From: Candidatus Aegiribacteria sp.
GTDB taxonomy: Bacteria > Fermentibacterota > Fermentibacteria > Fermentibacterales > JCC-6
Assembly (NCBI GenBank): GCA_023138735.1
Contig: JAGLOY010000064.1
Span: 15,567-79,566, forward strand
Length of the DNA: 64,000 nt
Direction: 5' to 3'
In this document: piece after piece, positions 1 to 64,000 of the stretch
Numbering within the stretch: the stretch's first letter is position 1
Layout of the letters: the number at the start of each line of letters is the position of its first letter
Notes under the pieces: model-generated
What the model was told of the DNA's origin: nothing
What the model saw: the letters and a program-made list of their open reading frames with translations, nothing else
The model's database searches: none
Program-made: the position numbers and the translations under genes

Positions 1-160
1 TAATGGATAATGCAATGGTTTGCTCTTGCTTTCACAGAATGAATAACATATCAATCAGGTACGCATTTTGTTCGGAAGATTCTCCGTACTGCATAATTCC
101 GAGCAATCTGACCTTGTGAAGTCCGGATTGATGGTTTCGAATAATGAAATGGGGAAACAG

Positions 161-1375
161 ATGAAATACATATGTATCCTTCTTTTTGTAGCGGCTGCTG
201 TAACTTTTGCCGACTTACCGGTTTTCTCCAGCCCCTTTTTCGTTCAGGCGAATGGAGTTGATCTTGTAGTCAGCGCCAGCATTCCAGATCCATGTGTGAT
301 CGACTGGGATGGTGATGGTTTGAAGGATCTCGTGATTGGGCAGTTCTCCACTGGAAAGATCAGGTTCTATCCCAATTCCGGGACTAACGAGAATCCTGTA
401 TTCACTACTTTTACATTCATTCAGGCTGGTGGTGTTGATATCACAATGGCCTATGGTTGATGCACAGGTGCGACCAATCCACAGGTTGTGGATTACAATA
501 ACGATGGTTACCTTGATATTCTGGCAGGTGACAGAGATGGTGACACCTGGCTTTTCAATGGCAGCGCAAGTGGTTTGACCACAGGCATACACCTTTTCGC
601 CAGCAGCGTACCGATCAATACAGGACAGAATTGCTCACCTCGCCTGGTGGACTGGGATGAAAACGGTTACCTGGATCTTCTGATTGGAGGCTACCCTGTC
701 GGTGGTCTTTCAACCAGCGGTTTTCTGCATCTTTACATGAACGACAACACATCTGTTGATGAGCTCAATTTCACCACCTATACCGAGATCTCATTCTGGA
801 ATATGTGGAGAACTACGCATGAGTTCTACGATCTGGACGATGACGGTGACAAAGATCTCATTCTGGGCAATGAGGACGGACGGGTCTATTTTGCACCGAA
901 CACGGGTACTAATTCAGCTCCGGTCTATACCAGTTATTTTCCTCTCGAAGCTAATGGATCGATTATCGATGTGGGATCCAGAGCCCGTGAGACTATAAAC
1001 GACTGGAACGAGGACGGAATTCCAGATCTTATCGTCTGCAATACCACAAACGACAAGGTTCAGGTTTTTCTGGGTGGTGAGCTCGGAATCGAAGAAGGTG
1101 AAGAAGGCCTCGAAGCGGTAACCTGTCTTCTGGCTGTTTCCGGGAGCCCAACCTCCGGCCTGTTCTCGATGGACGTGTATATGCAGAATGCTGGAGCTGT
1201 CTCGGTATCGGTCTTCGACAGCCAGGGCAGAATGGTAAACGATTACTCCTGGTCGCTGCCTGCAGGTATAAGCACTATGAACTGCGATATCAGCGCATTT
1301 CCATCCGGTCTTTACTTTGTTGCTGCAGATTTCGGTTATAAGGTTCTTACGGACAGGGTGGTGCTTATCCGATAG
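161..1375 (+). CDS. FG-GAP/VCBS repeat secreted protein with T9SS C-terminal sorting domain, interrupted by an in-frame TGA at 458-460 (selenocysteine candidate or pseudogene)
   Basis: ORFs 68-460 and 488-1375 are in the same frame. The signal peptide MKYICILLFVAAAVTFA is found only in the first part. Repeats of the form DWDGDG/DYNNDGYLD span the stop. The C-terminus GLYFVAADFGYKVLTDRVVLIR resembles T9SS sorting domains. Confidence 0.6.
476..494 (+). other. stem-loop 16 nt downstream of the in-frame TGA (8-bp stem, GGU apical loop), a bacterial SECIS-like candidate
   Basis: aatccaca-ggt-tgtggatt forms a perfect 8-bp stem. The loop starts 23 nt after the UGA. Confidence 0.3.
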
Positions 1376-1555
1376 AATCTCATCACACCGAGCGTCTATT
1401 TGATTCAACTCCGCACAATCAGTAACTCGTTAACTGGAGCTGATAATCCTGGTTCTCTGTGCGATTGGGGAACATGAGGGCTTTGACGACTACTTTAGTA
1501 GGAAATATTATCTGCTGAAGAAAAATAATGTTCAACAATTGTAAGGAGGACAGAG

Positions 1556-2128
1556 ATGAAAGTTCTGGCCGTTAACGGAAGTGCCCGGATAGAAGGAAAT
1601 ACAACCTCTTTAATCAAAATGGTCTTCGAAGAATTAAACAATGAAGGGATAGAAACCGAACTCGTCGAACTCTCCGGAAAGAATATCAGAAACTGTCTGG
1701 CCTGTTACAAGTGTTTTGAAAACAAAGACAGAGAATGTATTATCAAAAGCGATATGCTGAATGAAGTCATTGAGAAAATGGCAGCTGCCGATGCAATTAT
1801 TCTTGGATCCCCGACTTATTTTGCTAATGTCAGCCCGGAAATTAAAGCTGTGATTGACCGTGCAGGTCTTGTAGGAATAGCTAACGATTTCCTTTTCGCC
1901 AGAAAGGTGGGTGCCGCCGTTGTGGCAGTTCGACGGGCGGGAAGTGTGAATGTCTTTGATGCGATCAACAAATTCTTCTTCATAAATCAGATGATTGTAC
2001 CAGGATCCTGTTATTGGAACATGGGAATCGGTCTGCAGCCCGGGGATGTCAATAATGATGAAGAAGGCGTTAGAACCATGAGAATTCTGGGGCAGAATAT
2101 GGCCTGGCTGCTGGATAAACTGAATTGA
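1556..2128 (+). CDS. NAD(P)H-dependent FMN reductase / flavodoxin-fold flavoprotein (iron-sulfur flavoprotein-like)
   Basis: A strong RBS (taaggagg) is present. An LAVNGS...GSPTYF motif and a Cys cluster CLACYKC are present. Length is 190 aa. Confidence 0.6.
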   Translation: MKVLAVNGSARIEGNTTSLIKMVFEELNNEGIETELVELSGKNIRNCLACYKCFENKDRECIIKSDMLNEVIEKMAAADAIILGSPTYFANVSPEIKAVIDRAGLVGIANDFLFARKVGAAVVAVRRAGSVNVFDAINKFFFINQMIVPGSCYWNMGIGLQPGDVNNDEEGVRTMRILGQNMAWLLDKLN

Positions 2129-2155
2129 TATAAGCCGATAAGCGGAGGTGATGAA

Positions 2156-3340
2156 ATGGTGATGAACAAGCTTATCTGTTCGAAGTGCATGGCTGTTCAT
2201 TTCGTTGAGGGTGAGACCGATGGGAGCTGCCCGACCTGTCATCTTGATGAACATCATGTCTACAACTTTCGCAACAGCGATGAATTTCTGGAGAAGGAAG
2301 TCCCAAGGGTACTGGAGGAGCGCCTGGACCTGGGTTTGCAAGGGCTTGCGGGCGGATTGAGCTTTGTGATAATCAGCACCGAACCGGACAGGCAGCGCGA
2401 AGCGGTTGCGGAGTTCCTGCGATACACCGATTTTATCTATTCCGACGGCTTCGAGGATGACAGCTTTCGGACATGTGTTCTGGAGGCTGCCGATTCCCCT
2501 GCGGTTCTTATCCGATCACGGAAGGCGGGGACGAATCCCTTCTCGAGCTTCAACACCGCTCCGAAAGCCGGGCATCTTCCAAATACACGCCTTGAGACGT
2601 TTGTCTTCTCCACGCCCGATCTTGGCAGGTATTCATCGATTCAAAGTTCAAGGGGTGTGCATTTCCAGGAGGAGTCCATTCTGGATACGGACAGTATGCT
2701 TTTTACACAGACAATCCCTTCGCATTTCCATGGCTGTTCCTTTGGTTTCGTCCAGTGGAAGGGTGAATCCGGGAACTTCAGGACACCGGGTTCTTCAGGC
2801 CTGGACTGGGAGTTTGAAAAACCTTCATCTGCACATCTGAACCGCATCTTCGAGCTTGATCATACAGCGACCAGGGTTCATGCGCAGCAACGTGATGAGG
2901 CGATAATCGAGTTCATGGAACTGACCAACTACAACTTCTCCCTGGCTATCTATGTGAAGGGTTTCAACTCCATCACAAGTGTTGCAAGGCTCTCGGAGAA
3001 GGACTTCGCGATGGTCTTTACATCGGGGATACTGCCTGACAACGGGCAGGAGGATGTGGGACCCACGGAGCAGTTCATCAGGAACTACGGCACAAGGGTG
3101 CACCATCTTGCATTCAGAACCGAGGAGATCGACTCAACTTACAAAGCGCTGATCAATGACGGGATGGAGTTCCTGCTGGAACTTGTAGGATCACCCGAAG
3201 AGGGTTTGCAGCAGACATTCTCTCTGGGATCCCCGAATACGCTCCTTGTGAACGAGTACATTCAGAGGTACGGCGGTTTCGACGGATTCTTCACAAGCGG
3301 TAATGTAACCCTGCTGACCGAATCTACGGGCAGACAGTAA
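2156..3340 (+). CDS. VOC-superfamily (HPPD/glyoxalase-like) protein with N-terminal Cys4 zinc ribbon
   Basis: The N-terminus has CSKC...CPTC. The C-terminal block VHHLAFRTEEIDSTYKALINDGMEFL is typical of vicinal-oxygen-chelate modules. Confidence 0.35.
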   Translation: MVMNKLICSKCMAVHFVEGETDGSCPTCHLDEHHVYNFRNSDEFLEKEVPRVLEERLDLGLQGLAGGLSFVIISTEPDRQREAVAEFLRYTDFIYSDGFEDDSFRTCVLEAADSPAVLIRSRKAGTNPFSSFNTAPKAGHLPNTRLETFVFSTPDLGRYSSIQSSRGVHFQEESILDTDSMLFTQTIPSHFHGCSFGFVQWKGESGNFRTPGSSGLDWEFEKPSSAHLNRIFELDHTATRVHAQQRDEAIIEFMELTNYNFSLAIYVKGFNSITSVARLSEKDFAMVFTSGILPDNGQEDVGPTEQFIRNYGTRVHHLAFRTEEIDSTYKALINDGMEFLLELVGSPEEGLQQTFSLGSPNTLLVNEYIQRYGGFDGFFTSGNVTLLTESTGRQ

Positions 3341-3350
3341 CCGTTTTCAA

Positions 3351-4085
3351 ATGGCGGTATCTCGTATAAAGTGGAAGCATGAGACCTGGAACCCGGTCAC
3401 CGGTTGCAATCCGGTTAGCGAGGGGTGTGAGCATTGCTACGCCAGGGGTATTGCCCTGAAACTTCAGGATATGAGCGTTGCAAAGTACAGGGACGGGTTC
3501 ACAGTGACTGTGCATGAGGATGCGCTGGAAGAGCCCATCCACTGGAGGAAACCGCGGCTCGTTTTCATGACATCCATGGGAGACCTGTTCCATCATGCGG
3601 TGCAGGACGAGTTTATTTTACGCGTGTTCGATGTGATGCGCCGCTGTGACAGGCATGTTTTTCAACTTCTTACGAAAAGACCGGAACGTATGTCTGAACT
3701 CTCGGGGAGGATATCCTGGCCTTCAAATGTATGGGCGGGGACGACCGTGGAGAACAGGAAGGTTTACCAGCGTCTGGAGAGCCTTCGCAAGGTTGACGCG
3801 GTAGTCCGGTTCGTATCCTTCGAACCTCTGCTCTCGGATGTAAGCGATGCGGACCTTGCAGGTATCCACTGGGCTGCGGTTGGCGGGGAATCCGGGCCTG
3901 ATGCCAGACCCATGAAAATAGAGTGGGCCCGAGCTCTGCGGGATAAGTGCATTGCCGAGGGTATTTCTTTCTACTTCAAGCAGTGGGGCGGGGCGCACCA
4001 CTCCTCCGGGGGAAGAACACTGGATGGCAGGATATGGGACGAAATGCCGGAGCCTTCAGGTCAGCTTAGACTGGACGGTTTTTAG
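3351..4085 (+). CDS. phage Gp37/Gp68 family protein (DUF5131)
   Basis: The N-terminal W-N-P-V-T-G-C...EGCEHCYA signature is diagnostic of this phage-derived family. No other phage genes are nearby. Confidence 0.7.
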   Translation: MAVSRIKWKHETWNPVTGCNPVSEGCEHCYARGIALKLQDMSVAKYRDGFTVTVHEDALEEPIHWRKPRLVFMTSMGDLFHHAVQDEFILRVFDVMRRCDRHVFQLLTKRPERMSELSGRISWPSNVWAGTTVENRKVYQRLESLRKVDAVVRFVSFEPLLSDVSDADLAGIHWAAVGGESGPDARPMKIEWARALRDKCIAEGISFYFKQWGGAHHSSGGRTLDGRIWDEMPEPSGQLRLDGF

Positions 4086-4087
4086 AG

Positions 4088-4303
4088 TTATTCAGTCCTG
4101 CACCAGAAGTATCTGGCGGCGGTTGAATCAGCTTCGATCGCGATGGCTGCCGTGAAATCGGGGATCGACTTAATGAAATCTCCCATTCTAGAATATGCTG
4201 CTCCACGGTTATAAATAGCATCAACATCCGATGAATCCGTCATTATTACAAAAGTGAAATCCTCGATAGTATGAGGAGTGTTGCCTATATCCTTAGGAAG
4301 CAT
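4088..4303 (-). pseudogene. short TPR-repeat ORF, possible remnant of a disrupted TPR gene
   Basis: The 71-aa product has one clear TPR unit (AIYNRGAAYSRMGDFIKSIPDFTAAIAIEADSTAARY). It is too short to be a full TPR protein. Confidence 0.25.
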
Positions 4304-4459
4304 TGCTCTATTGTAGTGTCGTTCCTGACCTCGTTATTTGCTTCATATTCTGGTTTCCTGCTTCTGCCAGTGCGGCAAACCTGCCATCATCCAGGGATAC
4401 TGGCATGGCAGCAGGACCCACAATGTCCAGGATGGTTATTAACGTGTATAATCCAGATC

Positions 4460-5125
4460 ATGAAAAAATCTGTTGGAATTATCCCGCTATCCGGATTCAT
4501 GGGTGCTGGTCTTATAGCTGCAGGTGCTTTGATAGCAGCGGTTGCCTATCGGGGTAGTGCAGGTGAATCCTACTGTATTCTGAATCACTTCATCTCGGAG
4601 CTTGGAGATGTCGGTGTCTCCAGGCTGGCAGGAGTCTTTAATGTTTTTCTGATAGCAGGAGCCCTCTGTCTGACCGTATTTCTTGTTGGTCTTGCACGGC
4701 TTATCGGGGGGCGTATAATGTACCTGTTCCTGTTAACAGGACTTGTTACCGGTATCTCCGGGGCTCTTGTCGGTATTTTCCCGATGAATCATTTGAAACC
4801 TCATCTGATTGTGGCAATGCTGTTTTTCGACTCCGCCATGATAACAATAATATTGTTCTCCGTATGGGTAATACTGACGCGGCACAAGGTGCATCCCCGA
4901 TGGCTTGCTCTTATGGGTTTGATGCCTGCAGCATGTTTATTCAGCTTTATTTTTCTCAGAAAACCAATTTCCGAACATGGGCCTCTGCTTGCAATTCCAG
5001 AGCATTTTACGCGACCTGATTTCTGGCCAACCGCTGCGATGGAATGGTCAGTGCTGATATCCATTCTGACCTGGGTTATCGTAGTTGCACTGACTATTCG
5101 GAAGGAAGTGCGCTGCAGAACATGA
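4460..5125 (+). CDS. DUF998-like polytopic membrane protein
   Basis: The start at MKKSVGIIPL lies within the ORF beginning at 4271. The product has six hydrophobic helices. Confidence 0.5.
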   Translation: MKKSVGIIPLSGFMGAGLIAAGALIAAVAYRGSAGESYCILNHFISELGDVGVSRLAGVFNVFLIAGALCLTVFLVGLARLIGGRIMYLFLLTGLVTGISGALVGIFPMNHLKPHLIVAMLFFDSAMITIILFSVWVILTRHKVHPRWLALMGLMPAACLFSFIFLRKPISEHGPLLAIPEHFTRPDFWPTAAMEWSVLISILTWVIVVALTIRKEVRCRT

Positions 5126-5217
5126 ACCTGGAATCCCACCCGCGTACGGATTAATTCAGTATCAGCATCTTTGTCACAACCTGCATATTCCCCGAAGAAT
5201 CTCGATCAGCCCTGTTC

Positions 5218-5940
5218 TCATTCATTAAGATCGAGGAAAGCCTTTACTTTCTCATTTTCAGGATCGATGCTGAGCGCTACCCTGAGGATTCCGATAGCAG
5301 TGTCTCTGTGTCCTTTTTTTATGTACGCAACGGCAAGTTTCAGGCGTGCTTCGGTGAGTCCAGGATTAATCTCGATAACCTTCTCGAGTTCCTTGATCGC
5401 ATTGTCATATTCTTCCCGCCTGATGTATGCATTCCCTAGAAGTGTTCTGATATCCAGATAATCAGGAGCGATCTTCAGGGCTTTGTTGAACTCAAGCATT
5501 GCATTGTCTGTTTCCTCTATCTCAAGGTAGAGGATACCCAGCTCCTTGTGGGCATTTGCTATTTTTCCCTTCATACCCGCTGTAAGATGCCCTTCTACAT
5601 TCTCGAGCTCTGCAGCCTTGTTGTACTCTGAGAGGACGCTGGTGTATTTGCCCATTTCACTGTACGTAATTGAAAGGTTGAGATGCGCTTCGATATAATC
5701 CGGATTCAGTTCCAGCGCCTTCACGAAGGCATCAACCGCCATTCTGTAGGAGCCCTGCATACAGTACACTATTCCGAGCTGATTGTGTATGTCGGAATAC
5801 TCAGGCGCTTCTTCGCATGCTTCCAGGAGGAGTTCGATGGAGTCATCGAATCGTTCCTGATCTATCAACACCTTACTTCTTCTGATAATACCATCCATAT
5901 CAGGATCCATGATACCTCCAGCTTCAGCAGCCATATGCAT
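5218..5940 (-). CDS. TPR repeat protein
   Basis: It has multiple 34-aa TPR units, for example AIKELEKVIEINPGLTEARLKLAVAY. Confidence 0.7.
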   Translation of the reverse strand: MHMAAEAGGIMDPDMDGIIRRSKVLIDQERFDDSIELLLEACEEAPEYSDIHNQLGIVYCMQGSYRMAVDAFVKALELNPDYIEAHLNLSITYSEMGKYTSVLSEYNKAAELENVEGHLTAGMKGKIANAHKELGILYLEIEETDNAMLEFNKALKIAPDYLDIRTLLGNAYIRREEYDNAIKELEKVIEINPGLTEARLKLAVAYIKKGHRDTAIGILRVALSIDPENEKVKAFLDLNE

Positions 5941-6135
5941 TTATCCGTCCAAATCAATAATACATGATTCAGATCATTCAGGTCAACATCATTACCGGCA
6001 AACGTGCGCAGGCAGCCCTGCTGCAGAAAGCACATTCCAGTGAAGCCGGATCGCTCAAAAGCTCATCCAGTTGTTTCGAGGTTAATCAATCAGATGAAAG
6101 AAAATCCTGTCAAGTACATAGTGCATGATCTTTCC

Positions 6136-6255
6136 TGTACTTGACAAGTTGATGCTTCTATTCAAATCTTCCTGAACCTATGACTTATAATTCCTTGAAA
6201 TGCTAGAAAGCTTTTTATGAGACCCGTATTCAGGCTACTGAGCGATGAGCTTATC
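6136..6255 (+). repeat. diverged paralogous copy of the mttB promoter, 5'UTR and first 15 codons (about 75-90% identical to 8273-8408)
   Basis: tacttgacaagttgatgcttc matches tacttgacatgctgatgcttc. ATGAGACCCGTATTCAGGCTACTGAGCGATGAGCTTATCGAAAGG matches the mttB start with 4 mismatches. The reading frame stops 3 codons after the junction. Confidence 0.7.
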
Positions 6256-6494
6256 GAAAGGTGGACGCGGTAGTCCGGTTCGTATCCTTCGAACCTCTGC
6301 TCTCGGATGTAAGCGATGCGGACCTTGCAGGTATCCACTGGGCTGCGGTTGGCGGGGAATCCGGGCCTGATGCCAGACCCATGAAAATAGAGTGGGGCGG
6401 GGCGCACCACTCCTCCGGGGGAAGAACACTGGATGGCAGGATATGGGACGAAATGCCGGAACCTTCTGGGCAGCTGCGGCATGAAGGTTTCTAG
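6256..6494 (+). pseudogene. duplicated 3' fragment of the Gp37/Gp68 gene with an internal 60-bp deletion and a diverged last 11 codons
   Basis: About 135 nt are identical to 3795-3929 and about 64 nt are identical to 3990-4053. The deleted block is flanked by the direct microrepeat agtgggg/c. There is no start codon or RBS. Confidence 0.75.
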
Positions 6495-6557
6495 CGTTAT
6501 ACTCATTCTGGAAGTTCTATCATCTATTCCGACTGCCCGATACCCATTACGAGCAAT

Positions 6558-7346
6558 CTAGAACACCGTCTTGATCTCTCCCCAGGTGGAGAAGTCCAGA
6601 CCGCTTTCCGGGAATCCCTCGACGATTACGAGGAGTCCCTGGGGGTACCCGCCGTTGAGGACCGGTTCCCAGCCCGAACCGGTGTTCCATATGGCGTTGC
6701 CGGTCTCCATCATGCCCATCTCGACCACCGGGGGAGCCCAGGGACCGTAGAGGAGGCTGCCGTTGAGCATGAAGGTCACCCAGTATGTGCCCTCGTCCAG
6801 CACCAGGGAGGAGTCGGTACTCACGAGGCCGGTCACGGCCATTATGCCCCTGTTGGAGTTGCTTCCGGACTCGGACTCCCTCACGCGGTAGATGCCGCTC
6901 CAATCCGCGCTGTCGAAGACGTTTGTGACCAGGTCACCGTAGAGGAGGGTACCCGCCTCGGGGGTGCCCTCCCAGATCTGAAAGTATATCTCGTTGATGG
7001 TTGGGGTCGTGCCGGCACCTTCCTGGAAGGCACCAACCGTGATCGCCGTGACCCCCCACAGCTCGCCTGCGGGGACCTGGAAGTCGTCCGCGCACACGTA
7101 GCTGCTGGTGAACATGCAGCCCCATCCCAGGATGTTGCCCCAGGTCTCGAGGATCGACTCGTCGGCCCCTCCGACCCCCGTTCCGGGGCTGTTGGACCAG
7201 GGGCCCGTGCTGAACAGGGAGTCATCAGCGAGAGGTCCGCCGACCGGCATGCCGCTGCCGTGTCCCCCGGTTCCGATCATCTCGTGGACGGTGCCCCCGG
7301 CTCCGAGACCCACGAGTAGACTCAACAATAGAACGGTAAATTTCAT
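6558..7346 (-). CDS. secreted hypothetical protein, Gly/Thr/Trp-rich, on a compositionally foreign (about 63% GC) segment
   Basis: It has the signal peptide MKFTVLLLSLLVGLGAGG and an RBS (aggagg). Its GC is far above that of the flanking genes (about 40-50%). Confidence 0.5.
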   Translation of the reverse strand: MKFTVLLLSLLVGLGAGGTVHEMIGTGGHGSGMPVGGPLADDSLFSTGPWSNSPGTGVGGADESILETWGNILGWGCMFTSSYVCADDFQVPAGELWGVTAITVGAFQEGAGTTPTINEIYFQIWEGTPEAGTLLYGDLVTNVFDSADWSGIYRVRESESGSNSNRGIMAVTGLVSTDSSLVLDEGTYWVTFMLNGSLLYGPWAPPVVEMGMMETGNAIWNTGSGWEPVLNGGYPQGLLVIVEGFPESGLDFSTWGEIKTVF

Positions 7347-7570
7347 TTCCAGCCTCCTGTTTCCGGCCCTTCCGGGAATTGGATATATATGGAATACAAC
7401 TATATATCCGACCCGATATCATCCAATTTTGCTACCCGAAACTGACCATACTACCCGAACTCCGCAGCTGTCAATGAAGAAACCCTCTGATCACTGCCGG
7501 TATCCATTGGGCAGCTCAGTTTAATCTGAAACCCGTTACCTTTGTCGTTGGATTGATCTGTTCTATCCTG

Positions 7571-8206
7571 TTAATCATCTGATTTAAAATGTCTTCTGGA
7601 AAATACATAACTGGTATTCCTGTTTTTGAACCATTCAACCAACTTCAGAACACCGATATAATTCAGCACGATACCTAGAATGATGCCTGCTATCCATACC
7701 AGCGGTGTTGCTGAACCGCTGCGGATGACGAGGTAGAAAAAACAGACCGAGATGGGTAAAAACAGAATAACGGAAGTCAACATTCCCGGATTGTACAGCG
7801 TTCTTCCTTTAATGTTGAAAATGAATGTGTGCCCTATGAAGTTCCCTGATGAAACCATCATGGTCGCTATGCCCAGCCAGATGGCATTTCCAGCAAAAAT
7901 CGCAGCCAGTGAATAGAACAGCCAGCCTGTTGTAAGGTTGACTATTAGAGCAGAATTGCTGTTTAGGGGAAACCTGTCCGGCTGTGTACTTGAAAACATG
8001 ACCGAGTTCAGCATTTCCGGAAAGTAACCGGGGAAGCGGTATTCTTCAAACTGATGCAGAAACAGGGCAATAAGATTGATGCAGAGCAGCAGTTGTATTC
8101 CGCTTACATTACTGATTAGCAGAAACACGCCGATAATTATAGCGGCGATAAACCCTATATCGAACCAGTGATTTCTAAGAAATCTCATCTTCCTCCTATT
8201 CTGCAT
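7571..8206 (-). CDS. HXXEE-domain membrane protein
   Basis: The HQFEEY motif lies within a polytopic membrane protein. Confidence 0.5.
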   Translation of the reverse strand: MQNRRKMRFLRNHWFDIGFIAAIIIGVFLLISNVSGIQLLLCINLIALFLHQFEEYRFPGYFPEMLNSVMFSSTQPDRFPLNSNSALIVNLTTGWLFYSLAAIFAGNAIWLGIATMMVSSGNFIGHTFIFNIKGRTLYNPGMLTSVILFLPISVCFFYLVIRSGSATPLVWIAGIILGIVLNYIGVLKLVEWFKNRNTSYVFSRRHFKSDD

Positions 8207-8360
8207 ATCTATTCAATTATAACTATTTCCGATTATGTCGGTGCCTGAAATGATGATGTCGATTTGATCCGGGAATCACTCTTTACTTGACATGCTGATG
8301 CTTCATCTCTACTTTCCTTAATCTCTGGTATTTGATCATTTTCAAATGTGAGGAGCTTTT

Positions 8361-9821
8361 ATGAGGCCGGTATTCAGGTTGCTGAGCGATGAGCTTATCG
8401 AAAGGATTATTTCACAAGCGCGTGACATTCTGTGTGATCTTGGCATGGAAATCCATAATGACGGTGTTCTCTCAATGCTGTCGGATCATGGTGCTTCGGT
8501 TGATTCGGAGAAAATGCATGTGTATTTCACCGCTGACATTATAGATAAAGCTCTTGAAACAGCGCCGGATTCAGTTAAGCTTTTTGATGTAATGGGCAGG
8601 CAGACACACGATCTGACCGATCATAACGTTTACTTTACACCTGGTTCCGCGGCGATCAATATCCTTGATCCGCTTAGCGGTGAGATCAGAAAGCCATTAA
8701 CTGCCGATTACGTGGAGTACGCAAAGCTTGTAAGCAGGCTGGATAACATCGCTTCGCAGAGCACCGCGTTCATACCTTCGGATGTTCACGAGAAGATATC
8801 GGACAGCTACAGGCTGTTCCTCAGCCTCCTGTACTGCGAAAAGCCTGTGGTTACGGGCGCTTTTACGATTGATGCATTCAACGTGATGAAGGATCTGCAG
8901 CTGGCCGTTCGCGGGAGTGCAGATGCGCTAAAGGAGAAACCTCTTACGATTTTCTCCTGCTGCCCGACAGCTCCTCTTAAGTGGAGCGACGTAACCTCTC
9001 AGAATCTGGTCGATTGCGCGAAGCATTTCATACCTGTTGAGTATATCTCGATGCCGCTTTCCGGTTTCATGGCTCCGGTAACCCTGGTCGGAAGCCTCGT
9101 GCAGCATACGGCTGAGACACTGAGCGGTGTTGTGCTGAGCCAGCTGACGCAGCCGGGTACTCCGATCATATACGGCGGTTCACCTGCAGCATTCGATATA
9201 AGGTTCGAGACTACACCCATGGGAGCAGTGGAAACGCAGATGATGGACTGCGCCTACAATGAGATAGGCAAGTATCTGAACCTTCCCACTCAGGCTTACA
9301 TTGCCCTGAGCGACGCGAAGAAGCTGGACGCGCAGGCAGGGCTGGAAACCTCGATGGGCGCGACTCTTGCCGCTCTGGCCGGGATAAACAACATCTCCGG
9401 TCCGGGAATGCTGGATTTTGAAAGCTGCCAGAGCCTTGAAAAGCTGGTGGTTGATAACGAGATATGCGGTATGACCCTGAGGCTTGCACGGGGTATCGAA
9501 CCGAAAGAGGATTTCCCTGCAATACCGATCTTCGAGGAACTTCTGCGGGAGAAACACCTTCTGATCGCGAACCATACAAGGAAGCACCTGAGGGATGAGC
9601 ATTATTTCCCGGGCAGGGTCATCGACCGCGCGAACAGCTCCAGGTGGGAGGAGGAGGGAAGCCTAACCATAGGAGATCGGGCAAAAAGTGAGATCGCAAG
9701 GCTGCAAGGAGAGTACGAACCCTCAGGATTGTCCGGTGATATTCTGGCGGAGATGACCAGGCTGATGAGGGCGGAAGCGGCAAGGTTCGGGATGGCTAGG
9801 CTCCCGCACGAGGATCTATGA
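8361..9821 (+). CDS. MttB-superfamily quaternary-amine:corrinoid methyltransferase, non-pyrrolysine member (MtgB/MtpB/MtcB-like)
   Basis: It is 486 aa with no in-frame TAG. Typical MttB-family blocks are present (GSPAAFD, LDFESCQSLEKL). It is followed by corrinoid-protein and MetH-module genes. Confidence 0.75.
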   Translation: MRPVFRLLSDELIERIISQARDILCDLGMEIHNDGVLSMLSDHGASVDSEKMHVYFTADIIDKALETAPDSVKLFDVMGRQTHDLTDHNVYFTPGSAAINILDPLSGEIRKPLTADYVEYAKLVSRLDNIASQSTAFIPSDVHEKISDSYRLFLSLLYCEKPVVTGAFTIDAFNVMKDLQLAVRGSADALKEKPLTIFSCCPTAPLKWSDVTSQNLVDCAKHFIPVEYISMPLSGFMAPVTLVGSLVQHTAETLSGVVLSQLTQPGTPIIYGGSPAAFDIRFETTPMGAVETQMMDCAYNEIGKYLNLPTQAYIALSDAKKLDAQAGLETSMGATLAALAGINNISGPGMLDFESCQSLEKLVVDNEICGMTLRLARGIEPKEDFPAIPIFEELLREKHLLIANHTRKHLRDEHYFPGRVIDRANSSRWEEEGSLTIGDRAKSEIARLQGEYEPSGLSGDILAEMTRLMRAEAARFGMARLPHEDL

Positions 9822-10522
9822 GATCGGTAGTTGATTTCGCTCCGGAAGATGTAATTCTCGACCGCGCTGCAATACTGGGCAGCCAGGGCATTCCAGAAGA
9901 AGCTGAATTGACTGAGAATTTCGAACGGATATACGGAGAAGCGATAGAGCTTTTCAAGGAACTTACTGAGCCTGCAGGGATCATATGCGGAATATCGATC
10001 TCAGGTTTCGAGGAAGTGTTCCGGGGAGAAGGGCTGAACGAACCGTCGAATCCTGTAGAGGATATTTACAGGAAAAGCGGTTACCTCTCACTGTTCGCTG
10101 TTACGCTCGGAGCCGTTCTCAGCGAGAAGGTTACGGAACTCTTCGATAGTGGAGATTATGCATCCGGATATATGCTCGATTCTGTCTCCTCTTACGCCGC
10201 GGACAAACTCTCGGATCTTGCCGCACGGAACCTGCAGTTGGAATTGACCGCGAAGGAACCGGCAGAATCCCAATGGAGGGTCCTCAGCTACAGCCCGGGG
10301 TACTGCGGATGGAACATGAGCGGGCAGAAGAAACTTTTTGAAGTTCTTCGTCCGCAGGAGATAGGTATAACATTGAATGAGAGTTATCTCATGAGCCCGA
10401 TTAAGTCCGTATCCGGTGTGCTTATCGCCGGATCCGGGAAAATTCATGAATTTGTGAGTTCGTACCATTTCTGCGACACATGCAGAACTAAATCATGTAT
10501 CGAGAGGATGCGGAATCTGTAA
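9818..10522 (+). CDS. methionine-synthase (MetH) activation-domain-like protein (AdoMet-dependent reactivation module)
   Basis: SYSPGYCGWNMSGQKKLFEVL...ITLNESYLMSPIKSVSGVLIAGSG closely parallels the MetH reactivation-domain core RYSFGYPACP...LFELL...GVTLTESFAMWPAASVSG. It overlaps mttB by ATGA. Confidence 0.65.
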   Translation: MRSVVDFAPEDVILDRAAILGSQGIPEEAELTENFERIYGEAIELFKELTEPAGIICGISISGFEEVFRGEGLNEPSNPVEDIYRKSGYLSLFAVTLGAVLSEKVTELFDSGDYASGYMLDSVSSYAADKLSDLAARNLQLELTAKEPAESQWRVLSYSPGYCGWNMSGQKKLFEVLRPQEIGITLNESYLMSPIKSVSGVLIAGSGKIHEFVSSYHFCDTCRTKSCIERMRNL

Positions 10523-10555
10523 TTTGGTCATTCACTGACACGGCAGGGGATAAAT

Positions 10556-11197
10556 ATGGAACTACTGGAACAGATATCTTTCAATCTGCAGAATGGTCTT
10601 GATGATGTGGTTGCCGCTCTTACAAAAGATGCTATTGAGAAACGGATACCTCCTGGGGAAATACTGAGCGATGGTCTTATCGCGGGTATGAGTATTGTCG
10701 GAGAGAAATTCAAGAATCATGATATTTTTCTTCCCGATGTCCTGCTTGCAGCAAGGGCGATGAACGGTGCCATGGAAATGTTGAAGCCGCTTCTTATCAA
10801 GGAGGGGATTCCGATCCGAGGCAAGGTTGTAATAGGTTCTGTAAAAGATGATCTGCACGATATCGGGAAGAACCTGGTCGCGATTCTCATCAAAGGCGCG
10901 GGTTTCGAGGTTATCGACCTTGGAAACGATGTTCCGGCGGAGAAATTCATCAGCGCAGCCAAAGAAGAGAACGCGCACGTTATCGGAATGTCCGCTCTTC
11001 TCACCACAACCATGCCTGTCATGAAAAAAGTAGTTGACCTGGCAAAGGATGAAGGGCTGTACGGTAAGATCAGGATCATCGTGGGCGGAGCGCCGGTCTC
11101 GAAAGAGTACGCGCTTGAAATAGGTGCTGACGCATACAGTTACGATGGCGCAAATGCCGTTGAAACGGTCGAATCGTTTTTCCCTGTGAACAATTGA
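10556..11197 (+). CDS. corrinoid (cobalamin-binding) protein, MtgC/MtbC-like
   Basis: A B12-binding Rossmann domain is present with DLHDIG (DxHxxG) and SALLTTTM motifs. An N-terminal helical cap domain is also present. Confidence 0.8.
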   Translation: MELLEQISFNLQNGLDDVVAALTKDAIEKRIPPGEILSDGLIAGMSIVGEKFKNHDIFLPDVLLAARAMNGAMEMLKPLLIKEGIPIRGKVVIGSVKDDLHDIGKNLVAILIKGAGFEVIDLGNDVPAEKFISAAKEENAHVIGMSALLTTTMPVMKKVVDLAKDEGLYGKIRIIVGGAPVSKEYALEIGADAYSYDGANAVETVESFFPVNN

Positions 11198-12090
11198 TGA
11201 ACGGTTTTCTTGAACGCCTCCGCAATGGATCAATACTGGTTGCGGACGGAGCCATGGGAACGATGCTGTTCGAACGGGGACTTAAAAGCGGTGAATGCCC
11301 TGAAGCGATTAACCTCACAAGGCCTTCTGTACTTGAGGAAATCGCCCGGCTCTACCTCGATGCCGGAGCCGACATTATCCAGACTAATACTTTTGGCGGA
11401 TCCCCCCTGAAACTTGCCTCTTACTCACTTGAGGAAAAAGCACTTCTAATAAACAGAAATGCCGTTCTGGCAGTGAAGCGAGCTGTTTCGGGCAGGGCGT
11501 ACGTGTCCGGATCGTGCGGACCCTGCGGGAAAATTCTTAAACCCTACGGAGACACCGATCCTGAGGATATCCTCGAGAGTTTTGAAATTCAGATGCAGGC
11601 TTTTTTCGAATCGGGGTGCGATATTATCTGCATCGAGACGATGATGGATTTAAGTGAAATGCTTCTGGCTCTCCGGGCCGCCAAAGAAAGGGCACCGGGA
11701 ATTCCGGTCATGGCGACCATGACTTTTGACGCAACTCCAAAGGGATTTTTCACGATCATGGGCGATACGATCGAGAAAGCGGCCCATTCGCTCGAAGAGG
11801 CCGGAGCGGATGTTATTGGCTCCAACTGCGGGAATGGAATCGAAGACATGATAAGGATCGCAGAAGAGTTCAGAAAGCGAACAACTCTTCCTCTCATAAT
11901 CCAGTCTAATGCTGGGCTTCCTATAATCGAAAACGGTAGACTTACCTATCCGGAATCACCTGAGTTCATGGCTTCGATGGCGAAGAAGCTGGTCGATTCG
12001 GGTGTGTCGATAATTGGAGGCTGCTGCGGAACAGGCCCTGCGCATATCAGGGCTATAAAGAACGCGATCTCGCCAGCGGGACCTCAATGA
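11194..12090 (+). CDS. homocysteine S-methyltransferase domain protein (MetH Hcy-binding module-like, zinc type)
   Basis: It has a C-terminal IIGGCCGTGPAHI zinc-ligand motif and an internal Cys. Its size (298 aa) matches the PF02574-type domain. It overlaps the corrinoid gene by ATGA. Confidence 0.7.
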   Translation: MMNGFLERLRNGSILVADGAMGTMLFERGLKSGECPEAINLTRPSVLEEIARLYLDAGADIIQTNTFGGSPLKLASYSLEEKALLINRNAVLAVKRAVSGRAYVSGSCGPCGKILKPYGDTDPEDILESFEIQMQAFFESGCDIICIETMMDLSEMLLALRAAKERAPGIPVMATMTFDATPKGFFTIMGDTIEKAAHSLEEAGADVIGSNCGNGIEDMIRIAEEFRKRTTLPLIIQSNAGLPIIENGRLTYPESPEFMASMAKKLVDSGVSIIGGCCGTGPAHIRAIKNAISPAGPQ

Positions 12091-13064
12091 TCAGAGTACT
12101 ATTTCAGGGACATTGGGACAGAAAAGGTATCGATTATCTCAGGGAAAACCTGGATCCCTCTGTACAGATTCTTACCGAAGAAAACGGGATGGATGATATT
12201 GAGATACTGATCTCCGGCAGACCGGACGAAGCTCTCCTCGCAAGAATTCCCGGCATCAAGGTCCTTATCATTCCATGGGCGGGGCTGCCTGAATCAACCG
12301 GTGATCTGTTGAAGAAGTATCCTGCAGTACATGTACATAATATTCATCATAACGCTGCTTCAGCATCGGAGATGGCTGTTGCGCTAATGATGGCTGCCGC
12401 AAGGCTGCTTATTCCGGCTGATAGATCACTCCGAAACAATGACTGGAGCTGGAGATACAATCAGGATAGAGCTGTCCTTATTGAAAGGAGCAGAGTTCTG
12501 ATCCTTGGGTACGGTCATGTCGGCAGCCGTGCGGGAGCGGTGTGCAGGGCCATGGGTGCGAAAATTACCGGAATACAGCGCATACCATCGGCACCTTTCT
12601 CGGAAGAAGGTATACCTCTATTCTCCTCTGAGCGGCTTTCCGAACTTCTTGTAAAGACGGATATACTGATAGTAGCACTTCCGCTTACTTCCGATACAAA
12701 GGGCATCATCGGAAAACATGAACTTGATCTGCTTCATGACAGGTCGATTGTGGTGAATGTAGGCAGAGGGCAGCTCATCGATGAGGAATCTCTTTACTAT
12801 CATCTTCGCAATAACCTGATCGGAGCAGCCGGAATTGATGTCTGGTACAATTACCCGTCAGGTAAGGAGACGGTATCTGATACCTCGCCCTCAGAATATC
12901 CTTTCGGAACACTGGATAACATTGTGATGTCACCGCATATGGGAGGCGCATTCAACCATGAGGAACTCGAGAGACAGCGTATGATTCATCTTGCGGAGTT
13001 CCTGAACCTGTATGCCGCCGGTGAACCTTTGCCGAACAGAATAGATCTTGAACAGGGTTATTGA
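12087..13064 (+). CDS. D-isomer-specific 2-hydroxyacid dehydrogenase family protein
   Basis: It has the NAD-binding motif GYGHVGSRAG and the catalytic region VGRGQLIDEESL...MSPHMGG. Confidence 0.7.
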   Translation: MIRVLFQGHWDRKGIDYLRENLDPSVQILTEENGMDDIEILISGRPDEALLARIPGIKVLIIPWAGLPESTGDLLKKYPAVHVHNIHHNAASASEMAVALMMAAARLLIPADRSLRNNDWSWRYNQDRAVLIERSRVLILGYGHVGSRAGAVCRAMGAKITGIQRIPSAPFSEEGIPLFSSERLSELLVKTDILIVALPLTSDTKGIIGKHELDLLHDRSIVVNVGRGQLIDEESLYYHLRNNLIGAAGIDVWYNYPSGKETVSDTSPSEYPFGTLDNIVMSPHMGGAFNHEELERQRMIHLAEFLNLYAAGEPLPNRIDLEQGY

Positions 13065-13152
13065 TCTGATATTGTAAGCCGTATCTTCCACGGATACAAA
13101 GGAGGCCATCATTAAGCCATCACTGGTCAGACTTCTCATTATCGTAGCGATC

Positions 13153-14295
13153 ATGGCCTGTGCCGGGGCAGTCTTCTCATCAGTGATGCCCGATTATCTG
13201 AAGAACCATATCGGCATTGAAGGTGATGTTAGAGGGGCGCTTGAAATCCCGCGTGAGCTTCCTGGATTTCTGCTGGTGTTCATTACGGGGATTCTTGTTT
13301 CCATGCGGAGGCATAATGCGTTCGGAGGCGTATTCCTTATTGGAATAGCGGCTTTTATCGGACTGGCCTTCCTTGTGAAAACTCTCCCGATGTTTATCAT
13401 TTTCATGGTTCTGTGGTCGACAGCGGCCCACGCGTTCATGCCTCTTCGAGATGCCGTGGCTATAGATCTTGCCGGAGTAGACAGGAGAGGCTGGATCCTG
13501 GGGCGAATCGGTGCATTCAGATCCGGAGGCCTGATAATCGGTGCAGCCGCTGTATGGCTGCTGATGGAGCAGCTGAAAGCGGATTTCAGAATAATCTGGA
13601 TATTTGCGGCCGGGATCATGCTTCTCGGAGCGATATTCTCATTCACTCTTCCCGAGAGGAAAGAGAAGAACAGGTCTGTAAAAAAAGTGAAGCGGTTCCT
13701 GTATCGAAAGGAATACAGGCTCTACTATCTGCTGTGTATGCTTTTCGGTGCGAGAAAACAGATATTCCTGACTTTCGCTCCGTGGATGCTGGTAAGCTTA
13801 TTCGCTCAGACCGCGCCTGATCTTGCAGTTGTAATGGGTATCAGCGCGATTCTGGGTCTGTTCATTAAACCATGGTTCGGCAATATGATAGACAGATTCG
13901 GTGAGAGAACGATACTGATGGTCGATGCCGTTCTTATCGTGCTGTTGTGTACAGGGTATGCTGTAGTGCCAAACCTGTTTGGGCCCGGAATCGCACTGCT
14001 TCTTCTGTATTCTTTCTTTATTATGGATGAGCTTCTGTTCAGCCTGGCGATGGCCAGAACCACGTATCTATCGAGTATTGTTCATGACAAGAATGATATG
14101 ATCCCGACTATGGGACTGGGGGGAACACTCGATCATGCCGTCTCGATGATAGTTCCGCTGATAGGCGGAATCCTCTGGGTAACGATCGCGCCATGGGCCG
14201 TGTTCACGTTCGCAGGGCTTGTTGCCATCGTAACATTTTTCGTTGTTCGCCGCATACCCCGAAAGCTCGAGATGGGTCATCAAACAGCTCACTGA
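13153..14295 (+). CDS. MFS-type transporter
   Basis: Twelve predicted helices with MFS-like spacing are present. The true start may lie upstream (see findings). Confidence 0.55.
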   Translation: MACAGAVFSSVMPDYLKNHIGIEGDVRGALEIPRELPGFLLVFITGILVSMRRHNAFGGVFLIGIAAFIGLAFLVKTLPMFIIFMVLWSTAAHAFMPLRDAVAIDLAGVDRRGWILGRIGAFRSGGLIIGAAAVWLLMEQLKADFRIIWIFAAGIMLLGAIFSFTLPERKEKNRSVKKVKRFLYRKEYRLYYLLCMLFGARKQIFLTFAPWMLVSLFAQTAPDLAVVMGISAILGLFIKPWFGNMIDRFGERTILMVDAVLIVLLCTGYAVVPNLFGPGIALLLLYSFFIMDELLFSLAMARTTYLSSIVHDKNDMIPTMGLGGTLDHAVSMIVPLIGGILWVTIAPWAVFTFAGLVAIVTFFVVRRIPRKLEMGHQTAH

Positions 14296-14592
14296 TTTAC
14301 TCAGGGTTTGCTATATTTCTCATAGTCTTGATATATTCCCTTATGCGACAGTCGCAAGTTCGATCAACGCCGATACTCAATCGGCATCAAGGAAGGAGGT
14401 AGTAATGGTTCAGCGTAACAATAACCGGCAGGGGTGTCGGGCTTACTAGCCGCCTTCTTTCATAAATTCTACATCATAGCAGGTAAGGCAGGAAGACCGC
14501 GTAGCGTCTGAGACGCGCTGTATCCAGAGTGGGTGCCTCTGCCGGTTTTTTCATGAGTTTATATTTATACAAGTGTATTATTTGGAGGTTAT

Positions 14593-17547
14593 ATGAATCC
14601 TGTAATTGTCTATCGTGATTATCGCGATTCCGATGCGGATGGAATTGTCCGCATGTGGAACTCCAGCCTTTCCGGCTGGCCGCCCGGGTTCTTCGGGGCG
14701 TCCGAGATTACCGCTGCCAGCGTAGCGCGGGAGGAAAAAAGCTCTGGAAGGCTATTTACAGTGGTTGCGCTTTCAGAAGATGATGTTGTGGGTTTCTGCA
14801 GAACCAGCCCTTACGGGGGAGAGCCCAGTGCTTCCTATGTAGACATCATAAATGTTGTTCCAGGGATGCATGGAAAGGGAATAGGGAAAGCCCTGCTGCT
14901 GGATGCGGTATCCAGATCTGCTGCTTTAAACTTGAAGCGAATCGATCTGCATACGTGGCCTGCCAACATGAAAGCCGTGCCACTATACAAAAAGACCGGG
15001 TTCTTCTGGGTACCGGAGACGATGGTGTACATGCAGAACTACATGCCTTCTCTGCTGGGAATGAAGGAGTTCCTTGAATTTCTGGAGGGGGAGGACTGGT
15101 ACAGGTGCTTTGAGAGGGCGCTTCTCGTAGAGCAGGATGAGGAGAAGACCAAATCCGGAAGGGAGATCTTCACGTACGATTTCCGCAGGAATGATAAAAA
15201 GTTCACAGCGGAGTTCGATAAGAGCGGGAGGGTGTTGTCACGGATGGAGTACCCCGGTTTCAGCGCCGGATTGACCGTAGATTCCGGCAGGGAATACTTC
15301 GTAGGGAGATCATACAAGGTAACTCTTTCCGGTTCAGGATACGATGCGGAAAATATCAGCGTGAATTGCGGCAGCTCCATCGAGCAGATTGAGACCGCGT
15401 CCGAAACCACTATGGTTACACCGCTGCCGGTGAGGATCGCAAAAACGCCCTACGAACCGGCAGACTGCATCAAAGTAAGTATTGAAAGTCCGAAGCTTGA
15501 ACTGGGTCTTGGTGTGAACGGGGTCCCAGAGGTTGCTCTGTATTCTCCTCCTGTGATGTTCCTGCCGCCTGGGGCCCGGGAACTGGAGTTGGATTTGAAG
15601 GCACTTGCGAAGTTGTCCTCCGTGTCGCTCCGATACGCCGTTGATGGGGGGGAATTCTGTGAAAAACAGATATCCCTGACATCGGGAATCTACCAGAGCT
15701 GCATCGTACCGCTGCTGCAAATGGAACAGGGTATTCATACCCTTTCGGTGCGGCTGGGCGAAGCGGGTTACCTGGAAACCATGATATTTGTTGTGGGCGT
15801 GCATTCCGGTGAGCCGGTTGTGCTGGACACACGGAAAGCTGCAGTGATAGTCGGCAGCGATGTCGCTTTGAGTGTAGCCCGAAAGGGCGCCTCCACAACT
15901 ATATGGAGCCGATCTGAAGGCAATCGCCCGAGGAAACTGGCCCGGTTCTTCATCGATGCAGGACCGCCTGTGGTGTGGAACTCGGACCTGCCGAAGCAGA
16001 CGTACAGCCTGGAACTGGACAAAGGCAAGGTAACGGCGAGGACATCCTGGCCCTCGAGGCAGGGAATGACTCACTGGGTGCAGGTGAGGCTGGACCCCTC
16101 CGGGTACGCTCAGACCATCGCAGGTGTGGAAAACGGTTCCGATGTGGTTCAGAGGGTACTTTTTCGCGGCAGCGGCACTTTCAGCGACGAGTTCATGCCC
16201 AAAAGCGACATGATACCGCTTGCAGACGGCCTTATGGTTGAGCCAAGGATATTCAACCAGGTGCCGGACTGGGGAGAGGATCTTACCAGCTCCGTATCCG
16301 GGTTGACTGCACCATGGACTGGTGTGACCGGATCGGGAATATCGATCATGAACTACTTCCCGGAATGGACCGAGCTGGAGTACGACATGGCGGGCACACC
16401 CGAAGTTGATGTCGCTCCTGGAGAAACTCTGACATCACCACCTTTCCGAGTGCTTTTCGCCGAAGGTGGTGTAGAGAATCTTATGATCAGGGCTTCCGCT
16501 CTGGGATGGAATACAGGTGACTGGAAGAAGAGAACCTCTTTCTTCCTGCACAACCTCGATTCGGTAATGGTGTCAGGTATCGAAGTATCTCTGAGCCATC
16601 CCCTCCATGGAGAGCGGGAAGCCCGGATTGATGCCGGTTCAAAGGAGATCTGTTCCGGAAAAGTACGTCAGGGTGTTTCCGTGTCGGGCAAACTGCCTGG
16701 TGAGGAAGTCGTTAACGTGAGCATGTCGCTTGCGAAGCGGTCAATGGTTATGCCTGTGTTTCTGGTGGGAGCTGCAAAGGTGGTTGATGCCGGTCTCGAT
16801 GATTCCGGTTGTCTCTTCCTGTCCAACGACACGGTACGGGCTCTCATAGATCCTTCCGCATGCGGCCATGTGTACTCACTTGCGCGGAATGGAGGAGTGG
16901 AGTATCTGCTGTCCTCGCACCCGGAACCCTCCGAGTTCTGCTGGGATAAGCCCTGGTTCGGAGGAATACATCCTCGGATCATGGACAACAGGGAGAATCC
17001 CTATCTCCTGCAGAACGAAAAGCCGGAGATAGAGGAGTACACCAGAATCTCAGGCGGTCTGACCGAAAAAGGATGGCGTATGACCTGGCTTATAGATCAC
17101 AAGAAGTACGGTTCGCTGAAGCTGGACTGGAGTGTCGGGCTGCTGCCTTCGGTTCCGGTGCTGAACACCACTCTGGAATACGCTGCTATATCAGGCACCA
17201 ATATGAGTGGAGAACTTGATATCAGGGGATTCATTCAGCCAGGAGGGTCCGTTGACGACGGAGTCCTTACATGCGAGAGCTTCCCCGGCCTTATCCAGGG
17301 TCGCGAACATGCGGGAACCTGGGCCGAGATGGGTAAATGGGCTCGAGTTAGCCGGGAGAAGTGCTTCGTTGAGGCTTACTCCGGCGGGGATGGTGTTTTC
17401 TTCTGTGAGGATTTCAGCAAAGAAGGCTGCCACTTCTCTGTGTTCAGTGATCATGGCCGGAAGAGAACATTCCGAATGACATGGATATTCGGGGCCACGG
17501 AAGCAGATGAGGCCCTGGCCGCGGTTTACAGGGCTCACCGAAAGTAA
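14593..17547 (+). CDS. GNAT N-acetyltransferase domain fused to a large (about 800 aa) uncharacterised domain, cytoplasmic
   Basis: The N-terminal 170 aa contain the GNAT motifs VVGFCRT...GKGIGKALL. No signal peptide is present. The rest has no recognisable motif. Confidence 0.6.
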   Translation: MNPVIVYRDYRDSDADGIVRMWNSSLSGWPPGFFGASEITAASVAREEKSSGRLFTVVALSEDDVVGFCRTSPYGGEPSASYVDIINVVPGMHGKGIGKALLLDAVSRSAALNLKRIDLHTWPANMKAVPLYKKTGFFWVPETMVYMQNYMPSLLGMKEFLEFLEGEDWYRCFERALLVEQDEEKTKSGREIFTYDFRRNDKKFTAEFDKSGRVLSRMEYPGFSAGLTVDSGREYFVGRSYKVTLSGSGYDAENISVNCGSSIEQIETASETTMVTPLPVRIAKTPYEPADCIKVSIESPKLELGLGVNGVPEVALYSPPVMFLPPGARELELDLKALAKLSSVSLRYAVDGGEFCEKQISLTSGIYQSCIVPLLQMEQGIHTLSVRLGEAGYLETMIFVVGVHSGEPVVLDTRKAAVIVGSDVALSVARKGASTTIWSRSEGNRPRKLARFFIDAGPPVVWNSDLPKQTYSLELDKGKVTARTSWPSRQGMTHWVQVRLDPSGYAQTIAGVENGSDVVQRVLFRGSGTFSDEFMPKSDMIPLADGLMVEPRIFNQVPDWGEDLTSSVSGLTAPWTGVTGSGISIMNYFPEWTELEYDMAGTPEVDVAPGETLTSPPFRVLFAEGGVENLMIRASALGWNTGDWKKRTSFFLHNLDSVMVSGIEVSLSHPLHGEREARIDAGSKEICSGKVRQGVSVSGKLPGEEVVNVSMSLAKRSMVMPVFLVGAAKVVDAGLDDSGCLFLSNDTVRALIDPSACGHVYSLARNGGVEYLLSSHPEPSEFCWDKPWFGGIHPRIMDNRENPYLLQNEKPEIEEYTRISGGLTEKGWRMTWLIDHKKYGSLKLDWSVGLLPSVPVLNTTLEYAAISGTNMSGELDIRGFIQPGGSVDDGVLTCESFPGLIQGREHAGTWAEMGKWARVSREKCFVEAYSGGDGVFFCEDFSKEGCHFSVFSDHGRKRTFRMTWIFGATEADEALAAVYRAHRK

Positions 17548-17689
17548 CCGATGGGGACGGGATTTTGTTGTTCCGTGCCCCTTTGGGTTATCCCCTGTTT
17601 CGGGTCCTGCATCTGTGAATTGCTTCCTTCTTGTTTGCAGCTTGCCTGCTTATAGTTGTCATTGAATATTAATAGATGAATATCAATGA

Positions 17690-19384
17690 ATGGAGAGAAT
17701 GATGAAAAATGCTGCAATAACTGTATTTATGGTGTTAATGTGTGCCGCTGTGGTAAGCGGTTACTCCGGGGCAACTTTCAGAGAAATCCTTCCCGGTGGA
17801 ACGGTTGACCTGGAGTACGAAGGTACAGAGTCGTTTGAATTGAGCGCCTCGATAGACATTCACACCGGCAACGATTCTTCAGGTGTGATCTGGCATTACA
17901 GTGTTGTATCAGGTCTTACTCAGAAGATTGTCCCTATCGGTTACAATGCCGGTTATGTATTCAACGGAGGATGGTACGGCGGCGGCAAGATGTTCGAAGG
18001 TATTGCAGGGAACGGGGTCCCGATCTGGGAAATCGCGGAACCGGCTACCGGAACCAACGAATACTGGACAAACTGGGGAACCGGGACAGCTGCAGCAGAG
18101 AGCAGCGACATCTTCTATTCAATTATCAGATACTCTATCTACAACGATAACGGAACTCCTGGGGTTCCGGGTGATGACTGGCTGGTTTCGGACAACAACT
18201 GCCTGATAAGCTGCTACGATAATTCATCGGCCACACCGCTCTGGACCTATACCGGTACGGACAGCATCGATGCCGGCTCGGTGGATAATCCCGGCAGGTT
18301 CATGTGTTCCGATGATGGAACTGTTCTGGCAGTCGGCTGCCGCATAGATGGTTTTATGTCGGTGGTTTTCTTCAGCAACAGCAGCAGTGTGCCGATATCG
18401 GTATACGAAGACCCATCGGTCACGAATATGCCCAGACAGATCAGGCTTACGGAAGACGGTTCGAAGTGCATCTTCCGCACGTCCGTGCTGTACAGAGTGG
18501 ATACAGCCACCGGGGTTCTTGAGGATTCCTATAATCTGGGTGCTTCAACAGACTGTTTCGGCGTATCCTCCGATGGTTCCGTAGTGGCTTACGGATTTAC
18601 TTCAATACGTGTTGCAGTATGGGATGGGTCGGCATACAATTTCGAATGGGCCAGATCTATTAGCGGTTATTATGCAGGCGGCGCTGCGGTTGCGGATGAT
18701 AATGCCACCATATATTTCGGATGTTACAAGAGTAACTACCTGACAAATCGCATAACCCGGCACGATATCTCCAGCTCGGACCCGCTCTGGACCTACGATT
18801 ACCCAACAGGTGGAGGAAGTTTCCAGGATGTAGTTGAGTGGATGGAATGTTCTGAGGATGGAAGATGGGTAGTGATTGGTTCATGGGGATGCCAGACGGG
18901 CGGGGGACCGGAAGTCTGCGTTATGGATGACCTGTACCCTTCATCACCTGCCTATACAATAGACACGCCCGGATCCATTTTTCATGTGGATATCACACCG
19001 GACGGCAACTACATATCCGCATCAGGCAAGCATGTGCACGCCAATCAGATGGGGTCAGGCGCCGATGTTTACTTTGCCGAGATCGATCAGACCGGAATAG
19101 AAGGGGGATCACAGCAATTGTTTACAATCCCTGTTGTCAACCGGGTTTATCCTAACCCTGCCTGTGGATCCGTTGCCTTCAGTTTTGTTATTCCGGATCA
19201 GGGACAGGTTTCGCTGGACATCTTCGATATCAGCGGCCACAGAGTCATGAACTTATTCGAGGGTGTATTGGTTCCCGGTGAGCACGATATTGCTGCGGAG
19301 ATCGACCTTGGCAACGGCTTGTACTTCTACAGATTGTCGGCCGGGGGAGGTTCAGCTGCAGGTAAGCTGATTATCAGCAGATAG
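17690..19384 (+). CDS. secreted beta-propeller (PQQ/WD40-like) protein with T9SS C-terminal sorting domain
   Basis: It has a signal peptide. TPLWTY/DPLWTY blade motifs recur. The C-terminus NGLYFYRLSAGGGSAAGKLIISR is a T9SS-type sorting domain. Confidence 0.6.
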   Translation: MERMMKNAAITVFMVLMCAAVVSGYSGATFREILPGGTVDLEYEGTESFELSASIDIHTGNDSSGVIWHYSVVSGLTQKIVPIGYNAGYVFNGGWYGGGKMFEGIAGNGVPIWEIAEPATGTNEYWTNWGTGTAAAESSDIFYSIIRYSIYNDNGTPGVPGDDWLVSDNNCLISCYDNSSATPLWTYTGTDSIDAGSVDNPGRFMCSDDGTVLAVGCRIDGFMSVVFFSNSSSVPISVYEDPSVTNMPRQIRLTEDGSKCIFRTSVLYRVDTATGVLEDSYNLGASTDCFGVSSDGSVVAYGFTSIRVAVWDGSAYNFEWARSISGYYAGGAAVADDNATIYFGCYKSNYLTNRITRHDISSSDPLWTYDYPTGGGSFQDVVEWMECSEDGRWVVIGSWGCQTGGGPEVCVMDDLYPSSPAYTIDTPGSIFHVDITPDGNYISASGKHVHANQMGSGADVYFAEIDQTGIEGGSQQLFTIPVVNRVYPNPACGSVAFSFVIPDQGQVSLDIFDISGHRVMNLFEGVLVPGEHDIAAEIDLGNGLYFYRLSAGGGSAAGKLIISR

Positions 19385-19434
19385 TTCCGGAACAAGCTGA
19401 AATATTGTAGATGTGATTCATGGAGGGTGACCAT

Positions 19435-20448
19435 ATGAAAACGGTAGTGATTACGGTTCTTCTTACCTTTGTATCCCTCCTATGGGGGCAGATCGAATAT
19501 CAGCCGATAACCGGTGTATTACTCGAACATTGGAATACAGCATATTCAACTTTCCTGCCGCAGGTGCATTATTTTGATTCCGATGAGCTGCCTGGAGATA
19601 TCTACGAACTTCGCATTACAGGTATTGAAGTTGAGCGGGATTCATTGGATATCTATTTACTGGGAATGATTCCCAAAACAGATATTCCTCTGCTTCTGGC
19701 AACTGGTGGATACAGAGGAGATCACAACTTCACAAAATCCTACGCGGGTTATGTAGAAGAAGAAGATGAAATTCGTCTCTCTTTTCAGATGCCGGGCAGC
19801 GCGAGATGGTGCAGCGGCTGTTACAGATGGAACATTGAGGATGAATCGCTTGAGTTCCTCCGTTATTATTCAAGAGATCCCTCTCTGGAGGCGATGGAGA
19901 GAGTAGACAGCCTTCTGGCAGTTGGGAGTATCTCTGAAGCGATTCGTGAACTGAACGGAATGTTCTATCCGGGAAATTATTACAGTTCCGATGAAATGAT
20001 CTCCCGTTTACTGGTAAGTATCAACAGAACTGCTCTTGAACAGCACCACGCAGGAAACAATCAGGCTGCTGTGGATCTGTTCCTTGATCTTGCCGATTTT
20101 TTTCATACTACGGATGAATGGTTCCAGGCTTTTGATGACAGCCTTGATTACGTCGAAAGTAATTACTCTCAATACATGGATTTAAGTGATTGTGTAATGA
20201 TCATGAATAATTACGCGTTCTACCTTGAGCAGATCGATGATCCTGGCAAATCCCTTATCGTTCTGCGGAAAGTTCTGGACCTGGATCCGTCACGAATGGT
20301 TGCCCATCTGAATATTGCGGATGTTCTGTGGGATCTTGGTGAAAATGACGAGGCGGAAGAGCATTACATCATCTATCAGGAAATGATGATCGAGAGTGAA
20401 CTGACTCATCAGATTCCTCTTCGAGTGCGTGAGAGAACATCAGAGTAG
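19435..20448 (+). CDS. secreted hypothetical protein with C-terminal TPR-like region
   Basis: It has an RBS (ggaggg) and the signal peptide MKTVVITVLLTFVSLLWG. Confidence 0.5.
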   Translation: MKTVVITVLLTFVSLLWGQIEYQPITGVLLEHWNTAYSTFLPQVHYFDSDELPGDIYELRITGIEVERDSLDIYLLGMIPKTDIPLLLATGGYRGDHNFTKSYAGYVEEEDEIRLSFQMPGSARWCSGCYRWNIEDESLEFLRYYSRDPSLEAMERVDSLLAVGSISEAIRELNGMFYPGNYYSSDEMISRLLVSINRTALEQHHAGNNQAAVDLFLDLADFFHTTDEWFQAFDDSLDYVESNYSQYMDLSDCVMIMNNYAFYLEQIDDPGKSLIVLRKVLDLDPSRMVAHLNIADVLWDLGENDEAEEHYIIYQEMMIESELTHQIPLRVRERTSE

Positions 20449-20474
20449 TCTCAGACCGGCTGTTTTCTGTACCT

Positions 20475-21884
20475 CTACCTGATGACCGTTACACTTCTGG
20501 TGGACAGTTCGTCACCCTCCACTATGCAGAGGAAGTACATTCCCGAAGCAAGTTCAGAAACATTCCAGTTAACTGACTGGCAATCGCCGGGAATTCCGGA
20601 AAAGAGAGTTTGCACAATCCTGCCGGAAAGGTCGAGAACAACGAGTTCAGCGTGATTGGAACCTTCGATAATCAAAGTAGTGGATGACCTGACGGGATTC
20701 TCTGCAAGAATGCAGGATGTGTTTTCAGGAGTATCGCCGACAGAGCCGCCTGTGATACCCGTCTGGATCAGCCAGGGGTCATATTCGACGAATCTGCTCA
20801 CTTCATCACCGCTGCCCGGACCTATACCTCCTGGACCGCTTGGATCACCCCACCAGTTCAGTGTGGCATCGAATGAGAACCAATCAATCGAGCTTCTGAT
20901 GCCGAATCCATCGTTATCCGTGAAATTGCAGTAGTGAACGGAAGCGCCCCTGGAATAGGGTCCTTTGGCGCTTCCGCACCCGATACCGTCCCTGGTGTTA
21001 TTCGCAAAAGTTGAACTGTCAGCATTCAAAGTGCCGTAATAAACATGTAATCCATCACCAATGTTACTAAGAATATCACACTTTGTTATAGTAAGAAGGC
21101 CTCCCTGAAGCGTGATCCCCGCACCCCATAGAGAAGTGTTGCCAGCTATCAGGTTTTCATGGAGTATCGTGCCCGATGCGTTAAGATGATATATACCACC
21201 GCCGAACCAGCCGGATTGATTATCGATGATCTGATTACCGATGATGAGTGTATTTCTTGTGCAGGTTATACCGCCGCCGTAGTCAACGCTGAAGTTGTCA
21301 TGGATGATATTGTTTGAAACAACAGGCATACCAGTGCCGCCACCGGTAATACAGATCCCTCCTCCGCTTGTGAGATCCTTTATTCCATGCAGCAAAGGAT
21401 TGCCAGCACTGTTGTATCGGATGGTATTTTCATCTATGACAACGCGGGAACTGGTGCAATAGAGTCCGCCCCCGGCGTTAAGCGCAAAGCAGTCTTCAAT
21501 GATGTTGCCGGTTATAAGGGGAGAGGATACACTGCATCGGATACCGCCGCCCTGTTCGGCTGCCCCGTTCCTGATGGTGAAACCGCTTATAACCGTTGAT
21601 GTATCCACAACCGGGGAGAGGAGAGTGATAACGGTTCCTGAGCTGTCCCCGTCGATTATTGTCTCGTTCGGCCCCTGCTCGGAAATAAGTGCGAGATCCG
21701 CTACATCCGGCCAGATGATGTTTTCCAGGTAGGTTCCCGGAGCAACCAGGATGGTATCCCCGGATTGCGCGCTGTCCAGGGCTTCCTGTATGGTGCTGCA
21801 GTCACCTGGAACTTCGATAATTCCGGCAGCAGGGGAGCCGCATACGATCAGAATGGTCAACTGCAAGAAATGACGCATATACAC
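20475..21884 (-). CDS. right-handed parallel beta-helix repeat protein with T9SS C-terminal sorting domain
   Basis: GGGI/NNII beta-helix repeat motifs recur. The C-terminus is GMYFLCIVEGDELSTRSVTVIR. Confidence 0.65.
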   Translation of the reverse strand: MYMRHFLQLTILIVCGSPAAGIIEVPGDCSTIQEALDSAQSGDTILVAPGTYLENIIWPDVADLALISEQGPNETIIDGDSSGTVITLLSPVVDTSTVISGFTIRNGAAEQGGGIRCSVSSPLITGNIIEDCFALNAGGGLYCTSSRVVIDENTIRYNSAGNPLLHGIKDLTSGGGICITGGGTGMPVVSNNIIHDNFSVDYGGGITCTRNTLIIGNQIIDNQSGWFGGGIYHLNASGTILHENLIAGNTSLWGAGITLQGGLLTITKCDILSNIGDGLHVYYGTLNADSSTFANNTRDGIGCGSAKGPYSRGASVHYCNFTDNDGFGIRSSIDWFSFDATLNWWGDPSGPGGIGPGSGDEVSRFVEYDPWLIQTGITGGSVGDTPENTSCILAENPVRSSTTLIIEGSNHAELVVLDLSGRIVQTLFSGIPGDCQSVNWNVSELASGMYFLCIVEGDELSTRSVTVIR

Positions 21885-22077
21885 TGGACCCTCCGTTTCA
21901 TACTGATTATGTATGTAATATACGAACTGCTACTTATACATTCATTCGATTGAACAGACAGTTATTTTCTCTCACTTGCTTTGATAGTTGGGTACTACTA
22001 TAGTAGACTGGTCATATAAGTGTAAAGGTATTAACATCTGTTAGTTGATTGTTCATTAACTCAGAAAGGAGGTGTCT

Positions 22078-23082
22078 GTGGGAAAACTGACTCTTATAGT
22101 TCTACTGTCCCTTGCTGCCGTTGCTATGGCAGCTAACAGGGTGGTGCTTTTCGAGGAGTTCACACAGACCGGTTGAAGCAGCTGTGCAAGCAGCGCGGGC
22201 GCTGTTAAGAGTATGGTCAACGGGTATCTCACCAATGATGAGATTGCCCCAATGATCATTTTTGCGAACGGTCCAGCCGGGAATGCCTTTAATTCCGGCA
22301 GAGATGCTTTATACAATTGGGGTTACACCCCTACGTTCCAGACGGATGGAATCCTTCAGAGAATCGGGTGGTCCCAGTCGATAGTTCAGGGCCACATCGA
22401 CACCAGACTGGCAGTTCCAAGCTATCTGGATATCTCAGTAGATATCTTTGGCAATGCCAGCGGAGGAATCGCCGTATACACTCTCATTGCGGAACAGGAC
22501 CTCGGAGTCAGTCCTCTCAAGCTCTATTCCGCTATCGTCGAGAGCGGTGACATTGCCTCCAGCGCGTACGGCTACTATGCCGGCCAGGTAATGGCATGGG
22601 AACCGAGAGCATGGCCTGCAGGAGCCACGGGTACATCGATTAGCTTCACAGGTCCTTATCCCGAAACTATCATCATCGAGAAGCCCTATACACTCGATCC
22701 CTCGCAGCACTCATTCGATATGCTCGATGTCGTATCGTTTGTACAGCTAACAACCGGTAACCACGAAGTGATGAACGCTCATTTCATGGATCTTCCGGAC
22801 ACCGATCCTTCCGGTATTCACGAAGGTTCTACCGAAGCTGTGAATTCGATAAGTATCGGCATCAGCAATAACCCGAGTAACGGTTCTTTCAACATCAATA
22901 CAATTGTACCGTCCGGAGTTACCGGAACCATCGCGATCTATGATCTTTACGGAAGGATCGCAAGAGAGTTCGAAGCTGGCGGAATCACACCGGTCGTACT
23001 CGAAGAGACGGGTGTTTATTTCATTCATCTGCTCACGAGTACAGGTGAAACTGTTATAGAGAAGTGCACGGTTATTCGCTGA
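22078..23082 (+). CDS. secreted thioredoxin-fold-like T9SS cargo protein with an in-frame TGA in a G-U-S-S-C motif (candidate selenoprotein)
   Basis: AAAGGAGG precedes a GTG start by 5 nt. The signal peptide GKLTLIVLLSLAAVAMA lies only upstream of the TGA at 22174-22176. The same frame continues into ORF 22213-23082, which ends in a T9SS sorting domain. Confidence 0.55.
22189..22206 (+). other. stem-loop 12 nt downstream of the in-frame TGA (7-8 bp stem, GG-containing apical loop), a bacterial SECIS-like candidate
   Basis: agcagcgc-gg-gcgctgtt forms the stem-loop. The apical loop is about 20 nt after the UGA. Confidence 0.3.
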
Positions 23083-23183
23083 ACGAAGTTTCCATCCCCT
23101 CCCTCAGTGAACGGGCCGCTCTCTCCTCGGGCGGCCCGTTCCGCAGACTTGACATCCTTAAAAGACCAGTCTAATAGTACTGC

Positions 23184-23801
23184 ATGAAAGGAGGCAGAAT
23201 GAGTCAGGAAGTCGCACAGAGAATACTGGAAAAAGGTGCCCAGCTGGTGCGGGAGAATGGTTTTAACAATACAGGTCTGAACGACATACTGAAAGCTGCC
23301 AGGATCCCAAAAGGTTCCTTCTATTACTACTTCAAAAGCAAAGAGGATTTCGGGTTGAGAATGATCGAACACCTGCACAGCGGGATAAGCAGGTCATTCT
23401 ACCAGTACCTCGCTGAGGAGTCGGACACACCGCCGCTTGAATTACTCAGGTCATTCTTTGCTGGATTCAGAAAAGCATTCATGTCTGATGAGCAGAAATG
23501 CGGGTGCCCCATAGGCAACATCTCCCAGGAGATGGCTGCGACGAACCCGCGGTTTCGCGAGAAGCTGAATGCTGTCTTCTCCGACATCATGAAACCTGTA
23601 TCGCTATGCCTTGACCGGGCTGTCGAGCTGGGCGACCTGGATCCCTCAATAGATACGGCCGAGATGGCGGAATTCATCATCAACAGCTGGCAGGGGGCAC
23701 TCATCTACCTCAAGGTCGCAGATTGCGAGAGACCTCTTGTTCTTTTCGAGAAGTTCGTGTTCGAGAATCTGCTTCCCTTTTACGTTTCAGAGAAGGAGTA
23801 A
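23184..23801 (+). CDS. TetR/AcrR family transcriptional regulator
   Basis: An N-terminal helix-turn-helix (TGLNDILKAARIPKGSFYYYFKSKEDF) is present. Confidence 0.8.
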   Translation: MKGGRMSQEVAQRILEKGAQLVRENGFNNTGLNDILKAARIPKGSFYYYFKSKEDFGLRMIEHLHSGISRSFYQYLAEESDTPPLELLRSFFAGFRKAFMSDEQKCGCPIGNISQEMAATNPRFREKLNAVFSDIMKPVSLCLDRAVELGDLDPSIDTAEMAEFIINSWQGALIYLKVADCERPLVLFEKFVFENLLPFYVSEKE

Positions 23802-23805
23802 GAAA

Positions 23806-24567
23806 ATGCTGAACAAAGTTCTCTTTCTAACGCTGCTGTTAAGCTGCATCTTCGTTCTCCCCGCTGCAGCCGATCAGGTTACCCTCGAACCGGACCAGGA
23901 CGCATTTGTCTGCGACTGTGTTCCCGGCGTGACCAACCCTATGCTTGGAAATGAGTACCTTGCACAGGGCAGGTATTCCGCCTGTTACAACAGAACTTTC
24001 ATAATGTGGGACCTCAGTTCCATACCTGCCGGATCAACTATCGATGACGCCGAGTTCCGGATCTACTGCTGTCAGTTCTACGGGGCGCCTTCGGGGCAGA
24101 TGGTGTACTATCGCGTATTGGAGGCATGGAGCGAAACAACCGTTACCTACCTCAACATGCCGGCGTTCACTACGGATGGGGCTGTATTCCTTTCCAGCTG
24201 GCCGACGGGCGGATCGTGGCATACGATCGATGTTACAGATTTCGTTGCAGGATGGTTCACCGGTACCGACAATTACGGTCTTTACTGTCACAGCACCGGC
24301 AGCACGTCAACCAGCGATTGTGCCTACTACTCCTCCAGGGTCAGCAGTCCGGGTTACCGGCCCAGACTTGTCGTGACCTACACGCCGCCATCGGCTTTCG
24401 AACAGTCGACCTGGGGCGGCCTGAAAACCCTGGGGAATAACGACTCCGAATCGGACGAGTGCACGTGCGAGTGCTTCATGGAACTCCCACCACCGTGCCC
24501 CGCGACGGAGGAGACTGAAATCACAGAAACAGATACTGAGGATGACGCAAAGTCGATTAGTAAATAA
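23806..24567 (+). CDS. secreted DNRLRE-domain protein
   Basis: A signal peptide is present. Spaced blocks (FIMWDLSSIPAGSTI, AWSETTVTY, IDVTDFVAGW, NYGLY, YRPRLVVTY) match the DNRLRE-domain pattern. Confidence 0.55.
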   Translation: MLNKVLFLTLLLSCIFVLPAAADQVTLEPDQDAFVCDCVPGVTNPMLGNEYLAQGRYSACYNRTFIMWDLSSIPAGSTIDDAEFRIYCCQFYGAPSGQMVYYRVLEAWSETTVTYLNMPAFTTDGAVFLSSWPTGGSWHTIDVTDFVAGWFTGTDNYGLYCHSTGSTSTSDCAYYSSRVSSPGYRPRLVVTYTPPSAFEQSTWGGLKTLGNNDSESDECTCECFMELPPPCPATEETEITETDTEDDAKSISK

Positions 24568-24739
24568 CCATAGTCCATCATCACTTCAAATATGATTGAC
24601 ACGATTGCGGCACCAACTGTATTGCTTCTTCGGAAAATCTGCACTATCTGACACATGAAATGACACCAGGTATTATCGATTCAAGAGTGAATTGCGGCTG
24701 TACTGGAGATATGGGGTAATATTCAAGGGAGGTTGTCAT

Positions 24740-25831
24740 ATGAAACGTATTAATACCGTTTTGTCAGGTTCTTGTTTTATTGTGCTTTTAATCCTGCTGG
24801 TTCCATTGCAGGATTCTGCGGCAGAGTCCGTTGTTCTTGCAAACAACGTATCTGAATTCACAGTGCTCAATGATACGGAAGTTCTCTACTGCGACAGCGA
24901 TGTCAACTTTTTCATTGTGAGCACTCAGCCTCCTTACGAAACACGATCCTGGGATCCCGGTTGGGATCCCACTGACAGCGGATGGGAATACGCAGGGACA
25001 CTGAGGTATCTGTTTGCGAGTCCTGACGGAGAGTGGGTCTGTTTCGCAAGGTTCGTACTGATCCCTGAAAATGTACTGCTGCCCGATGAATATGTTCATT
25101 CACCGTATGCAGTTGTGATTGCTCCGGTGCATGGAACAACAGCCTGGCTTGCCGCACTTGCCCAGGAGGTCGGTGGAGGTCCTAATTTCGACTTTACTAT
25201 GGATTCGATGAATTTGTACGGACAGCCATTTGTATCATCTGAGACCACCCTGGAGGGATATCTTGCCGATTGCCGTGGAGATCCTGATAGGGAAATCGTT
25301 GAAGCTTTCTCCGTCATTAACCTCCTGAGCGGTGAGCGGACCGGAGGTGGTCTCCCTCTGAATGATGGATTCCTGGCCTGCCCCTATTCAGACCTTGTAG
25401 CTGTGAATGACTACTCCCTCGAGATGATCGTGGATATGTCTCTGGAAAAGATAGTATTGCGTAACAACTCAGGTCAGTATCGCTTTGAAGTGGAGAAGTG
25501 GGTTTCAGAAGATGCCATCCTGCTGGATGATGATGGAGAACAGTGTCTGCTTTACGCCGATGGAACCGTTGTTTTTAATCCCGGTGAGAATAATATCACT
25601 GTATACTGCTGTATGCCGGACGGGAAGTACGTATTCTCGACAGATGGCGGAAGTACAATGCTGTACGGCAGCATCGACTGGGAGAGTTTTTCACCCGATA
25701 GTGCCGTCCCAATGTCGGTAATCGGAGACAACCTTTCTACATGGGATAAGATACTTCCGATGGCGGACGGAAGTGGAATAGTATTTTTCAGCCACCAGTT
25801 GAACGGGCTTCTTTTCCACCCCTGCCCATAA
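24740..25831 (+). CDS. secreted hypothetical protein
   Basis: It has an RBS (gggagg) and the signal peptide MKRINTVLSGSCFIVLLILLVP. Confidence 0.45.
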   Translation: MKRINTVLSGSCFIVLLILLVPLQDSAAESVVLANNVSEFTVLNDTEVLYCDSDVNFFIVSTQPPYETRSWDPGWDPTDSGWEYAGTLRYLFASPDGEWVCFARFVLIPENVLLPDEYVHSPYAVVIAPVHGTTAWLAALAQEVGGGPNFDFTMDSMNLYGQPFVSSETTLEGYLADCRGDPDREIVEAFSVINLLSGERTGGGLPLNDGFLACPYSDLVAVNDYSLEMIVDMSLEKIVLRNNSGQYRFEVEKWVSEDAILLDDDGEQCLLYADGTVVFNPGENNITVYCCMPDGKYVFSTDGGSTMLYGSIDWESFSPDSAVPMSVIGDNLSTWDKILPMADGSGIVFFSHQLNGLLFHPCP

Positions 25832-25840
25832 TGTGAGGGA

Positions 25841-26836
25841 TTGAATATGAGAGCATCCGAATTTGGATACGTTGTAGCATCGATCGTAATACTGTGTGCC
25901 GGCTGTGTAACCGGCAGCGGCACGGAAGGGTCACCTTCTGAAGACTACAGGAATGGGATGCGGGATCTTGTAGAGGATCTCAGCTCATGGTCGAAGAGTA
26001 TTTCTCCTTCCTTTATGATCATTCCTCAGAACGGTCAGGAACTGATAACCGAAAACGGAGAACCTGACGGCTCTGTGGATATTTCCTACACCGGCGCTGT
26101 TGACGGTTTTGGCAGGGAGGATCTCTTCTACGGCTATCAGAGCGACGATACGGCTACTCCTGCGGATGAGACATCATGGATGGTATCTTTTCTTGATCTC
26201 GGGATGAATTACGGAAAAACGATACTTGTCACCGATTACTGTCATACTCCCTGGAAGATGGACAGTTCATACGTCTGGAACCGGAATGCCGGTTACGTAT
26301 CGTTCGCTGCCGATCACAGGGCGCTGGACAATATCCCGGATTATCCAGCGAATCCATGGAGCGTTCATCAGGATGACGTAATAGAACTGGCCGATGCGAA
26401 GAACTTCCTTTACCTTATAAATCCGGATCAGTACAGCAGCTGTGATGACTTCATCAATGCGCTTGCAGCAACGGATTACGACCTGCTGATAATAGACTTA
26501 TTCTGGAACAGCCAGCAATTAACCTCCAGCGATATAAGCCAGCTCCAGAGCAAACAGGGAGGCGGGGAGCGCCTCGTAATCGCCTATATGAGTATCGGTG
26601 AGGCTGAGGATTACAGGTATTACTGGCAGCCCGGCTGGAGCAGTGATCCCCCCGGCTGGCTCCACGGTGAGAACCCTGAATGGGAAGGAAATTACCTTAT
26701 TGAATACTGGGATCCTCAGTGGCAGGCCATTATTTTCGGTTCTGATGATTCTTACCTTGACAGAATCCTGAACTGCGGTTTTGACGGTGTTTACCTGGAT
26801 AAGATCGATTCGTTTGAAACCTGGGAGGAAGGGTAG
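25841..26836 (+). CDS. GH114/TM1410-like putative glycoside hydrolase lipoprotein (endo-alpha-1,4-polygalactosaminidase-like)
   Basis: It has a lipobox (ILCAGC). The blocks IAYMSIGEAEDYRYYW and GFDGVYLDKID are typical of the TIM-barrel GH114 family. Confidence 0.5.
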   Translation: MNMRASEFGYVVASIVILCAGCVTGSGTEGSPSEDYRNGMRDLVEDLSSWSKSISPSFMIIPQNGQELITENGEPDGSVDISYTGAVDGFGREDLFYGYQSDDTATPADETSWMVSFLDLGMNYGKTILVTDYCHTPWKMDSSYVWNRNAGYVSFAADHRALDNIPDYPANPWSVHQDDVIELADAKNFLYLINPDQYSSCDDFINALAATDYDLLIIDLFWNSQQLTSSDISQLQSKQGGGERLVIAYMSIGEAEDYRYYWQPGWSSDPPGWLHGENPEWEGNYLIEYWDPQWQAIIFGSDDSYLDRILNCGFDGVYLDKIDSFETWEEG

Positions 26837-27441
26837 AAGAATCTGTACGCCCATATTGCCGAGAATATCCCGATAAATGCGCCGAACAGAACGTCACTGG
26901 GATAATGATCCGTAACCAGGACTCTGCTCAGGCCGACAAGCACGGCAAAGGAGATGAAAACAGCCGTCAGATGCCGAAATCGCAGTGACAGAGCAGTTAG
27001 AATCGAGAAAACCCTGAGAGTATGTCCAGAGGGCGTGGAATTGAATGCCCATTCCGATGAAAGAAAACTAAACCCGTAAAGATTGTCCTTGAAAAACATA
27101 ACCGGCCTGTGACGGGCAAGAAGGTACTTCAGTCCCTCTCCGACAACGATGGCTATCGCGCAGCTGATGCAGAGATACAGCAGGAATTTGATCCAGGGCT
27201 TTCGTGTATCCGAATTCAGGGCAACGATCAGCAGGAAACTCAGAGCAAGCCCCAGCCTTATGACAGATCCATCGCCAAAATAGGAGAAGAACGTTCCAAG
27301 TTCGGATAACCATGTATGCGAACAATTGTTCAGAATCCAGATATCCACCGATCTGTCCACAAACAGAAAAAGGAGAATGTAAACAACCAGAGTTCCAGCT
27401 GCGTATATGAGAGTCTTTCTGCGAAGATCGTTCATGCACAC
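26791..27441 (-). CDS. PAP2 family phosphatase (membrane)
   Basis: The KYLLARHRP, PSGH and SRVLVTDHYPSD motifs are present. Confidence 0.75.
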   Translation of the reverse strand: MCMNDLRRKTLIYAAGTLVVYILLFLFVDRSVDIWILNNCSHTWLSELGTFFSYFGDGSVIRLGLALSFLLIVALNSDTRKPWIKFLLYLCISCAIAIVVGEGLKYLLARHRPVMFFKDNLYGFSFLSSEWAFNSTPSGHTLRVFSILTALSLRFRHLTAVFISFAVLVGLSRVLVTDHYPSDVLFGAFIGIFSAIWAYRFFYPSSQVSNESILSR

Positions 27442-27651
27442 CCTCCAGATTCAGTTTCATCCCATTTTCCTGCGTTAATATTATTGTACCGATCGCATTC
27501 TGCAAGAAGTTACAACTGGAATGCCGGGCTTGCCTCGATCTCCGTAGATATGTACATCGAACTTACTGCGGCTGGTTCGATCCTGGAGAAAGGAAATGTC
27601 TTGCATAGGAATAACGGGGACGTACCGTGGGTACGCCCCAGGTTCTGTTTT

Positions 27652-29382
27652 TCAGGGCAGCAGCAGAAGGTTTGTTACGCTGCTTGCCGAACCTGCAAGC
27701 CCCCGCGCGAAGTAGATTCCCGGCGCAGCAGGATTGCCGTCTTCCAGACAGCCGTTCCAGGTCACCATTGCACTGCTCTCGCTGTTCTCCTCGGCGCTGA
27801 GCCTGCGAACCAGGCGTCCATTTATGTCGAAGATATCAACAGCCGGAGCGCCTGAAATCCCGCTCCAGTTAAGTTGCAGAGTCACAGCAGAAGTAAACGG
27901 ATTCGGTGTTGCCTGAATGCTCAGCGTTTGCGCCGCAGGGGTTTCAAGCTCAATCCCCTGGCTGTCACCGGCGCTGAAAATGTAATCCATACTTCCAGTG
28001 CTGGATACACTTGCGACAACGAGAATGACCTGATCATCAGGATCGGCGAGCCCTGTTATCTCGAGGGTGCCTGCCTGTGTAGTTTCATTCAGCACCATGC
28101 GCAGGACTTCGGTCGTATCGTTATCGTACAGTGCAAGACCCCACACAGCGAAGTTGTTAGTGTCATTGCCATCAAAAGACAGCTGCAGGTTTTGAAAGCC
28201 CGAAAAAGTCTGAAAGCGGTAGTAGTCGGTTGCCCAGTGTTTTACTGTTCTGGAAACATTCGAGACTGGATAGGTCGAATAGGTACCCATTACGTTGAAT
28301 GGGGGCAGGTCATCGCCGATGTAGCCGTAGCGGCCATCCTCCAGACTTATGTCATCCAGGAAGTTTGCCACTGTCCAGTCTGCGAAGACGTCTGCTACAT
28401 CCTCCGTATAACCGAAATCATCCAGCACCTGCTCGTACCCGGCGATCGAGTTTCCAGCTTCGTGTACTGCCGCGTATATGCTGGGATGGCCGCCGTACTG
28501 TTCGAAGAAATAGAGCGTCCAGAGGTAGGTCTGGATGTAATCGGACCAATTACCGTCCCAGATTGTCAGATCGTTGTCCGGGGCGCTGTTGAACCCTGAA
28601 ATATTGTCCGGATTTCCGTAGAACCACATGGCCAGCTCCGCGAGCCCCTCGTCCACCCAGGACTCCTCGTTATCATCGTACTTCCAGTGGATCATGTGTT
28701 CGAATTCATGGGCGGCTACCGCAAGCATATAATCGCCGCTCGGACCCCCTGAACTAGTGGGATTGAGGTAGAGAACTTCGCATTCGTTACTGTGATATGG
28801 AGGGAAGGCTCCATCCGGATATTCATCGAACCAGAAGAAGAACCCATCTGCAGCTATTCCGAACTCGAACCACATCAAATAGATACGTATGTCATCATCG
28901 AGTTCATCGGGCGGTTCCCCGAACGCGATGCTGTCTATTTCGTAGATTCCCTGAGTCGGGTAGGGTCCGATGCTGCTGTTCTCCCATCGCTCAAGTATCG
29001 CGTCAACATCGCTCTGGAAAATTGAGATTCCCCACTCCAGATCTCTGACCACTACGTATCCGCGATCGCTCTTTCCACGAACTGTACAGACATGCTGCTC
29101 GAAATGCGGTGGCATTGGGTCAAAAACCCACAGCCACCAGATCCAGGAATCGCCCACCTGGGGATTAACGGGGGGTTCTGTGGGAAGGTCATGCTCGGGC
29201 AGGTAGACATCTGGGCCGACCTCATGAGGCAAAGGCACGGGTACATCGCGCAGATACTGTGGAGCGAAATCGGTGTCCTCAGCGGACAGAGTACCCTCTA
29301 AGCCAGGGAATATTCCGAATCCAGTGAGCAGCAGTACTGCGATTGTGATGCCGAAAGGAAACTGATGCAACTTATACAACAT
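27652..29382 (-). CDS. secreted HExxH zinc metallopeptidase with T9SS C-terminal sorting domain
   Basis: A signal peptide is present. The motif is AAHEFEHMIHW, followed by a downstream Glu. The C-terminus is a T9SS-type sorting domain. Confidence 0.55.
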   Translation of the reverse strand: MLYKLHQFPFGITIAVLLLTGFGIFPGLEGTLSAEDTDFAPQYLRDVPVPLPHEVGPDVYLPEHDLPTEPPVNPQVGDSWIWWLWVFDPMPPHFEQHVCTVRGKSDRGYVVVRDLEWGISIFQSDVDAILERWENSSIGPYPTQGIYEIDSIAFGEPPDELDDDIRIYLMWFEFGIAADGFFFWFDEYPDGAFPPYHSNECEVLYLNPTSSGGPSGDYMLAVAAHEFEHMIHWKYDDNEESWVDEGLAELAMWFYGNPDNISGFNSAPDNDLTIWDGNWSDYIQTYLWTLYFFEQYGGHPSIYAAVHEAGNSIAGYEQVLDDFGYTEDVADVFADWTVANFLDDISLEDGRYGYIGDDLPPFNVMGTYSTYPVSNVSRTVKHWATDYYRFQTFSGFQNLQLSFDGNDTNNFAVWGLALYDNDTTEVLRMVLNETTQAGTLEITGLADPDDQVILVVASVSSTGSMDYIFSAGDSQGIELETPAAQTLSIQATPNPFTSAVTLQLNWSGISGAPAVDIFDINGRLVRRLSAEENSESSAMVTWNGCLEDGNPAAPGIYFARGLAGSASSVTNLLLLP

Positions 29383-29491
29383 ATCATTCCTCCTGAAAAA
29401 TCAATTCACATAATTCAACTTATTGAACATACCATTATCAGGTAACACCTGACAGTGAGAAATTGTTTCCTCAGAGATATACAATGCCTGT

Positions 29492-30283
29492 ATGGATGTC
29501 TCTTCGCTTCCCTTTATTACACTTCTTCTGCTTGAGAGGGTGCAGTTGAGCTGGTTTCCCGGCTGGGTGCCGGAAGCACAGTTAGCAGTTGCATTAAGAG
29601 CAAATCCGAATGTGGAGTGGTACATGCGGCACAGATGTCCCGAGCTGAATGAATGGCTGGATAACTTGATGATAAAAGAGGGAGAAGGTCAGCCTCCGAG
29701 CCTCGGGGAAATCCGTCAGGCGGAGATAGACATCATGAAGTCTATTAACGATCTGATAGTATACGTCATGTCCCCGGAAGTTTACGATTCTCAACCTTTT
29801 TTGAAGTGGAACCCTGATGAACTGACCTCCCTTGTTGATTTTTCGGACAGGAGGGTGGTTGATATCGGCAGCGGTACAGGAAAGATTGCATTGATCGTCG
29901 CAGCGAAAGCGAAAGTGGTCTACGCAGTGGAACCGGTCGACAACCTGCGGCTATATCTGAAGGAGAAGGCTGTTGAGCTGGGATTGAAAAACATCTTTGT
30001 ACTGGATGGTCTTATTACGGATATACCTTTTGAGGATGAATTCGCAGATGTTTCGATTGGTGGTTATGTCTTCGGTGATGATCCGGAAGAAGAATTGCAG
30101 GAGATGTTGCGAATAACAAAACCGGGTGGTATGGTGATACTGTGTCCCGGGAATGATGACCAGAACAATGAAAGACATGATTTTCTTGTTAACAATGGAT
30201 TTGAATGGTCGACATTTGAGGAACCCGGAGTGAGACTCGTACGCAAATACTGGAAGAAAATACATTTAAGGAGTCAGTTATGA
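29492..30283 (+). CDS. class I SAM-dependent methyltransferase
   Basis: Motif I VVDIGSGTGKIAL and the post-I acidic residue are present. The start codon is uncertain. Confidence 0.6.
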   Translation: MDVSSLPFITLLLLERVQLSWFPGWVPEAQLAVALRANPNVEWYMRHRCPELNEWLDNLMIKEGEGQPPSLGEIRQAEIDIMKSINDLIVYVMSPEVYDSQPFLKWNPDELTSLVDFSDRRVVDIGSGTGKIALIVAAKAKVVYAVEPVDNLRLYLKEKAVELGLKNIFVLDGLITDIPFEDEFADVSIGGYVFGDDPEEELQEMLRITKPGGMVILCPGNDDQNNERHDFLVNNGFEWSTFEEPGVRLVRKYWKKIHLRSQL

Positions 30284-30918
30284 AAAAGTCGATTATTGTG
30301 TCCGGTTTTCTACTTTTCAGCGTATTGCTGATGGCTTGCAGCGTCACAGATCCACTGACCCTTCTGAGGTGCCAGTTCAGGATAGAGAATACTGAGGATT
30401 TCCTCCTGACCGGAATTCAGCTTGACAGCCTTGAAAATCTTTCCGTTTTCCAGATTGCAGAAGTTGCCGCAATATGGGCCTCAGGCAGCTGCCCGGTGGA
30501 TTTCACGCTGAATATAGGCATTCATAACCCGAACAACGGCTCCACGGGACCTGATATTATTCCAGTCACACTGACGTCTCTTGTCTGGGACCTGTCCCTC
30601 GACGGGGACTCCGGGGCTCCTTTCGATACAACCTGGGTAGCCTCGGGAACGATGAGCACACCACTTGAAGTTCCCGGATCGAACGAGACGGTAATAATGC
30701 CGCTTGACATAAGCTTTGACGCTTTTGCACTGATGAGCGAAGTCGGTGTTCTTAATTTCATTGATCTGGCCCTTGCAATAGGTGGCATCAACTCCAGCCT
30801 CAGGACCAGCGATCATATTGGAAGAATGCTGGTTACAGCTATACCTACTATTTCAACACCTATCGGTGATATGACTTATACCGGTACACTTAACATAAGC
30901 CTCGACTGGATCGATTAA
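30280..30918 (+). CDS. lipoprotein, hypothetical
   Basis: It has a lipobox (LLMACS). It overlaps the preceding gene by ATGA. Confidence 0.45.
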   Translation: MKKSIIVSGFLLFSVLLMACSVTDPLTLLRCQFRIENTEDFLLTGIQLDSLENLSVFQIAEVAAIWASGSCPVDFTLNIGIHNPNNGSTGPDIIPVTLTSLVWDLSLDGDSGAPFDTTWVASGTMSTPLEVPGSNETVIMPLDISFDAFALMSEVGVLNFIDLALAIGGINSSLRTSDHIGRMLVTAIPTISTPIGDMTYTGTLNISLDWID

Positions 30919-30971
30919 TGGTTTTAGTCTTGCCCGGTTAGCCATGAATATGTATGATTGACCCCCAACCG

Positions 30972-31046
30972 GGGCGGCGTAGCCAAGTGGTAAGGCAGTG
31001 GACTGCAAATCCACCATGCATCGGTTCAAATCCGATCGCCGCCTCC
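30972..31046 (+). tRNA. tRNA-Cys: tRNA-Cys (GCA), CCA encoded
   Basis: The cloverleaf folds with acceptor ggcggcg/cgccgcc, D-arm gcc...ggc, anticodon stem gtgga/tccac with loop ctGCAaa, T-arm atcgg-ttcaaat-ccgat, discriminator t and a 3' cca. Confidence 0.85.
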
Positions 31047-31066
31047 AGAATTACTATCGATTGGTG

Positions 31067-31213
31067 AATATGAGAAATATCCATCTATCAATCAGAATAT
31101 CACTATTGGTCATCGCAGTTCTCATGACAATATCAGGATACGTTTGGGGCGACCCTGCAGTCATCTGGCAGAAGGCAGCGAATATCTGCCTCGAATGTAT
31201 AGGCATAGGCTAG
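31067..31213 (+). CDS. small single-TM protein (48 aa), uncertain
   Basis: MRNIHLSIRISLLVIAVLMTISGYVWG... ends at a TAG that is in-frame with the following NapH-like ORF. Confidence 0.25.
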   Translation, partial: NMRNIHLSIRISLLVIAVLMTISGYVWGDPAVIWQKAANICLECIGIG

Positions 31214-31216
31214 GCA

Positions 31217-32089
31217 GTGGTCAGAGAAAAAGCCCGTCGTCTTGTTCAGTTCGGTTCACTGATTCTTACGAATCTCTACTTTCAGGGATTGATTCAGGGA
31301 GCGATCTTTACTGGTAAATCCAAAATGTTCTGTGTCCCCGGCCTGCACTGTTACTCGTGCCCGTCAAGCGTTCTGGCATGTCCTGTTGGGACGGTGCAGA
31401 ATATTCTCTCTTCGCAGGGGTTTTTAGGCGGTATCGCAACCGGGAGGCCTGATGCTGTCATACTTCTTGGAGTTATTGGTTTCCTGCTGGCTTTCGGTTT
31501 TGTTGCCGGCCGGTTCGCATGCGGCTGGATATGTCCTTTCGGGCTCCTGCAGGGGCTTCTTTACAGGATTCCATCACCGAAGATCAGCATACCGGCACAA
31601 TGGAGGGATGGAAAGTACGCTGTCCTTCTTATTTTTGTCTTCCTTCTTCCGCTAACTCTCAGAACTGTACCTGGAGCGGGAGGTGATCCCTGGTTCTGCA
31701 AGGCCATCTGTCCTTCCGGAACCCTGACAGCTGGAATACCTCTGGTGCTTCATGATTCCGGTGAGACATTTCAGACTGGTTTCCTTTTCTCCTGGAAAAT
31801 AGTTTTACTCGTTCTTATTCTTCTCTGGGCAGTTACATCAAAAAGACCTTTCTGCCGTGTTCTATGCCCGCTGGGTGCTTTCTGGGGGCTGGCCGGCAAG
31901 GTATCGGTCTTCAGAATGAACGTCGATTCGTCGTGCATTGAATGTGATAAGTGCAGATCTGTATGCCCTGTGGATATCGCCGTATACAGGGAACCGAACT
32001 CCGCAGAATGCATCAGGTGCGGCAGATGCATTGATATCTGCCCGGTGAATGCTGTGCACCATGACACACGTAAGCGGAGCGGAATCTGA
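31217..32089 (+). CDS. NapH/MauN-family membrane ferredoxin-type protein (two 4Fe-4S motifs)
   Basis: GWICPFG/RVLCPLG membrane motifs and a C-terminal CIECDKCRSVCP...CIRCGRCIDICP are present. It has a GTG start. Confidence 0.65.
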   Translation: MVREKARRLVQFGSLILTNLYFQGLIQGAIFTGKSKMFCVPGLHCYSCPSSVLACPVGTVQNILSSQGFLGGIATGRPDAVILLGVIGFLLAFGFVAGRFACGWICPFGLLQGLLYRIPSPKISIPAQWRDGKYAVLLIFVFLLPLTLRTVPGAGGDPWFCKAICPSGTLTAGIPLVLHDSGETFQTGFLFSWKIVLLVLILLWAVTSKRPFCRVLCPLGAFWGLAGKVSVFRMNVDSSCIECDKCRSVCPVDIAVYREPNSAECIRCGRCIDICPVNAVHHDTRKRSGI

Positions 32090-32907
32090 TGGGCGCGTAC
32101 CTGAAATTCACCGATTTCCTCTGGATTCCTATAGTTCTGCTCTTCCTGTTCCCGGTTGTCAGGCATATCGAAAGTCATACCGCAGTTGATGACATTCCGG
32201 TTGAGCAGGGGCCGCTCATGTCAGGCAGGGAATCTCTGGACAGCCTTCTTGCAGGCAGCCTGGGAAAGCCGGTAATCGTGAACTTCTGGGCTACCTGGTG
32301 TACTCCATGTGTAGGAGAGCTGCCGGTGATCGATGAGATCTTCAGATCAATGGAAGGACGTATTGCAGTTGTCGCTGTGGACATCGGTGATCTGGAACTT
32401 GAAACCCTGCTGAAATTCAGGGAGGAGGTATATCTCTCGATGCCAGTAATCTGGCTCAATGAGAATGACGCTGCTCAGCTTAAGGTTGATTGGGAACTTT
32501 CGGATGTACTTCCCATCACCGTTGTATTCGATTCCCGAGGGAGTGAAACCACAAGGGTTGCCGGTACCAGAGACTCCAGTTTTTTCAGGAATGCAGTAGA
32601 AGAAGGTTCAGTTCCTGACACAGTTGCTGAACATCAAACACCAGAACTGGCAGTGCACATAAACGTTGTCGGTTTAGAAGCTGACAGCCTGACACAGATA
32701 CTATTCGCTGAAGCTGTTGAACTGGCGGGAGAGGAGGGAGTGGATTTCTACGATCCCTCGATACCTGCAGACAGCCTTTCAATGGAAGAGCTGTACCTTC
32801 CGAACCCGGGATATTCGTATGCGCAACCATGTGTAGGTGACGCATGCGGCCGGTTGGTCCGAACTCCCGACGAACTGCGCCAGGCAATACGGAACCTGTT
32901 GAATTGA
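32089..32907 (+). CDS. TlpA-like thiol:disulfide oxidoreductase (thioredoxin fold, WCTPC)
   Basis: It has the VIVNFWATWCTPCVGELP motif and an N-terminal TM anchor. It overlaps the NapH-like gene by TGATG. Confidence 0.75.
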   Translation: MGAYLKFTDFLWIPIVLLFLFPVVRHIESHTAVDDIPVEQGPLMSGRESLDSLLAGSLGKPVIVNFWATWCTPCVGELPVIDEIFRSMEGRIAVVAVDIGDLELETLLKFREEVYLSMPVIWLNENDAAQLKVDWELSDVLPITVVFDSRGSETTRVAGTRDSSFFRNAVEEGSVPDTVAEHQTPELAVHINVVGLEADSLTQILFAEAVELAGEEGVDFYDPSIPADSLSMEELYLPNPGYSYAQPCVGDACGRLVRTPDELRQAIRNLLN

Positions 32908-33914
32908 TTACTCCTGCCGTATCAGTGCTGCTGCCATTCCGTAATCCTGAGCAGTACTTCGATGATGCACTTCAATCTATAGCGGAACAGACATTCACGG
33001 ATTTTGAAGCAGTACTGATAAATGACGGTTCGGATGAGTCGTCAGTCATGCTTGCGGAAGACTGGTGCAAAAAGGATCCCAGATTCACACTTGTTAACAA
33101 TTCAGGTTCGGGACTGGTAGACGCTCTGAACACGGGGCTTGCGGAGTGCAGCGGTACCTGGATTGCAAGAATGGATGCGGACGATATCTCATTGCCTGAT
33201 CGAATAGAGAAGCAGCATGAGCTTGCAGTATCCCAAGGACCCATGACCGTGGTATCCTGCCAGGTCCGGAGTTTTCCCCGGGAAATTATCACACGCGGCT
33301 TCAAGTTGTATGAGGAGTGGCTGAACAATCTGACTGAACCCCTGGATATAGAGAAGAACCTGTTCATTGAAAGCCCGATACCGCATCCAACTGCTTTTTT
33401 CCACAGGCAGAATATTCTTGCGGAAGGCGGGTACATGGAAAAGGAACTGCCGGAGGATTACGAATTATGGCTTAGACTCTGGAGCAGGGGTTACAGATTC
33501 ATCCGTGTACCTTCGGTCCTTCTGAAGTGGAGGGATCATCCAGGAAGACTTTCTCGAACCAGCAGTGCTTACTCACTTACAAGTTTCTATATGCTTAAGG
33601 CAAAGTACCTTGAACATGTTCCATGCATGTCAGGTAAAATCGTTTACATAGCCGGGAGCGGGCAGACTGCTCGAAGACTTGGAAAATGTCTGCAGGATAA
33701 CGATTATCATATTAAAGCCTTCATTGATCCTTCTCCCGAAAGACAGGGGGCGATGTTAAGAGGAAGACCTGTGAGGGGACCGGGTGAGTTGTCAAGCCGG
33801 TCTGACATACCTGTGATAATAGCCTCAAGGCTACCCGGAGCGAGGAAAACCATAATGGAATTTCTTGACAGACTGGGATTTGTCGAGTGGGAGAATTATG
33901 TTGCCTGTTCATGA
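32904..33914 (+). CDS. family 2 glycosyltransferase with C-terminal NeuD/PglD-N-like Rossmann extension
   Basis: VSVLLPFRN...DGSDE and a DAD motif are present. The start (TTG 32904 or GTG 32925) is uncertain. Confidence 0.55.
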   Translation: MITPAVSVLLPFRNPEQYFDDALQSIAEQTFTDFEAVLINDGSDESSVMLAEDWCKKDPRFTLVNNSGSGLVDALNTGLAECSGTWIARMDADDISLPDRIEKQHELAVSQGPMTVVSCQVRSFPREIITRGFKLYEEWLNNLTEPLDIEKNLFIESPIPHPTAFFHRQNILAEGGYMEKELPEDYELWLRLWSRGYRFIRVPSVLLKWRDHPGRLSRTSSAYSLTSFYMLKAKYLEHVPCMSGKIVYIAGSGQTARRLGKCLQDNDYHIKAFIDPSPERQGAMLRGRPVRGPGELSSRSDIPVIIASRLPGARKTIMEFLDRLGFVEWENYVACS

Positions 33915-34011
33915 ATGCTCTGGGGGAATTGTCAATCAGGATTTTGAGGCTATATTAAACCGAAATCGATTTTTCGTTTGTGTAAGAACTTTAATTATCG
34001 GGAGGTAGAAA

Positions 34012-34353
34012 TTGAATATCAAGCAGCAAATGAAGGGCGATGTTCTTGTTGTTGCTCTATCCGGTAAAGTTATTGGCGGCCCCGAGCTTATGGAAGTAAA
34101 AGATGTATTCCAGAAAGCCGTTGATCAGGATAAAAAAAAGGTTCTGCTTGACCTCGGGAGAGTCAGCTGGATGGATAGTTCAGGTCTGGGTGTAATTGTA
34201 TCAGGCCATACTACCCTCTCAAGAGCAGGTGGATCCCTTAGAATTCTCAATGCCACCAAGAAAATTCACGAATTGTTCATCATAACGAAGCTGATAACCA
34301 TCTTCGATACATATACTGATGTGCAGGAAGCGTTGAATAGTTTCGGAGAATGA
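34012..34353 (+). CDS. STAS-domain anti-sigma-factor antagonist (SpoIIAA/RsbV-like)
   Basis: The conserved phosphorylatable DSSGLG motif is present. Confidence 0.8.
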   Translation: MNIKQQMKGDVLVVALSGKVIGGPELMEVKDVFQKAVDQDKKKVLLDLGRVSWMDSSGLGVIVSGHTTLSRAGGSLRILNATKKIHELFIITKLITIFDTYTDVQEALNSFGE

Positions 34354-34769
34354 TCGTGCACGCTATAGAAATACGTTTGCCAAGTGATGTTTCCGTACTC
34401 GAACCACTTCAGTTGATGATTGAAGCTATTGGAAGATCGGCAGAGGTTGAGGATGATGATCTCTCCATATTGTCAGTTGCGGTTATTGAACTGGCAAAGA
34501 ACGCAATGGAGCACGGAAACAAGAATAACCCCGAGAAGACTGTTACTGTCAGTTTTAGCATTTTTCCAAACAGGATACGGTTTACGATTGACGATGAAGG
34601 ATCCTGGGAACCTGAGAAAGCCCTTGGCTTCAATCCGGGAGAGGGGAATGAACTTCTTCTAACAAGGGGTAGAGGAGTTCTTATCGCTCGTAACCTGGCT
34701 AAATGGGTTGAGTTTGGTCTTACTCCGGAAGGAAAAACGAGGGTTACTCTTATCTGGCCTCTGACCTGA
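34350..34769 (+). CDS. anti-sigma regulatory factor, serine kinase (RsbW/SpoIIAB-like HATPase)
   Basis: The N-box IELAKNAMEHG is present. It overlaps the STAS gene by ATGA. Confidence 0.7.
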   Translation: MIVHAIEIRLPSDVSVLEPLQLMIEAIGRSAEVEDDDLSILSVAVIELAKNAMEHGNKNNPEKTVTVSFSIFPNRIRFTIDDEGSWEPEKALGFNPGEGNELLLTRGRGVLIARNLAKWVEFGLTPEGKTRVTLIWPLT

Positions 34770-34785
34770 AAGCGATTCTCATCCC

Positions 34786-37700
34786 GTGAACAGTTTCACT
34801 CTTTCAGTAGTATTTGAAAGTAGAGAACTGCCCGGGGGTGTCCGGGATATCCTAATAACAGATGCTGAGCTTCTCATCCCTCCCAGATGGGCTGATGAAA
34901 TCCAGATTTCATCAGTGGATACCTCGATCCCTGATGCTCTGCTGCTTGTAATCAGCGGACCGCTGTCTCCGAAACTCCGAAACATTTACTACAACTGCTT
35001 CAGGCATGCTGTCCCGATAGCCGGGATATGCTTCATGAATTTGCCGGAGGATGATGACGCAGTTCAGGATCTTCTGAACAAAGCTATCTGCTGGAAATTC
35101 TCGTCGGCCAACGAGGGCAGAGAGCTGCTCCGGAACGAGATTCAGAGTTGGCTTCGAAGCCTTAACCGGGAGTTCTTTCCCTACCCGGAGGGCAATGATC
35201 TGCTTCAATCCTACGGTGATATCGATGTACTTTCGGTAGACATGGATTCGCTTGAGAAAGCCAGGAAAGTTATTACGGAACGTGGATTCGTCTGCCTGAG
35301 CGGTTCCCTGGGTGCTGGAAAAACCACCATTGCCAGAAAACTGCTTGTGGAAGCCTCTCTGGATAACCTGAATCCGATCGAGCTCATTACGCGGGATCTG
35401 TACTTCAGGGAAGTCGTGCAGCTTCTTACAGGTTCTGAGGATTGCGCAGTTTTCCTTGATCTTGATACTCTCAGGAGAATGGTGGATATCTATCCCTCCC
35501 GTCTGTGGGCATCGGTCATCTCACTTATGACAAGAGCTACAGAATCAAGGCACAGACTGATACTTGCAACATCCTCTCCGGAGATCGCCAGAATATTCGA
35601 TTCGTACGGCGATGCCCATGTCAGACTCCCTGAACCATCTACCTATCGGAAATGGAGACTGGATCAGGGCAGGGAGGCTCTGAAGTGGTTCCGCAGACTT
35701 CCTGCACTCGAGAAAGCTGAACTGCTGCTGCTTGCCGCCTTCGATCCCGTTGTTGCCGAAGCTGTATTCAAGCGGGTACTATTCAGGTTGCTCGACAGGC
35801 TCATTGTACAGGAGGATAAAAGATTCCCATCCAATGAAGAGCTTGAAGAGCTCTACAGTAAATCACTCGCTGCGGGAGGTGCTGATCCATTCAGAAGGGT
35901 TTACGGAAGTGATGAAGTGTATATCACCGTGAGTGATTCTGTCCGGATGTGGGCCATCGACAGAGGTATTCGTGAACTGCTTGAAAAGGATGCTCCGGTC
36001 ATCAGGGCGTTTGCAGATACGCTGATCGGGAGCGAGGAGCCGGGTGTAAGACGGGCAGGGTACTTCCTTGCCAGCTTCTACAAAAGCCTCTCCGATGAAG
36101 TTAAGGCAAAACTTCTTCTGCATATTGCATCCGAGAAATCCAGAACGGTTCTTACTGATGTCCTTAACATGCTGCTGAGCTCTGCAGATCATACGGATGA
36201 GTCGATAATAAGCATGTACAGGATAATGATGGCGAAGGGTAATACTGAAGTAAGAATGGCGGTTGCCGGAACTCTCGGGCGGCAATGGGTGCTTGAGCTG
36301 CCGGCATTCGGGGATCTTGTGAATGCGGCGGTGAATGACTCTGAACCGGGAGTGCGGGGACAGTTCATTCAGGATCTGACCATGTGGGGAATGTCTGAGA
36401 AATGCGGAAAGATTTACAGAGATTTTCTGGAGGACGATGCATACGAAGTCCGTCAGGGTCTGATGCTGTACATAGGCAGCAAGTTTCCCGGGCTTGACCC
36501 GAGGGAATTCGATGTACTGAATGAGGTGCTGGAAGAGGGCGACCCCGGATTGATGACTACCCTTATAATGGGGCTTCTGGATAGAAAACTTGAGGAGTTC
36601 AACCAGGAATTCAACGATCTGCTCTGGGTGCTGATGGACAGATTGCCTCCCGGAGGGAAGGGAAGACTGGCATGGAGGATCGGAGCAAGGCTCAGGTTCT
36701 TCAGCAGTGAAGTCAGAAAATCCCTCAGAACCGATCCGGCAGAGGAAGATATTCTTCAGGTCTCGCGCTGTATGCTGATGAATTACTCTTCCCTTGATCA
36801 TGAGGAGAGGGAGAACCTCTGGGAGCTCATCCATGAACGAATCGCCTTCAGCAGGGAATTCGCCAGCATGGTATTGGGATACTACACTATCATGGATCCC
36901 CGAATCAGAATTAATCTTCTGATCGAGGTGCTTATATCGGATCACTACGGTGGAAGGGAGGCTCTCAGTCAGCTGATCTGCCTCGGAAGGACTGATCTGA
37001 TCGATGCATCTGTTGATCTGGTCGCACATATTCTCGAAACCGGCGAATTCAAGAAGAGAGCCGCGCTTCCATTCTTCATACTCTGGAATGAACGTGACCT
37101 CGGTGAACCGGTTTCCGGTTTTATTGCTGAATTCTGGATGGACTCCTCGTCTTACGTTCGGAAATCACTGGTGAACGCTATCCGGAGCCTTGGAATCAGA
37201 ACCAATTTAACCTTTAATGTGCTCTGTACACTGGCTCTGGATGATAAACGGGCGGTAAGGGCTGCCGTCGCCAGGACGCTTGGAGAGTTTGAAAACGATG
37301 AATCCGATGATCTTGATCTGACGCTGAAGGAGCTTCTTGATGATGAAGATCCCTATGTGCGTCTTGGTGCTCTTTCCGGCCTGCTTTCCAATGTTGCCAT
37401 TTCCGACGTTAAACTTCTTCCCGTGGTCATGAGTGCTTTTGATGATTCTGCATCAGATGTACGGCTCGAGATCATTTCCGGTCTCCGAAGTCACCCGGAG
37501 CTGTACTCAATATCGGATGTGGATGTTAAACTTGCAGACATGTTCACCGATCCTGATAGAAATGTACGAATGGAAGTTATACGACTAGTTACCGAAACTC
37601 CGGAGCTGCTTGCTTCGGATATCATCAGGACCAGGATGCCCGATATTCTTCTTAACAGGTTCTCCGCAGGACATGCCATATCGGAAGAACTGAACATGGC

Positions 37701-38400
37701 TAGAAAGATACAGCTTGACCTGCTTCCGGACAGCCCTCCCAGTCTTGAGGGTTACGATATCGAGATTTTCTACAGGCCCGCCAGCGAGGTAGGAGGCGAT
37801 TACTACGATTTCTTCCATCTTCCAGATCGTAATCTTGGACTGGCAGTGGCCGATGTAGCAGGGAAAGGCATACCGGCGGCTCTTACAATGGCAGGGCTCA
37901 AGGGCAACCTGGTAGCCTACGTACAGAGTATCTACTCCATCAGCGAGATAATTCAGAAAGTTAATGAATCCTCCGTTCTGGGGGAGGGTGATCCTATAAT
38001 GACCGGATTATTCTACGGTGTGCTGGATCTTGACTCGGGCAAGCTTACTTATGTTAACGCAGGACATAATCCACCGCTTCTTGTGAAGAGGGAGGGAGAA
38101 TCTCAGTGGCTTGAGAAGGGTGGGCTTATAATGGGTCTGTCGGCCCAGGCAGAATACGAGCACGGAACAGTGAAACTTGAATCAGGGGATGTGCTTATCC
38201 TCTACACAGATGGATTGACAGAGGCCATGGATTCAGCGAATTTTGAATTCGGGACAGAGAGACTCTGCGATGTTGTTCTGGAAAACCGTGATCTCTCCGC
38301 GCACCAGATATCAAGCGGGATACTGGATGCTGTTAACTCCTATTCAAAGGGCTTGCCGCAGGGGGATGACCAGACCCTTGTGGTTCTGAAATACAGGTGA
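34786..38400 (+). CDS. 1204-aa multidomain PP2C/SpoIIE-type phosphatase with N-terminal P-loop NTPase and HEAT/PBS-lyase-like repeats
   Basis: It has Walker A GSLGAGKTT. HEAT-like repeats (EVRMAVAGTLG, DPYVRLGALSGL, DVRLEIISGL, NVRMEVIRLV) are present. The C-terminus carries GGDYYDF...ADVAGKG...LYTDGLTEA. Confidence 0.75.
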   Translation: MNSFTLSVVFESRELPGGVRDILITDAELLIPPRWADEIQISSVDTSIPDALLLVISGPLSPKLRNIYYNCFRHAVPIAGICFMNLPEDDDAVQDLLNKAICWKFSSANEGRELLRNEIQSWLRSLNREFFPYPEGNDLLQSYGDIDVLSVDMDSLEKARKVITERGFVCLSGSLGAGKTTIARKLLVEASLDNLNPIELITRDLYFREVVQLLTGSEDCAVFLDLDTLRRMVDIYPSRLWASVISLMTRATESRHRLILATSSPEIARIFDSYGDAHVRLPEPSTYRKWRLDQGREALKWFRRLPALEKAELLLLAAFDPVVAEAVFKRVLFRLLDRLIVQEDKRFPSNEELEELYSKSLAAGGADPFRRVYGSDEVYITVSDSVRMWAIDRGIRELLEKDAPVIRAFADTLIGSEEPGVRRAGYFLASFYKSLSDEVKAKLLLHIASEKSRTVLTDVLNMLLSSADHTDESIISMYRIMMAKGNTEVRMAVAGTLGRQWVLELPAFGDLVNAAVNDSEPGVRGQFIQDLTMWGMSEKCGKIYRDFLEDDAYEVRQGLMLYIGSKFPGLDPREFDVLNEVLEEGDPGLMTTLIMGLLDRKLEEFNQEFNDLLWVLMDRLPPGGKGRLAWRIGARLRFFSSEVRKSLRTDPAEEDILQVSRCMLMNYSSLDHEERENLWELIHERIAFSREFASMVLGYYTIMDPRIRINLLIEVLISDHYGGREALSQLICLGRTDLIDASVDLVAHILETGEFKKRAALPFFILWNERDLGEPVSGFIAEFWMDSSSYVRKSLVNAIRSLGIRTNLTFNVLCTLALDDKRAVRAAVARTLGEFENDESDDLDLTLKELLDDEDPYVRLGALSGLLSNVAISDVKLLPVVMSAFDDSASDVRLEIISGLRSHPELYSISDVDVKLADMFTDPDRNVRMEVIRLVTETPELLASDIIRTRMPDILLNRFSAGHAISEELNMARKIQLDLLPDSPPSLEGYDIEIFYRPASEVGGDYYDFFHLPDRNLGLAVADVAGKGIPAALTMAGLKGNLVAYVQSIYSISEIIQKVNESSVLGEGDPIMTGLFYGVLDLDSGKLTYVNAGHNPPLLVKREGESQWLEKGGLIMGLSAQAEYEHGTVKLESGDVLILYTDGLTEAMDSANFEFGTERLCDVVLENRDLSAHQISSGILDAVNSYSKGLPQGDDQTLVVLKYR

Positions 38401-39173
38401 TTCGGATTAATATTCTGTTCCTGCTTTCAGACTTTGGAGCATCAGACACCTATGTCGCCCAGATGAAAGCGGTGATATTCTCGGAGTGCTCCCGTTCCGT
38501 TGTAATAATCGATCTTACGCATGATGTTAAAGCTGGTTCCATCAGTGAAGCCGCTTTCCATCTCTATGTTTCCGCGAAACATATTCCGGCGGGTTCTGTA
38601 GTGGTGGCTGTCGTCGACCCCGGTGTGGGAACCGCCCGCAGAGGGGTGGTCTGCAAAGTAGAAGGTGTTTATTACGTAGGACCGGATAACGGTATCTTCG
38701 GACTTCTGCCCCTGATCGGAGCCTGGAAACTTCCAGATCCGCATGCAGAGTCGAGCAGTACGTTTCACGGAAGGGATGTTTTCGCACCTGCCGGGGCCAG
38801 ACTTTTGCTCGATCCGGGGTGGGTTGATTCTCTGGAACCGATTGACAAAGAAGATCTCGTACCGTCGAATATCGAGATGCCGATACCGGTGGATGACGGA
38901 TTGAAAGTAACGGTCGCCCATATAGATGTATTCGGCAATATCATTCTCTGGTTACCCCTGTCCAGTGCATTTCGTCCTGCTTTCCTGCAGCTCCCCTGCG
39001 GCAGGATTGAACCTGTCACTGAGGTTGAAACCTACGACTCCCATCCCGGTATTCTCTTCCTTCAGGGCAGCGGGGGATTAATTGAAATAGCTGTCAGCTG
39101 CGGATCTGCATCCGAACTTCTAGGATTGAGCGCAGGAGACAGGATTCTGCTTATTAAGGAATGTAACGGATGA
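38397..39173 (+). CDS. SAM hydroxide adenosyltransferase family protein (DUF62, fluorinase/chlorinase-like fold)
   Basis: The DPGVG and FHGRDVFAP motifs are present. It has a GTG start overlapping the upstream stop (GTGA). Confidence 0.7.
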   Translation: MIRINILFLLSDFGASDTYVAQMKAVIFSECSRSVVIIDLTHDVKAGSISEAAFHLYVSAKHIPAGSVVVAVVDPGVGTARRGVVCKVEGVYYVGPDNGIFGLLPLIGAWKLPDPHAESSSTFHGRDVFAPAGARLLLDPGWVDSLEPIDKEDLVPSNIEMPIPVDDGLKVTVAHIDVFGNIILWLPLSSAFRPAFLQLPCGRIEPVTEVETYDSHPGILFLQGSGGLIEIAVSCGSASELLGLSAGDRILLIKECNG

Positions 39174-40315
39174 AGTATGTCAGTCTGCTGCTCCATATGT
39201 ATCAGCCTCCAACTCAGGATATCTCTCTGGTGGCTGCGATCGACAAGGAATGCTACACACCTCTATCGCGATTACTGAGCAGATCGGGAGCCAGAGTTGC
39301 GGTAAATATCAACTATTCCCTGACAGAACAGCTGGAAAAGCTGGGGTCGCAATCCCTTGAACACCTGGCGAATGCTGCGAATCTTGAATTCACCGACTCC
39401 GGGGCTTACCACCCCATTTTCCCTCTGATAGAAGAGGACGATGTAAGAAGGCAGCTCAAAATCAACCGGAATGGTAATCGCAGGCTTCTGGGAGAGAATT
39501 ACAATCCTTCAGGTGTTTTCCCCCCCGAAATGGCTTACTCGCCGAAGCTTCCTTCGATATTCGGCAGTATGGGCTATACCTGGACGGTGACTGATGATAT
39601 CCCATTTGCCATGGCGGGCAGAACCGTTCCCTACAACACCATTCCTGAAGTGGACGGTGTTGCTGTTCTGCTCAGGAGCAATTTCTGGAGCAACAGGATA
39701 TCCTTTCACGGTGAGGACGGCTCGGGAATGGCCGATGAGATAATCGCCGGTATGCACAGCTGGACAGGATCCGAAGATGCCTATATTCTCATCGCTATGG
39801 ATGGAGAGACCTACGGTCATCATAGAAAGGGAACCATCGAGACATTCTTAGCGCCTTTTCTCGAAACCTTTGTGAACTGTGAAGATGCCGTAATGGTAAC
39901 ACCCGGGGATCTGACCGGGATATTTCCGTCTGTCCAAACCTTTGTTCCGCCTGGCAGCTGGTCAACTACTCCTGACGACCTTGATGCAGGCAAACCCTGG
40001 CCTTTGTGGGATGATCCCGATAACCGGATTCATGTTTATCTGAGGACGTTACTACGCGATGTGAGAGATATTGCGAGGCTCTGCAAGTCAGATGGGGTTG
40101 CCTCACTGGCCGATAAGATGTTATACTCGTGCCCGTTTTGGTGGGCTTCTGAAGGTAGATTCAATGCCGTGCAGGTCCGCCGCGGTTTGCTTATAATTCT
40201 GGAGACAGCTCAGGCGATATACGCCGAAACCGGTGATCGCTCCATGATGGACAGGATCATGACATTATCCTGCAGTATCCCGGTGATAACCGGAGAGGAT
40301 GCATCTAATGCCTAA
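39170..40315 (+). CDS. glycoside hydrolase family 57 protein
   Basis: N-terminal LHMYQPP and MDGETYGHH motifs are present. Confidence 0.65.
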   Translation: MKYVSLLLHMYQPPTQDISLVAAIDKECYTPLSRLLSRSGARVAVNINYSLTEQLEKLGSQSLEHLANAANLEFTDSGAYHPIFPLIEEDDVRRQLKINRNGNRRLLGENYNPSGVFPPEMAYSPKLPSIFGSMGYTWTVTDDIPFAMAGRTVPYNTIPEVDGVAVLLRSNFWSNRISFHGEDGSGMADEIIAGMHSWTGSEDAYILIAMDGETYGHHRKGTIETFLAPFLETFVNCEDAVMVTPGDLTGIFPSVQTFVPPGSWSTTPDDLDAGKPWPLWDDPDNRIHVYLRTLLRDVRDIARLCKSDGVASLADKMLYSCPFWWASEGRFNAVQVRRGLLIILETAQAIYAETGDRSMMDRIMTLSCSIPVITGEDASNA

Positions 40316-40508
40316 GAAAGAAAGAACCTTTGCAGCCAAGCTGGCACACGAAGCCAGGACACTTCATAAAGATGACTGTCCTGTATGCGGCAATGAAAGG
40401 GTACCTGTAATACTCTATGCTGCCAAGTTCAATGACAATGGAGACTGGCGCCCGCAGAGACGCAGGGTCAAGCTGTGTGACTGCAACAGGAAAGAAATTT
40501 ACGGGTAA
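40308..40508 (+). CDS. small zinc-ribbon protein
   Basis: It has the CPVCG...CDC motif. Confidence 0.35.
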   Translation: MPKKERTFAAKLAHEARTLHKDDCPVCGNERVPVILYAAKFNDNGDWRPQRRRVKLCDCNRKEIYG

Positions 40509-40518
40509 ACAGACCCCG

Positions 40519-41406
40519 ATGGAGATTGAGGGGGTTCTTTTCCTGGCTGCCGGTTACGGCAGGAGGGATGAACCCCTTACTCTTATCCGTCCGAAAGCTC
40601 TGCTGCCGTTCGGCGGCACATCGGTTCTCCGAAGGCTGGCCGCGCAGGTCAACTCTGTGTGCCCACGTAGAATCAGAATAAATGCCTCAAGGTGTCCCGA
40701 AGCACTGATGGATGAGATATCTTCAGTTTGGCCTGCAAAAATGTGTGAACTATATTTTGAGGAGAGACCGCTGGGAGCCACAGCAACAATTGCGCGACAT
40801 TCGGATGTTATGGATACTGGTACCTGGATGGTCGTGAACACTGATATGATTATCGAGGAATTTGATGCACTCGGGTTGGTTGAGCACCACATAAATACCG
40901 GATCAACCTGGACTGTTCTCACAGGAAACTTACAGCCCGACAGTACTTATTCCCCTTTGCTGATAGATGAAGACATGAAATTCGGATGCGGCGGCGTCCG
41001 GAAGACGCATTATTGGGGGGTTAGCCTCATGGAACCATCAATTCCGGCTGCTGCTGCAAGGATTCAGGCTTCGGGAGGTATGTTCTCAGAACTTGCTTCC
41101 GTTGCGGTGGCGGACGGCAGCAGGCTTAATGCCTGCAGGGGGAATGGCAGGTGGCTGGACATGGGCAGAATAGATATTCTCCGCAGGAATATTCTATCCG
41201 GGGGTTCTTATGTTCATCCCACAGCGTGCATTTCCAGTGATGTCACTCTTAATGGTGTTTGGAATATCGGCAGGGGCTGTATCCTGGGAAGCGGTACCGA
41301 ATTGAGGAACAGTGTCATGCTTGATGGATCATCCCTCGAAAACGGTACACTTCGGGAATCCATACTGCCCTGGTTCTGCAGCAGCAAGGATGGTGAATCA
41401 GTATGA
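40519..41406 (+). CDS. sugar/choline-1-phosphate nucleotidylyltransferase (MurU/LicC-like) with C-terminal hexapeptide-repeat region
   Basis: LFLAAGYGRR...KALLPFGG is present. Left-handed beta-helix repeats occur near the C-terminus. Confidence 0.55.
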   Translation: MEIEGVLFLAAGYGRRDEPLTLIRPKALLPFGGTSVLRRLAAQVNSVCPRRIRINASRCPEALMDEISSVWPAKMCELYFEERPLGATATIARHSDVMDTGTWMVVNTDMIIEEFDALGLVEHHINTGSTWTVLTGNLQPDSTYSPLLIDEDMKFGCGGVRKTHYWGVSLMEPSIPAAAARIQASGGMFSELASVAVADGSRLNACRGNGRWLDMGRIDILRRNILSGGSYVHPTACISSDVTLNGVWNIGRGCILGSGTELRNSVMLDGSSLENGTLRESILPWFCSSKDGESV

Positions 41407-42404
41407 GAACAATGTCACCGGAACTCACCGTATGGCTCAGAAGCAGAACCGATAACAGTGTAACGACAAACAGGCTTCACGGAGATGTGTCGGGAAGGCG
41501 TTTCTGGCGTGTAACCTCAGGAGAGGAAACTCTCATCCTCATGGACAGTGGTAAGATTCCCATCTGGCCATGGCTGGATATTCATGAACTCCTTTCCGAT
41601 CACGGATTCAGTGTTTCTTCGATAATCGAATGCGACACTAAAAGGGGATGGGTTCTTCAGGAGGATCTGGGCAGCTGCAGACTGCTTGATGTGGATGATG
41701 ACCTGTATCTGAAGTATCTCAACGAAGCAATTGACATGATCATCACCATGCAGAAAAAACTTGACAGCAGAGCCTGCTCCGATTCAATAGCAGGCAGAAG
41801 AAGTTTTACTCCCGCATTCTTCATGGCGGAACTTGAGAATACCCTGGAAACTCTTTTTTTCCGGCTGCTTGAAGTCCCAATGGAAGAACTCCTCGTACTT
41901 CAGGGGGAGATGCGGAAACTCTGTGGCAGTCTATCGGATTCATCAGTATTCGTTCACAGAGATTTTCACAGTGCGAATCTCATGGTTCACAACGACAGGT
42001 TAACCATGCTTGACTGGCAGGATGCACGGTTCGGTCCACCCGCATACGATGTAGTCAGTCTTGTAAGAGACAGTTACCGGGATCCCGGGTATTCATGGGA
42101 GGACAGAGCCAAGAAATTCATTGTGGCCAAGGGCCATATGAACATGTTCCAGATCGCCCGGACAGCGTGTCAGAGAAGTTTAAAGGCAATAGGTACTTTT
42201 GCGTTGGAGTACCGGAAAACAGGCGATGCTAAATTCCTGGGCTACCTGCCCAGAACTTTCAGGTACCTTGCGGATTATTCCAGGATCTGTCCTCAGCTTG
42301 ATGATCTTGTTGAGAAGACATACAACATTCTGGATGAGTACTCCGGGGAGATAGATCTGAGAGAATTCAGATATTCCAATATCCCCGGTGTCAGGGAGAA
42401 GTAG
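41403..42404 (+). CDS. aminoglycoside-phosphotransferase-fold kinase (AmgK/LicA-like)
   Basis: The HRDFHSANLM and LDWQDA catalytic motifs are present. It overlaps the upstream gene by ATGA. Confidence 0.6.
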   Translation: MRTMSPELTVWLRSRTDNSVTTNRLHGDVSGRRFWRVTSGEETLILMDSGKIPIWPWLDIHELLSDHGFSVSSIIECDTKRGWVLQEDLGSCRLLDVDDDLYLKYLNEAIDMIITMQKKLDSRACSDSIAGRRSFTPAFFMAELENTLETLFFRLLEVPMEELLVLQGEMRKLCGSLSDSSVFVHRDFHSANLMVHNDRLTMLDWQDARFGPPAYDVVSLVRDSYRDPGYSWEDRAKKFIVAKGHMNMFQIARTACQRSLKAIGTFALEYRKTGDAKFLGYLPRTFRYLADYSRICPQLDDLVEKTYNILDEYSGEIDLREFRYSNIPGVREK

Positions 42405-43419
42405 TGATATGAACTCTGACCGTAAACGGATTTTAACCGGTGACAGACCGACAGGTCCTCTTCATCTCGGACACTTAGCAGGCTCACTGCAGAACAGAGT
42501 AAAACTCCAGAAAGAGTTCGAGACTTTCATAATCGTAGCCGATGTGCAGACACTGTCCACGAATTTTGATCACCCGGAACATCTTCCTGCGGATGTGAGA
42601 CAGGTAACGCTTGATAATCTTTCTGCAGGTCTTGACCCGGATATAGTGAGCATCTTCATTCAGAGCATGGTTCCGCAGATTGCTGAGCTTACAGTGTTCT
42701 TCTCGATGTTCATCACCGTAAACAGGCTCAGGCACAATCCTACCATCAAAACGGAAGCCGGGCAGCATGGTTTTGAAGAGAACATGACCTACGGATTTCT
42801 GGGTTATCCGGTGAGTCAGGCTGCGGATATTCTTTTCTGCAGGGCTGATCTTGTTCCGGTTGGCGAGGATCAGCTTCCAGTAGTGGAGGTTTCCCGTTTT
42901 ACAGCCAGAAGGTTCAACGAACTTTACGGCAACGTTTTTCCCGAACCTGCTGGATTGAAAAGCGAAACGGCAAGGCTGGTCGGTCTGGACGGCCAGGCTA
43001 AAATGTCCAAATCCCTTGGCAACTGCATATATCTCCGTGACAATACAGAGGAGGTCAGAAAGAAGCTGATGTCCGCTGTCACTGACCCGGCCAGAATCCG
43101 CAAGGATGACCTGGGACATCCGGAAATATGCACGATATTCTCATACCACATTGCTTTCAACAGGGAAGAGTCCCCGGACATTGAAGAACGCTGCAGGAAG
43201 GGAACCATCGGGTGCGTTGCCTGCAAGCTGAGGATGCTGCAGGTGATCGAGGGAATTCTTGAGCCTGTTCGGGAACGGAGAATCCGGTTCGAAAAGCCCG
43301 GACTCATCGAAGAAATACTGAAAAGCGGCACTGAAGCCGCATGTATCGAAGGAAGAAAGACGATGCAGCTTGTCCGGGAAGCGATGCACACAGATTATTT
43401 TGACCGAAGGAACCTGTAA
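42388..43419 (+). CDS. trpS: tryptophan--tRNA ligase
   Basis: TGPLHLGH (HIGH) and KMSKSLGN (KMSKS) motifs are present. The start may instead be at 42409. Confidence 0.9.
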   Translation: MSGRSSDMNSDRKRILTGDRPTGPLHLGHLAGSLQNRVKLQKEFETFIIVADVQTLSTNFDHPEHLPADVRQVTLDNLSAGLDPDIVSIFIQSMVPQIAELTVFFSMFITVNRLRHNPTIKTEAGQHGFEENMTYGFLGYPVSQAADILFCRADLVPVGEDQLPVVEVSRFTARRFNELYGNVFPEPAGLKSETARLVGLDGQAKMSKSLGNCIYLRDNTEEVRKKLMSAVTDPARIRKDDLGHPEICTIFSYHIAFNREESPDIEERCRKGTIGCVACKLRMLQVIEGILEPVRERRIRFEKPGLIEEILKSGTEAACIEGRKTMQLVREAMHTDYFDRRNL

Positions 43420-44852
43420 TGAAACTCTATAACAGCCTGACCCGTCAGAAGGAGGAATTTGAACCTCTTTCACCTCCCTTCGTGGGAGTGTATGTCTGCG
43501 GACCCACGGTATATGGCCACAGCCATCTGGGTCATGCCAAGAGTTATGTATCCTTCGATGTACTGATACGGTACCTGCGTCATCTGGAATACAACGTGAG
43601 GTACATACAGAATATCACAGATGTGGGGCATCTCACCGATGATGCCGATGCAGGTGAGGATAAGATAGAGAAGCAGGCAAGGCTTGAGAAACTGGAACCA
43701 ATGCAGATAGCGGAGAAATACACAAAATCCTACTTCGATGATATGGATGCCCTCGGTATTCTGCGTCCCGATGTGTCTCCAAGAGCATCAGGCCATATTC
43801 CCGAGCAGATAGAACTGATAAAGGTACTCATCGAGAAAGGTCATGCTTACGAAGTAGATGGCTTCGTTTACTTCTCGGTATCCAGTTTTCCCGGATACGG
43901 TAAACTGTCAGGCAGAAAGCTGGATGACCTTGTGGCGGGGGCCAGAGTTTCCATCGACCAGGGGAAAAGGGATCCGAAGGATTTTGCCCTCTGGAAAAAA
44001 GCCGGCAATGACCATATTCTGAAATGGAATTCCCCATGGGGCTGGGGATACCCGGGCTGGCATCTGGAATGTTCGGCGATGTCAATAAGGTATATAGGCG
44101 AGACGCTGGATATCCATGGGGGCGGGCTGGAAAACATATTTCCACATCACGAATCTGAAATAGCTCAGAGTGAAGGAGCGAACGGGAAGGAATTCGTACG
44201 GTTCTGGCTTCACAATAACATGGTAACAGTGGATGGCCGCAAGATGGGCAAAAGCCTCGGTAACTTCACTCTTCTGAGAGATATATTCCAGAAATACAAC
44301 CCCATGGTTGTCAGGCTTTACATCCTCAGAAGCCATTACAGGAGTCCGCTCGATTTCTCCGATATGGGTCTGGATTCAGCAAAGAGCGGTCTTGACAGAC
44401 TTATCGCTTTCCGGAAGCGGCTTGGTCACCAGCCTTTGGAAACCACTGCAAAATCCTCACAGGAAACCGCTGATCTTGTCGAATCTGCGAAGGCTGCATT
44501 CTTTGACTCCATGAACGATGACCTTAACACTCCCGGTGCGCTTGCTTCCATCTTTGAACTTATCCGGGCCGGTAATGGAATCCTTGACAGGAATGATACT
44601 CCCCAGGATAGGGCTGCTCTTGCCCATGTAATGGATGAACTTGCCGGAGATATCCTCGGTCTTGATCTTACCGGCAGTGATTCTTCCGCTGCGGACATAA
44701 GTGAGCTTTGCGAAGTTCTTGTTGAGACAAGGGGGGTTCTGAGAGAGAACAGGATGTTTGAAGCTGCTGACAGAATGCGTCTGAACCTTGAAGATATCGG
44801 TTATACAGTCAGAGATCTGCCCGGCGGGGAAAGCGAAATCAACAAAAAATAA
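43419..44852 (+). CDS. cysS: cysteine--tRNA ligase
   Basis: CGPTVYGHSHLGH, KMGKS and zinc-ligand Cys residues are present. It overlaps trpS by 1 nt. Confidence 0.9.
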   Translation: MKLYNSLTRQKEEFEPLSPPFVGVYVCGPTVYGHSHLGHAKSYVSFDVLIRYLRHLEYNVRYIQNITDVGHLTDDADAGEDKIEKQARLEKLEPMQIAEKYTKSYFDDMDALGILRPDVSPRASGHIPEQIELIKVLIEKGHAYEVDGFVYFSVSSFPGYGKLSGRKLDDLVAGARVSIDQGKRDPKDFALWKKAGNDHILKWNSPWGWGYPGWHLECSAMSIRYIGETLDIHGGGLENIFPHHESEIAQSEGANGKEFVRFWLHNNMVTVDGRKMGKSLGNFTLLRDIFQKYNPMVVRLYILRSHYRSPLDFSDMGLDSAKSGLDRLIAFRKRLGHQPLETTAKSSQETADLVESAKAAFFDSMNDDLNTPGALASIFELIRAGNGILDRNDTPQDRAALAHVMDELAGDILGLDLTGSDSSAADISELCEVLVETRGVLRENRMFEAADRMRLNLEDIGYTVRDLPGGESEINKK

Positions 44853-45124
44853 ATACCTCTGTCCCTGATTATTCCGGGGTCCATGTAACTCTCCCGGGGT
44901 AAATTGAGGCAATGGAGAGAATATCTCTCCTTCGTGTTCACTCCTCTTCAGACCCTGAACAATTTCATTCTCTTTGAGATACGTGCTGACGATAGATAAT
45001 CCTGTTTAACGTTTCGAAACTGGATTGCTGCTCAGACATCTGAGCGCTTGAGATGTATTCAGATTGATCTTAAAGTACATTGTGAAGTAAGCGGCAGCAG
45101 TGAAAACTGCAATGGGATATGCTG

Positions 45125-45460
45125 CTAATCCTCCAGCAGATCGAGAACTCTTCTGAGGAGGATCTTCTCATCGTTGATATTATCTATATCAAGCGGAAGT
45201 GTTGACAGAGCATCAATATACGCACGGATAATTGTTGCCTTTGTTATCCTCTGAGACCTGTGCTGTTTATCTCTGTTCTGTGTGATGGTTCGAACGATTC
45301 TTGTTAACAGCTCCTCTTGATCGGGTCTCACTGGAACAGTCAATCTGACGCTTGGGCTGCAATGATTCTGTATGTCAGAAATCTTTGAAATAAGACTCGA
45401 TGATTTTGCAGTATCTGTTTTCATATCAACCTCCGGGGGGGAAGATATGTCCTTTGACAT
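45125..45460 (-). CDS. hypothetical protein (possible DNA-binding, orphan)
   Basis: It is 111 aa. No homolog was recognised by eye. Confidence 0.3.
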   Translation of the reverse strand: MSKDISSPPEVDMKTDTAKSSSLISKISDIQNHCSPSVRLTVPVRPDQEELLTRIVRTITQNRDKQHRSQRITKATIIRAYIDALSTLPLDIDNINDEKILLRRVLDLLED

Positions 45461-45684
45461 CCCGAGTCAAGTGAAGTATGAAATTCCATAGTTATGAATT
45501 TGGGGTATTGACGCAGGGTTTGAAACGTTGTAAGGTTCTTGTAATAAAGAATAGGCAGGGCTTGTTAAAGGATTATATTGATGAAAAACACTAAAATACA
45601 TTATTATTGTTGTTCTGTTACTATCACCGATCTGGTGAGGAAATATCTAATGCAGGCGAACGGCAACCTGAGGAAAGGAAGATA

Positions 45685-47502
45685 ATGTTCATCTTCGGAA
45701 GATCAGGCGGGGGAACTGTTGGTCTTGATATCGGCAGCCATTCAATCAAAGTTGTTCAGTTAACGGGATCAAGCAAATCTCTGACACTATCCAGTTATGC
45801 TATACAGGAGTTGTCTCCTGGCACAATAGTTGACGGGGAAGTTGTTAACCGTGACCACTTGATTGATACGGTTCATGATGTAGTCCGACAGGCAGGTGTT
45901 AAGTCAGGAAACAAGAATATCAATAGTGCTGTTTCAGGAAGAAGCGTCATCGTTCGAAGAATACCAATGGAGAAGATGTCGGAGCAGGATGCCCGACAAG
46001 CTATTCAGTGGGAAGCCGAGACGCATATTCCATTCAGGATAGACGAGGTCAGCCTTGATTTCAAGATTATCAATCCTGAGATATCACCAGGGCAGATGGA
46101 AGTCCTTCTGGTTGCAGCCAAGAAGGAAGTGGTTGATTTACACAGAGGAATTCTGCAGGGAGCAGGTCTCAAGCCATCAACCATCGAGCTTGAGCAGTTC
46201 TCACTGCAAAGGGCTTATCAGCATGCTTACAAACCCAGCGGTGATGAATGTGTCACAATTCTCAACATCGGTGCCGAAGTTACGAACATGGTTGTTGTCA
46301 GAAATGGCCTTCCAAGCTTCAACCGTGATCTTTCCATTGGCGGCTCAAGGTTCGTTGAAGCCCTCCAGAGAACTCTGGGGCTAGATTATGAAGTTGCGCT
46401 GGGAGTACTCAAGGGCAACGTTCCGGATGGTATCTCATCGGATGAAGTTCATACTGCTATCGGCCGGGTGATTGAAGAACTTTCAACCAGTATAAGAAGG
46501 TCATTCATCACCTACCAGGCATCCGGTGAAAATGCCAGAATAGATAAGATGTACATAAGCGGAGGATGTTCTCTGATGCCTGGCCTGGCCTCAATACTGA
46601 GCGAACAGCACGGTCTGCCGGTAGAGCACTTCCAGCCCTTCAGGAATATCACAATACCTGAAGATGTCATAAGCGATAGTGAAATAGACTCGATGAGTGC
46701 GATTCTCGCAGTATGTGTAGGCCTTGCTCTCAGAGGTTATGAACCCTGCATGGTTGACATCAACATACTTGAGGAGCCTGAAGGCAGGAAAAGAAAAGCT
46801 TCGGGTGCTCCAGCAGAAGTCAAGTCAACAGCACTCCTGACAATACTTTGCGTTATTCCTTACCTTGCTTTAATCGCAGGCGGAATAATCGCGTACAAGG
46901 ACTATCAGGATCTCAAGGAACATGAAGTTGAAGTGAACGAAGAGATCCAGGATGTCCAGGATCAGATTTCGCAGCTGGGTATTCAGATGGATCAGCAGGC
47001 AGAGGCCAACAGGCTGAGTGCAGCTGTAGACAGGAAGCTTCAGCAGATCCTCGAACTTTCATTGAGTCAGAAATATACAGTTTACGTTATCGAGTATCTC
47101 TGCAGGGCTGTCTATCCCGAGGCGATCACTCCGGGCAGCCGGATCGATAAGGGTATTTATCTTACAAGTCTCATGCTTCTTCCAACGGAAGTGTACATCA
47201 CAGGTGTTGCAAAAACCTGGGGTGACATAATCGAATTCCAGCGTGATGTAGCGGAAATCATGCCCGATGGAAGGACGCCGCTGTTCACTCTTGATGATTA
47301 TGGACAGACATATACACTAGCTTCCGAGGCAAGCAGAACTGGAAGCAGAAGATATAACTTCGAAATGATCATTGGAGTGAACCCCTTCGCGCTGTCATCG
47401 CTGGTGGGAGAGTTTGCCAGTGATGCCGGGGTTTCAATGGAAGCTGTAGAAGAATCCGAAAATACTGAGGATAGTCCTGATAATACAGGGGAGGAATCAT
47501 GA
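45685..47502 (+). CDS. pilM: type IV pilus assembly PilM-PilN fusion protein
   Basis: An N-terminal actin-like PilM region (GLDIGSHSIKVVQL) is followed by a TM segment, a coiled coil and a PilN-like periplasmic domain. It has an RBS (aggaaaggaag). Confidence 0.7.
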   Translation: MFIFGRSGGGTVGLDIGSHSIKVVQLTGSSKSLTLSSYAIQELSPGTIVDGEVVNRDHLIDTVHDVVRQAGVKSGNKNINSAVSGRSVIVRRIPMEKMSEQDARQAIQWEAETHIPFRIDEVSLDFKIINPEISPGQMEVLLVAAKKEVVDLHRGILQGAGLKPSTIELEQFSLQRAYQHAYKPSGDECVTILNIGAEVTNMVVVRNGLPSFNRDLSIGGSRFVEALQRTLGLDYEVALGVLKGNVPDGISSDEVHTAIGRVIEELSTSIRRSFITYQASGENARIDKMYISGGCSLMPGLASILSEQHGLPVEHFQPFRNITIPEDVISDSEIDSMSAILAVCVGLALRGYEPCMVDINILEEPEGRKRKASGAPAEVKSTALLTILCVIPYLALIAGGIIAYKDYQDLKEHEVEVNEEIQDVQDQISQLGIQMDQQAEANRLSAAVDRKLQQILELSLSQKYTVYVIEYLCRAVYPEAITPGSRIDKGIYLTSLMLLPTEVYITGVAKTWGDIIEFQRDVAEIMPDGRTPLFTLDDYGQTYTLASEASRTGSRRYNFEMIIGVNPFALSSLVGEFASDAGVSMEAVEESENTEDSPDNTGEES

Positions 47503-47915
47503 AAATATTTGCGATTTCAGTTTTAAGTCTGCTGGTTATACTGGCAGTCGTGGGATGCAATCCGGTTGGGATGGACAAAACACGGGTTTTCGTGACAGGG
47601 ATCATTTATACCGATGCTTCTGAGACTGTCAGAGCCCCAGGCATAGGTGTAGCAACGACACAAACTCCGGAAACCTACGTTACCGAGACAAATGCCAACG
47701 GAGTATTCTGGATGGAGATGCAGCTCTGGCCGGAGACTGGAATTAGCGGCAGCTCGCAGAGCGGTATCGCTGGAAGTATTGAGTTTGGACTTCGCGCCTT
47801 TGATGCTGCATCAAATATGTACTACTACGGTGGAGATCAAGAGTATACATTCACCGTTTTCGGCGGTGATACATTGAACTTGTATTCAATCAACCTAACA
47901 ATGTTCACAGATTAG
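47499..47915 (+). CDS. lipoprotein, hypothetical (inserted within pil operon)
   Basis: It has a lipobox (VVGCN). It overlaps the upstream gene by ATGA. Confidence 0.45.
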   Translation: MKIFAISVLSLLVILAVVGCNPVGMDKTRVFVTGIIYTDASETVRAPGIGVATTQTPETYVTETNANGVFWMEMQLWPETGISGSSQSGIAGSIEFGLRAFDAASNMYYYGGDQEYTFTVFGGDTLNLYSINLTMFTD

Positions 47916-47977
47916 CAGGTAATACAGATGGAATACTCGTTTAAAGTTAAACAGCCAGGAAATATAGGGGGTTTGGT

Positions 47978-48535
47978 ATGAATGCCTATCTCAGAGACCC
48001 CAGGTTTTACATTCTGATAGTCGGTATTCTTCTTGTCGTTGCGCTGATATACCTGTATCCCAGGGAATTTTCTTCCGAGGTGAAGGTGAGGATCGAGCAG
48101 GCCGAGCAGAATCTGGAAATGAAAAGAGCCGAACTCATCTCGCTTCAGTCGGGAACAGCATCGGATATGGCAATCACAGAACAGGAGATCAATCGCCTGA
48201 CTCTGCAGCTTGCGGAACTTGATAGATACCTTCCAAGAAGCTACGATCAGGATGAAATAATGGATATGCTGACCGAAAACGCAGAGAACAGCGGTTTGCA
48301 GATTTATTCTCTCACTCCGCTGCCGCCGACAACTCAGGGGGATTTCCTTGTTTACGGATGGCAGATGCAACTGACCGGACGTTTTCATAGACTTGGTGTC
48401 TTTCTTGATCAGCTGACTCAGCAGATGATGCTAACAGCAGTAACTGATATGACAATAATTCAGAAAAAGGCTTCCGACGGAAGCTACGACAATATGGAGG
48501 CTAATTTCACAATTTCAGCCTTCGTGCAGCCATAA
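47978..48535 (+). CDS. pilO: type IV pilus assembly protein PilO
   Basis: A TM segment and coiled coil are followed by a PilO-like domain. Confidence 0.6.
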   Translation: MNAYLRDPRFYILIVGILLVVALIYLYPREFSSEVKVRIEQAEQNLEMKRAELISLQSGTASDMAITEQEINRLTLQLAELDRYLPRSYDQDEIMDMLTENAENSGLQIYSLTPLPPTTQGDFLVYGWQMQLTGRFHRLGVFLDQLTQQMMLTAVTDMTIIQKKASDGSYDNMEANFTISAFVQP

Positions 48536-48552
48536 GGAGGGAGGATTAAGAG

Positions 48553-49965
48553 ATGAGTATCTCAAAACTAACTTATACAGCCCTTCTCACAGCTGCTGTA
48601 ACATTCCTGTTTTTCGGCTGTGGAGAGAGTACGGATGAAGCAACTGAAACGGTTGACGATCCAGGGGTATCCATAACTGTTGTATCCAGCTCCGATGTTT
48701 TCGGCTGGATAGAGATGACCCTATCGCAGGCTCCTCCCAGGATGGCAGAGGCGGGAGAAGAAAATACATGGCTGCTTTTCGAAGGGGGCACCCTTCTGCG
48801 GTTCAGCAGAATGGACGGAAAATGGAACGCCTACTCCCTTGAGGATCTCAGCGATGTCATCGATTTTGATCTGAATGGAGAAACTCCTTCATTCATCACC
48901 GAAAGCGAATATCTCGTTTTCAACCATAACAGCTGCGATGCTGTTTCAGAACCGCTTCCTGAGGGTTTCTCCCCGATGGAGCTTGAGATAAATAACGATG
49001 ATATAGCAGTTCTGAGCACTGGCGGAGATATTGCGATCCGGGAGGAGGATGGCTTCACGGTATATACGGCTTCTGAAGAACTGAATCCCCAGGGTGATCT
49101 TCAGAGGATTGGCCCGGACTGGATCTTCAAACTTGAAGGAGGCGGTCTGGCACTGTTCGATCCCTCCGTTGCACTGTGGCAGTTTGAGGAATCTCCGGAT
49201 GGTGATATACTGACTTCATCAGATAATATTCTCTTTATAGGCGTCAATGACACCATATATGTAAGAACTTTGCCGGGGGAATGGAATTATCACTCTGATG
49301 GTCATCTGTTTGATGGAGGTCTTGTTCTTACAGAGAATGGTATTTCAACAGTCATGTCACCAGGGGAGATAATCGCTGAAGCTCCTTCCTTTGAACCAAC
49401 AAGATTATTTGCAATGTCAAGCTTCCGGCAGCCTGTATGGGCTATTGATGATCTTGGAATAGCGGTCTACGCCGGGTTGGGCACAGTAGAAACCAACCTT
49501 CCTTATTACGAAACCCAGCGTGTATCCTGTTCAATGGCCGGACAGAGCGCAACTGGAATGCAGGGCTCAACTGAGTCTGTGAACGACATAATACAGGCAG
49601 GCAGTGCTACATTCAGAATATATGAATCAGTTTCCATCAGACCCGATCCGTTCACCGAATTCTCTACTGAGGGAAGGGACGCGAGAAGGACTCTTGATGT
49701 CATTTCGGTCGAGGAATTCAGATTGGTTGGAATTACGCTTGATCCTGTCGGTGGAGATCAGGCAATGGTTGAAGATGGAATTGGTGTACCATACATCCTC
49801 TACGAAGGAACAATCCTTGCTAACAATTCTCACGTTGCCGAAATTACGAGTAATGAAGTTATTGTAATTCAGGATGTTATTGTTGATTACAGCGCAAGAG
49901 GTGGAGGGGAGACGACGATCCCCACCATTTATTCTTTGCGTTTACATGAAGAAGGTGGTTTGTGA
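48553..49965 (+). CDS. 470-aa lipoprotein in the PilP position, hypothetical
   Basis: It has a lipobox (FFGCG). It overlaps pilQ. Confidence 0.4.
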   Translation: MSISKLTYTALLTAAVTFLFFGCGESTDEATETVDDPGVSITVVSSSDVFGWIEMTLSQAPPRMAEAGEENTWLLFEGGTLLRFSRMDGKWNAYSLEDLSDVIDFDLNGETPSFITESEYLVFNHNSCDAVSEPLPEGFSPMELEINNDDIAVLSTGGDIAIREEDGFTVYTASEELNPQGDLQRIGPDWIFKLEGGGLALFDPSVALWQFEESPDGDILTSSDNILFIGVNDTIYVRTLPGEWNYHSDGHLFDGGLVLTENGISTVMSPGEIIAEAPSFEPTRLFAMSSFRQPVWAIDDLGIAVYAGLGTVETNLPYYETQRVSCSMAGQSATGMQGSTESVNDIIQAGSATFRIYESVSIRPDPFTEFSTEGRDARRTLDVISVEEFRLVGITLDPVGGDQAMVEDGIGVPYILYEGTILANNSHVAEITSNEVIVIQDVIVDYSARGGGETTIPTIYSLRLHEEGGL

Positions 49966-51713
49966 TGCGTCTCTTAACCGTTTGTAGTCTACTGCTGTTG
50001 CTCGCTATACCAGCGGCTGCGTACAGGGTTACCGATATCTCGGTAGTACCCAGCGGCGACGTGACTCTGGTCACACTGACCGCTGATGATGCTATTTCGT
50101 ACGAAAGGTTCCTTCTGACCGATCCTATGAGGATCGTTCTGGATATTGGCGATGCGGTGCATTCGCTGCCGTCAATGGACTTTTCAGTGAACAGGGGAGG
50201 GATTCTGTCCATAAGGACAAGTCAATACAAAGCCCCGCCGGAGGGGATTGTCAGAATAATCATCGATGTCAGCGGTGAGCTTCTCAACTACAGCGCAACC
50301 CTTGACGGGAACCAACTGGTTCTGGAAATGCAGACAGATCCCACAGGGATACCATTTGCTCCGTGGTCTGCTACTTCCGAATACGTTCAGCCTGTACTGA
50401 CAGGAGATGTTGCGCCACTGTCATCACCTGATTACTCGACTCTTTCCGGACAGTCTATCGCAACATCAACAAGAGGTATCCGCATAAGTGAGGTCAACCG
50501 TCAGATAGAGGACGGCTTCCCTGTGGAGTGGTCCGGAACCGGCGGTAGAAGAATAACTATCGATGTTGTTGATGCAAGCATTAGAACCGTTATGAGGGCT
50601 ATTTCTGATGTGAGCGGCATTAACATCATGCTTCCGGAGGATTACACCGCATCGGTCACAGCCCGTTTGCAGAATGTTGGCTGGAGGGATGCACTTACAG
50701 CGATATTGAACTCACAGGGACTGGTTGCCAGCATGCAGGGCAATGTTTTGAGGGTTCTGCTCAGGGATGAGTTCTATACGGAGATAAACCAGATGGCATC
50801 TACACGTCATGACCGAGAGAACCTTCAGGAACTCCAGACTGAGATATATGTGATCAGGTATGCGACAGCTCAAAGCCTGAACAGTGCACTCTCAACAGCT
50901 CTTTCCGACAGAGGACAAATATCTATTGATGATCGGACAAACTCTCTTATCATCACTGATATACCTTACAAGCTGGAGGAGGTCGGCAGGCTGCTGCCTA
51001 TCCTTGACAGTCCGACTGCACAGGTGATGATTGAAGCAAAACTTGTTGAAATCGATGCCAGTTACGCTAACGAAATGGGTATTGACTGGTCCCTTGGAAA
51101 TCTTTCAAGAACGAACGAGCTGGTCCACGGAGGCGCGGCATCCACCGGTCTTGCCGTTGGAGACCCAACGGGATCTTTCTCATTCGGCACCATTACCAGC
51201 ATGTTCGATGTGAACGCTGTCCTTACTCTGCTTGAATCCCAGAATCACGCACATATCCTTTCAGAGCCCAGGATAGCGATAATTGATAACATGACCGGTA
51301 CAGTTATGTCCGGAAAGGAAATACCGCTGACTCTTCTTGATCCGAGCGGAAATATATACATACAGATGTATTCGGTTGGTGTTGAACTGACCGTTACACC
51401 TCATATAAATGCTGATAACAATGTTACACTTGAGCTGTATCCTGTTGTAAGTGAGCTTTCCGCGGAGGCAACTTCCTCGAATCAGCCCATAATCCTTACG
51501 CAGAGCGCCAATACAACCCTCATGATAGACGATGGCGCTACAGCCGTTATAGGTGGAATTATGAGGAGTAAGCAGACAACTGTCAGAAGAGCCATCCCGA
51601 TACTGGGAAGTATTCCTCTGCTCGGTGATCTGCTCTTCTCCTACAATTCCGAACGTGAAGAAAGTACAGAACTTGTAATATTCGTTACTCCGCACATTAT
51701 CAGGCCTTACTAA
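49962..51713 (+). CDS. pilQ: type IV pilus secretin PilQ (AMIN domain + secretin)
   Basis: An N-terminal AMIN-like domain is present. The secretin C-terminus has VIGGIMRSK...IPILGSIPLLGDLF...IFVTPHII. Confidence 0.8.
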   Translation: MMRLLTVCSLLLLLAIPAAAYRVTDISVVPSGDVTLVTLTADDAISYERFLLTDPMRIVLDIGDAVHSLPSMDFSVNRGGILSIRTSQYKAPPEGIVRIIIDVSGELLNYSATLDGNQLVLEMQTDPTGIPFAPWSATSEYVQPVLTGDVAPLSSPDYSTLSGQSIATSTRGIRISEVNRQIEDGFPVEWSGTGGRRITIDVVDASIRTVMRAISDVSGINIMLPEDYTASVTARLQNVGWRDALTAILNSQGLVASMQGNVLRVLLRDEFYTEINQMASTRHDRENLQELQTEIYVIRYATAQSLNSALSTALSDRGQISIDDRTNSLIITDIPYKLEEVGRLLPILDSPTAQVMIEAKLVEIDASYANEMGIDWSLGNLSRTNELVHGGAASTGLAVGDPTGSFSFGTITSMFDVNAVLTLLESQNHAHILSEPRIAIIDNMTGTVMSGKEIPLTLLDPSGNIYIQMYSVGVELTVTPHINADNNVTLELYPVVSELSAEATSSNQPIILTQSANTTLMIDDGATAVIGGIMRSKQTTVRRAIPILGSIPLLGDLLFSYNSEREESTELVIFVTPHIIRPY

Positions 51714-51725
51714 AACAAGGCCAGA

Positions 51726-52262
51726 GTGATCAGACTTGGGCGGGGAAAGTGGAAAGGACACATTCTCCGCCCTTCGTCTAAGCTGTGCAGACCAACATCC
51801 TCACTTCTGAGGGGCGCATTTCTTGATATTGCCGGCAGGGCTCTTGTCGAGTCAGCCATTGTTTGGGATCTCTGTGCAGGATCAGGGGCAGTTGGTCTTG
51901 AAACTTTAAGCTGGGGGGCGTCCTATTGTGTATTTGTTGATAGAAATCCCCGATCAACATCGTTCATCAGATCTTTCCTGAGAGACCATAACGCAATGGA
52001 TGATGCAGCGGTTATTACCGGCAGCATAAGAGAGTATATTAAAAGCACGGATTCCGTTCCGGATATTGTGTACATTGACCCGCCATACAGGTACAGCAGG
52101 ATTTATGATTGGGCCTACAGTATTGAATGGAATGCTATTCTATCACCGAAAGGAGCCGTTTTCGTTGAATGTGGAGATGAGAGCATGATGAAGGAAGGTT
52201 GGAATAAGAGAAAGTACGGAGACAGCTATCTGTTCTGGAAGATGATGAAGGAAGTACAATGA
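51726..52262 (+). CDS. rsmD: 16S rRNA (guanine966-N2)-methyltransferase RsmD
   Basis: It has DLCAGSGAVGLE and the DPPY motif. Confidence 0.8.
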   Translation: MIRLGRGKWKGHILRPSSKLCRPTSSLLRGAFLDIAGRALVESAIVWDLCAGSGAVGLETLSWGASYCVFVDRNPRSTSFIRSFLRDHNAMDDAAVITGSIREYIKSTDSVPDIVYIDPPYRYSRIYDWAYSIEWNAILSPKGAVFVECGDESMMKEGWNKRKYGDSYLFWKMMKEVQ

Positions 52263-52756
52263 GAATAATCTATCCAGGTACATTTGATCCTCTTACACTC
52301 GGACACCTTGACATAATAAGAAGGGCACTCAACATTTTCAGTGATATTGAAGTGGCCGTAGTGACGAGGTCCTACAAATCTCTCTGTTTTTCGGTTGAAG
52401 AGAGGGTAAGACTTATCAGGGAATCTCTGGTTGAAACAGGGCTTTCGCGAATTGAAGTATCGCAATTTGATTCTCTGCTGGTTGATTATATGAATAAGAA
52501 TAATTATCGGACTTTCATACGAGGTCTTCGAGCCAATTCTGATTTTGAATACGAGTTTCAGATGCAGCTGATGAATAGAAGACTGGCACCCGGGATAACA
52601 GGGCTTTATCTTATGCCATCGGAGGACAAAATGTATCTGTCTTCCACGCTCGTAAAGGAGATCGCAAAGTATAACGGAGACGTCTCCACCATGGTTACAA
52701 AATGTGTCAGGAATGCACTTGAGGAACAATTTAGATCTGCGACAGGAGACGGATAA
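52259..52756 (+). CDS. coaD: phosphopantetheine adenylyltransferase
   Basis: The N-terminus YPGTFDPLTLGHLDII matches CoaD. It shows the conserved rsmD-coaD linkage. Confidence 0.9.
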   Translation: MRIIYPGTFDPLTLGHLDIIRRALNIFSDIEVAVVTRSYKSLCFSVEERVRLIRESLVETGLSRIEVSQFDSLLVDYMNKNNYRTFIRGLRANSDFEYEFQMQLMNRRLAPGITGLYLMPSEDKMYLSSTLVKEIAKYNGDVSTMVTKCVRNALEEQFRSATGDG

Positions 52757-52759
52757 CTT

Positions 52760-53914
52760 ATGAAATATTCCAGAACTATCATGTCACTATCACCTTCTGC
52801 GACACTGCAGTTAAGCGCCAAAGCAAAGGAATTGAAGAGATCGGGAAGGGATATCGTATCGCTGACCGCGGGGCAACCTGACTTTCCTACACCTGCTCCG
52901 ATAGCTGAGGCCGGTATTAAAGCGATACTGGAAGGAAAGACCTGTTACACCCCAAGTACCGGCATACTCGAGTTGAGAGAAGCTGTAGCGGAAAGCTATT
53001 CCATCAGAAGAAGTATGAAATGGACCCCCGCGAACGTTGTTGTAAGCTGCGGCGCAAAGCACAATCTGGCAAATCTCATAAGAGCGGCGGTGAATCCCGG
53101 AGACAAAGTGCTTCTTCCAAGGCCGTACTGGGTCAGTTATCCCGAGATGGTCAAGGCTTCGGGAGGAATACCTGTTTTACCGGAGATATGCATTGATCCT
53201 GAGGAAATACTTAAAGCAGCAGAGCAGGGCGCAGTTGGGGTGCTCCTGAATTACCCCTCCAACCCATCCGGATACGTCCCATCAGCTGATGAGATAAGAA
53301 ACATCGCAGATGCCATTGCTGATACGGATATGTGGGTTATCTCAGATGATATCTATGAAGATCTCGTTTACATTGAAGGTGCTGCCCCCCACATTCTTGA
53401 TTTCAGACCGGAACTAAGCTCGAGAACTGCTGTTGTCTCAGGTGTATCGAAAACCTATGCCATGACGGGATGGAGGATCGGCTACTCACTTGCAAACACC
53501 GAATGGTCAAAACTTACCGGTATATTTCAGGCACATTCCACGTCAAACCCCTGTTCTATATCTCAGTGGGCAGCCCTCGCAGCTGTCGAAGGAAAGGCTG
53601 ATAAAGAGAAAAATGAAATGTACAGCTCCTTTCGGAATAGAAGGGATCTGATATGTTCGATACTTTCGGAGGTAGAAGGTTTGCAATTCGAGAGACCGGA
53701 AGGAGCATTTTACGTGTTTCCCAGATTACCTGCTGAACAGGATACTGCTGCATTTTGCAGTGAACTACTGGAAGAAGAGGGACTGGCAGTGATACCTGGT
53801 TCTGCATTTGGAGCTGAAGGATTTATCAGGCTATCTTTTGCAGCATCAGATGATGATATTCGGGAAGGTGTGAACAGATTGAACAGATTCCTGCGCAGGA
53901 GGTACACTCTATGA
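52760..53914 (+). CDS. PLP-dependent aminotransferase class I/II (aspartate aminotransferase-like)
   Basis: The PLP-lysine block SGVSKTYAMTGWRIGY is present. Confidence 0.8.
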   Translation: MKYSRTIMSLSPSATLQLSAKAKELKRSGRDIVSLTAGQPDFPTPAPIAEAGIKAILEGKTCYTPSTGILELREAVAESYSIRRSMKWTPANVVVSCGAKHNLANLIRAAVNPGDKVLLPRPYWVSYPEMVKASGGIPVLPEICIDPEEILKAAEQGAVGVLLNYPSNPSGYVPSADEIRNIADAIADTDMWVISDDIYEDLVYIEGAAPHILDFRPELSSRTAVVSGVSKTYAMTGWRIGYSLANTEWSKLTGIFQAHSTSNPCSISQWAALAAVEGKADKEKNEMYSSFRNRRDLICSILSEVEGLQFERPEGAFYVFPRLPAEQDTAAFCSELLEEEGLAVIPGSAFGAEGFIRLSFAASDDDIREGVNRLNRFLRRRYTL

Positions 53915-54333
53915 TTGTCAACTGTCCTAATTGTGATAGTAAGTATAATATTCCTGAGAATAAGATAGGAAACTCACCCAAGCGCTTTCGATGCAGGAAA
54001 TGTTCCGAGATTTTCATTATTAATCCCCCGAAGGATCAAACATCAGGTACCGCAGATGTTTCCTTCGCTGAAGACAGTGAAGAGCAGAGAGCTGCGAGAT
54101 TTGCGAGGGTTCTTGCAAGCGATATGCTTATCTACAACCGGGAATTGATTGATGAAGCCCTGAAAGAAGGCAACCTTCCCGAAGTAATGAGCGGAGAAAT
54201 TCAGAAATCCTGGGATCTGTGGAAAAGCAGATTTCCCGAAGAATGTGAAGCCGACCCTGATATTTTCAGCGATGCACTGAACCAGTTCCTGGCCGATGGA
54301 GAGAAGATATTCAGAAGCCAGGATTACTCCTGA
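53911..54333 (+). CDS. MJ0042-type zinc-finger domain protein
   Basis: It has the CPNC...CRKC motif. Confidence 0.5.
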   Translation: MIVNCPNCDSKYNIPENKIGNSPKRFRCRKCSEIFIINPPKDQTSGTADVSFAEDSEEQRAARFARVLASDMLIYNRELIDEALKEGNLPEVMSGEIQKSWDLWKSRFPEECEADPDIFSDALNQFLADGEKIFRSQDYS

Positions 54334-54344
54334 TACTCTTTATT

Positions 54345-54914
54345 CTATATATCTCCCCTTATCCTGCTGCGGACCATCCTGAATACTATATGACATAGCA
54401 TGAGATGAATATCTTCGATATGCTGCATATCTTCACTGGGGACTATTATAGATAACTTCGCCTCCTTCACGGCTTCCCCGCCGCTGTAACCTGAGAACAA
54501 CACTGAAACAGCGCCGATTCCGTTGGCTACTCTCAAAGCATTTATGACATTGGGACTCATTCCGCTTCCGGAAAGACCAATGACCACATCTCCTTCTTCA
54601 ACAAGGTTTTTCAGCTGTTCACCGAAGGTATTTGTGTAATCTGTATCATTTGCCCATGCAGTTATCAGCGGTACGTTGTCGGAGAGACTAACAGCCTTCA
54701 GTCTGGTTTTCCCCGGAGTTGCAGTACCTTTTGCCAGGTCACATACGAAATGGCTGGCAGTGGCAGATCCTCCTCCATTACCGAAAATGAAAATCCTCAT
54801 GCCTTTGTTGTAGGCTTCGAATATGATCCCGACAAGTTCTTCAATATTCTTCGATGGAATTCTATGAACGAGAGTGCTTATCTGATCAAAATATGTGTTT
54901 ATTTCTTTCTGCAT
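54345..54914 (-). CDS. gmhA: SIS-domain sedoheptulose-7-phosphate isomerase-like
   Basis: It is 189 aa with a SIS fold and the GNGGSATASHF motif. Confidence 0.65.
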   Translation of the reverse strand: MQKEINTYFDQISTLVHRIPSKNIEELVGIIFEAYNKGMRIFIFGNGGGSATASHFVCDLAKGTATPGKTRLKAVSLSDNVPLITAWANDTDYTNTFGEQLKNLVEEGDVVIGLSGSGMSPNVINALRVANGIGAVSVLFSGYSGGEAVKEAKLSIIVPSEDMQHIEDIHLMLCHIVFRMVRSRIRGDI

Positions 54915-54925
54915 GTTTTCTCCTA

Positions 54926-55891
54926 TCAGAACACTTTCAGATATTTATCATCAGCGATGGTTCGCTTCGGTATTTTCGATCGGGGCATTACAAGTACATT
55001 CTTTAAAGCGCAGTCAGTTCCGATGACCGCATCTGATAGTACAACACAATTCTCAAGAGAGCAACCTTCCGAGATATTGGCTCCTTTCTCAGCCCAGAAT
55101 GTGCCTTTTAGTTCAATATTATCGTATGATTGAGTGTTCTCTATCAACATGCCGTTCATGATGTTACCCGTACATGCATATGATGTCAGTCTGCCAGAGA
55201 GAACATCGTGACAGGCTATCAGATAACTTTTTCCCGTGCCGATGTCTCTTGTGTACCCGCCAGGGGTATCTGCAGCTAGAACACGCCCTTCGTTTAGTAG
55301 TTTCGGGAATATATTCATCCCGAAATCTGAGAATTCTCCTTCCCTCAGATGTTCAACCGCAGAGTATCTGCAGATGTATAACCCGGAGTTGGCCAGATTT
55401 GATTCAGCGATTTCGTCTGGAGGTTTCTCGCGGAAATATGAAACTGTTCCGTCCGGTTCGGTAAGGACTATGCCCTTACTTGAGGGTTCCCCGGTTGGAG
55501 CAAGGGCAATAGTCACCTCAGAATCCAGCCGGCGGTGAAGCTCCATAAGGGGGGCAACAGGCTGTCTTGTGAGAGTGTCGCCGTATACAACCAGGAATTC
55601 CTCCCCAAGGGATGGAAGGGCTTTCCGGACCGCTCCAGCGGTTCCCAGCGGTTCTTCTTCCCTCTGGAAAAGTACATTCAGGGGCAGGTCAGCGTTCTTA
55701 AGATAATCCTCGATCATATCTGCCATCCATGAACCGTTAACTACGGCTGTATCAACTCCCAGCGAATGAAGATGCAGCAATGTATCATGGATAAGTGTAA
55801 AGCCTGCGATTCTGATAAGAGGCTTCGGAAGAGAATCCGTAAGCGGTTTCAACCTGGTTCCCCACCCTGCGCAAAGCAACATGGCTTTCAT
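54926..55891 (-). CDS. NDP-sugar pyrophosphorylase (nucleotidyltransferase + hexapeptide C-terminus), heptose/mannose-1-P guanylyltransferase-like
   Basis: The N-terminus is LLCAGWGTRLKPLT...KPL. Confidence 0.6.
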   Translation of the reverse strand: MKAMLLCAGWGTRLKPLTDSLPKPLIRIAGFTLIHDTLLHLHSLGVDTAVVNGSWMADMIEDYLKNADLPLNVLFQREEEPLGTAGAVRKALPSLGEEFLVVYGDTLTRQPVAPLMELHRRLDSEVTIALAPTGEPSSKGIVLTEPDGTVSYFREKPPDEIAESNLANSGLYICRYSAVEHLREGEFSDFGMNIFPKLLNEGRVLAADTPGGYTRDIGTGKSYLIACHDVLSGRLTSYACTGNIMNGMLIENTQSYDNIELKGTFWAEKGANISEGCSLENCVVLSDAVIGTDCALKNVLVMPRSKIPKRTIADDKYLKVF

Positions 55892-56832
55892 TGCAGTTCA
55901 TCTTCTTCCGGTATGGCGTACCTTATTATGCCGTTTCCAAGATGAACCAGTCTGGCGGCAAAGTAAAGAAAGCGCCTCAGACCAAGACGGAAGTAAACGA
56001 ATCGACTGAAACGCTCAATCGGGTTACCCCTGTTTATTTCAGGTGGTTTAACCAGCCTTCTTATTGAACCGTAATTGCCTGATTGCCTGGCACATACCCT
56101 GAATCCACCTTTTTTTAGAACCGCGTCAAGAGTTACTGGCTGAAAGAAATACAGGTGGGCTGGAACGGAATCGGGCTCGATAGTACCCGGTCTTTTGCCT
56201 CTGAAAACAGCTTCTGCGATCTCCTCCCAGTGGTACAGTTCCCATGGACATTGAACTACCAGTATGCCATCGGGAGAAAGCAGTTCACGGATGCGCCTGA
56301 GTAAGTCATAGGGTCTGTGAAGGTGCTCAAGAACGTCCAGAAGCAGAATTACATCGAAGGAATGCTTTTCAAGATCAGCTGATTCAAGACTTCCCGTGTG
56401 CACCTGAAGCCCCAGTTTACTTCGGGCGAATGCTGAAGAGAGGGGACTTATTTCGACGCCCTGCACGTCCCATCCTCGCTTACCAAGATAATCCAGAAGG
56501 AATCCGTAAGCGCAGCCAACCTCAAGAAGCCGCCTTCCGGTGCTATGACGAAGAAGGTCTCGGTGACGTCTGCTGAAAATTTTCATGAATGTGTAATGGT
56601 ATTTTTCAAACGTCCGCACGTAACCCTTATACCCAACATCCCCATCTTCGTAATATGCTCTGCTGTACATATTTGTAAGCGCCTTTTCAGCAGGTCTCTC
56701 GGACAGATATACAAGACCGCATTCAGTGCATCGCACCACAGGCCATGTCTTCTGTACACTGAGCAGACGGCAGGAGCTGGAGCCGCAGAGAATGCAGTCA
56801 GTCTTTTCTCTCGGAAAGCTGCTCCAGTCCAT
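55888..56832 (-). CDS. class I SAM-dependent methyltransferase with N-terminal zinc ribbon
   Basis: CILCG...CTECG and LEVGCAYGFLL are present. Confidence 0.65.
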   Translation of the reverse strand: MDWSSFPREKTDCILCGSSSCRLLSVQKTWPVVRCTECGLVYLSERPAEKALTNMYSRAYYEDGDVGYKGYVRTFEKYHYTFMKIFSRRHRDLLRHSTGRRLLEVGCAYGFLLDYLGKRGWDVQGVEISPLSSAFARSKLGLQVHTGSLESADLEKHSFDVILLLDVLEHLHRPYDLLRRIRELLSPDGILVVQCPWELYHWEEIAEAVFRGKRPGTIEPDSVPAHLYFFQPVTLDAVLKKGGFRVCARQSGNYGSIRRLVKPPEINRGNPIERFSRFVYFRLGLRRFLYFAARLVHLGNGIIRYAIPEEDELQ

Positions 56833-56845
56833 ATTCTACCACTTC

Positions 56846-56989
56846 CTTGACGCGTCAACCCATCATGGGCTTGACATGAGCTTGACAGACACTTGACAAA
56901 GCACCAACTATACGGTCATCACAGTATTGTAAAAGATTGAATATCATAGTCCTGCAGTATCAGGGGTTGACAATTGTCAACCCCTTGAC
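56846..56989. promoter_or_regulatory. divergent intergenic region with six TTGAC(A) elements, three of them tandem, and two perfect palindromes (TTGACGCGTCAA; GGGGTTGACAATTGTCAACCCC)
   Basis: This is read directly from the sequence. It lies between the minus-strand methyltransferase and the plus-strand sigma-factor gene. Confidence 0.5.
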
Positions 56990-57093
56990 AGATTAGGCCT
57001 CTACGCATTAATCTGAATTGAGGCAGGAACCTTCTAACATCTTTTTGAATTATAATATGTGAGGCTGTACATAGCACATGAAAGGCGGCTCTT

Positions 57094-57936
57094 TTGGCGA
57101 CCAAGCGCACAGAAGGAAGATCACTGGAACTGTATCTCAGAGAAATCGGTAGTAAGGAGACTCTTTCATCTGCGGAAGAGGCTTCCCTTGCAAAACGTAT
57201 CCGTGCTGGTGAACAGGAAGCCCTGAACGAACTTACAGAGGCAAATCTCCGGTTCGTTGTCAGCATTGCAAAACAGTACGCGAATCAGGGTGTAGCGCTG
57301 GAAGACCTTATTAACGAAGGAAATGTAGGACTTATAAGGGCTGCCAAAGGATTTGATGAGAGCAAAGGATGCCGCTTCATAACATACGCGGTATGGTGGA
57401 TAAGGCAGGCTATCCTTCAAGCCCTTGCGGAGCAGTCAAGAATTGTGCGTCTTCCGTTGAATCGTGTCGGGGAGCTTTATAAAATGGGTCGTGCCGCAAG
57501 GGAGCTTGGCCATTCTCTCGGCAGAAATCCATCTACAAATGAAATTGCCGACGAGCTGGATGTATCCAGGGGTGATGTTGAAGGAATGATGTCGATACAC
57601 AGTACGCACCTTTCACTTGACAGCCCTGTTTACGAGGGCAGTGATAAGACTTTCCAGGAAATGATCTCCGATGACGACGATGTTCCACCCGATGAAGCTG
57701 TAGTCCAGACAGCCATGAAGAGAAGTGTCGCTGGAATGCTGGATATTCTTGACCAGCGTGAAAGAACTATAATCCAACTGTTCTTCGGAATAAACACCGA
57801 TAGAAGGCATACTCTTGCTGAGATTGGAAGAACAATGGGTATTAGCCGTGAGAGGGTACGACAGTTGAAGAACAGGGCTATTTCCAAACTCAACGACAAA
57901 ACCGACAGCAAGAATCTGCTGCTTTACCTGAAATAG
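57094..57936 (+). CDS. sigma-70 family RNA polymerase sigma factor (short RpoD-like, regions 1.2-4)
   Basis: It has region 2 TYAVWWIRQAI and region 4 TLAEIGRTMGISRERVRQLKNRAISKL. A TTG start is inferred. Confidence 0.8.
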   Translation: MATKRTEGRSLELYLREIGSKETLSSAEEASLAKRIRAGEQEALNELTEANLRFVVSIAKQYANQGVALEDLINEGNVGLIRAAKGFDESKGCRFITYAVWWIRQAILQALAEQSRIVRLPLNRVGELYKMGRAARELGHSLGRNPSTNEIADELDVSRGDVEGMMSIHSTHLSLDSPVYEGSDKTFQEMISDDDDVPPDEAVVQTAMKRSVAGMLDILDQRERTIIQLFFGINTDRRHTLAEIGRTMGISRERVRQLKNRAISKLNDKTDSKNLLLYLK

Positions 57937-57952
57937 GAGAACGGGTTCTTCT

Positions 57953-58861
57953 ATGCCAATAGGTACAATCCACTGGCTGCCACATAGATCAAGCAAGGTC
58001 GGCAGGCAGTTCATACTTACTGCAACCCGCCTGCGGCTGATGATTCTCAGTTCAGCGCTGTTCCTTACCGGTTTAGCCGCCCTTTTCTTTCATATTGGCG
58101 GATTGAACGAGAGGGGGCAGCTCACTGATAACAGGCGTAACGAACTGATCGTTTTCCAGGGAGAGCTGTATCAGCTTTCGGAGCGCGTCATGAACCTCCG
58201 GTTACAGCTCGAAGAAATCAGTACAAGGGAGAAGCAGGTACTTGTGGCAGGTGCAGGATTGAACCTCGATTTTTCACAGCTTATTCCGCAGACCTCCCCG
58301 ATGAGCGAACCTCCGGGAGATAATATGTTCAGATACATAGATGACCTGGAAATGGAGATCATGCTCATGGAGAGACTGGCCGCAGCCGAACAGATGGCGT
58401 ACGATTCGCTCGCATCCTATTTAATGGGGAAGGATACTGAGCTTGCAAGAATTCCTTCAATCTGGCCTGTCGACGGTATTTTTGTAAGCAATTTCGGCCC
58501 AAGGATAGATCCTTTCACCGGTGCTGTCCGGATTCATAAAGGGCTGGATCTTGCCTGCATTTCGGGAACACCTATATATGCTCCCGCTGATGGTGTGATC
58601 ACCTTCGTGGGCTGGACTGGCGGATGGGGTTTGAATATCGTTGTCAAGCACTCAGATAGAATTTCAACCAGGTATGCTCATTGTTCAGCAGCATGTACTG
58701 TTGTGGGGCAGGATGTTAACCGGGGAGACCTGATAGCGAGGGTAGGCTCAACTGGAAGATCGGTAGCTCCCCATCTTCATTACGAGGTTCTCATTAACGG
58801 TGTACAGGTTGATCCGGAGGATTACATACTCAGGGAGGGATCGGATTCAGCAGTTTTCTGA
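57953..58861 (+). CDS. M23 family peptidoglycan metalloendopeptidase
   Basis: HKGLDLAC...HLHYEV motifs are present. It has an N-terminal TM segment and coiled coil. Confidence 0.8.
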   Translation: MPIGTIHWLPHRSSKVGRQFILTATRLRLMILSSALFLTGLAALFFHIGGLNERGQLTDNRRNELIVFQGELYQLSERVMNLRLQLEEISTREKQVLVAGAGLNLDFSQLIPQTSPMSEPPGDNMFRYIDDLEMEIMLMERLAAAEQMAYDSLASYLMGKDTELARIPSIWPVDGIFVSNFGPRIDPFTGAVRIHKGLDLACISGTPIYAPADGVITFVGWTGGWGLNIVVKHSDRISTRYAHCSAACTVVGQDVNRGDLIARVGSTGRSVAPHLHYEVLINGVQVDPEDYILREGSDSAVF

Positions 58862-60062
58862 TCTCAAACATCTGTGGAAATGGCTCATATTCCCACTGGC
58901 TCTTATTCTCTTGTTTACCGCCTTTATTTTACAGACAGATCTGGAATATCCATTCAGAGGCGATGAAGAACACTTTATTTCCACAGTAGAGCTTTTCGGA
59001 GAAAATTATCATCCACGAACCGCCCTCGATTACCCTGAGGTGACCGGACCTCTTTTCTATTACATGTACGCTTCGTGGGGAAAGCTGACAGGTTTCAATC
59101 CTGCAAACCTCAGATTTCTCAATATGCTTCTCTCCGCTGTTACCTTCGTTCTTTTATACCTTCTGTACGGGAAAGTTCTGCAGGATCTGAAGATCGTTCT
59201 TCCAGGCCTTCTGCTGCTTCTCTTGAATCCCTACTTCTGGGGACTCAGCATGCATGTATTCACCGATATACCATCCCTTTTATTCATCGTCCTGATTGCA
59301 TTCGCAGTATACATCGGTACCCCTGTCCTCCTTTTACTTTCCACAGCATGTGCCCTTTTGATACGACAGTATTCTGTCTTTATGGTCATCTCCGCGGCGG
59401 CATACTATTTCATTCAATTCCGGACCCGCCATAGATTCGGGAAAGGTTCATTTATCGCTCTTATCTTCGGCGCGGTACCGCTGCTGGTGTTGATGTTACT
59501 CTGGAAGGGTACGGCACCACCCACGGGGATTCTCAGGTGGGTTATTGATGATGGTTCAGTGTACAGGCTCAGGTATATCTACATCTACATTATCTTCATC
59601 GCAGCCTCGTTATTCCCTCTTCTGATATACGCATACAGAATTCTGTTTATAAACAGAATTGTTATTCTGTCTGGTTTTCTGCTTTCACTGACGTACTTTT
59701 TCTTTCCAGTTCAGTCATCCTCTGTCACACTGGAGCAGACTGGGGGAACCACGGTGGGGTTGATGCATAGTTTCATTCGTGGAGTCCTGGATAACTATTA
59801 CCTTGAACAGTTCGTCTTCTGGATTTTCTGCTGGGCGGGATTTATCACTCTCGTCAGTATCATCCGGACAGACATTGCCAGAATGAAAACTGGAAAATGG
59901 GATTTCGGCCATTTCCTGACACTGAGTGTCATCATCTTCCTGCTCATCATGCCATTCTCTTACCAGGTCTGGGAGAAGTACCTTATTGTTGTACTTCCAT
60001 TCATTCTCCTTCGACTGCTGATGATGATAGGCGCCAGGAGGCTGTCCGACGTAACCTCCTGA
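58800..60062 (+). CDS. polytopic membrane protein, GT-C-fold (ArnT/PMT-like) glycosyltransferase candidate
   Basis: It has 10 or more helices. The start is uncertain because it overlaps the M23 gene. Confidence 0.4.
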   Translation: MYRLIRRITYSGRDRIQQFSDLKHLWKWLIFPLALILLFTAFILQTDLEYPFRGDEEHFISTVELFGENYHPRTALDYPEVTGPLFYYMYASWGKLTGFNPANLRFLNMLLSAVTFVLLYLLYGKVLQDLKIVLPGLLLLLLNPYFWGLSMHVFTDIPSLLFIVLIAFAVYIGTPVLLLLSTACALLIRQYSVFMVISAAAYYFIQFRTRHRFGKGSFIALIFGAVPLLVLMLLWKGTAPPTGILRWVIDDGSVYRLRYIYIYIIFIAASLFPLLIYAYRILFINRIVILSGFLLSLTYFFFPVQSSSVTLEQTGGTTVGLMHSFIRGVLDNYYLEQFVFWIFCWAGFITLVSIIRTDIARMKTGKWDFGHFLTLSVIIFLLIMPFSYQVWEKYLIVVLPFILLRLLMMIGARRLSDVTS

Positions 60063-60176
60063 CAGAAATTCCTGCCAATCCTGATAAAATTGATATATTC
60101 AATACTTACTCCCTGAAACTTCCCAAACGTACAAGGGATGTTTTACAGTGTGGTTAAATGTGCAAAGGATTATTTC

Positions 60177-60596
60177 ATGGCCGGTATCCTTGTAAGTGCC
60201 TGTCTGTGCGGTATCCCCTGCAGATACGACGGCAGATCAAAACCTGTTGACAGGTTCGTTGAAATGCTCCGCTGCGGTGAGTGCATTCCCTTCTGCCCGG
60301 AGAAGCTGGGTGGGCTTACCACTCCGAGAGAACCGGCTGTTCTATCGGGGGGGGACGGCTTTTCAGTCCTTGATGGAGCAGCAAAGGTAATCCTCAGTGA
60401 CACTGATGGAGACGTGACCGATGAATTTATCAGGGGTGCTGAGCTTTCGGTTATGTACGCCTCATCGCTGAATCCGGAGTCTATATATTTAAAGGAAAAA
60501 AGCCCTTCATGCGGTGTCAGGCGCGGGGTGAATATGCCGGGAGTTGCCGCGGCAGCCCTCATAAGATCAGGCTTCAGGGTGGAGGCGGTTGATTGA
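60177..60596 (+). CDS. DUF523 family protein (TudS-like Fe-S protein)
   Basis: It has the ILVSACLCG...CRYDG motif. Confidence 0.5.
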   Translation: MAGILVSACLCGIPCRYDGRSKPVDRFVEMLRCGECIPFCPEKLGGLTTPREPAVLSGGDGFSVLDGAAKVILSDTDGDVTDEFIRGAELSVMYASSLNPESIYLKEKSPSCGVRRGVNMPGVAAAALIRSGFRVEAVD

Positions 60597-61351
60597 AAAC
60601 AGAAGTACATCTCTGGGAACGCTATGGACCTCTTTTCTCACTGGAGGAGAGAGATGTCTACCCGGTTGACATGAAAGAGATCCAGTTCTACCTTGACCTT
60701 CGAAAAAAATACCCCGGGAAGTGCATTGAATTGGGAGCGGGTGACGGCAGGCTGACAGGAATATTTCCTGACGGTTCGCTGGTCGTTGCTCTTGAACCTT
60801 CCGCATCGATGCTCGGATCCTGGTCCGCTGAGAAGCAAATGAGAATTTCGCGAATCCGGGGCATTGCGCAGAACATACCTCTGAAAAATTCATCTCTGGA
60901 TCTGGTTCTGTTCCCGTACAACGGGATCCATTGCATTCTGAAGCGGAACGAAAGAAAACAGGTGCTGCGGGAGATAGCCGCAGTACTGAAACCGGGTGGG
61001 ATATTCTTTGCTGAAGCGTGTCCTGGATTCGATAAACGTCAGGATGAGGAAAGAAAAGAGAGATACGATTACAATGATGACTACACTTCACTGAAACTTG
61101 TGGAGTCGGTCCGACATGATTTCAAAAGAGGTTTGATTGTTTTTGACATGGAGTACTCTGGCTCTGCCGTAGTGGATGGTCCGATCGATATCAGCCTTGA
61201 ACTGGCTCTCATATCCGCAGGAGAACTGCTCTCTGATATAAGGAATGAGGGTATGAGAGTTACGGCGATCTGGGGTGATTATGATCTGGAACCCTGGGCT
61301 TCGGATGATTCACCAAGGCTCCTGGTAATGGCCGAGAGGAATGAAAAATGA
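60593..61351 (+). CDS. class I SAM-dependent methyltransferase
   Basis: Motif I is CIELGAGDGRLT. Confidence 0.65.
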   Translation: MKTEVHLWERYGPLFSLEERDVYPVDMKEIQFYLDLRKKYPGKCIELGAGDGRLTGIFPDGSLVVALEPSASMLGSWSAEKQMRISRIRGIAQNIPLKNSSLDLVLFPYNGIHCILKRNERKQVLREIAAVLKPGGIFFAEACPGFDKRQDEERKERYDYNDDYTSLKLVESVRHDFKRGLIVFDMEYSGSAVVDGPIDISLELALISAGELLSDIRNEGMRVTAIWGDYDLEPWASDDSPRLLVMAERNEK

Positions 61352-64000
61352 TTATTTTGATCAAAATACTGGTTATCGGTTTGATTTCTACAGGAATGTC
61401 CGATATCAGGGAACCATTTCCGTCCCCTGACGGCACGACAGTTGTATTCTGTTTCAGGGGAGACCTCTGGGAGGCTCCTATCTCAGGGGGCACTATGAGA
61501 TGCCTTGTACCCGGAGAAAGTACCGAGACATCACCCTGCTATTCCCCGGACGGCCGCTTCATAGCATTCACCAGCAGCAGAACCGGTGGGGGAGACGTGT
61601 ATATCATGGATGCTTCAGGCGGTGTTTCAACCCGCCTGACATATCATGCGGGGTCCGACAGGGTGCTCTGCTGGGGCGCTGCTTCCCAAAGCGTCTATTT
61701 TCAGTCATCAAGGGAGGGGGGAAGCTCATGGGTTTACTCCGTTCCTGTAACCGGCGGAACTCCATCTCCTGTTGCCAGGGTTGAAACCGGGAATATCTGC
61801 CTGCTGCCGGACGGTATGGCGATCGAGAGAGGGTTTACCAGCTGGTGGCGGAAGCACTACAGCGGTTCCGCCTCCAGAAAGATATGGACATGTTCCGGAA
61901 CCGACTGGGAGCTGCTGGATGCTTCGGAGCTTGATTCGAAGTGGCCCATGTATTCAGCGCTGAACGATGAAATACTCTTTGTCCGGGAGGATTCGCAGGG
62001 GCATGCCGCATTATGGAGCGTACCGGCGGGGGGAGAGCCCCGGCAGAGAACGTTCCTGACCGATGGGGATATAACATTTCCTGCTATTAACTCTACCGGT
62101 AGAACCGTCGTTTTTGAATTCAACGGCGGGCTTTACTCTCTCAATGTTTCCGACTGGTCTGTAACCGAAGTTCCGCTGTTACCTGGATCTGATTTTGCGT
62201 TTCCTCTTGAGTACGGAGATCTGGTCGGATTTATCACCGATTGCTTCGACATTGATTCCTCGGGTACACAGATCGCTGTAGTGGGAACCGGCGACCTTTT
62301 TGCGGGGACTATTGAGGATGGCAGTATAGAGAATATCGTGCAGATCTACTCAGGTGCCCCGAGAGCAAGAGATCCTGTCTGGAGCCCAGGCGGTATGACA
62401 CTTGTCTACAGTCTTGAACATGACGGGGAAGTTCAGCTGGCTCGAAGTATTTCCGAGAACAGTGATTCCCTGCTGGCGAATTCCACATTTCCTGAAACCG
62501 ACATCCTTTCTACCGCTTCTGATGTAGCATACAAACCGGAATGGGCACCCGATGGAGAACGGATATCCTATCTGGATCGGGATTCCAGAATGCATGTGTT
62601 CAATGTGATAACAGGTCATGACTTCACAGTCTGTGATACTCCGAACATAATTCACCATTCCTGGTCCCCCGACAGCAGGTGGCTTGCTTTCAGTGTACCT
62701 GTCCTTGCAGACAAGGAAGAGATCTTTATTGTACCTTCGGATGGCGGAGAACCACGCAATATAAGCAGGCATCCCAACGACGATTTTCAACCCTTCTGGC
62801 CCGATGACGGGCGCAGAATCCTGTTTGCGAGCCGGACGGATGATGGCGATTATTCCATTAAGCAGGTCTGGTTTTCAAGGGAGACATGGGACAGTGATTT
62901 TGACGAACGCGAGGTACTTCTGGATCAGCCGCTGGAAAGGGTTGATATCGAATGGGACGGGTTGCAGCGGAGAACCGAAACGCTTTGCACTGTGGAAGGT
63001 TATTACGATTTCTATGGCGCTTCTCCTGATGGCAGGACAATTGCGTTTCCCGGATGGGATGACCAGGGGAGAATGGACCTCTGGACCGTTGACTGGAAGG
63101 GAGAATCTCTTCAAAGGGTAACCCATTCAGGGGAGTATCCGGAGGACATTCAAGTAAACAATGAAGGTGATATCCATTACATTTCCCTCACCGGTTCAGT
63201 GCGGAACGCATCCACAGGTTCAGGTATAAGCGGCACACTCGGATGGCATATGCCTGTATGGCGCTCCATAACGGAGATCCAGACCCAGAAGTTCGATGAG
63301 GCATGGAGGCTCCTGAGAGACAATTTCTACGACCCTGGTATGCATGAAGTGAATTGGGATTCCGTGCGGACCATGTACCGGGAAAGAGCAATATCAAGTG
63401 TTATCAATGAAGATTTCAACGATGTTGTCAGAAGAATGCTCGGAGAATTGTCCGCTTCGCATCTCAGAATTTATGGACCCTGGGATTTCGATTCCTCTCC
63501 CGCCTCAGGTTCAATTGGTATCATACCCGATTGCAGCTGGGCCGGGCCGGGGATTCTTGTGGACAGTGTAATTCCCTATTCCCCTGCGGATCTTGAGGAT
63601 TCGCGCCTGTACCCCGGAGACATCATCATTACAGTTCATGGCATTGATGTAGGACCTAAGGATAACCTTTACAGGGCTCTTCTTCAGAGAAGGAATCGCA
63701 TAACAAGGTTAAGGATCAACCGTTCCGGTGATCTTTTTGATATAGATATCGAGCCCATTTCCGTCTGGGCTATCCAGAATCTTGTCTATGACGAATGGAT
63801 CGAAAGAAACAGAAGAGAAGTCGCGAGACTGACAGGAGGGAGGATCGGGTATCTTCACATACCCTCAATGAGTAGCAGTAGCGTTGAGAATTTCCTGGTC
63901 GACCTCTTTGCGGAGGGTCTCGGAAGTGACGGTATGATTATTGATATACGCAACAACAGAGGTGGCAATACCCACGATGAGATAATTCGCGAACTTGAGC
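61348..64000 (+). CDS. tricorn protease homolog (TolB-like beta-propellers + PDZ + S41 peptidase), 3' end outside window
   Basis: The frame is open from ATG 61348 to the window end. PD40-like repeats are followed by a PDZ domain and IGYLHIPSM...IIDIRNNRGGN. Confidence 0.7.
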   Translation, partial: MIILIKILVIGLISTGMSDIREPFPSPDGTTVVFCFRGDLWEAPISGGTMRCLVPGESTETSPCYSPDGRFIAFTSSRTGGGDVYIMDASGGVSTRLTYHAGSDRVLCWGAASQSVYFQSSREGGSSWVYSVPVTGGTPSPVARVETGNICLLPDGMAIERGFTSWWRKHYSGSASRKIWTCSGTDWELLDASELDSKWPMYSALNDEILFVREDSQGHAALWSVPAGGEPRQRTFLTDGDITFPAINSTGRTVVFEFNGGLYSLNVSDWSVTEVPLLPGSDFAFPLEYGDLVGFITDCFDIDSSGTQIAVVGTGDLFAGTIEDGSIENIVQIYSGAPRARDPVWSPGGMTLVYSLEHDGEVQLARSISENSDSLLANSTFPETDILSTASDVAYKPEWAPDGERISYLDRDSRMHVFNVITGHDFTVCDTPNIIHHSWSPDSRWLAFSVPVLADKEEIFIVPSDGGEPRNISRHPNDDFQPFWPDDGRRILFASRTDDGDYSIKQVWFSRETWDSDFDEREVLLDQPLERVDIEWDGLQRRTETLCTVEGYYDFYGASPDGRTIAFPGWDDQGRMDLWTVDWKGESLQRVTHSGEYPEDIQVNNEGDIHYISLTGSVRNASTGSGISGTLGWHMPVWRSITEIQTQKFDEAWRLLRDNFYDPGMHEVNWDSVRTMYRERAISSVINEDFNDVVRRMLGELSASHLRIYGPWDFDSSPASGSIGIIPDCSWAGPGILVDSVIPYSPADLEDSRLYPGDIIITVHGIDVGPKDNLYRALLQRRNRITRLRINRSGDLFDIDIEPISVWAIQNLVYDEWIERNRREVARLTGGRIGYLHIPSMSSSSVENFLVDLFAEGLGSDGMIIDIRNNRGGNTHDEIIRELE

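Follow-up and report, generated by a model that had tools for sequence, protein, structure and literature searches.

A conserved four-gene cassette predicted to encode a corrinoid-dependent methionine synthase with an MttB-clade methyltransferase in Candidatus Aegiribacteria

We consider it likely that four adjacent genes at 8361-12090, on the forward strand of a 64,000 nt stretch of DNA (the window) from a metagenome-assembled genome (MAG) of Candidatus Aegiribacteria (Fermentibacterota), encode a four-component, corrinoid-dependent methionine synthase, in which a member of the MttB clade is the first methyltransferase (MT1) and the methyl donor is something other than methyl-tetrahydrofolate (methyl-THF). 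Exactly such a cluster has been reported in 'diverse bacteria', including Electryoneota, with the hypothesis that it makes methionine by a corrinoid-dependent route from an as yet unknown methyl donor (Williams et al. 2022, Environ Microbiol 24:2576, PMC9324843). The hypothesis was therefore already in print when it was independently reached here, and the window adds a member to a described system.

In the proposed mechanism, the TIM barrel of MT1 would bind a small methylated donor, rather than methyl-tetrahydrofolate on a classical pterin domain, and pass the methyl group to the Co(I) of a dedicated corrinoid protein; a second methyltransferase (MT2) would then form methionine from methyl-Co(III) and homocysteine. 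Following accidental oxidation to Co(II), a TM0269-like activation protein would restore the cofactor by reductive methylation with S-adenosylmethionine, and its putative four-cysteine metal site may assist by accepting an electron.

Components of the cassette

All six open reading frames listed in a first-pass annotation of the window were present on the forward strand at the positions it gave, and its four domain assignments were upheld by Pfam searches, together with TM0269 and fold matches in the case of the activation protein. The first gene (8361-9821) encodes MT1, a 486 aa protein of the MttB superfamily (PF06253, E 3.3e-73); as the open reading frame has no internal stop, the protein belongs to the Pyl-free type, and an invariant leucine (L316) is found at the Pyl position. 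It scores 362 bits against TIGR02369, under the cut-off of 525, and is around 28% identical to Desulfitobacterium hafniense MtgB and, equally, to Methanosarcina barkeri MttB. Orthologues from different phyla share 70-75% identity, and four further cysteines (C201, C219, C297 and C356) are invariant; judged by sequence, the protein is a member of a distinct, highly conserved clade.

The second gene (9818-10522) encodes the stand-alone activation protein (Act; 234 aa). Its match to the Met_synt_B12 family (PF02965, E 6e-11; 42.7 bits, gathering score 25) covers profile positions 120-249 only; Thermotoga maritima TM0269 (PDB 1J6R) is matched nearly end to end (phmmer, E 6.7e-8, residues 8-200). 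When an AF2 model (pLDDT 88.8) was searched with Foldseek, the top match was again 1J6R (TMt 0.80), followed by the MetH reactivation domains of E. coli, T. thermophilus and human, and these were the only significant fold matches. TM0269 is reported to be required for reactivating T. maritima MetH (Huang et al. 2007). Hence the MetH-type AdoMet reactivation domain recognised at the first pass is present, with added support from the TM0269 homology; the accompanying proposal, that such a domain takes the place of RamA, was borne out to the extent that a protein of this type is encoded and no RamA-like gene lies in the window. The motifs PGYCGW and C-x2-C-x4-C are at least 95% conserved in 69 orthologues, and the set of four cysteines (C163, C219, C222 and C227) is specific to the clade and may constitute a metal centre.

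The corrinoid protein (Cbl; 10556-11197, 213 aa) consists of a four-helix cap (PF02607, B12-binding_2, E 2.7e-19) and a Rossmann B12 domain (PF02310, B12-binding, E 1e-28) with a His-on DxHxxG motif. Its best NCBIfam matches are to the MtgC and pyl_corrinoid types, all under their cut-offs, and its best PDB matches are 1Y80 (2e-50), MttC (7XCN_M, 3e-39) and MetH (1BMT, 8e-33); the motifs DLHDIGKNLV, SALLTTTM and GGA are conserved across 68 orthologues. MT2 is a MetH-type zinc homocysteine S-methyltransferase (Hcy; 11197-12090, 297 aa; PF02574, E 1.5e-68), in which DGAMGT, ETM.D..E, GSNCGNG and GGCCGT are conserved across 56 orthologues. The best PDB match is the Hcy domain of T. maritima MetH (1Q7M, E 2.3e-51), those to BHMT (5e-19) and HMT (2e-13) being weaker, which places the module, on similarity, nearest to the methylcobalamin-using MetH domains rather than to BHMT or to SMM/SAM-type enzymes. 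Across the cassette, the cofactor motifs DxHxxG, SxL and GG, the zinc cysteines and the PGY of the activation protein are each at least 95% conserved in 56-81 orthologues.

A pterin-binding identity for the 11194-12090 protein, against which the first pass had staked its reading, was also considered and rejected: the closest solved structures are MetH Hcy domains, and the module is of the MetH type (PF02574).

Two further genes follow, encoding a D-2-hydroxyacid dehydrogenase family protein (DH; 12087-13064; PF02826, 2-Hacid_dh_C, E 2e-39) and an MFS transporter (13111-14295; PF07690, MFS_1, E 5e-21). Three of the five junctions in this run of six genes are overlaps: ATGA between the MttB homologue and Act (9818-9821), TGATG between the corrinoid and Hcy genes (11195-11199) and ATGA between the Hcy gene and DH (12087-12090). 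The second of these follows from the start assigned by gene callers to the Hcy gene, an ATG at 11197 sharing 1 nt with the TGA of the corrinoid gene; a TTG at 11194 is an alternative start. The activation and corrinoid genes are separated by 33 nt containing a Shine-Dalgarno-like AGGGGA; the four genes were first described as translationally coupled, and two of their three junctions are overlaps. Between DH and the MFS gene, taken from its first ATG at 13153, there are 88 nt. Upstream of the cassette, neither a SAM nor a B12 riboswitch was found, nor any further signal of methionine-type regulation, a point against the proposed function.

Conservation and genomic context

Of 60 informative loci, 50 have the four genes linked; they represent about a dozen phylum-level lineages, and hence the arrangement cannot be attributed to chance. 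The order is MttB-Act-Cbl-Hcy in 46 of these loci, with an added MFS gene in two more, and Act comes first in the remaining two; elsewhere, Act is missing from three loci (L031, L040 and L057) and Hcy from two (L060 and L064). At least 590 matches were found in species-representative genomes, and carriers include closed MAG chromosomes, the smallest of 1.9 Mb. Examples of closed cassette-bearing genomes are CP070795.1, CP070705.1 and CP070756.1. The conservation of the four genes as a unit supports transfer from a donor, through the corrinoid, to homocysteine, and it is in this sense that we infer the direction of methyl flow and methionine as the product.

The pterin-binding family PF00809 was found neither in the window, nor in 88 related loci, nor across 1.03 Mb of related loci, in agreement with the original observation that the methyl-THF-binding module is missing. 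The flanks of the cassette are unrelated between loci and have no recurring neighbour; nor does the conserved cassette have a linked gene for a transporter or for a donor-related function. Within the 1.03 Mb of related loci, homologues of DH occur only in the window and on two contigs of the same species (L001 and L002). An MFS gene directly follows the Hcy gene in other Fermentibacteria (L009 and L011); among 80 loci, it adjoins the cassette only in these (95% and 89% identity, respectively) and in the window species. Its start in the orthologues is ATG (L009) or GTG (L011), the equivalent codon in the window being ATT (13111-13113). Hence DH and the MFS transporter, initially taken for parts of the system with the latter as its substrate importer, are local, lineage-specific additions outside it.

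The methyl donor and alternative functions

The first-pass annotation named glycine betaine, proline betaine or a carnitine-type compound as the predicted donor, which would make the cassette a corrinoid-dependent betaine:homocysteine methyltransferase. Quaternary amines are the substrates of all characterised non-Pyl MttB-family enzymes, the hosts come from saline or sediment habitats where betaines are common, and an MFS transporter is co-operonic in the window species. However, the glycine betaine-binding residues of MtgB are Y97, R312, H348 and F356, of which R312 binds the carboxylate and is kept in the characterised acidic quaternary-amine enzymes MtgB, MtcB, MtpB, MthB and MtyB, whilst Y97 and F356 are cation-pi aromatics; the R312L variant of MtgB is inactive, and the Km rises several hundred-fold with Y97A or F356L (Picking et al. 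2026, PMC13080624). Two aligners place Ser96, Gln311, Ser346 and Glu354 at these positions in the MttB homologue, and the four replacements are present in 80-81 of 81 clade members, a comparison made by sequence alignment at around 28% identity rather than from a ligand-bound structure. MttB is as distant as MtgB, betaine transporters of the BCCT or ABC type are linked in none of 80 loci and the MFS gene is not conserved, all of which make betaine use decidedly improbable. As the betaine-binding residues are replaced, the donor is probably neither glycine betaine nor another acidic quaternary amine, and is most likely a non-acidic methylated amine or other small cationic or polar methyl compound. 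Hence the modular logic of the split methionine synthase first proposed, from donor to cobalt to homocysteine with SAM-dependent reactivation, still fits, but its betaine donors do not.

Two other readings concern the route of the methyl group. As in the MtgBCDE system of Ruegeria pomeroyi and Phaeobacter inhibens, which provides the precedent, a shared corrinoid protein might serve two alternative complexes, with an unlinked MtgD-like pterin-binding protein linking it to tetrahydrofolate; the MttB arm would then feed the folate pool for catabolism, and methionine would be made from methyl-THF via the unlinked module. In roseobacters, the pterin-binding MtgD is essential, MtgBCD and MtgECD are viewed as alternative complexes, no claim is made of direct flow from MtgB to MtgE, the genes lie scattered, and RamA and DUF1638 carry out reactivation (Mausz et al. 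2025, PMC12478193). Such an arrangement seems unlikely for a tight operon that lacks PF00809, both in 50 of the 60 informative loci and across 1.03 Mb of flanking sequence, carries a TM0269-like activator and has no linked methyl-oxidation or metF2-type genes. It is also conceivable that the MttB-clade barrel binds methyl-tetrahydrofolate or another methyl-pterin as a non-orthologous replacement, leaving a four-piece MetH of ordinary physiology. The broad phyletic spread, unrelated flanks, lack of a linked transporter and genomes of 1.9-2.3 Mb have a housekeeping character, the MttB component is unusually conserved at 70-75% between phyla, it has a polar pocket (Ser, Gln, Ser, Glu), and both MttB and pterin-binding domains are TIM barrels that offer methyl groups to a corrinoid. 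Nevertheless, pterin use is not known for any member of the MttB family, and PF00809 is universally available for that role; furthermore, both MAGs of Williams et al. contain a full-length MetH beside the cluster (PMC9324843), which argues for a different donor and leaves this reading highly improbable. By the same token, the cassette, if a methionine synthase with its own donor, need not be the main one of the cell. No biochemical test of the cassette, nor experiment on any clade member, was found in the literature.

Relationship to known systems

The nearest relative of the Hcy module is in T. maritima MetH, itself split into TM0268 (Hcy, pterin and B12 domains) and TM0269, with which the activation protein shares homology and fold; the B12 module likewise has the DxHxxG motif. 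The cassette differs from MetH in having an MttB-family barrel instead of PF00809 and every module as a separate protein, and its corrinoid protein is nearer to methylamine and Mtg-type proteins than to the MetH domain. TM0269 has a glycine at the position of C163, whereas the activation protein has four invariant cysteines.

MtgBCDE (PMC12478193; see also Price et al. 2018 for the MetH split into three parts) also comprises a PF06253 methyltransferase with stand-alone corrinoid and S-methyl_trans proteins, and ties methylamine-type demethylation to methionine synthesis; the cassette is distinguished by its single tight operon, TM0269-type activator, lack of a pterin module and different MttB pocket. 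With MtgB, MtpB, MtcB, MtyB and MthB, the MttB homologue shares the PF06253 TIM-barrel fold, the leucine at the Pyl position and a DxHxxG corrinoid partner, but it lacks their acid-binding arginine (R312), histidine (H348) and both aromatics; the acceptor module is a homocysteine methyltransferase in place of one for THF or CoM, and there is no linked RamA. MesA-D, as outlined by Price et al. 2021 (PMC7857596), are folate-independent 'core' methionine synthases with MetE-related catalytic domains. They too bypass methyl-folate, and MesA to MesC probably draw on corrinoid proteins; the cassette differs in pairing a MetH-type Hcy domain with an MT1, a corrinoid protein and an activator of its own.

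Likened by gene content, the cluster of Williams et al. has the same four genes and prompted the same hypothesis, in a host phylum other than the Fermentibacterota to which Aegiribacteria belong. To that description, the present analysis adds the distribution of the cassette, the active-site evidence against betaines, the four-cysteine motif in the activation protein, and the lack of conservation among flanking genes.

Gene content and component proteins of the cassette

The six open reading frames that the first-pass annotation had placed on the forward strand between 8361 and 14295 are all present, and in the four that form the cassette (8361-12090) each of the expected Pfam families was matched. 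These four encode an MttB homolog (8361-9821; MTTB, PF06253, E 3.3e-73), an activation protein (9818-10522; Met_synt_B12, PF02965, E 6e-11, aligned over profile positions 120-249 only), a corrinoid protein (10556-11197; B12-binding_2 and B12-binding, PF02607 and PF02310, E 2.7e-19 and 1e-28) and a homocysteine-binding (Hcy) protein (11194-12090; S-methyl_trans, PF02574, E 1.5e-68), for which the gene callers' start is ATG 11197. They are followed by genes for a 2-hydroxyacid dehydrogenase (12087-13064; 2-Hacid_dh_C, E 2e-39) and an MFS transporter (13153-14295; MFS_1, E 5e-21). The MttB and activation genes share an ATGA overlap, as do the Hcy and dehydrogenase genes, and the corrinoid and Hcy genes overlap at TGATG; a 33 nt gap containing AGGGGA precedes the corrinoid gene, and 88 nt separate the dehydrogenase and MFS genes. 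All six proteins fell short of the cut-offs of the NCBIfam models, the best sub-threshold models being MttB, MtgC, YitJ-type Hcy-methyltransferase and MetH. Identical proteins are also found in the Candidatus Aegiribacteria sp. MAG GCA_030634805.1 and in one ENA metagenome scaffold.

The Hcy protein is, as originally proposed, a homocysteine-binding domain: besides the PF02574 match, its closest solved relatives are the Hcy domains of MetH, which use methylcobalamin (1Q7M, E 2.3e-51), with weaker matches to BHMT (5e-19) and SMM/SAM-type HMT (2e-13), and the cysteines that act as zinc ligands (GSNCGNG and GGCCGT) are kept in 56 orthologs. An NCBIfam 'BHMT' match to this protein (220 bits) was rejected as a sign of betaine use, because it lies below the cut-off and because Mausz et al. 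(PMC12478193) have argued that the bacterial 'Bhmt' family is itself a corrinoid-dependent MtgE module. The assignment of the corrinoid protein likewise holds, on the strength of its two domain matches and of the DxHxxG, SxL and GG motifs, kept in 68 orthologs; its nearest solved relatives are Moorella 1Y80 and MttC.

The activation protein had been described as a MetH-type reactivation domain, and several results agree. At 42.7 bits its PF02965 match clears the gathering score of 25, and its 234 aa align nearly end to end with TM0269, the stand-alone MetH activation protein of T. maritima (PDB 1J6R; E 6.7e-8). Modelled with AlphaFold from 16 orthologs (pLDDT 88.8, pTM 0.86), the protein has 1J6R as its top PDB fold match (TM 0.80, normalised to target), followed by the reactivation domains of E. 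coli, T. thermophilus and human MetH, with subsequent matches being insignificant. The prediction of TM0269-type reactivation is hence well supported; reactivation of T. maritima MetH reportedly requires the stand-alone TM0269 (Huang et al. 2007). Of the MetH RPAPGY motif, PGY is kept and the arginine is missing. Four cysteines, C163, C219, C222 and C227, are invariant in 69 orthologs (PGYCGW, and a C-terminal C-x2-C-x4-C-x2-R), whereas TM0269 has a glycine in place of C163. Judged from this pattern, it is possible that the four form a metal site, either Fe-S or Zn, for electron entry; the last 30 residues were modelled with lower confidence (pLDDT 66-74).

The remainder of the window carries genes of a housekeeping kind, such as those for type IV pili, tRNA synthetases and a sigma factor, amongst which Pfam annotation identified no metH, PF00809, metF or RamA genes. 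Immediately downstream of the operon, 14593-17547 (+) encodes a 984 aa protein with an N-terminal GNAT acetyltransferase domain (residues ~50-138) and ~840 further residues lacking a Pfam match. A partner-switching-like set at 33900-39173 (+) comprises a STAS protein, a HATPase_c anti-sigma-type kinase and a 1204 aa nSTAND3-HEAT-SpoIIE phosphatase, the gene for which is followed by a SAM_HAT gene (38397-39173; PF01887/PF20257, SAM hydrolase family). An Rfam search at gathering scores found no riboswitch or leader upstream of the cassette in the window or at three distant loci, and a permissive search of 8150-8420 returned only a chance snoRNA match (E 0.54). Promoter and terminator counts across 7400-14800 were at the level of shuffled sequence, and thus uninformative.

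The active site of the MttB homolog

The reading frame of the MttB homolog is uninterrupted and has no UAG codon, with Leu316 aligned to Pyl334 of M. barkeri MttB; along with the PF06253 match, this bears out its description as a non-Pyl member of the MttB superfamily. Elsewhere in the alignment, Gly110 and Tyr364 of M. barkeri MttB correspond to Ser96 and Ser346, and Met249 is retained as Met231. The lack of UAG, together with Leu316, Ser96 and Ser346, sets it apart from the Pyl-dependent trimethylamine methyltransferase. The protein scores 362 bits with TIGR02369, the cut-off of which is 525. It is ~28% identical both to MttB and to MtgB, the glycine betaine methyltransferase of D. hafniense, and therefore belongs to a third lineage. 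Within the MttB homolog of a Phycisphaerales locus (L004), directly 3' of the codon that corresponds to Pyl334, there is a match to PYLIS_3, the Rfam family for the pyrrolysine insertion sequence of mttB (8946-9045 of that locus, +; 40.3 bits, with the gathering score at 38). Because this gene has a leucine at that codon and no UAG, the match most likely represents retained coding similarity to true mttB, not a functional element.

Glycine betaine is bound in MtgB by four residues: Y97 and F356 through cation-pi contacts, R312 and H348 through the carboxylate of the substrate (Picking et al. 2026, PMC13080624). The same study found R312, which forms a salt bridge with the acidic group of the substrate, to be conserved across all characterised superfamily members with acidic substrates; the Y97/F356 pair, in contrast, is specific to MtgB and is not shared by the other members that have been characterised. 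When these positions were located with two aligners (HMMER and MAFFT L-INS-i), the equivalents of Y97, R312, H348 and F356 in the window were found to be Ser96, Gln311, Ser346 and Glu354, the first being shared by 80 of the 81 clade members and the other three by all 81. Arginine occupies position 311 in only 3 of the 103 nearest full-length representatives. In a wider comparison, against a library of representatives at 50% identity, the signature stays complete down to ~53% identity, with C201, C219, C297 and C356 still invariant, and a broader uncharacterised radiation has Ser...His/Gln...Ser...Glu in common. Judged by alignment, these residues would make the pocket polar and in part acidic, which would suit a cationic or polar donor that is not itself acidic. 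The earlier proposal of a betaine or carnitine-type donor is contradicted by the replacement of all four MtgB residues in the clade, and the methyl donor is probably not a betaine.

Six cysteines of the MttB homolog, an unusual set, are invariant in the clade (C200, C201, C219, C297, C356 and C369), only C201 being common to M. barkeri MttB, and C356 is two residues away from the pocket residue Glu354. Zn-dependent activation of methanol or of a thiol by these cysteines was considered as a possible role.

Distribution and genomic neighbours

Orthologs from different phyla are 70-75% identical for the MttB homolog, 57-67% for the corrinoid protein, 54-68% for the Hcy protein and 38-49% for the activation protein. 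Gene order is the same, and the flanks are unrelated, on a WOR-3 scaffold, in a closed genome from Phycisphaerales and in one further lineage. The cassette is also carried by eight closed MAG chromosomes (CP070638.1, CP070685.1, CP070686.1, CP070705.1, CP070718.1, CP070744.1, CP070756.1 and CP070795.1). When one genome per species was scanned, at least 590 matches were obtained, and the best 80 loci fall under about a dozen phylum-level labels: Fermentibacterota, Planctomycetota/Phycisphaerae, Zixibacteria, WOR-3/Stahlbacteria, Acidobacteriota/Aminicenantes, Bacteroidota/Ignavibacteria, Cloacimonadota, Elusimicrobiota, Gemmatimonadota, Clostridia, TA06 and Fidelibacterota. Sixty loci had enough downstream sequence for gene order to be counted: 46 have the arrangement MttB-Act-Cbl-Hcy (Act and Cbl denoting the activation and corrinoid proteins), two have an MFS gene in addition, two have the activation gene first, three lack it, and seven are partial. 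Variant cassettes were observed amongst loci L031, L040, L057, L060, L064, L067, L075 and L081; in three variant loci there is no activation gene, two from Phycisphaerales encode only the MttB homolog and the corrinoid protein, and in those from Bacteroidota the activation gene is upstream of that for the MttB homolog.

All-against-all clustering of the 1930 flank ORFs from 80 loci detected recurrent neighbour families only as within-lineage synteny, with no more than six loci per family; amongst the recurrent families in these flanks there was none of transporters, pterin-binding proteins, metF or RamA. Amongst the loci compared, dehydrogenase homologs are confined to the window's species, and the MFS gene lies beside the cassette in this species and two further Fermentibacteria species, which argues against the suggestion that the two are parts of the system. 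At two sister Fermentibacteria loci (L009 and L011) the MFS gene directly follows the Hcy gene, with no dehydrogenase between them, and by this comparison the dehydrogenase appears to be a species-specific insertion. The MFS ortholog starts at 'M/V-KPSLI...', with ATG in L009 and GTG in L011; the equivalent codon in the window is ATT (13111-13113), 7 nt after an AGGAGG (region 13097-13156). As this ATT stands at the orthologs' start position, the gene may either use a rare ATT/ATC start or begin at ATG 13153, losing 14 residues of the first helix.

A candidate methionine synthase and its relation to published systems

The best explanation of the locus, and one that we consider probable, is a four-component corrinoid-dependent methionine synthase with a non-folate, non-betaine donor. 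The modular logic of the split methionine synthase first proposed is thus well supported, but the active site speaks against its betaine or carnitine donor, and the dehydrogenase and MFS transporter are no longer counted as members. The methyltransferase linked to the MttB homolog belongs to PF02574, rather than being a THF (MtgA/MtqA, PF00809) or CoM (MtaA/MtbA-type) acceptor, and no RamA-like gene is found among the Pfam-annotated genes of the window. Replacement of the methyl-THF module at this locus also stands: Pfam detected no PF00809 domain in the cassette or window, and a phmmer search of 1.03 Mb of related loci gave no match at E up to 10, using as probe a single Pfam-validated sequence, which could miss very divergent pterin-binding proteins. 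With PF00809 found neither in the window nor at the related loci searched, it seems unlikely that the corrinoid protein is shared with an unlinked pterin module. A betaine might alternatively be the donor after all; given that the betaine-binding residues of MtgB are replaced in the active site, this seems decidedly improbable. That the MttB barrel itself binds methyl-folate we regard as very unlikely indeed.

More tentatively, this four-component synthase could represent a further folate-independent route to methionine, present in hundreds of species, mostly uncultured anaerobes, of about a dozen phylum-level lineages. The enzyme with the invariant Ser/Gln/Ser/Glu (and Cys) pocket would demethylate a donor that is not acidic, perhaps one of the protonated or quaternary methylamines, of which trimethylamine, choline and tetramethylammonium are examples, and the methyl group would be handed directly to homocysteine via the dedicated corrinoid protein; cofactor repair would fall to the TM0269-like protein, which electrons would enter at a Cys4 metal or Fe-S site of its own.

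Were this so, the methionine, and hence SAM, of many sediment, hypersaline and digester bacteria, including Fermentibacterota, Phycisphaerae, Zixibacteria, WOR-3, Aminicenantes and Ignavibacteria, would come from an environmental methyl compound, not methyl-folate. MAG-based predictions of auxotrophy and one-carbon metabolism would change, methylated amines would gain a sink, the chemistry of the MttB superfamily would reach beyond acidic quaternary amines, and there would be a defined case of a MetH reactivation protein that stands alone and may hold a metal centre. Members of the clade are currently labelled 'trimethylamine methyltransferase', and pathway inferences made from this label would need revisiting. 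One example is the TMA-driven Hg methylation inferred in 2025 (PMC12484752) from 'MttB' in some Zixibacteria, Desulfobacterota and Spirochaetota MAGs, in which it is the only corrinoid methyltransferase and MetH is lacking; because Zixibacteria carry the cassette, these 'MttB' genes may belong to its Pyl-free clade, as part of a methionine synthase. The cassette is widespread, compact at four genes, and experimentally tractable.

A related principle is established in roseobacters, where betaine demethylation and methionine synthesis share a single corrinoid protein (Mausz et al. 2025, PMC12478193, and a 2025 preprint). The pterin module of that system is essential, its genes are dispersed and its reactivation relies on RamA/DUF1638; direct flow from MtgB to MtgE is not claimed. 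Of the features that characterise MtgBCDE, the pterin-binding MtgD, essential for both arms, and RamA and DUF1638 were missing across the cassette, window and related loci, although an unlinked copy may exist elsewhere in the genome. The 'novel methionine synthase' cluster reported from Ca. Electryoneota and 'diverse bacteria' by Williams et al. (2022, PMC9324843) corresponds to the present cassette. [quoted passage not shown] Full-text literature searches found no biochemical work on this clade. Matched by description, the components of that cluster, a non-Pyl MttB/MtgB homolog, an Hcy S-methyltransferase, a corrinoid protein and an activation protein, are contiguous here. The idea of the cassette is hence already in print, and the locus is a Fermentibacterota member of a described, uncharacterised system.

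Follow-up and report, generated by a model that had tools for sequence, protein, structure and literature searches.

Most bacterial selenoproteins are cytoplasmic or periplasmic, and the type IX secretion (T9SS) route normally ends with cargo released or anchored on the cell surface. In the literature we found no report of a selenoprotein delivered by type IX secretion to the cell surface or medium, and no indexed paper linking Fermentibacteria with selenocysteine (Sec). The closest described selenoprotein family is GOS_C, a family with a thioredoxin-like (Trx-like) fold from ocean metagenomes that comprises 74 Sec and 312 Cys sequences (Zhang & Gladyshev 2008, PMC2398784). It corresponds to NCBIfam NF045500, "Omp28-related selenoprotein," and a 2026 review lists it, giving UxxC as its motif, under the name "Hypothetical protein GOS_C." GOS_C sequences read VVMVEDFTGLN-U-PYCP around the Sec residue, with one subgroup reading SEMFTSST-U-GPCASAE. 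A second point of reference is hemin-binding protein 35 (HBP35) of Porphyromonas gingivalis (PDB 5Y1A), whose disulfide reductase activity depends on a CxxC pair and whose hemin binding maps to residues 135-344 (PMC2907840). The family reported here was undescribed in the literature consulted, deep-Sep, BSepDB, and the 2026 review, and the last three made no mention of T9SS, FG-GAP, or DUF1223 selenoproteins.

The gene under study lies at positions 22078 to 23082 on the forward strand of a 64-kb stretch of Candidatus Aegiribacteria DNA (here called the window), and sequence and comparative data indicate that it is very probably a real selenoprotein gene with a secreted product of 334 residues. 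Its frame is a single open reading frame (ORF) interrupted only by a TGA at 22174 to 22176, running on through an ATG at 22213, with the translation MGKLTLIVLLSLAAVAMAANRVVLFEEFTQTG*SSCASSAGAVKSMVNGY. The full coding sequence would thus have 334 codons, including a Sec codon at position 33, and ends at a TGA stop at 23080 to 23082. By direct reading of the sequence, a Shine-Dalgarno (SD) sequence, AAAGGAGG, occupies 22065 to 22072 and is separated by a 5-nt spacer from the GTG at 22078, where translation is predicted to start. A second in-frame GTG, at 22072, overlaps the SD site. Sequence features predict a signal peptide, MGKLTLIVLLSLAAVAMA, at 22078 to 22131, with a Lys-bearing n-region, a hydrophobic core, and an A-M-A cleavage motif followed by A; ANR comes directly after it, and the N-terminus is laid out like a Sec-type signal peptide. 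An equivalent hydrophobic N-terminus is present in all full-length homologs. The first-pass annotation had located both the signal peptide and the SD-GTG pair 5′ of the in-frame TGA, and all of these elements are where it put them. The TGA stands in the context RVVLFEEFTQTG-TGA-SSCASSAGAVK, in which it would encode the first residue of a U-S-S-C redox motif (22174 to 22185) within F-T-Q-T-G-U-S-S-C, an assignment to which the conservation of the TGA, the Cys homologs, and the alignment with the Sec column of GOS_C all point. On the basis of boundaries transferred from a structural model of the Cys homolog P0037, a Trx-like domain would span 22135 to 22416 (about residues 20 to 113), followed within approximate boundaries by a middle beta-sandwich domain at 22417 to 22800 (about residues 114 to 240). 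A type IX secretion C-terminal sorting domain (type A CTD) at 22867 to 23079 completes the protein.

Public annotation does not reflect this layout. Gene callers give either a 289-residue protein from the ATG at 22213 to 22215, which is Met46 of the real protein and is wrongly taken as the start, or a 276-residue protein, as in the NCBI record P0001 ("Candidatus Aegiribacteria sp."), which is 100% identical to the window protein and starts 3′ of the TGA. An annotated start after the TGA had also been noted in the first-pass annotation. A protein search returned 129 homologs, of which the best 120 were inspected for length and coverage. Nearly all of these are about 288 residues long with 87% query coverage, that is, cut at the same place, and about 115 of the best 120 matches, NCBI records included, are truncated at the Sec codon. 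Only three of the best 120 are full length, and their sites read TISCPSC, TITCGPC, and TTTCGPC. The family is therefore systematically misannotated, with gene callers cutting the gene at the Sec codon, and since the truncated records lack the signal peptide and the active site, it has been invisible as a family of redox proteins.

The gene-caller predictions do match an alternative reading with two translation units, in which a short ORF (22078 to 22176) precedes a separate protein with its start at or beyond ATG 22213 and no export through the Sec translocon. A weak AAGAG lies 3 nt 5′ of that ATG, and HBP35 of P. gingivalis is reported to give shorter cytoplasmic products from internal starts (PMC2907840). 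However, the Cys homologs are continuous proteins across the point of the TGA, and the stretch of 12 codons from the TGA to the ATG shows conservation both in its protein sequence and in its RNA structure. The downstream product would, moreover, be a protein with a T9SS sorting domain but no signal peptide, half of its thioredoxin fold, and no active site. We consider two separate units very unlikely indeed, and a single protein translated through the TGA the better reading of the locus.

We next looked at the conservation of the TGA. We scanned one genome per species and obtained 41 loci, all from bins assigned to Fermentibacteria, Aegiribacteria, Sabulitectum, or Hyd24-12; in a tblastn search with the 334-residue query, the 41 genome loci match across the TGA, spanning query residues 1 to 334. 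Upstream of the called genes, these loci have a start codon, a signal peptide, and a strand of the form [AD][ED]RVV[LM][FW][EG][EY]FTQTG, followed by TGA. Counting tandem paralogs, 45 gene copies, drawn from about 35 Fermentibacteria bins, share the TGA at precisely this codon, and 44 of the copies are distinct within a 54-nt segment. The copies have 41 to 93% protein identity, and protein sequence is kept on both sides of the TGA. At three genome loci (L017, L019, and L020), Cys (TGC or TGT) takes the place of Sec, and three database proteins (P0029, P0037, and P0046), two of them additional to those loci, also have Cys at this codon. The existence of Cys homologs, anticipated in the first-pass annotation, is thus confirmed, and the motifs are T-C-G-P-C in P0037 and P0046, which contains the thioredoxin motif itself, C-P-S-C in P0029, and C-S-A-C in L020. 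With 45 Sec forms to 3 Cys forms among the genome loci, the Sec form is the rule in this family.

Pseudogenes are typically recognized by an in-frame stop such as the one found here 32 codons into the ORF, and the annotation by NCBI and other pipelines is confined to the part 3′ of it; both would fit a functionless gene or a TGA produced by sequencing or assembly error. Against this, all 45 copies, assembled independently and up to about 59% divergent as proteins, have the TGA at this codon, so an assembly error is excluded. No copy has a stop elsewhere, only the L036 copy is frameshifted (further downstream), and the amino acids on either side of the TGA are under purifying selection. Orthologs with stops at varying positions, which would have marked a pseudogene, were not found. 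Nor is the code itself reassigned, given that TGA is the commonest true stop in the window, where it ends 32 of the 61 nonoverlapping ORFs kept, this gene included; the first-pass annotation had likewise read TGA as a true stop elsewhere in the window. Because the TGA is conserved and is at the same time the commonest ordinary stop, sequencing error, pseudogenization, and a reassigned code can all be set aside; the chance that the gene is a pseudogene or an artifact is vanishingly small, and conservation has effectively refuted this explanation.

The candidate upper stem-loop of a bacterial SECIS (bSECIS) element, AGCAGCG-CGGG-CGCUGUU, is found inside the coding sequence at 22189 to 22206, supported by its folding energy, by covariation, and by RNAalifold. 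Its arms (22189 to 22195 and 22200 to 22206) enclose a loop at 22196 to 22199, and the hairpin starts 12 nt after the TGA. The stem has 7 bp, of which RNAfold draws 6, in agreement with the 7 to 8 bp proposed in the first-pass annotation, and folds alone at −8.2 kcal/mol. The loop had been placed about 20 nt from the UGA; this holds for its start, 19 nt after the UGA, but not for its G residues, which lie 23 to 25 nt from the U of the UGA. Published constraints for bSECIS elements are a loop of 3 to 9 nt, a stem of 4 to 16 bp, a G in the first two loop positions, a distance of 16 to 37 nt from the UGA, and a minimum free energy of ≤−7.5 kcal/mol (PMC13188914, Fig. 2 legend). The window hairpin, with its 4-nt CGGG loop (G at position 2), 7 bp, 19-nt distance, and −8.2 kcal/mol, lies within all of these limits, and the comparison with a bacterial SECIS model suggested in the first-pass annotation is in its favor. 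Rfam scans of the window and of 22100 to 22300 returned no SECIS family, a negative of little information, since Rfam apparently includes no general bacterial SECIS model. A lower stem (GGUUGA with a downstream CAAC) was considered and dropped, as its partner column corresponds to a third codon position and varies freely.

In a single-sequence fold of the region, the structure was not unusual relative to shuffled sequences (z = −0.86), and the hairpin alone is therefore unconvincing. Comparative data make it convincing. Across the 44 distinct TGA-bearing sequences, the seven-pair stem (alignment columns 19 to 25 with 30 to 36) is paired in 91.6% of cells, and four of the seven pairs have changes on both sides. 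At most 1 of 500 shuffles reached the observed value on four of five measures, while the fifth, the count of further pair types, was unremarkable (173 of 500 shuffles). Slid controls were paired in only 16 to 66%, and RNAalifold independently predicted the same stem. The main switch is between G-C (10 sequences) and U-A (32 sequences). The G-C clade, to which the window belongs, encodes the peptide S-S-A-G-A-V with a CGGG loop, and most of the others, with U-A, encode S-S-W-S-A-V with a GGUC loop, so that the amino acids differ across the switch while the helix stays. Further exchanges are A-U to G-C in L029 and L028_4226 and C-G to U-A in L033, and L012 and L014 have a hairpin shifted by one register, CACAGC-AGGC-GCUGUG. 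Sec forms retain the stem-encoded peptide SS[WA][SG]AVK; the Cys forms lack this hairpin and show no constraint on the peptide encoded there, which points to constraint at the RNA level in the Sec forms. The CGGG loop of the window differs from the GGUC of most relatives, a point that we counted against the selenoprotein reading.

The hairpin resembles SECIS elements of the Escherichia coli fdhF type in lying within the ORF and beginning 11 to 12 nt after the UGA, and the commonest loop of the family, GGUC at +23 to +26, presumably matches that of fdhF in all four nucleotides and very nearly in its distance. It differs from them in that the family stem has no bulged U, the window loop is CGGG, and the stem doubles as codons for S-S-A-G-A-V. 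With its 44 distinct SECIS elements, cleanly aligned and covarying, the family also provides a data set that could improve selenoprotein gene finders.

We asked whether the lineage encodes the machinery for Sec insertion. There are no sel genes within the 64-kb window, and a tRNA-Sec was found neither in the window, where ARAGORN returned tRNA-Cys only, nor in 43 loci. When all fetched loci were scanned for TGA-bridged ORFs, one was identified in L012, L014, and L015 that is convergent with the family gene and lies about 50 nt past it. It reads MDYAACAG-TGA-AGKMAPGRL and continues for another 334 codons. This gene is selD (TIGR00476, 342.6 bits against a cutoff of 125), and its TGA falls on the UxxK position where Sec is known; a SelD that itself contains Sec can be made only by a functional Sec system. 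L015 also contains selA (TIGR00474, 489.7 against 267.9) and yedF (TIGR03527, 148.5 against 110). Two metagenome contigs with close relatives, L048 (240 kb) and L049 (245 kb), have the full arrangement, in the order yedF, Se/S carrier, yedE, class V aminotransferase; a gene for a CGS-U protein and the TGA form of the family gene; and selD(U), selA, selB. Among these, yedE and the gene for the cysteine-desulfurase-like class V aminotransferase were called only in L049, and the selB located by the family members encodes the SelB beta-barrel and winged-helix domains. Taking the related contigs L012, L014, L015, L048, and L049 together, Sec-containing selD, selA, and selB adjoin family members, from which it follows that the lineage has the protein machinery. 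This would add an uncultured candidate phylum, Fermentibacteria, to the lineages that use Sec.

The UGA might instead be read through or recoded as something other than Sec, by a near-cognate Trp or Cys tRNA or by a context-dependent suppressor. The sel genes are found in related contigs and are absent from the 64-kb window itself, and each of the 61 candidate Sec sites examined, selD included, has a U directly 5′ of its UGA, which SelB-dependent decoding has not been described as requiring and which hints at an additional context signal. On the other side, the residue aligned with the site is Cys in homologs and Sec in GOS_C, the hairpin is spaced from the UGA as SelB-binding SECIS elements are and shares their G-rich loop, and selD, selA, and selB adjoin family members, with selD showing the same kind of TGA and hairpin at a well-known Sec position. 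We regard non-Sec recoding as very unlikely. In the mechanism that we favor on sequence and comparative grounds, the SECIS hairpin at 22189 to 22206 would recruit SelB with Sec-tRNA(Sec) at UGA 22174, such that Sec is inserted and translation does not terminate.

The reading of the protein as probable T9SS cargo is supported by its C-terminal match to TIGR04183 (residues 264 to 325), at 24.4 bits against a cutoff of 23. TIGR04183 is matched by all 24 family members scanned, and the family profile matches the CTD of gingipain RgpB in the PDB; PF18962 scores 20 bits on the window protein, under its cutoff of 27. At least three other CTD proteins are encoded nearby, at 17690 to 19384, 20475 to 21884, and 27652 to 29382. 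Judging from these domains, we predict that the signal peptide would direct the product to the Sec translocon and that the type A CTD would then direct it to type IX secretion. Altogether, the conserved TGA, the Sec/Cys pair, the covarying hairpin, the homology with GOS_C, the fold, the sorting domain, and the machinery in relatives support the earlier interpretation of the gene as encoding a secreted selenoprotein.

Other candidate selenoproteins were seen along the way. The window contains a second one at 161 to 1375, an FG-GAP/VCBS repeat protein, and at least three other families with T9SS sorting domains combine a conserved in-frame TGA with a hairpin 3′ of it whose loop is GGU or GGC: the FG-GAP/VCBS repeat family that includes 161 to 1375, a family with a C-U motif that probably forms a beta-propeller, and one with U-S-x-C that probably forms a beta-helix. 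The small secreted CGS-U family is also present. In comparison with the invariant U at the 61 candidate Sec sites, U precedes the TGA in only 5 of 31 ordinary TGA stops in the window. It is conceivable, although we would put the chances at somewhat below even, that Fermentibacteria (Fermentibacterota) export a whole set of selenoproteins via the T9SS and decode Sec with an extra, undescribed context rule. If true, U before UGA would be a possible new context rule that could likewise improve selenoprotein gene finders.

In one clade, the Trx-like selenoprotein and the CGS-U protein are encoded inside a selenium island (yedF, Se/S carrier, yedE, selD, selA, and selB). This position suggests a possible role in capturing or reducing selenium at the cell surface, as opposed to general redox chemistry, and the two proteins could take part in such a process. 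We know of no dedicated bacterial selenium uptake system, and the presence of selD, selA, selB, yedE, and yedF as neighbors in some genomes makes a connection of a surface redox protein with selenium acquisition open to testing.

We compared the family with known systems at the level of both structure and sequence. Structure prediction was carried out on the Cys homolog P0037, which is 50% identical to the window protein. The model has a beta-strand at residues 22 to 28 and Cys32 at the start of a helix at residues 33 to 37, and it matches thioredoxin folds, in keeping with the Trx-like layout (a strand, then U-x-x-C at the start of a helix) that had been read from the sequence in the first-pass annotation. 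When the protein and the family profile were searched against PDB sequences, only the CTD was matched, and the fold was found by structure comparison. By homology with this model, the active site U33-x-x-C36 would sit where strand beta1 passes into helix alpha1, as does the catalytic CxxC of thioredoxin and HBP35. HBP35, a T9SS cargo, has a similar fold, with Trx-like and beta-sandwich domains, but it is only 14% identical to the window protein, was not matched in PDB searches at the sequence level, and has CxxC where the window protein has UxxC. By analogy with HBP35, the window protein is probably a cell-surface or extracellular selenol/thiol-disulfide oxidoreductase, a functional assignment that we hold with fair confidence; hemin binding cannot be inferred from HBP35. 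A clear relation at the fold level was also seen with DUF1223 (PF06764; PDB 2AXO, Agrobacterium Atu2684) and Omp28 (PF11551; PDB 2R2C). The Pfam models for DUF1223 and Omp28 gave no match to the window protein at an E value of ≤1, and their weak matches to family members (15 of 24 and 10 of 24, respectively) were all below the Pfam gathering thresholds. Both of these families lack a T9SS domain and are absent from the table of selenoprotein families in the 2026 review.

The relation to GOS_C extends to the sequence profile. An hhalign comparison of the present family profile with a profile of seven GOS_C sequences gave 98% probability and an E value of 2.3e-13 over 221 columns at about 18% identity, spanning both the Trx-like and the beta-sandwich domain. 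Since hhalign superposes the Sec columns, with residue 33 on the Sec of GOS_C, the Sec site of this family is homologous to that of GOS_C. The NF045500 model, by comparison, scored 18.5 bits on the window protein against a cutoff of 200 and covered only the N-terminal 84 residues, and its matches in 13 of 24 family members (best E value, 2.6e-4) were all below cutoff. On the evidence of these profiles, the family is a distant, new, lineage-specific branch of the selenoprotein family GOS_C/NF045500. The two share a Trx-like fold, the motif [VL]-x-E-[ED]-F-T-x-x-x-U-x-x-C placed directly after strand beta1, a SECIS element within the ORF, and, as predicted for the present family, a signal or anchor region at the N-terminus. 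They differ at their C-termini, where GOS_C proteins have Asp-rich DxDxDG/DNC repeats and members of the present family have a T9SS type A sorting domain, and in their origin, with GOS_C coming from surface-ocean bacteria and the present family from anaerobic Fermentibacteria (41 of 41 loci in the scan of one genome per species). They also differ in the residue used at the redox site, which is mostly Cys in GOS_C (312 to 74) and mostly Sec in the genome loci of the present family (45 to 3).

A second candidate selenoprotein of the window is suggested by the sequence at 161-1375 on the forward strand, where an in-frame TGA (458-460) bridges a signal-peptide-bearing ORF (MKYICILLFVAAAV...) and an ORF of FG-GAP/VCBS repeats, the C-terminal end of which is a type IX secretion (T9SS) sorting domain (CTD). 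The context of the candidate selenocysteine (Sec, U) reads ...ITMAYG-U-CTGATNPQVVDYNNDG..., and 3′ of the TGA lies an 8-bp hairpin, AAUCCACA-GGU-UGUGGAUU (476-494). Homologs in three loci (L042, L044, and L046; 37 to 74% identity) keep the TGA and the hairpin, together with the protein sequence on either side of the TGA. Most database homologs are cut off at the position of the TGA. Full-length homologs carry E-T, A-W, or G-C where the window has U-C, so that a clean Sec/Cys pair has not yet been seen in this family.

In the thioredoxin-like T9SS selenoprotein family, whose member in the window is encoded at 22078-23082, two or three paralogs can also stand in tandem, and every copy in such an array has a TGA and a hairpin of its own. 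Three copies were found in L005 (at 3052, 4253, and 5445), L009 (3097, 4244, and 5402), and L011 (3037, 4148, and 5286), and two copies were found in L028 (3091 and 4226) and L038 (2537 and 3591). In the second L028 copy, the hairpin is UUAGUGGCU-GGUC-AGCCGCUAA, with a 9-bp stem in which three pairs are changed, one of them on both sides. The genes of L017 and L019, which encode Cys at the Sec site, are without the GGUC hairpin. A different 9-bp hairpin, GUGCUUAUC-CUCA-GGUAAGUGC, with no G in its loop, was observed in both (L017, 3077-3098; L019, ~3107-3128), at about the distance from the Cys codon that separates the GGUC hairpin from the TGA; it could be a chance occurrence, a remnant, or the product of a different constraint. 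One further copy (L036, 3001-3959; bin AS27yjCOA_107) has both TGA and hairpin, and its frame is broken after ~146 codons, reflecting either an assembly frameshift or a true pseudogene.

Four more candidate Sec families were recovered, each kept in at least two loci and each with a hairpin loop containing G. The first (L022, 2142; L026, 2120; L041, 2137) has the motif ...DVLC-U-SSPLWSVTGVGG together with a signal peptide and a T9SS CTD. The second (L030, 3091; L041, 890), with ...G[SA]-U-S[ST]CGGGGVHC, has a T9SS CTD at 33 bits, and its Gly/Asn-rich repeats suggest a beta-helix. The other two are small and secreted: one (CGS-U; L012, 1212; L015, 2393; L049, 8034) reads ...KPFCGS-U-Y..LRYQLVAY and had no match to any family, and the other reads ...NPFCH-U-NGDARRHQV (L017, 4896; L019, 4898).

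The CGS-U protein is also part of a selenium island that includes a member of the thioredoxin-like family (L015, 1335-6789; L048, 8269-15560; L049, 5997-15571; also L012 and L014). The island begins with yedF, an Se/S carrier (PF11823), yedE, and a class V aminotransferase, the last two in L049 only, and continues with the CGS-U protein, the thioredoxin-like T9SS selenoprotein, selD (Sec form, opposite strand), selA, and selB. N-terminal to its AG-U-AGK active site, the Sec-containing SelD carries a Cys-rich extension, ...CPCPNTSC.R.GNC.[ED]CR[DE]FH..., encoded on the reverse strand (L012, ~4000-4120; L015, ~5060-5230; L049, 11903-12169).

T9SS CTD proteins are dense in the window, numbering at least five with both candidate selenoproteins included (among them 17690-19384 and 488-1375 on the forward strand and 20475-21884 and 27652-29382 on the reverse). 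The upstream neighbor of 22078-23082 is a T9SS CTD protein on the other strand; downstream are a TetR regulator and then a secreted protein with a CBM96 domain. A perfect 11-bp inverted repeat, GAACGGGCCGC...GCGGCCCGTTC (23109-23141, forward strand), starts 27 nt 3′ of the stop of 22078-23082. In the interval that separates this gene from the TetR-family gene (23184-23801), the repeat, which lacks a U-run, is probably a transcript-end hairpin.

At every candidate Sec codon, in the window and in loci L001 to L049, the base directly 5′ of the UGA (22173 and 457 in the window) is U, a possible rule for which we found no description among the consulted papers. Six other families, including selD, have it at all 16 sites (GGT, TGT, TCT, GCT, and CAT). 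In the thioredoxin-like family it holds in 45/45 cases, the preceding codon being GGT in 43 and otherwise ACT or TAT, even though, in the rest of these genes, only 26% of Gly codons are GGT. By comparison, T precedes the ordinary terminal TGA in 5 of 31 cases in the window.
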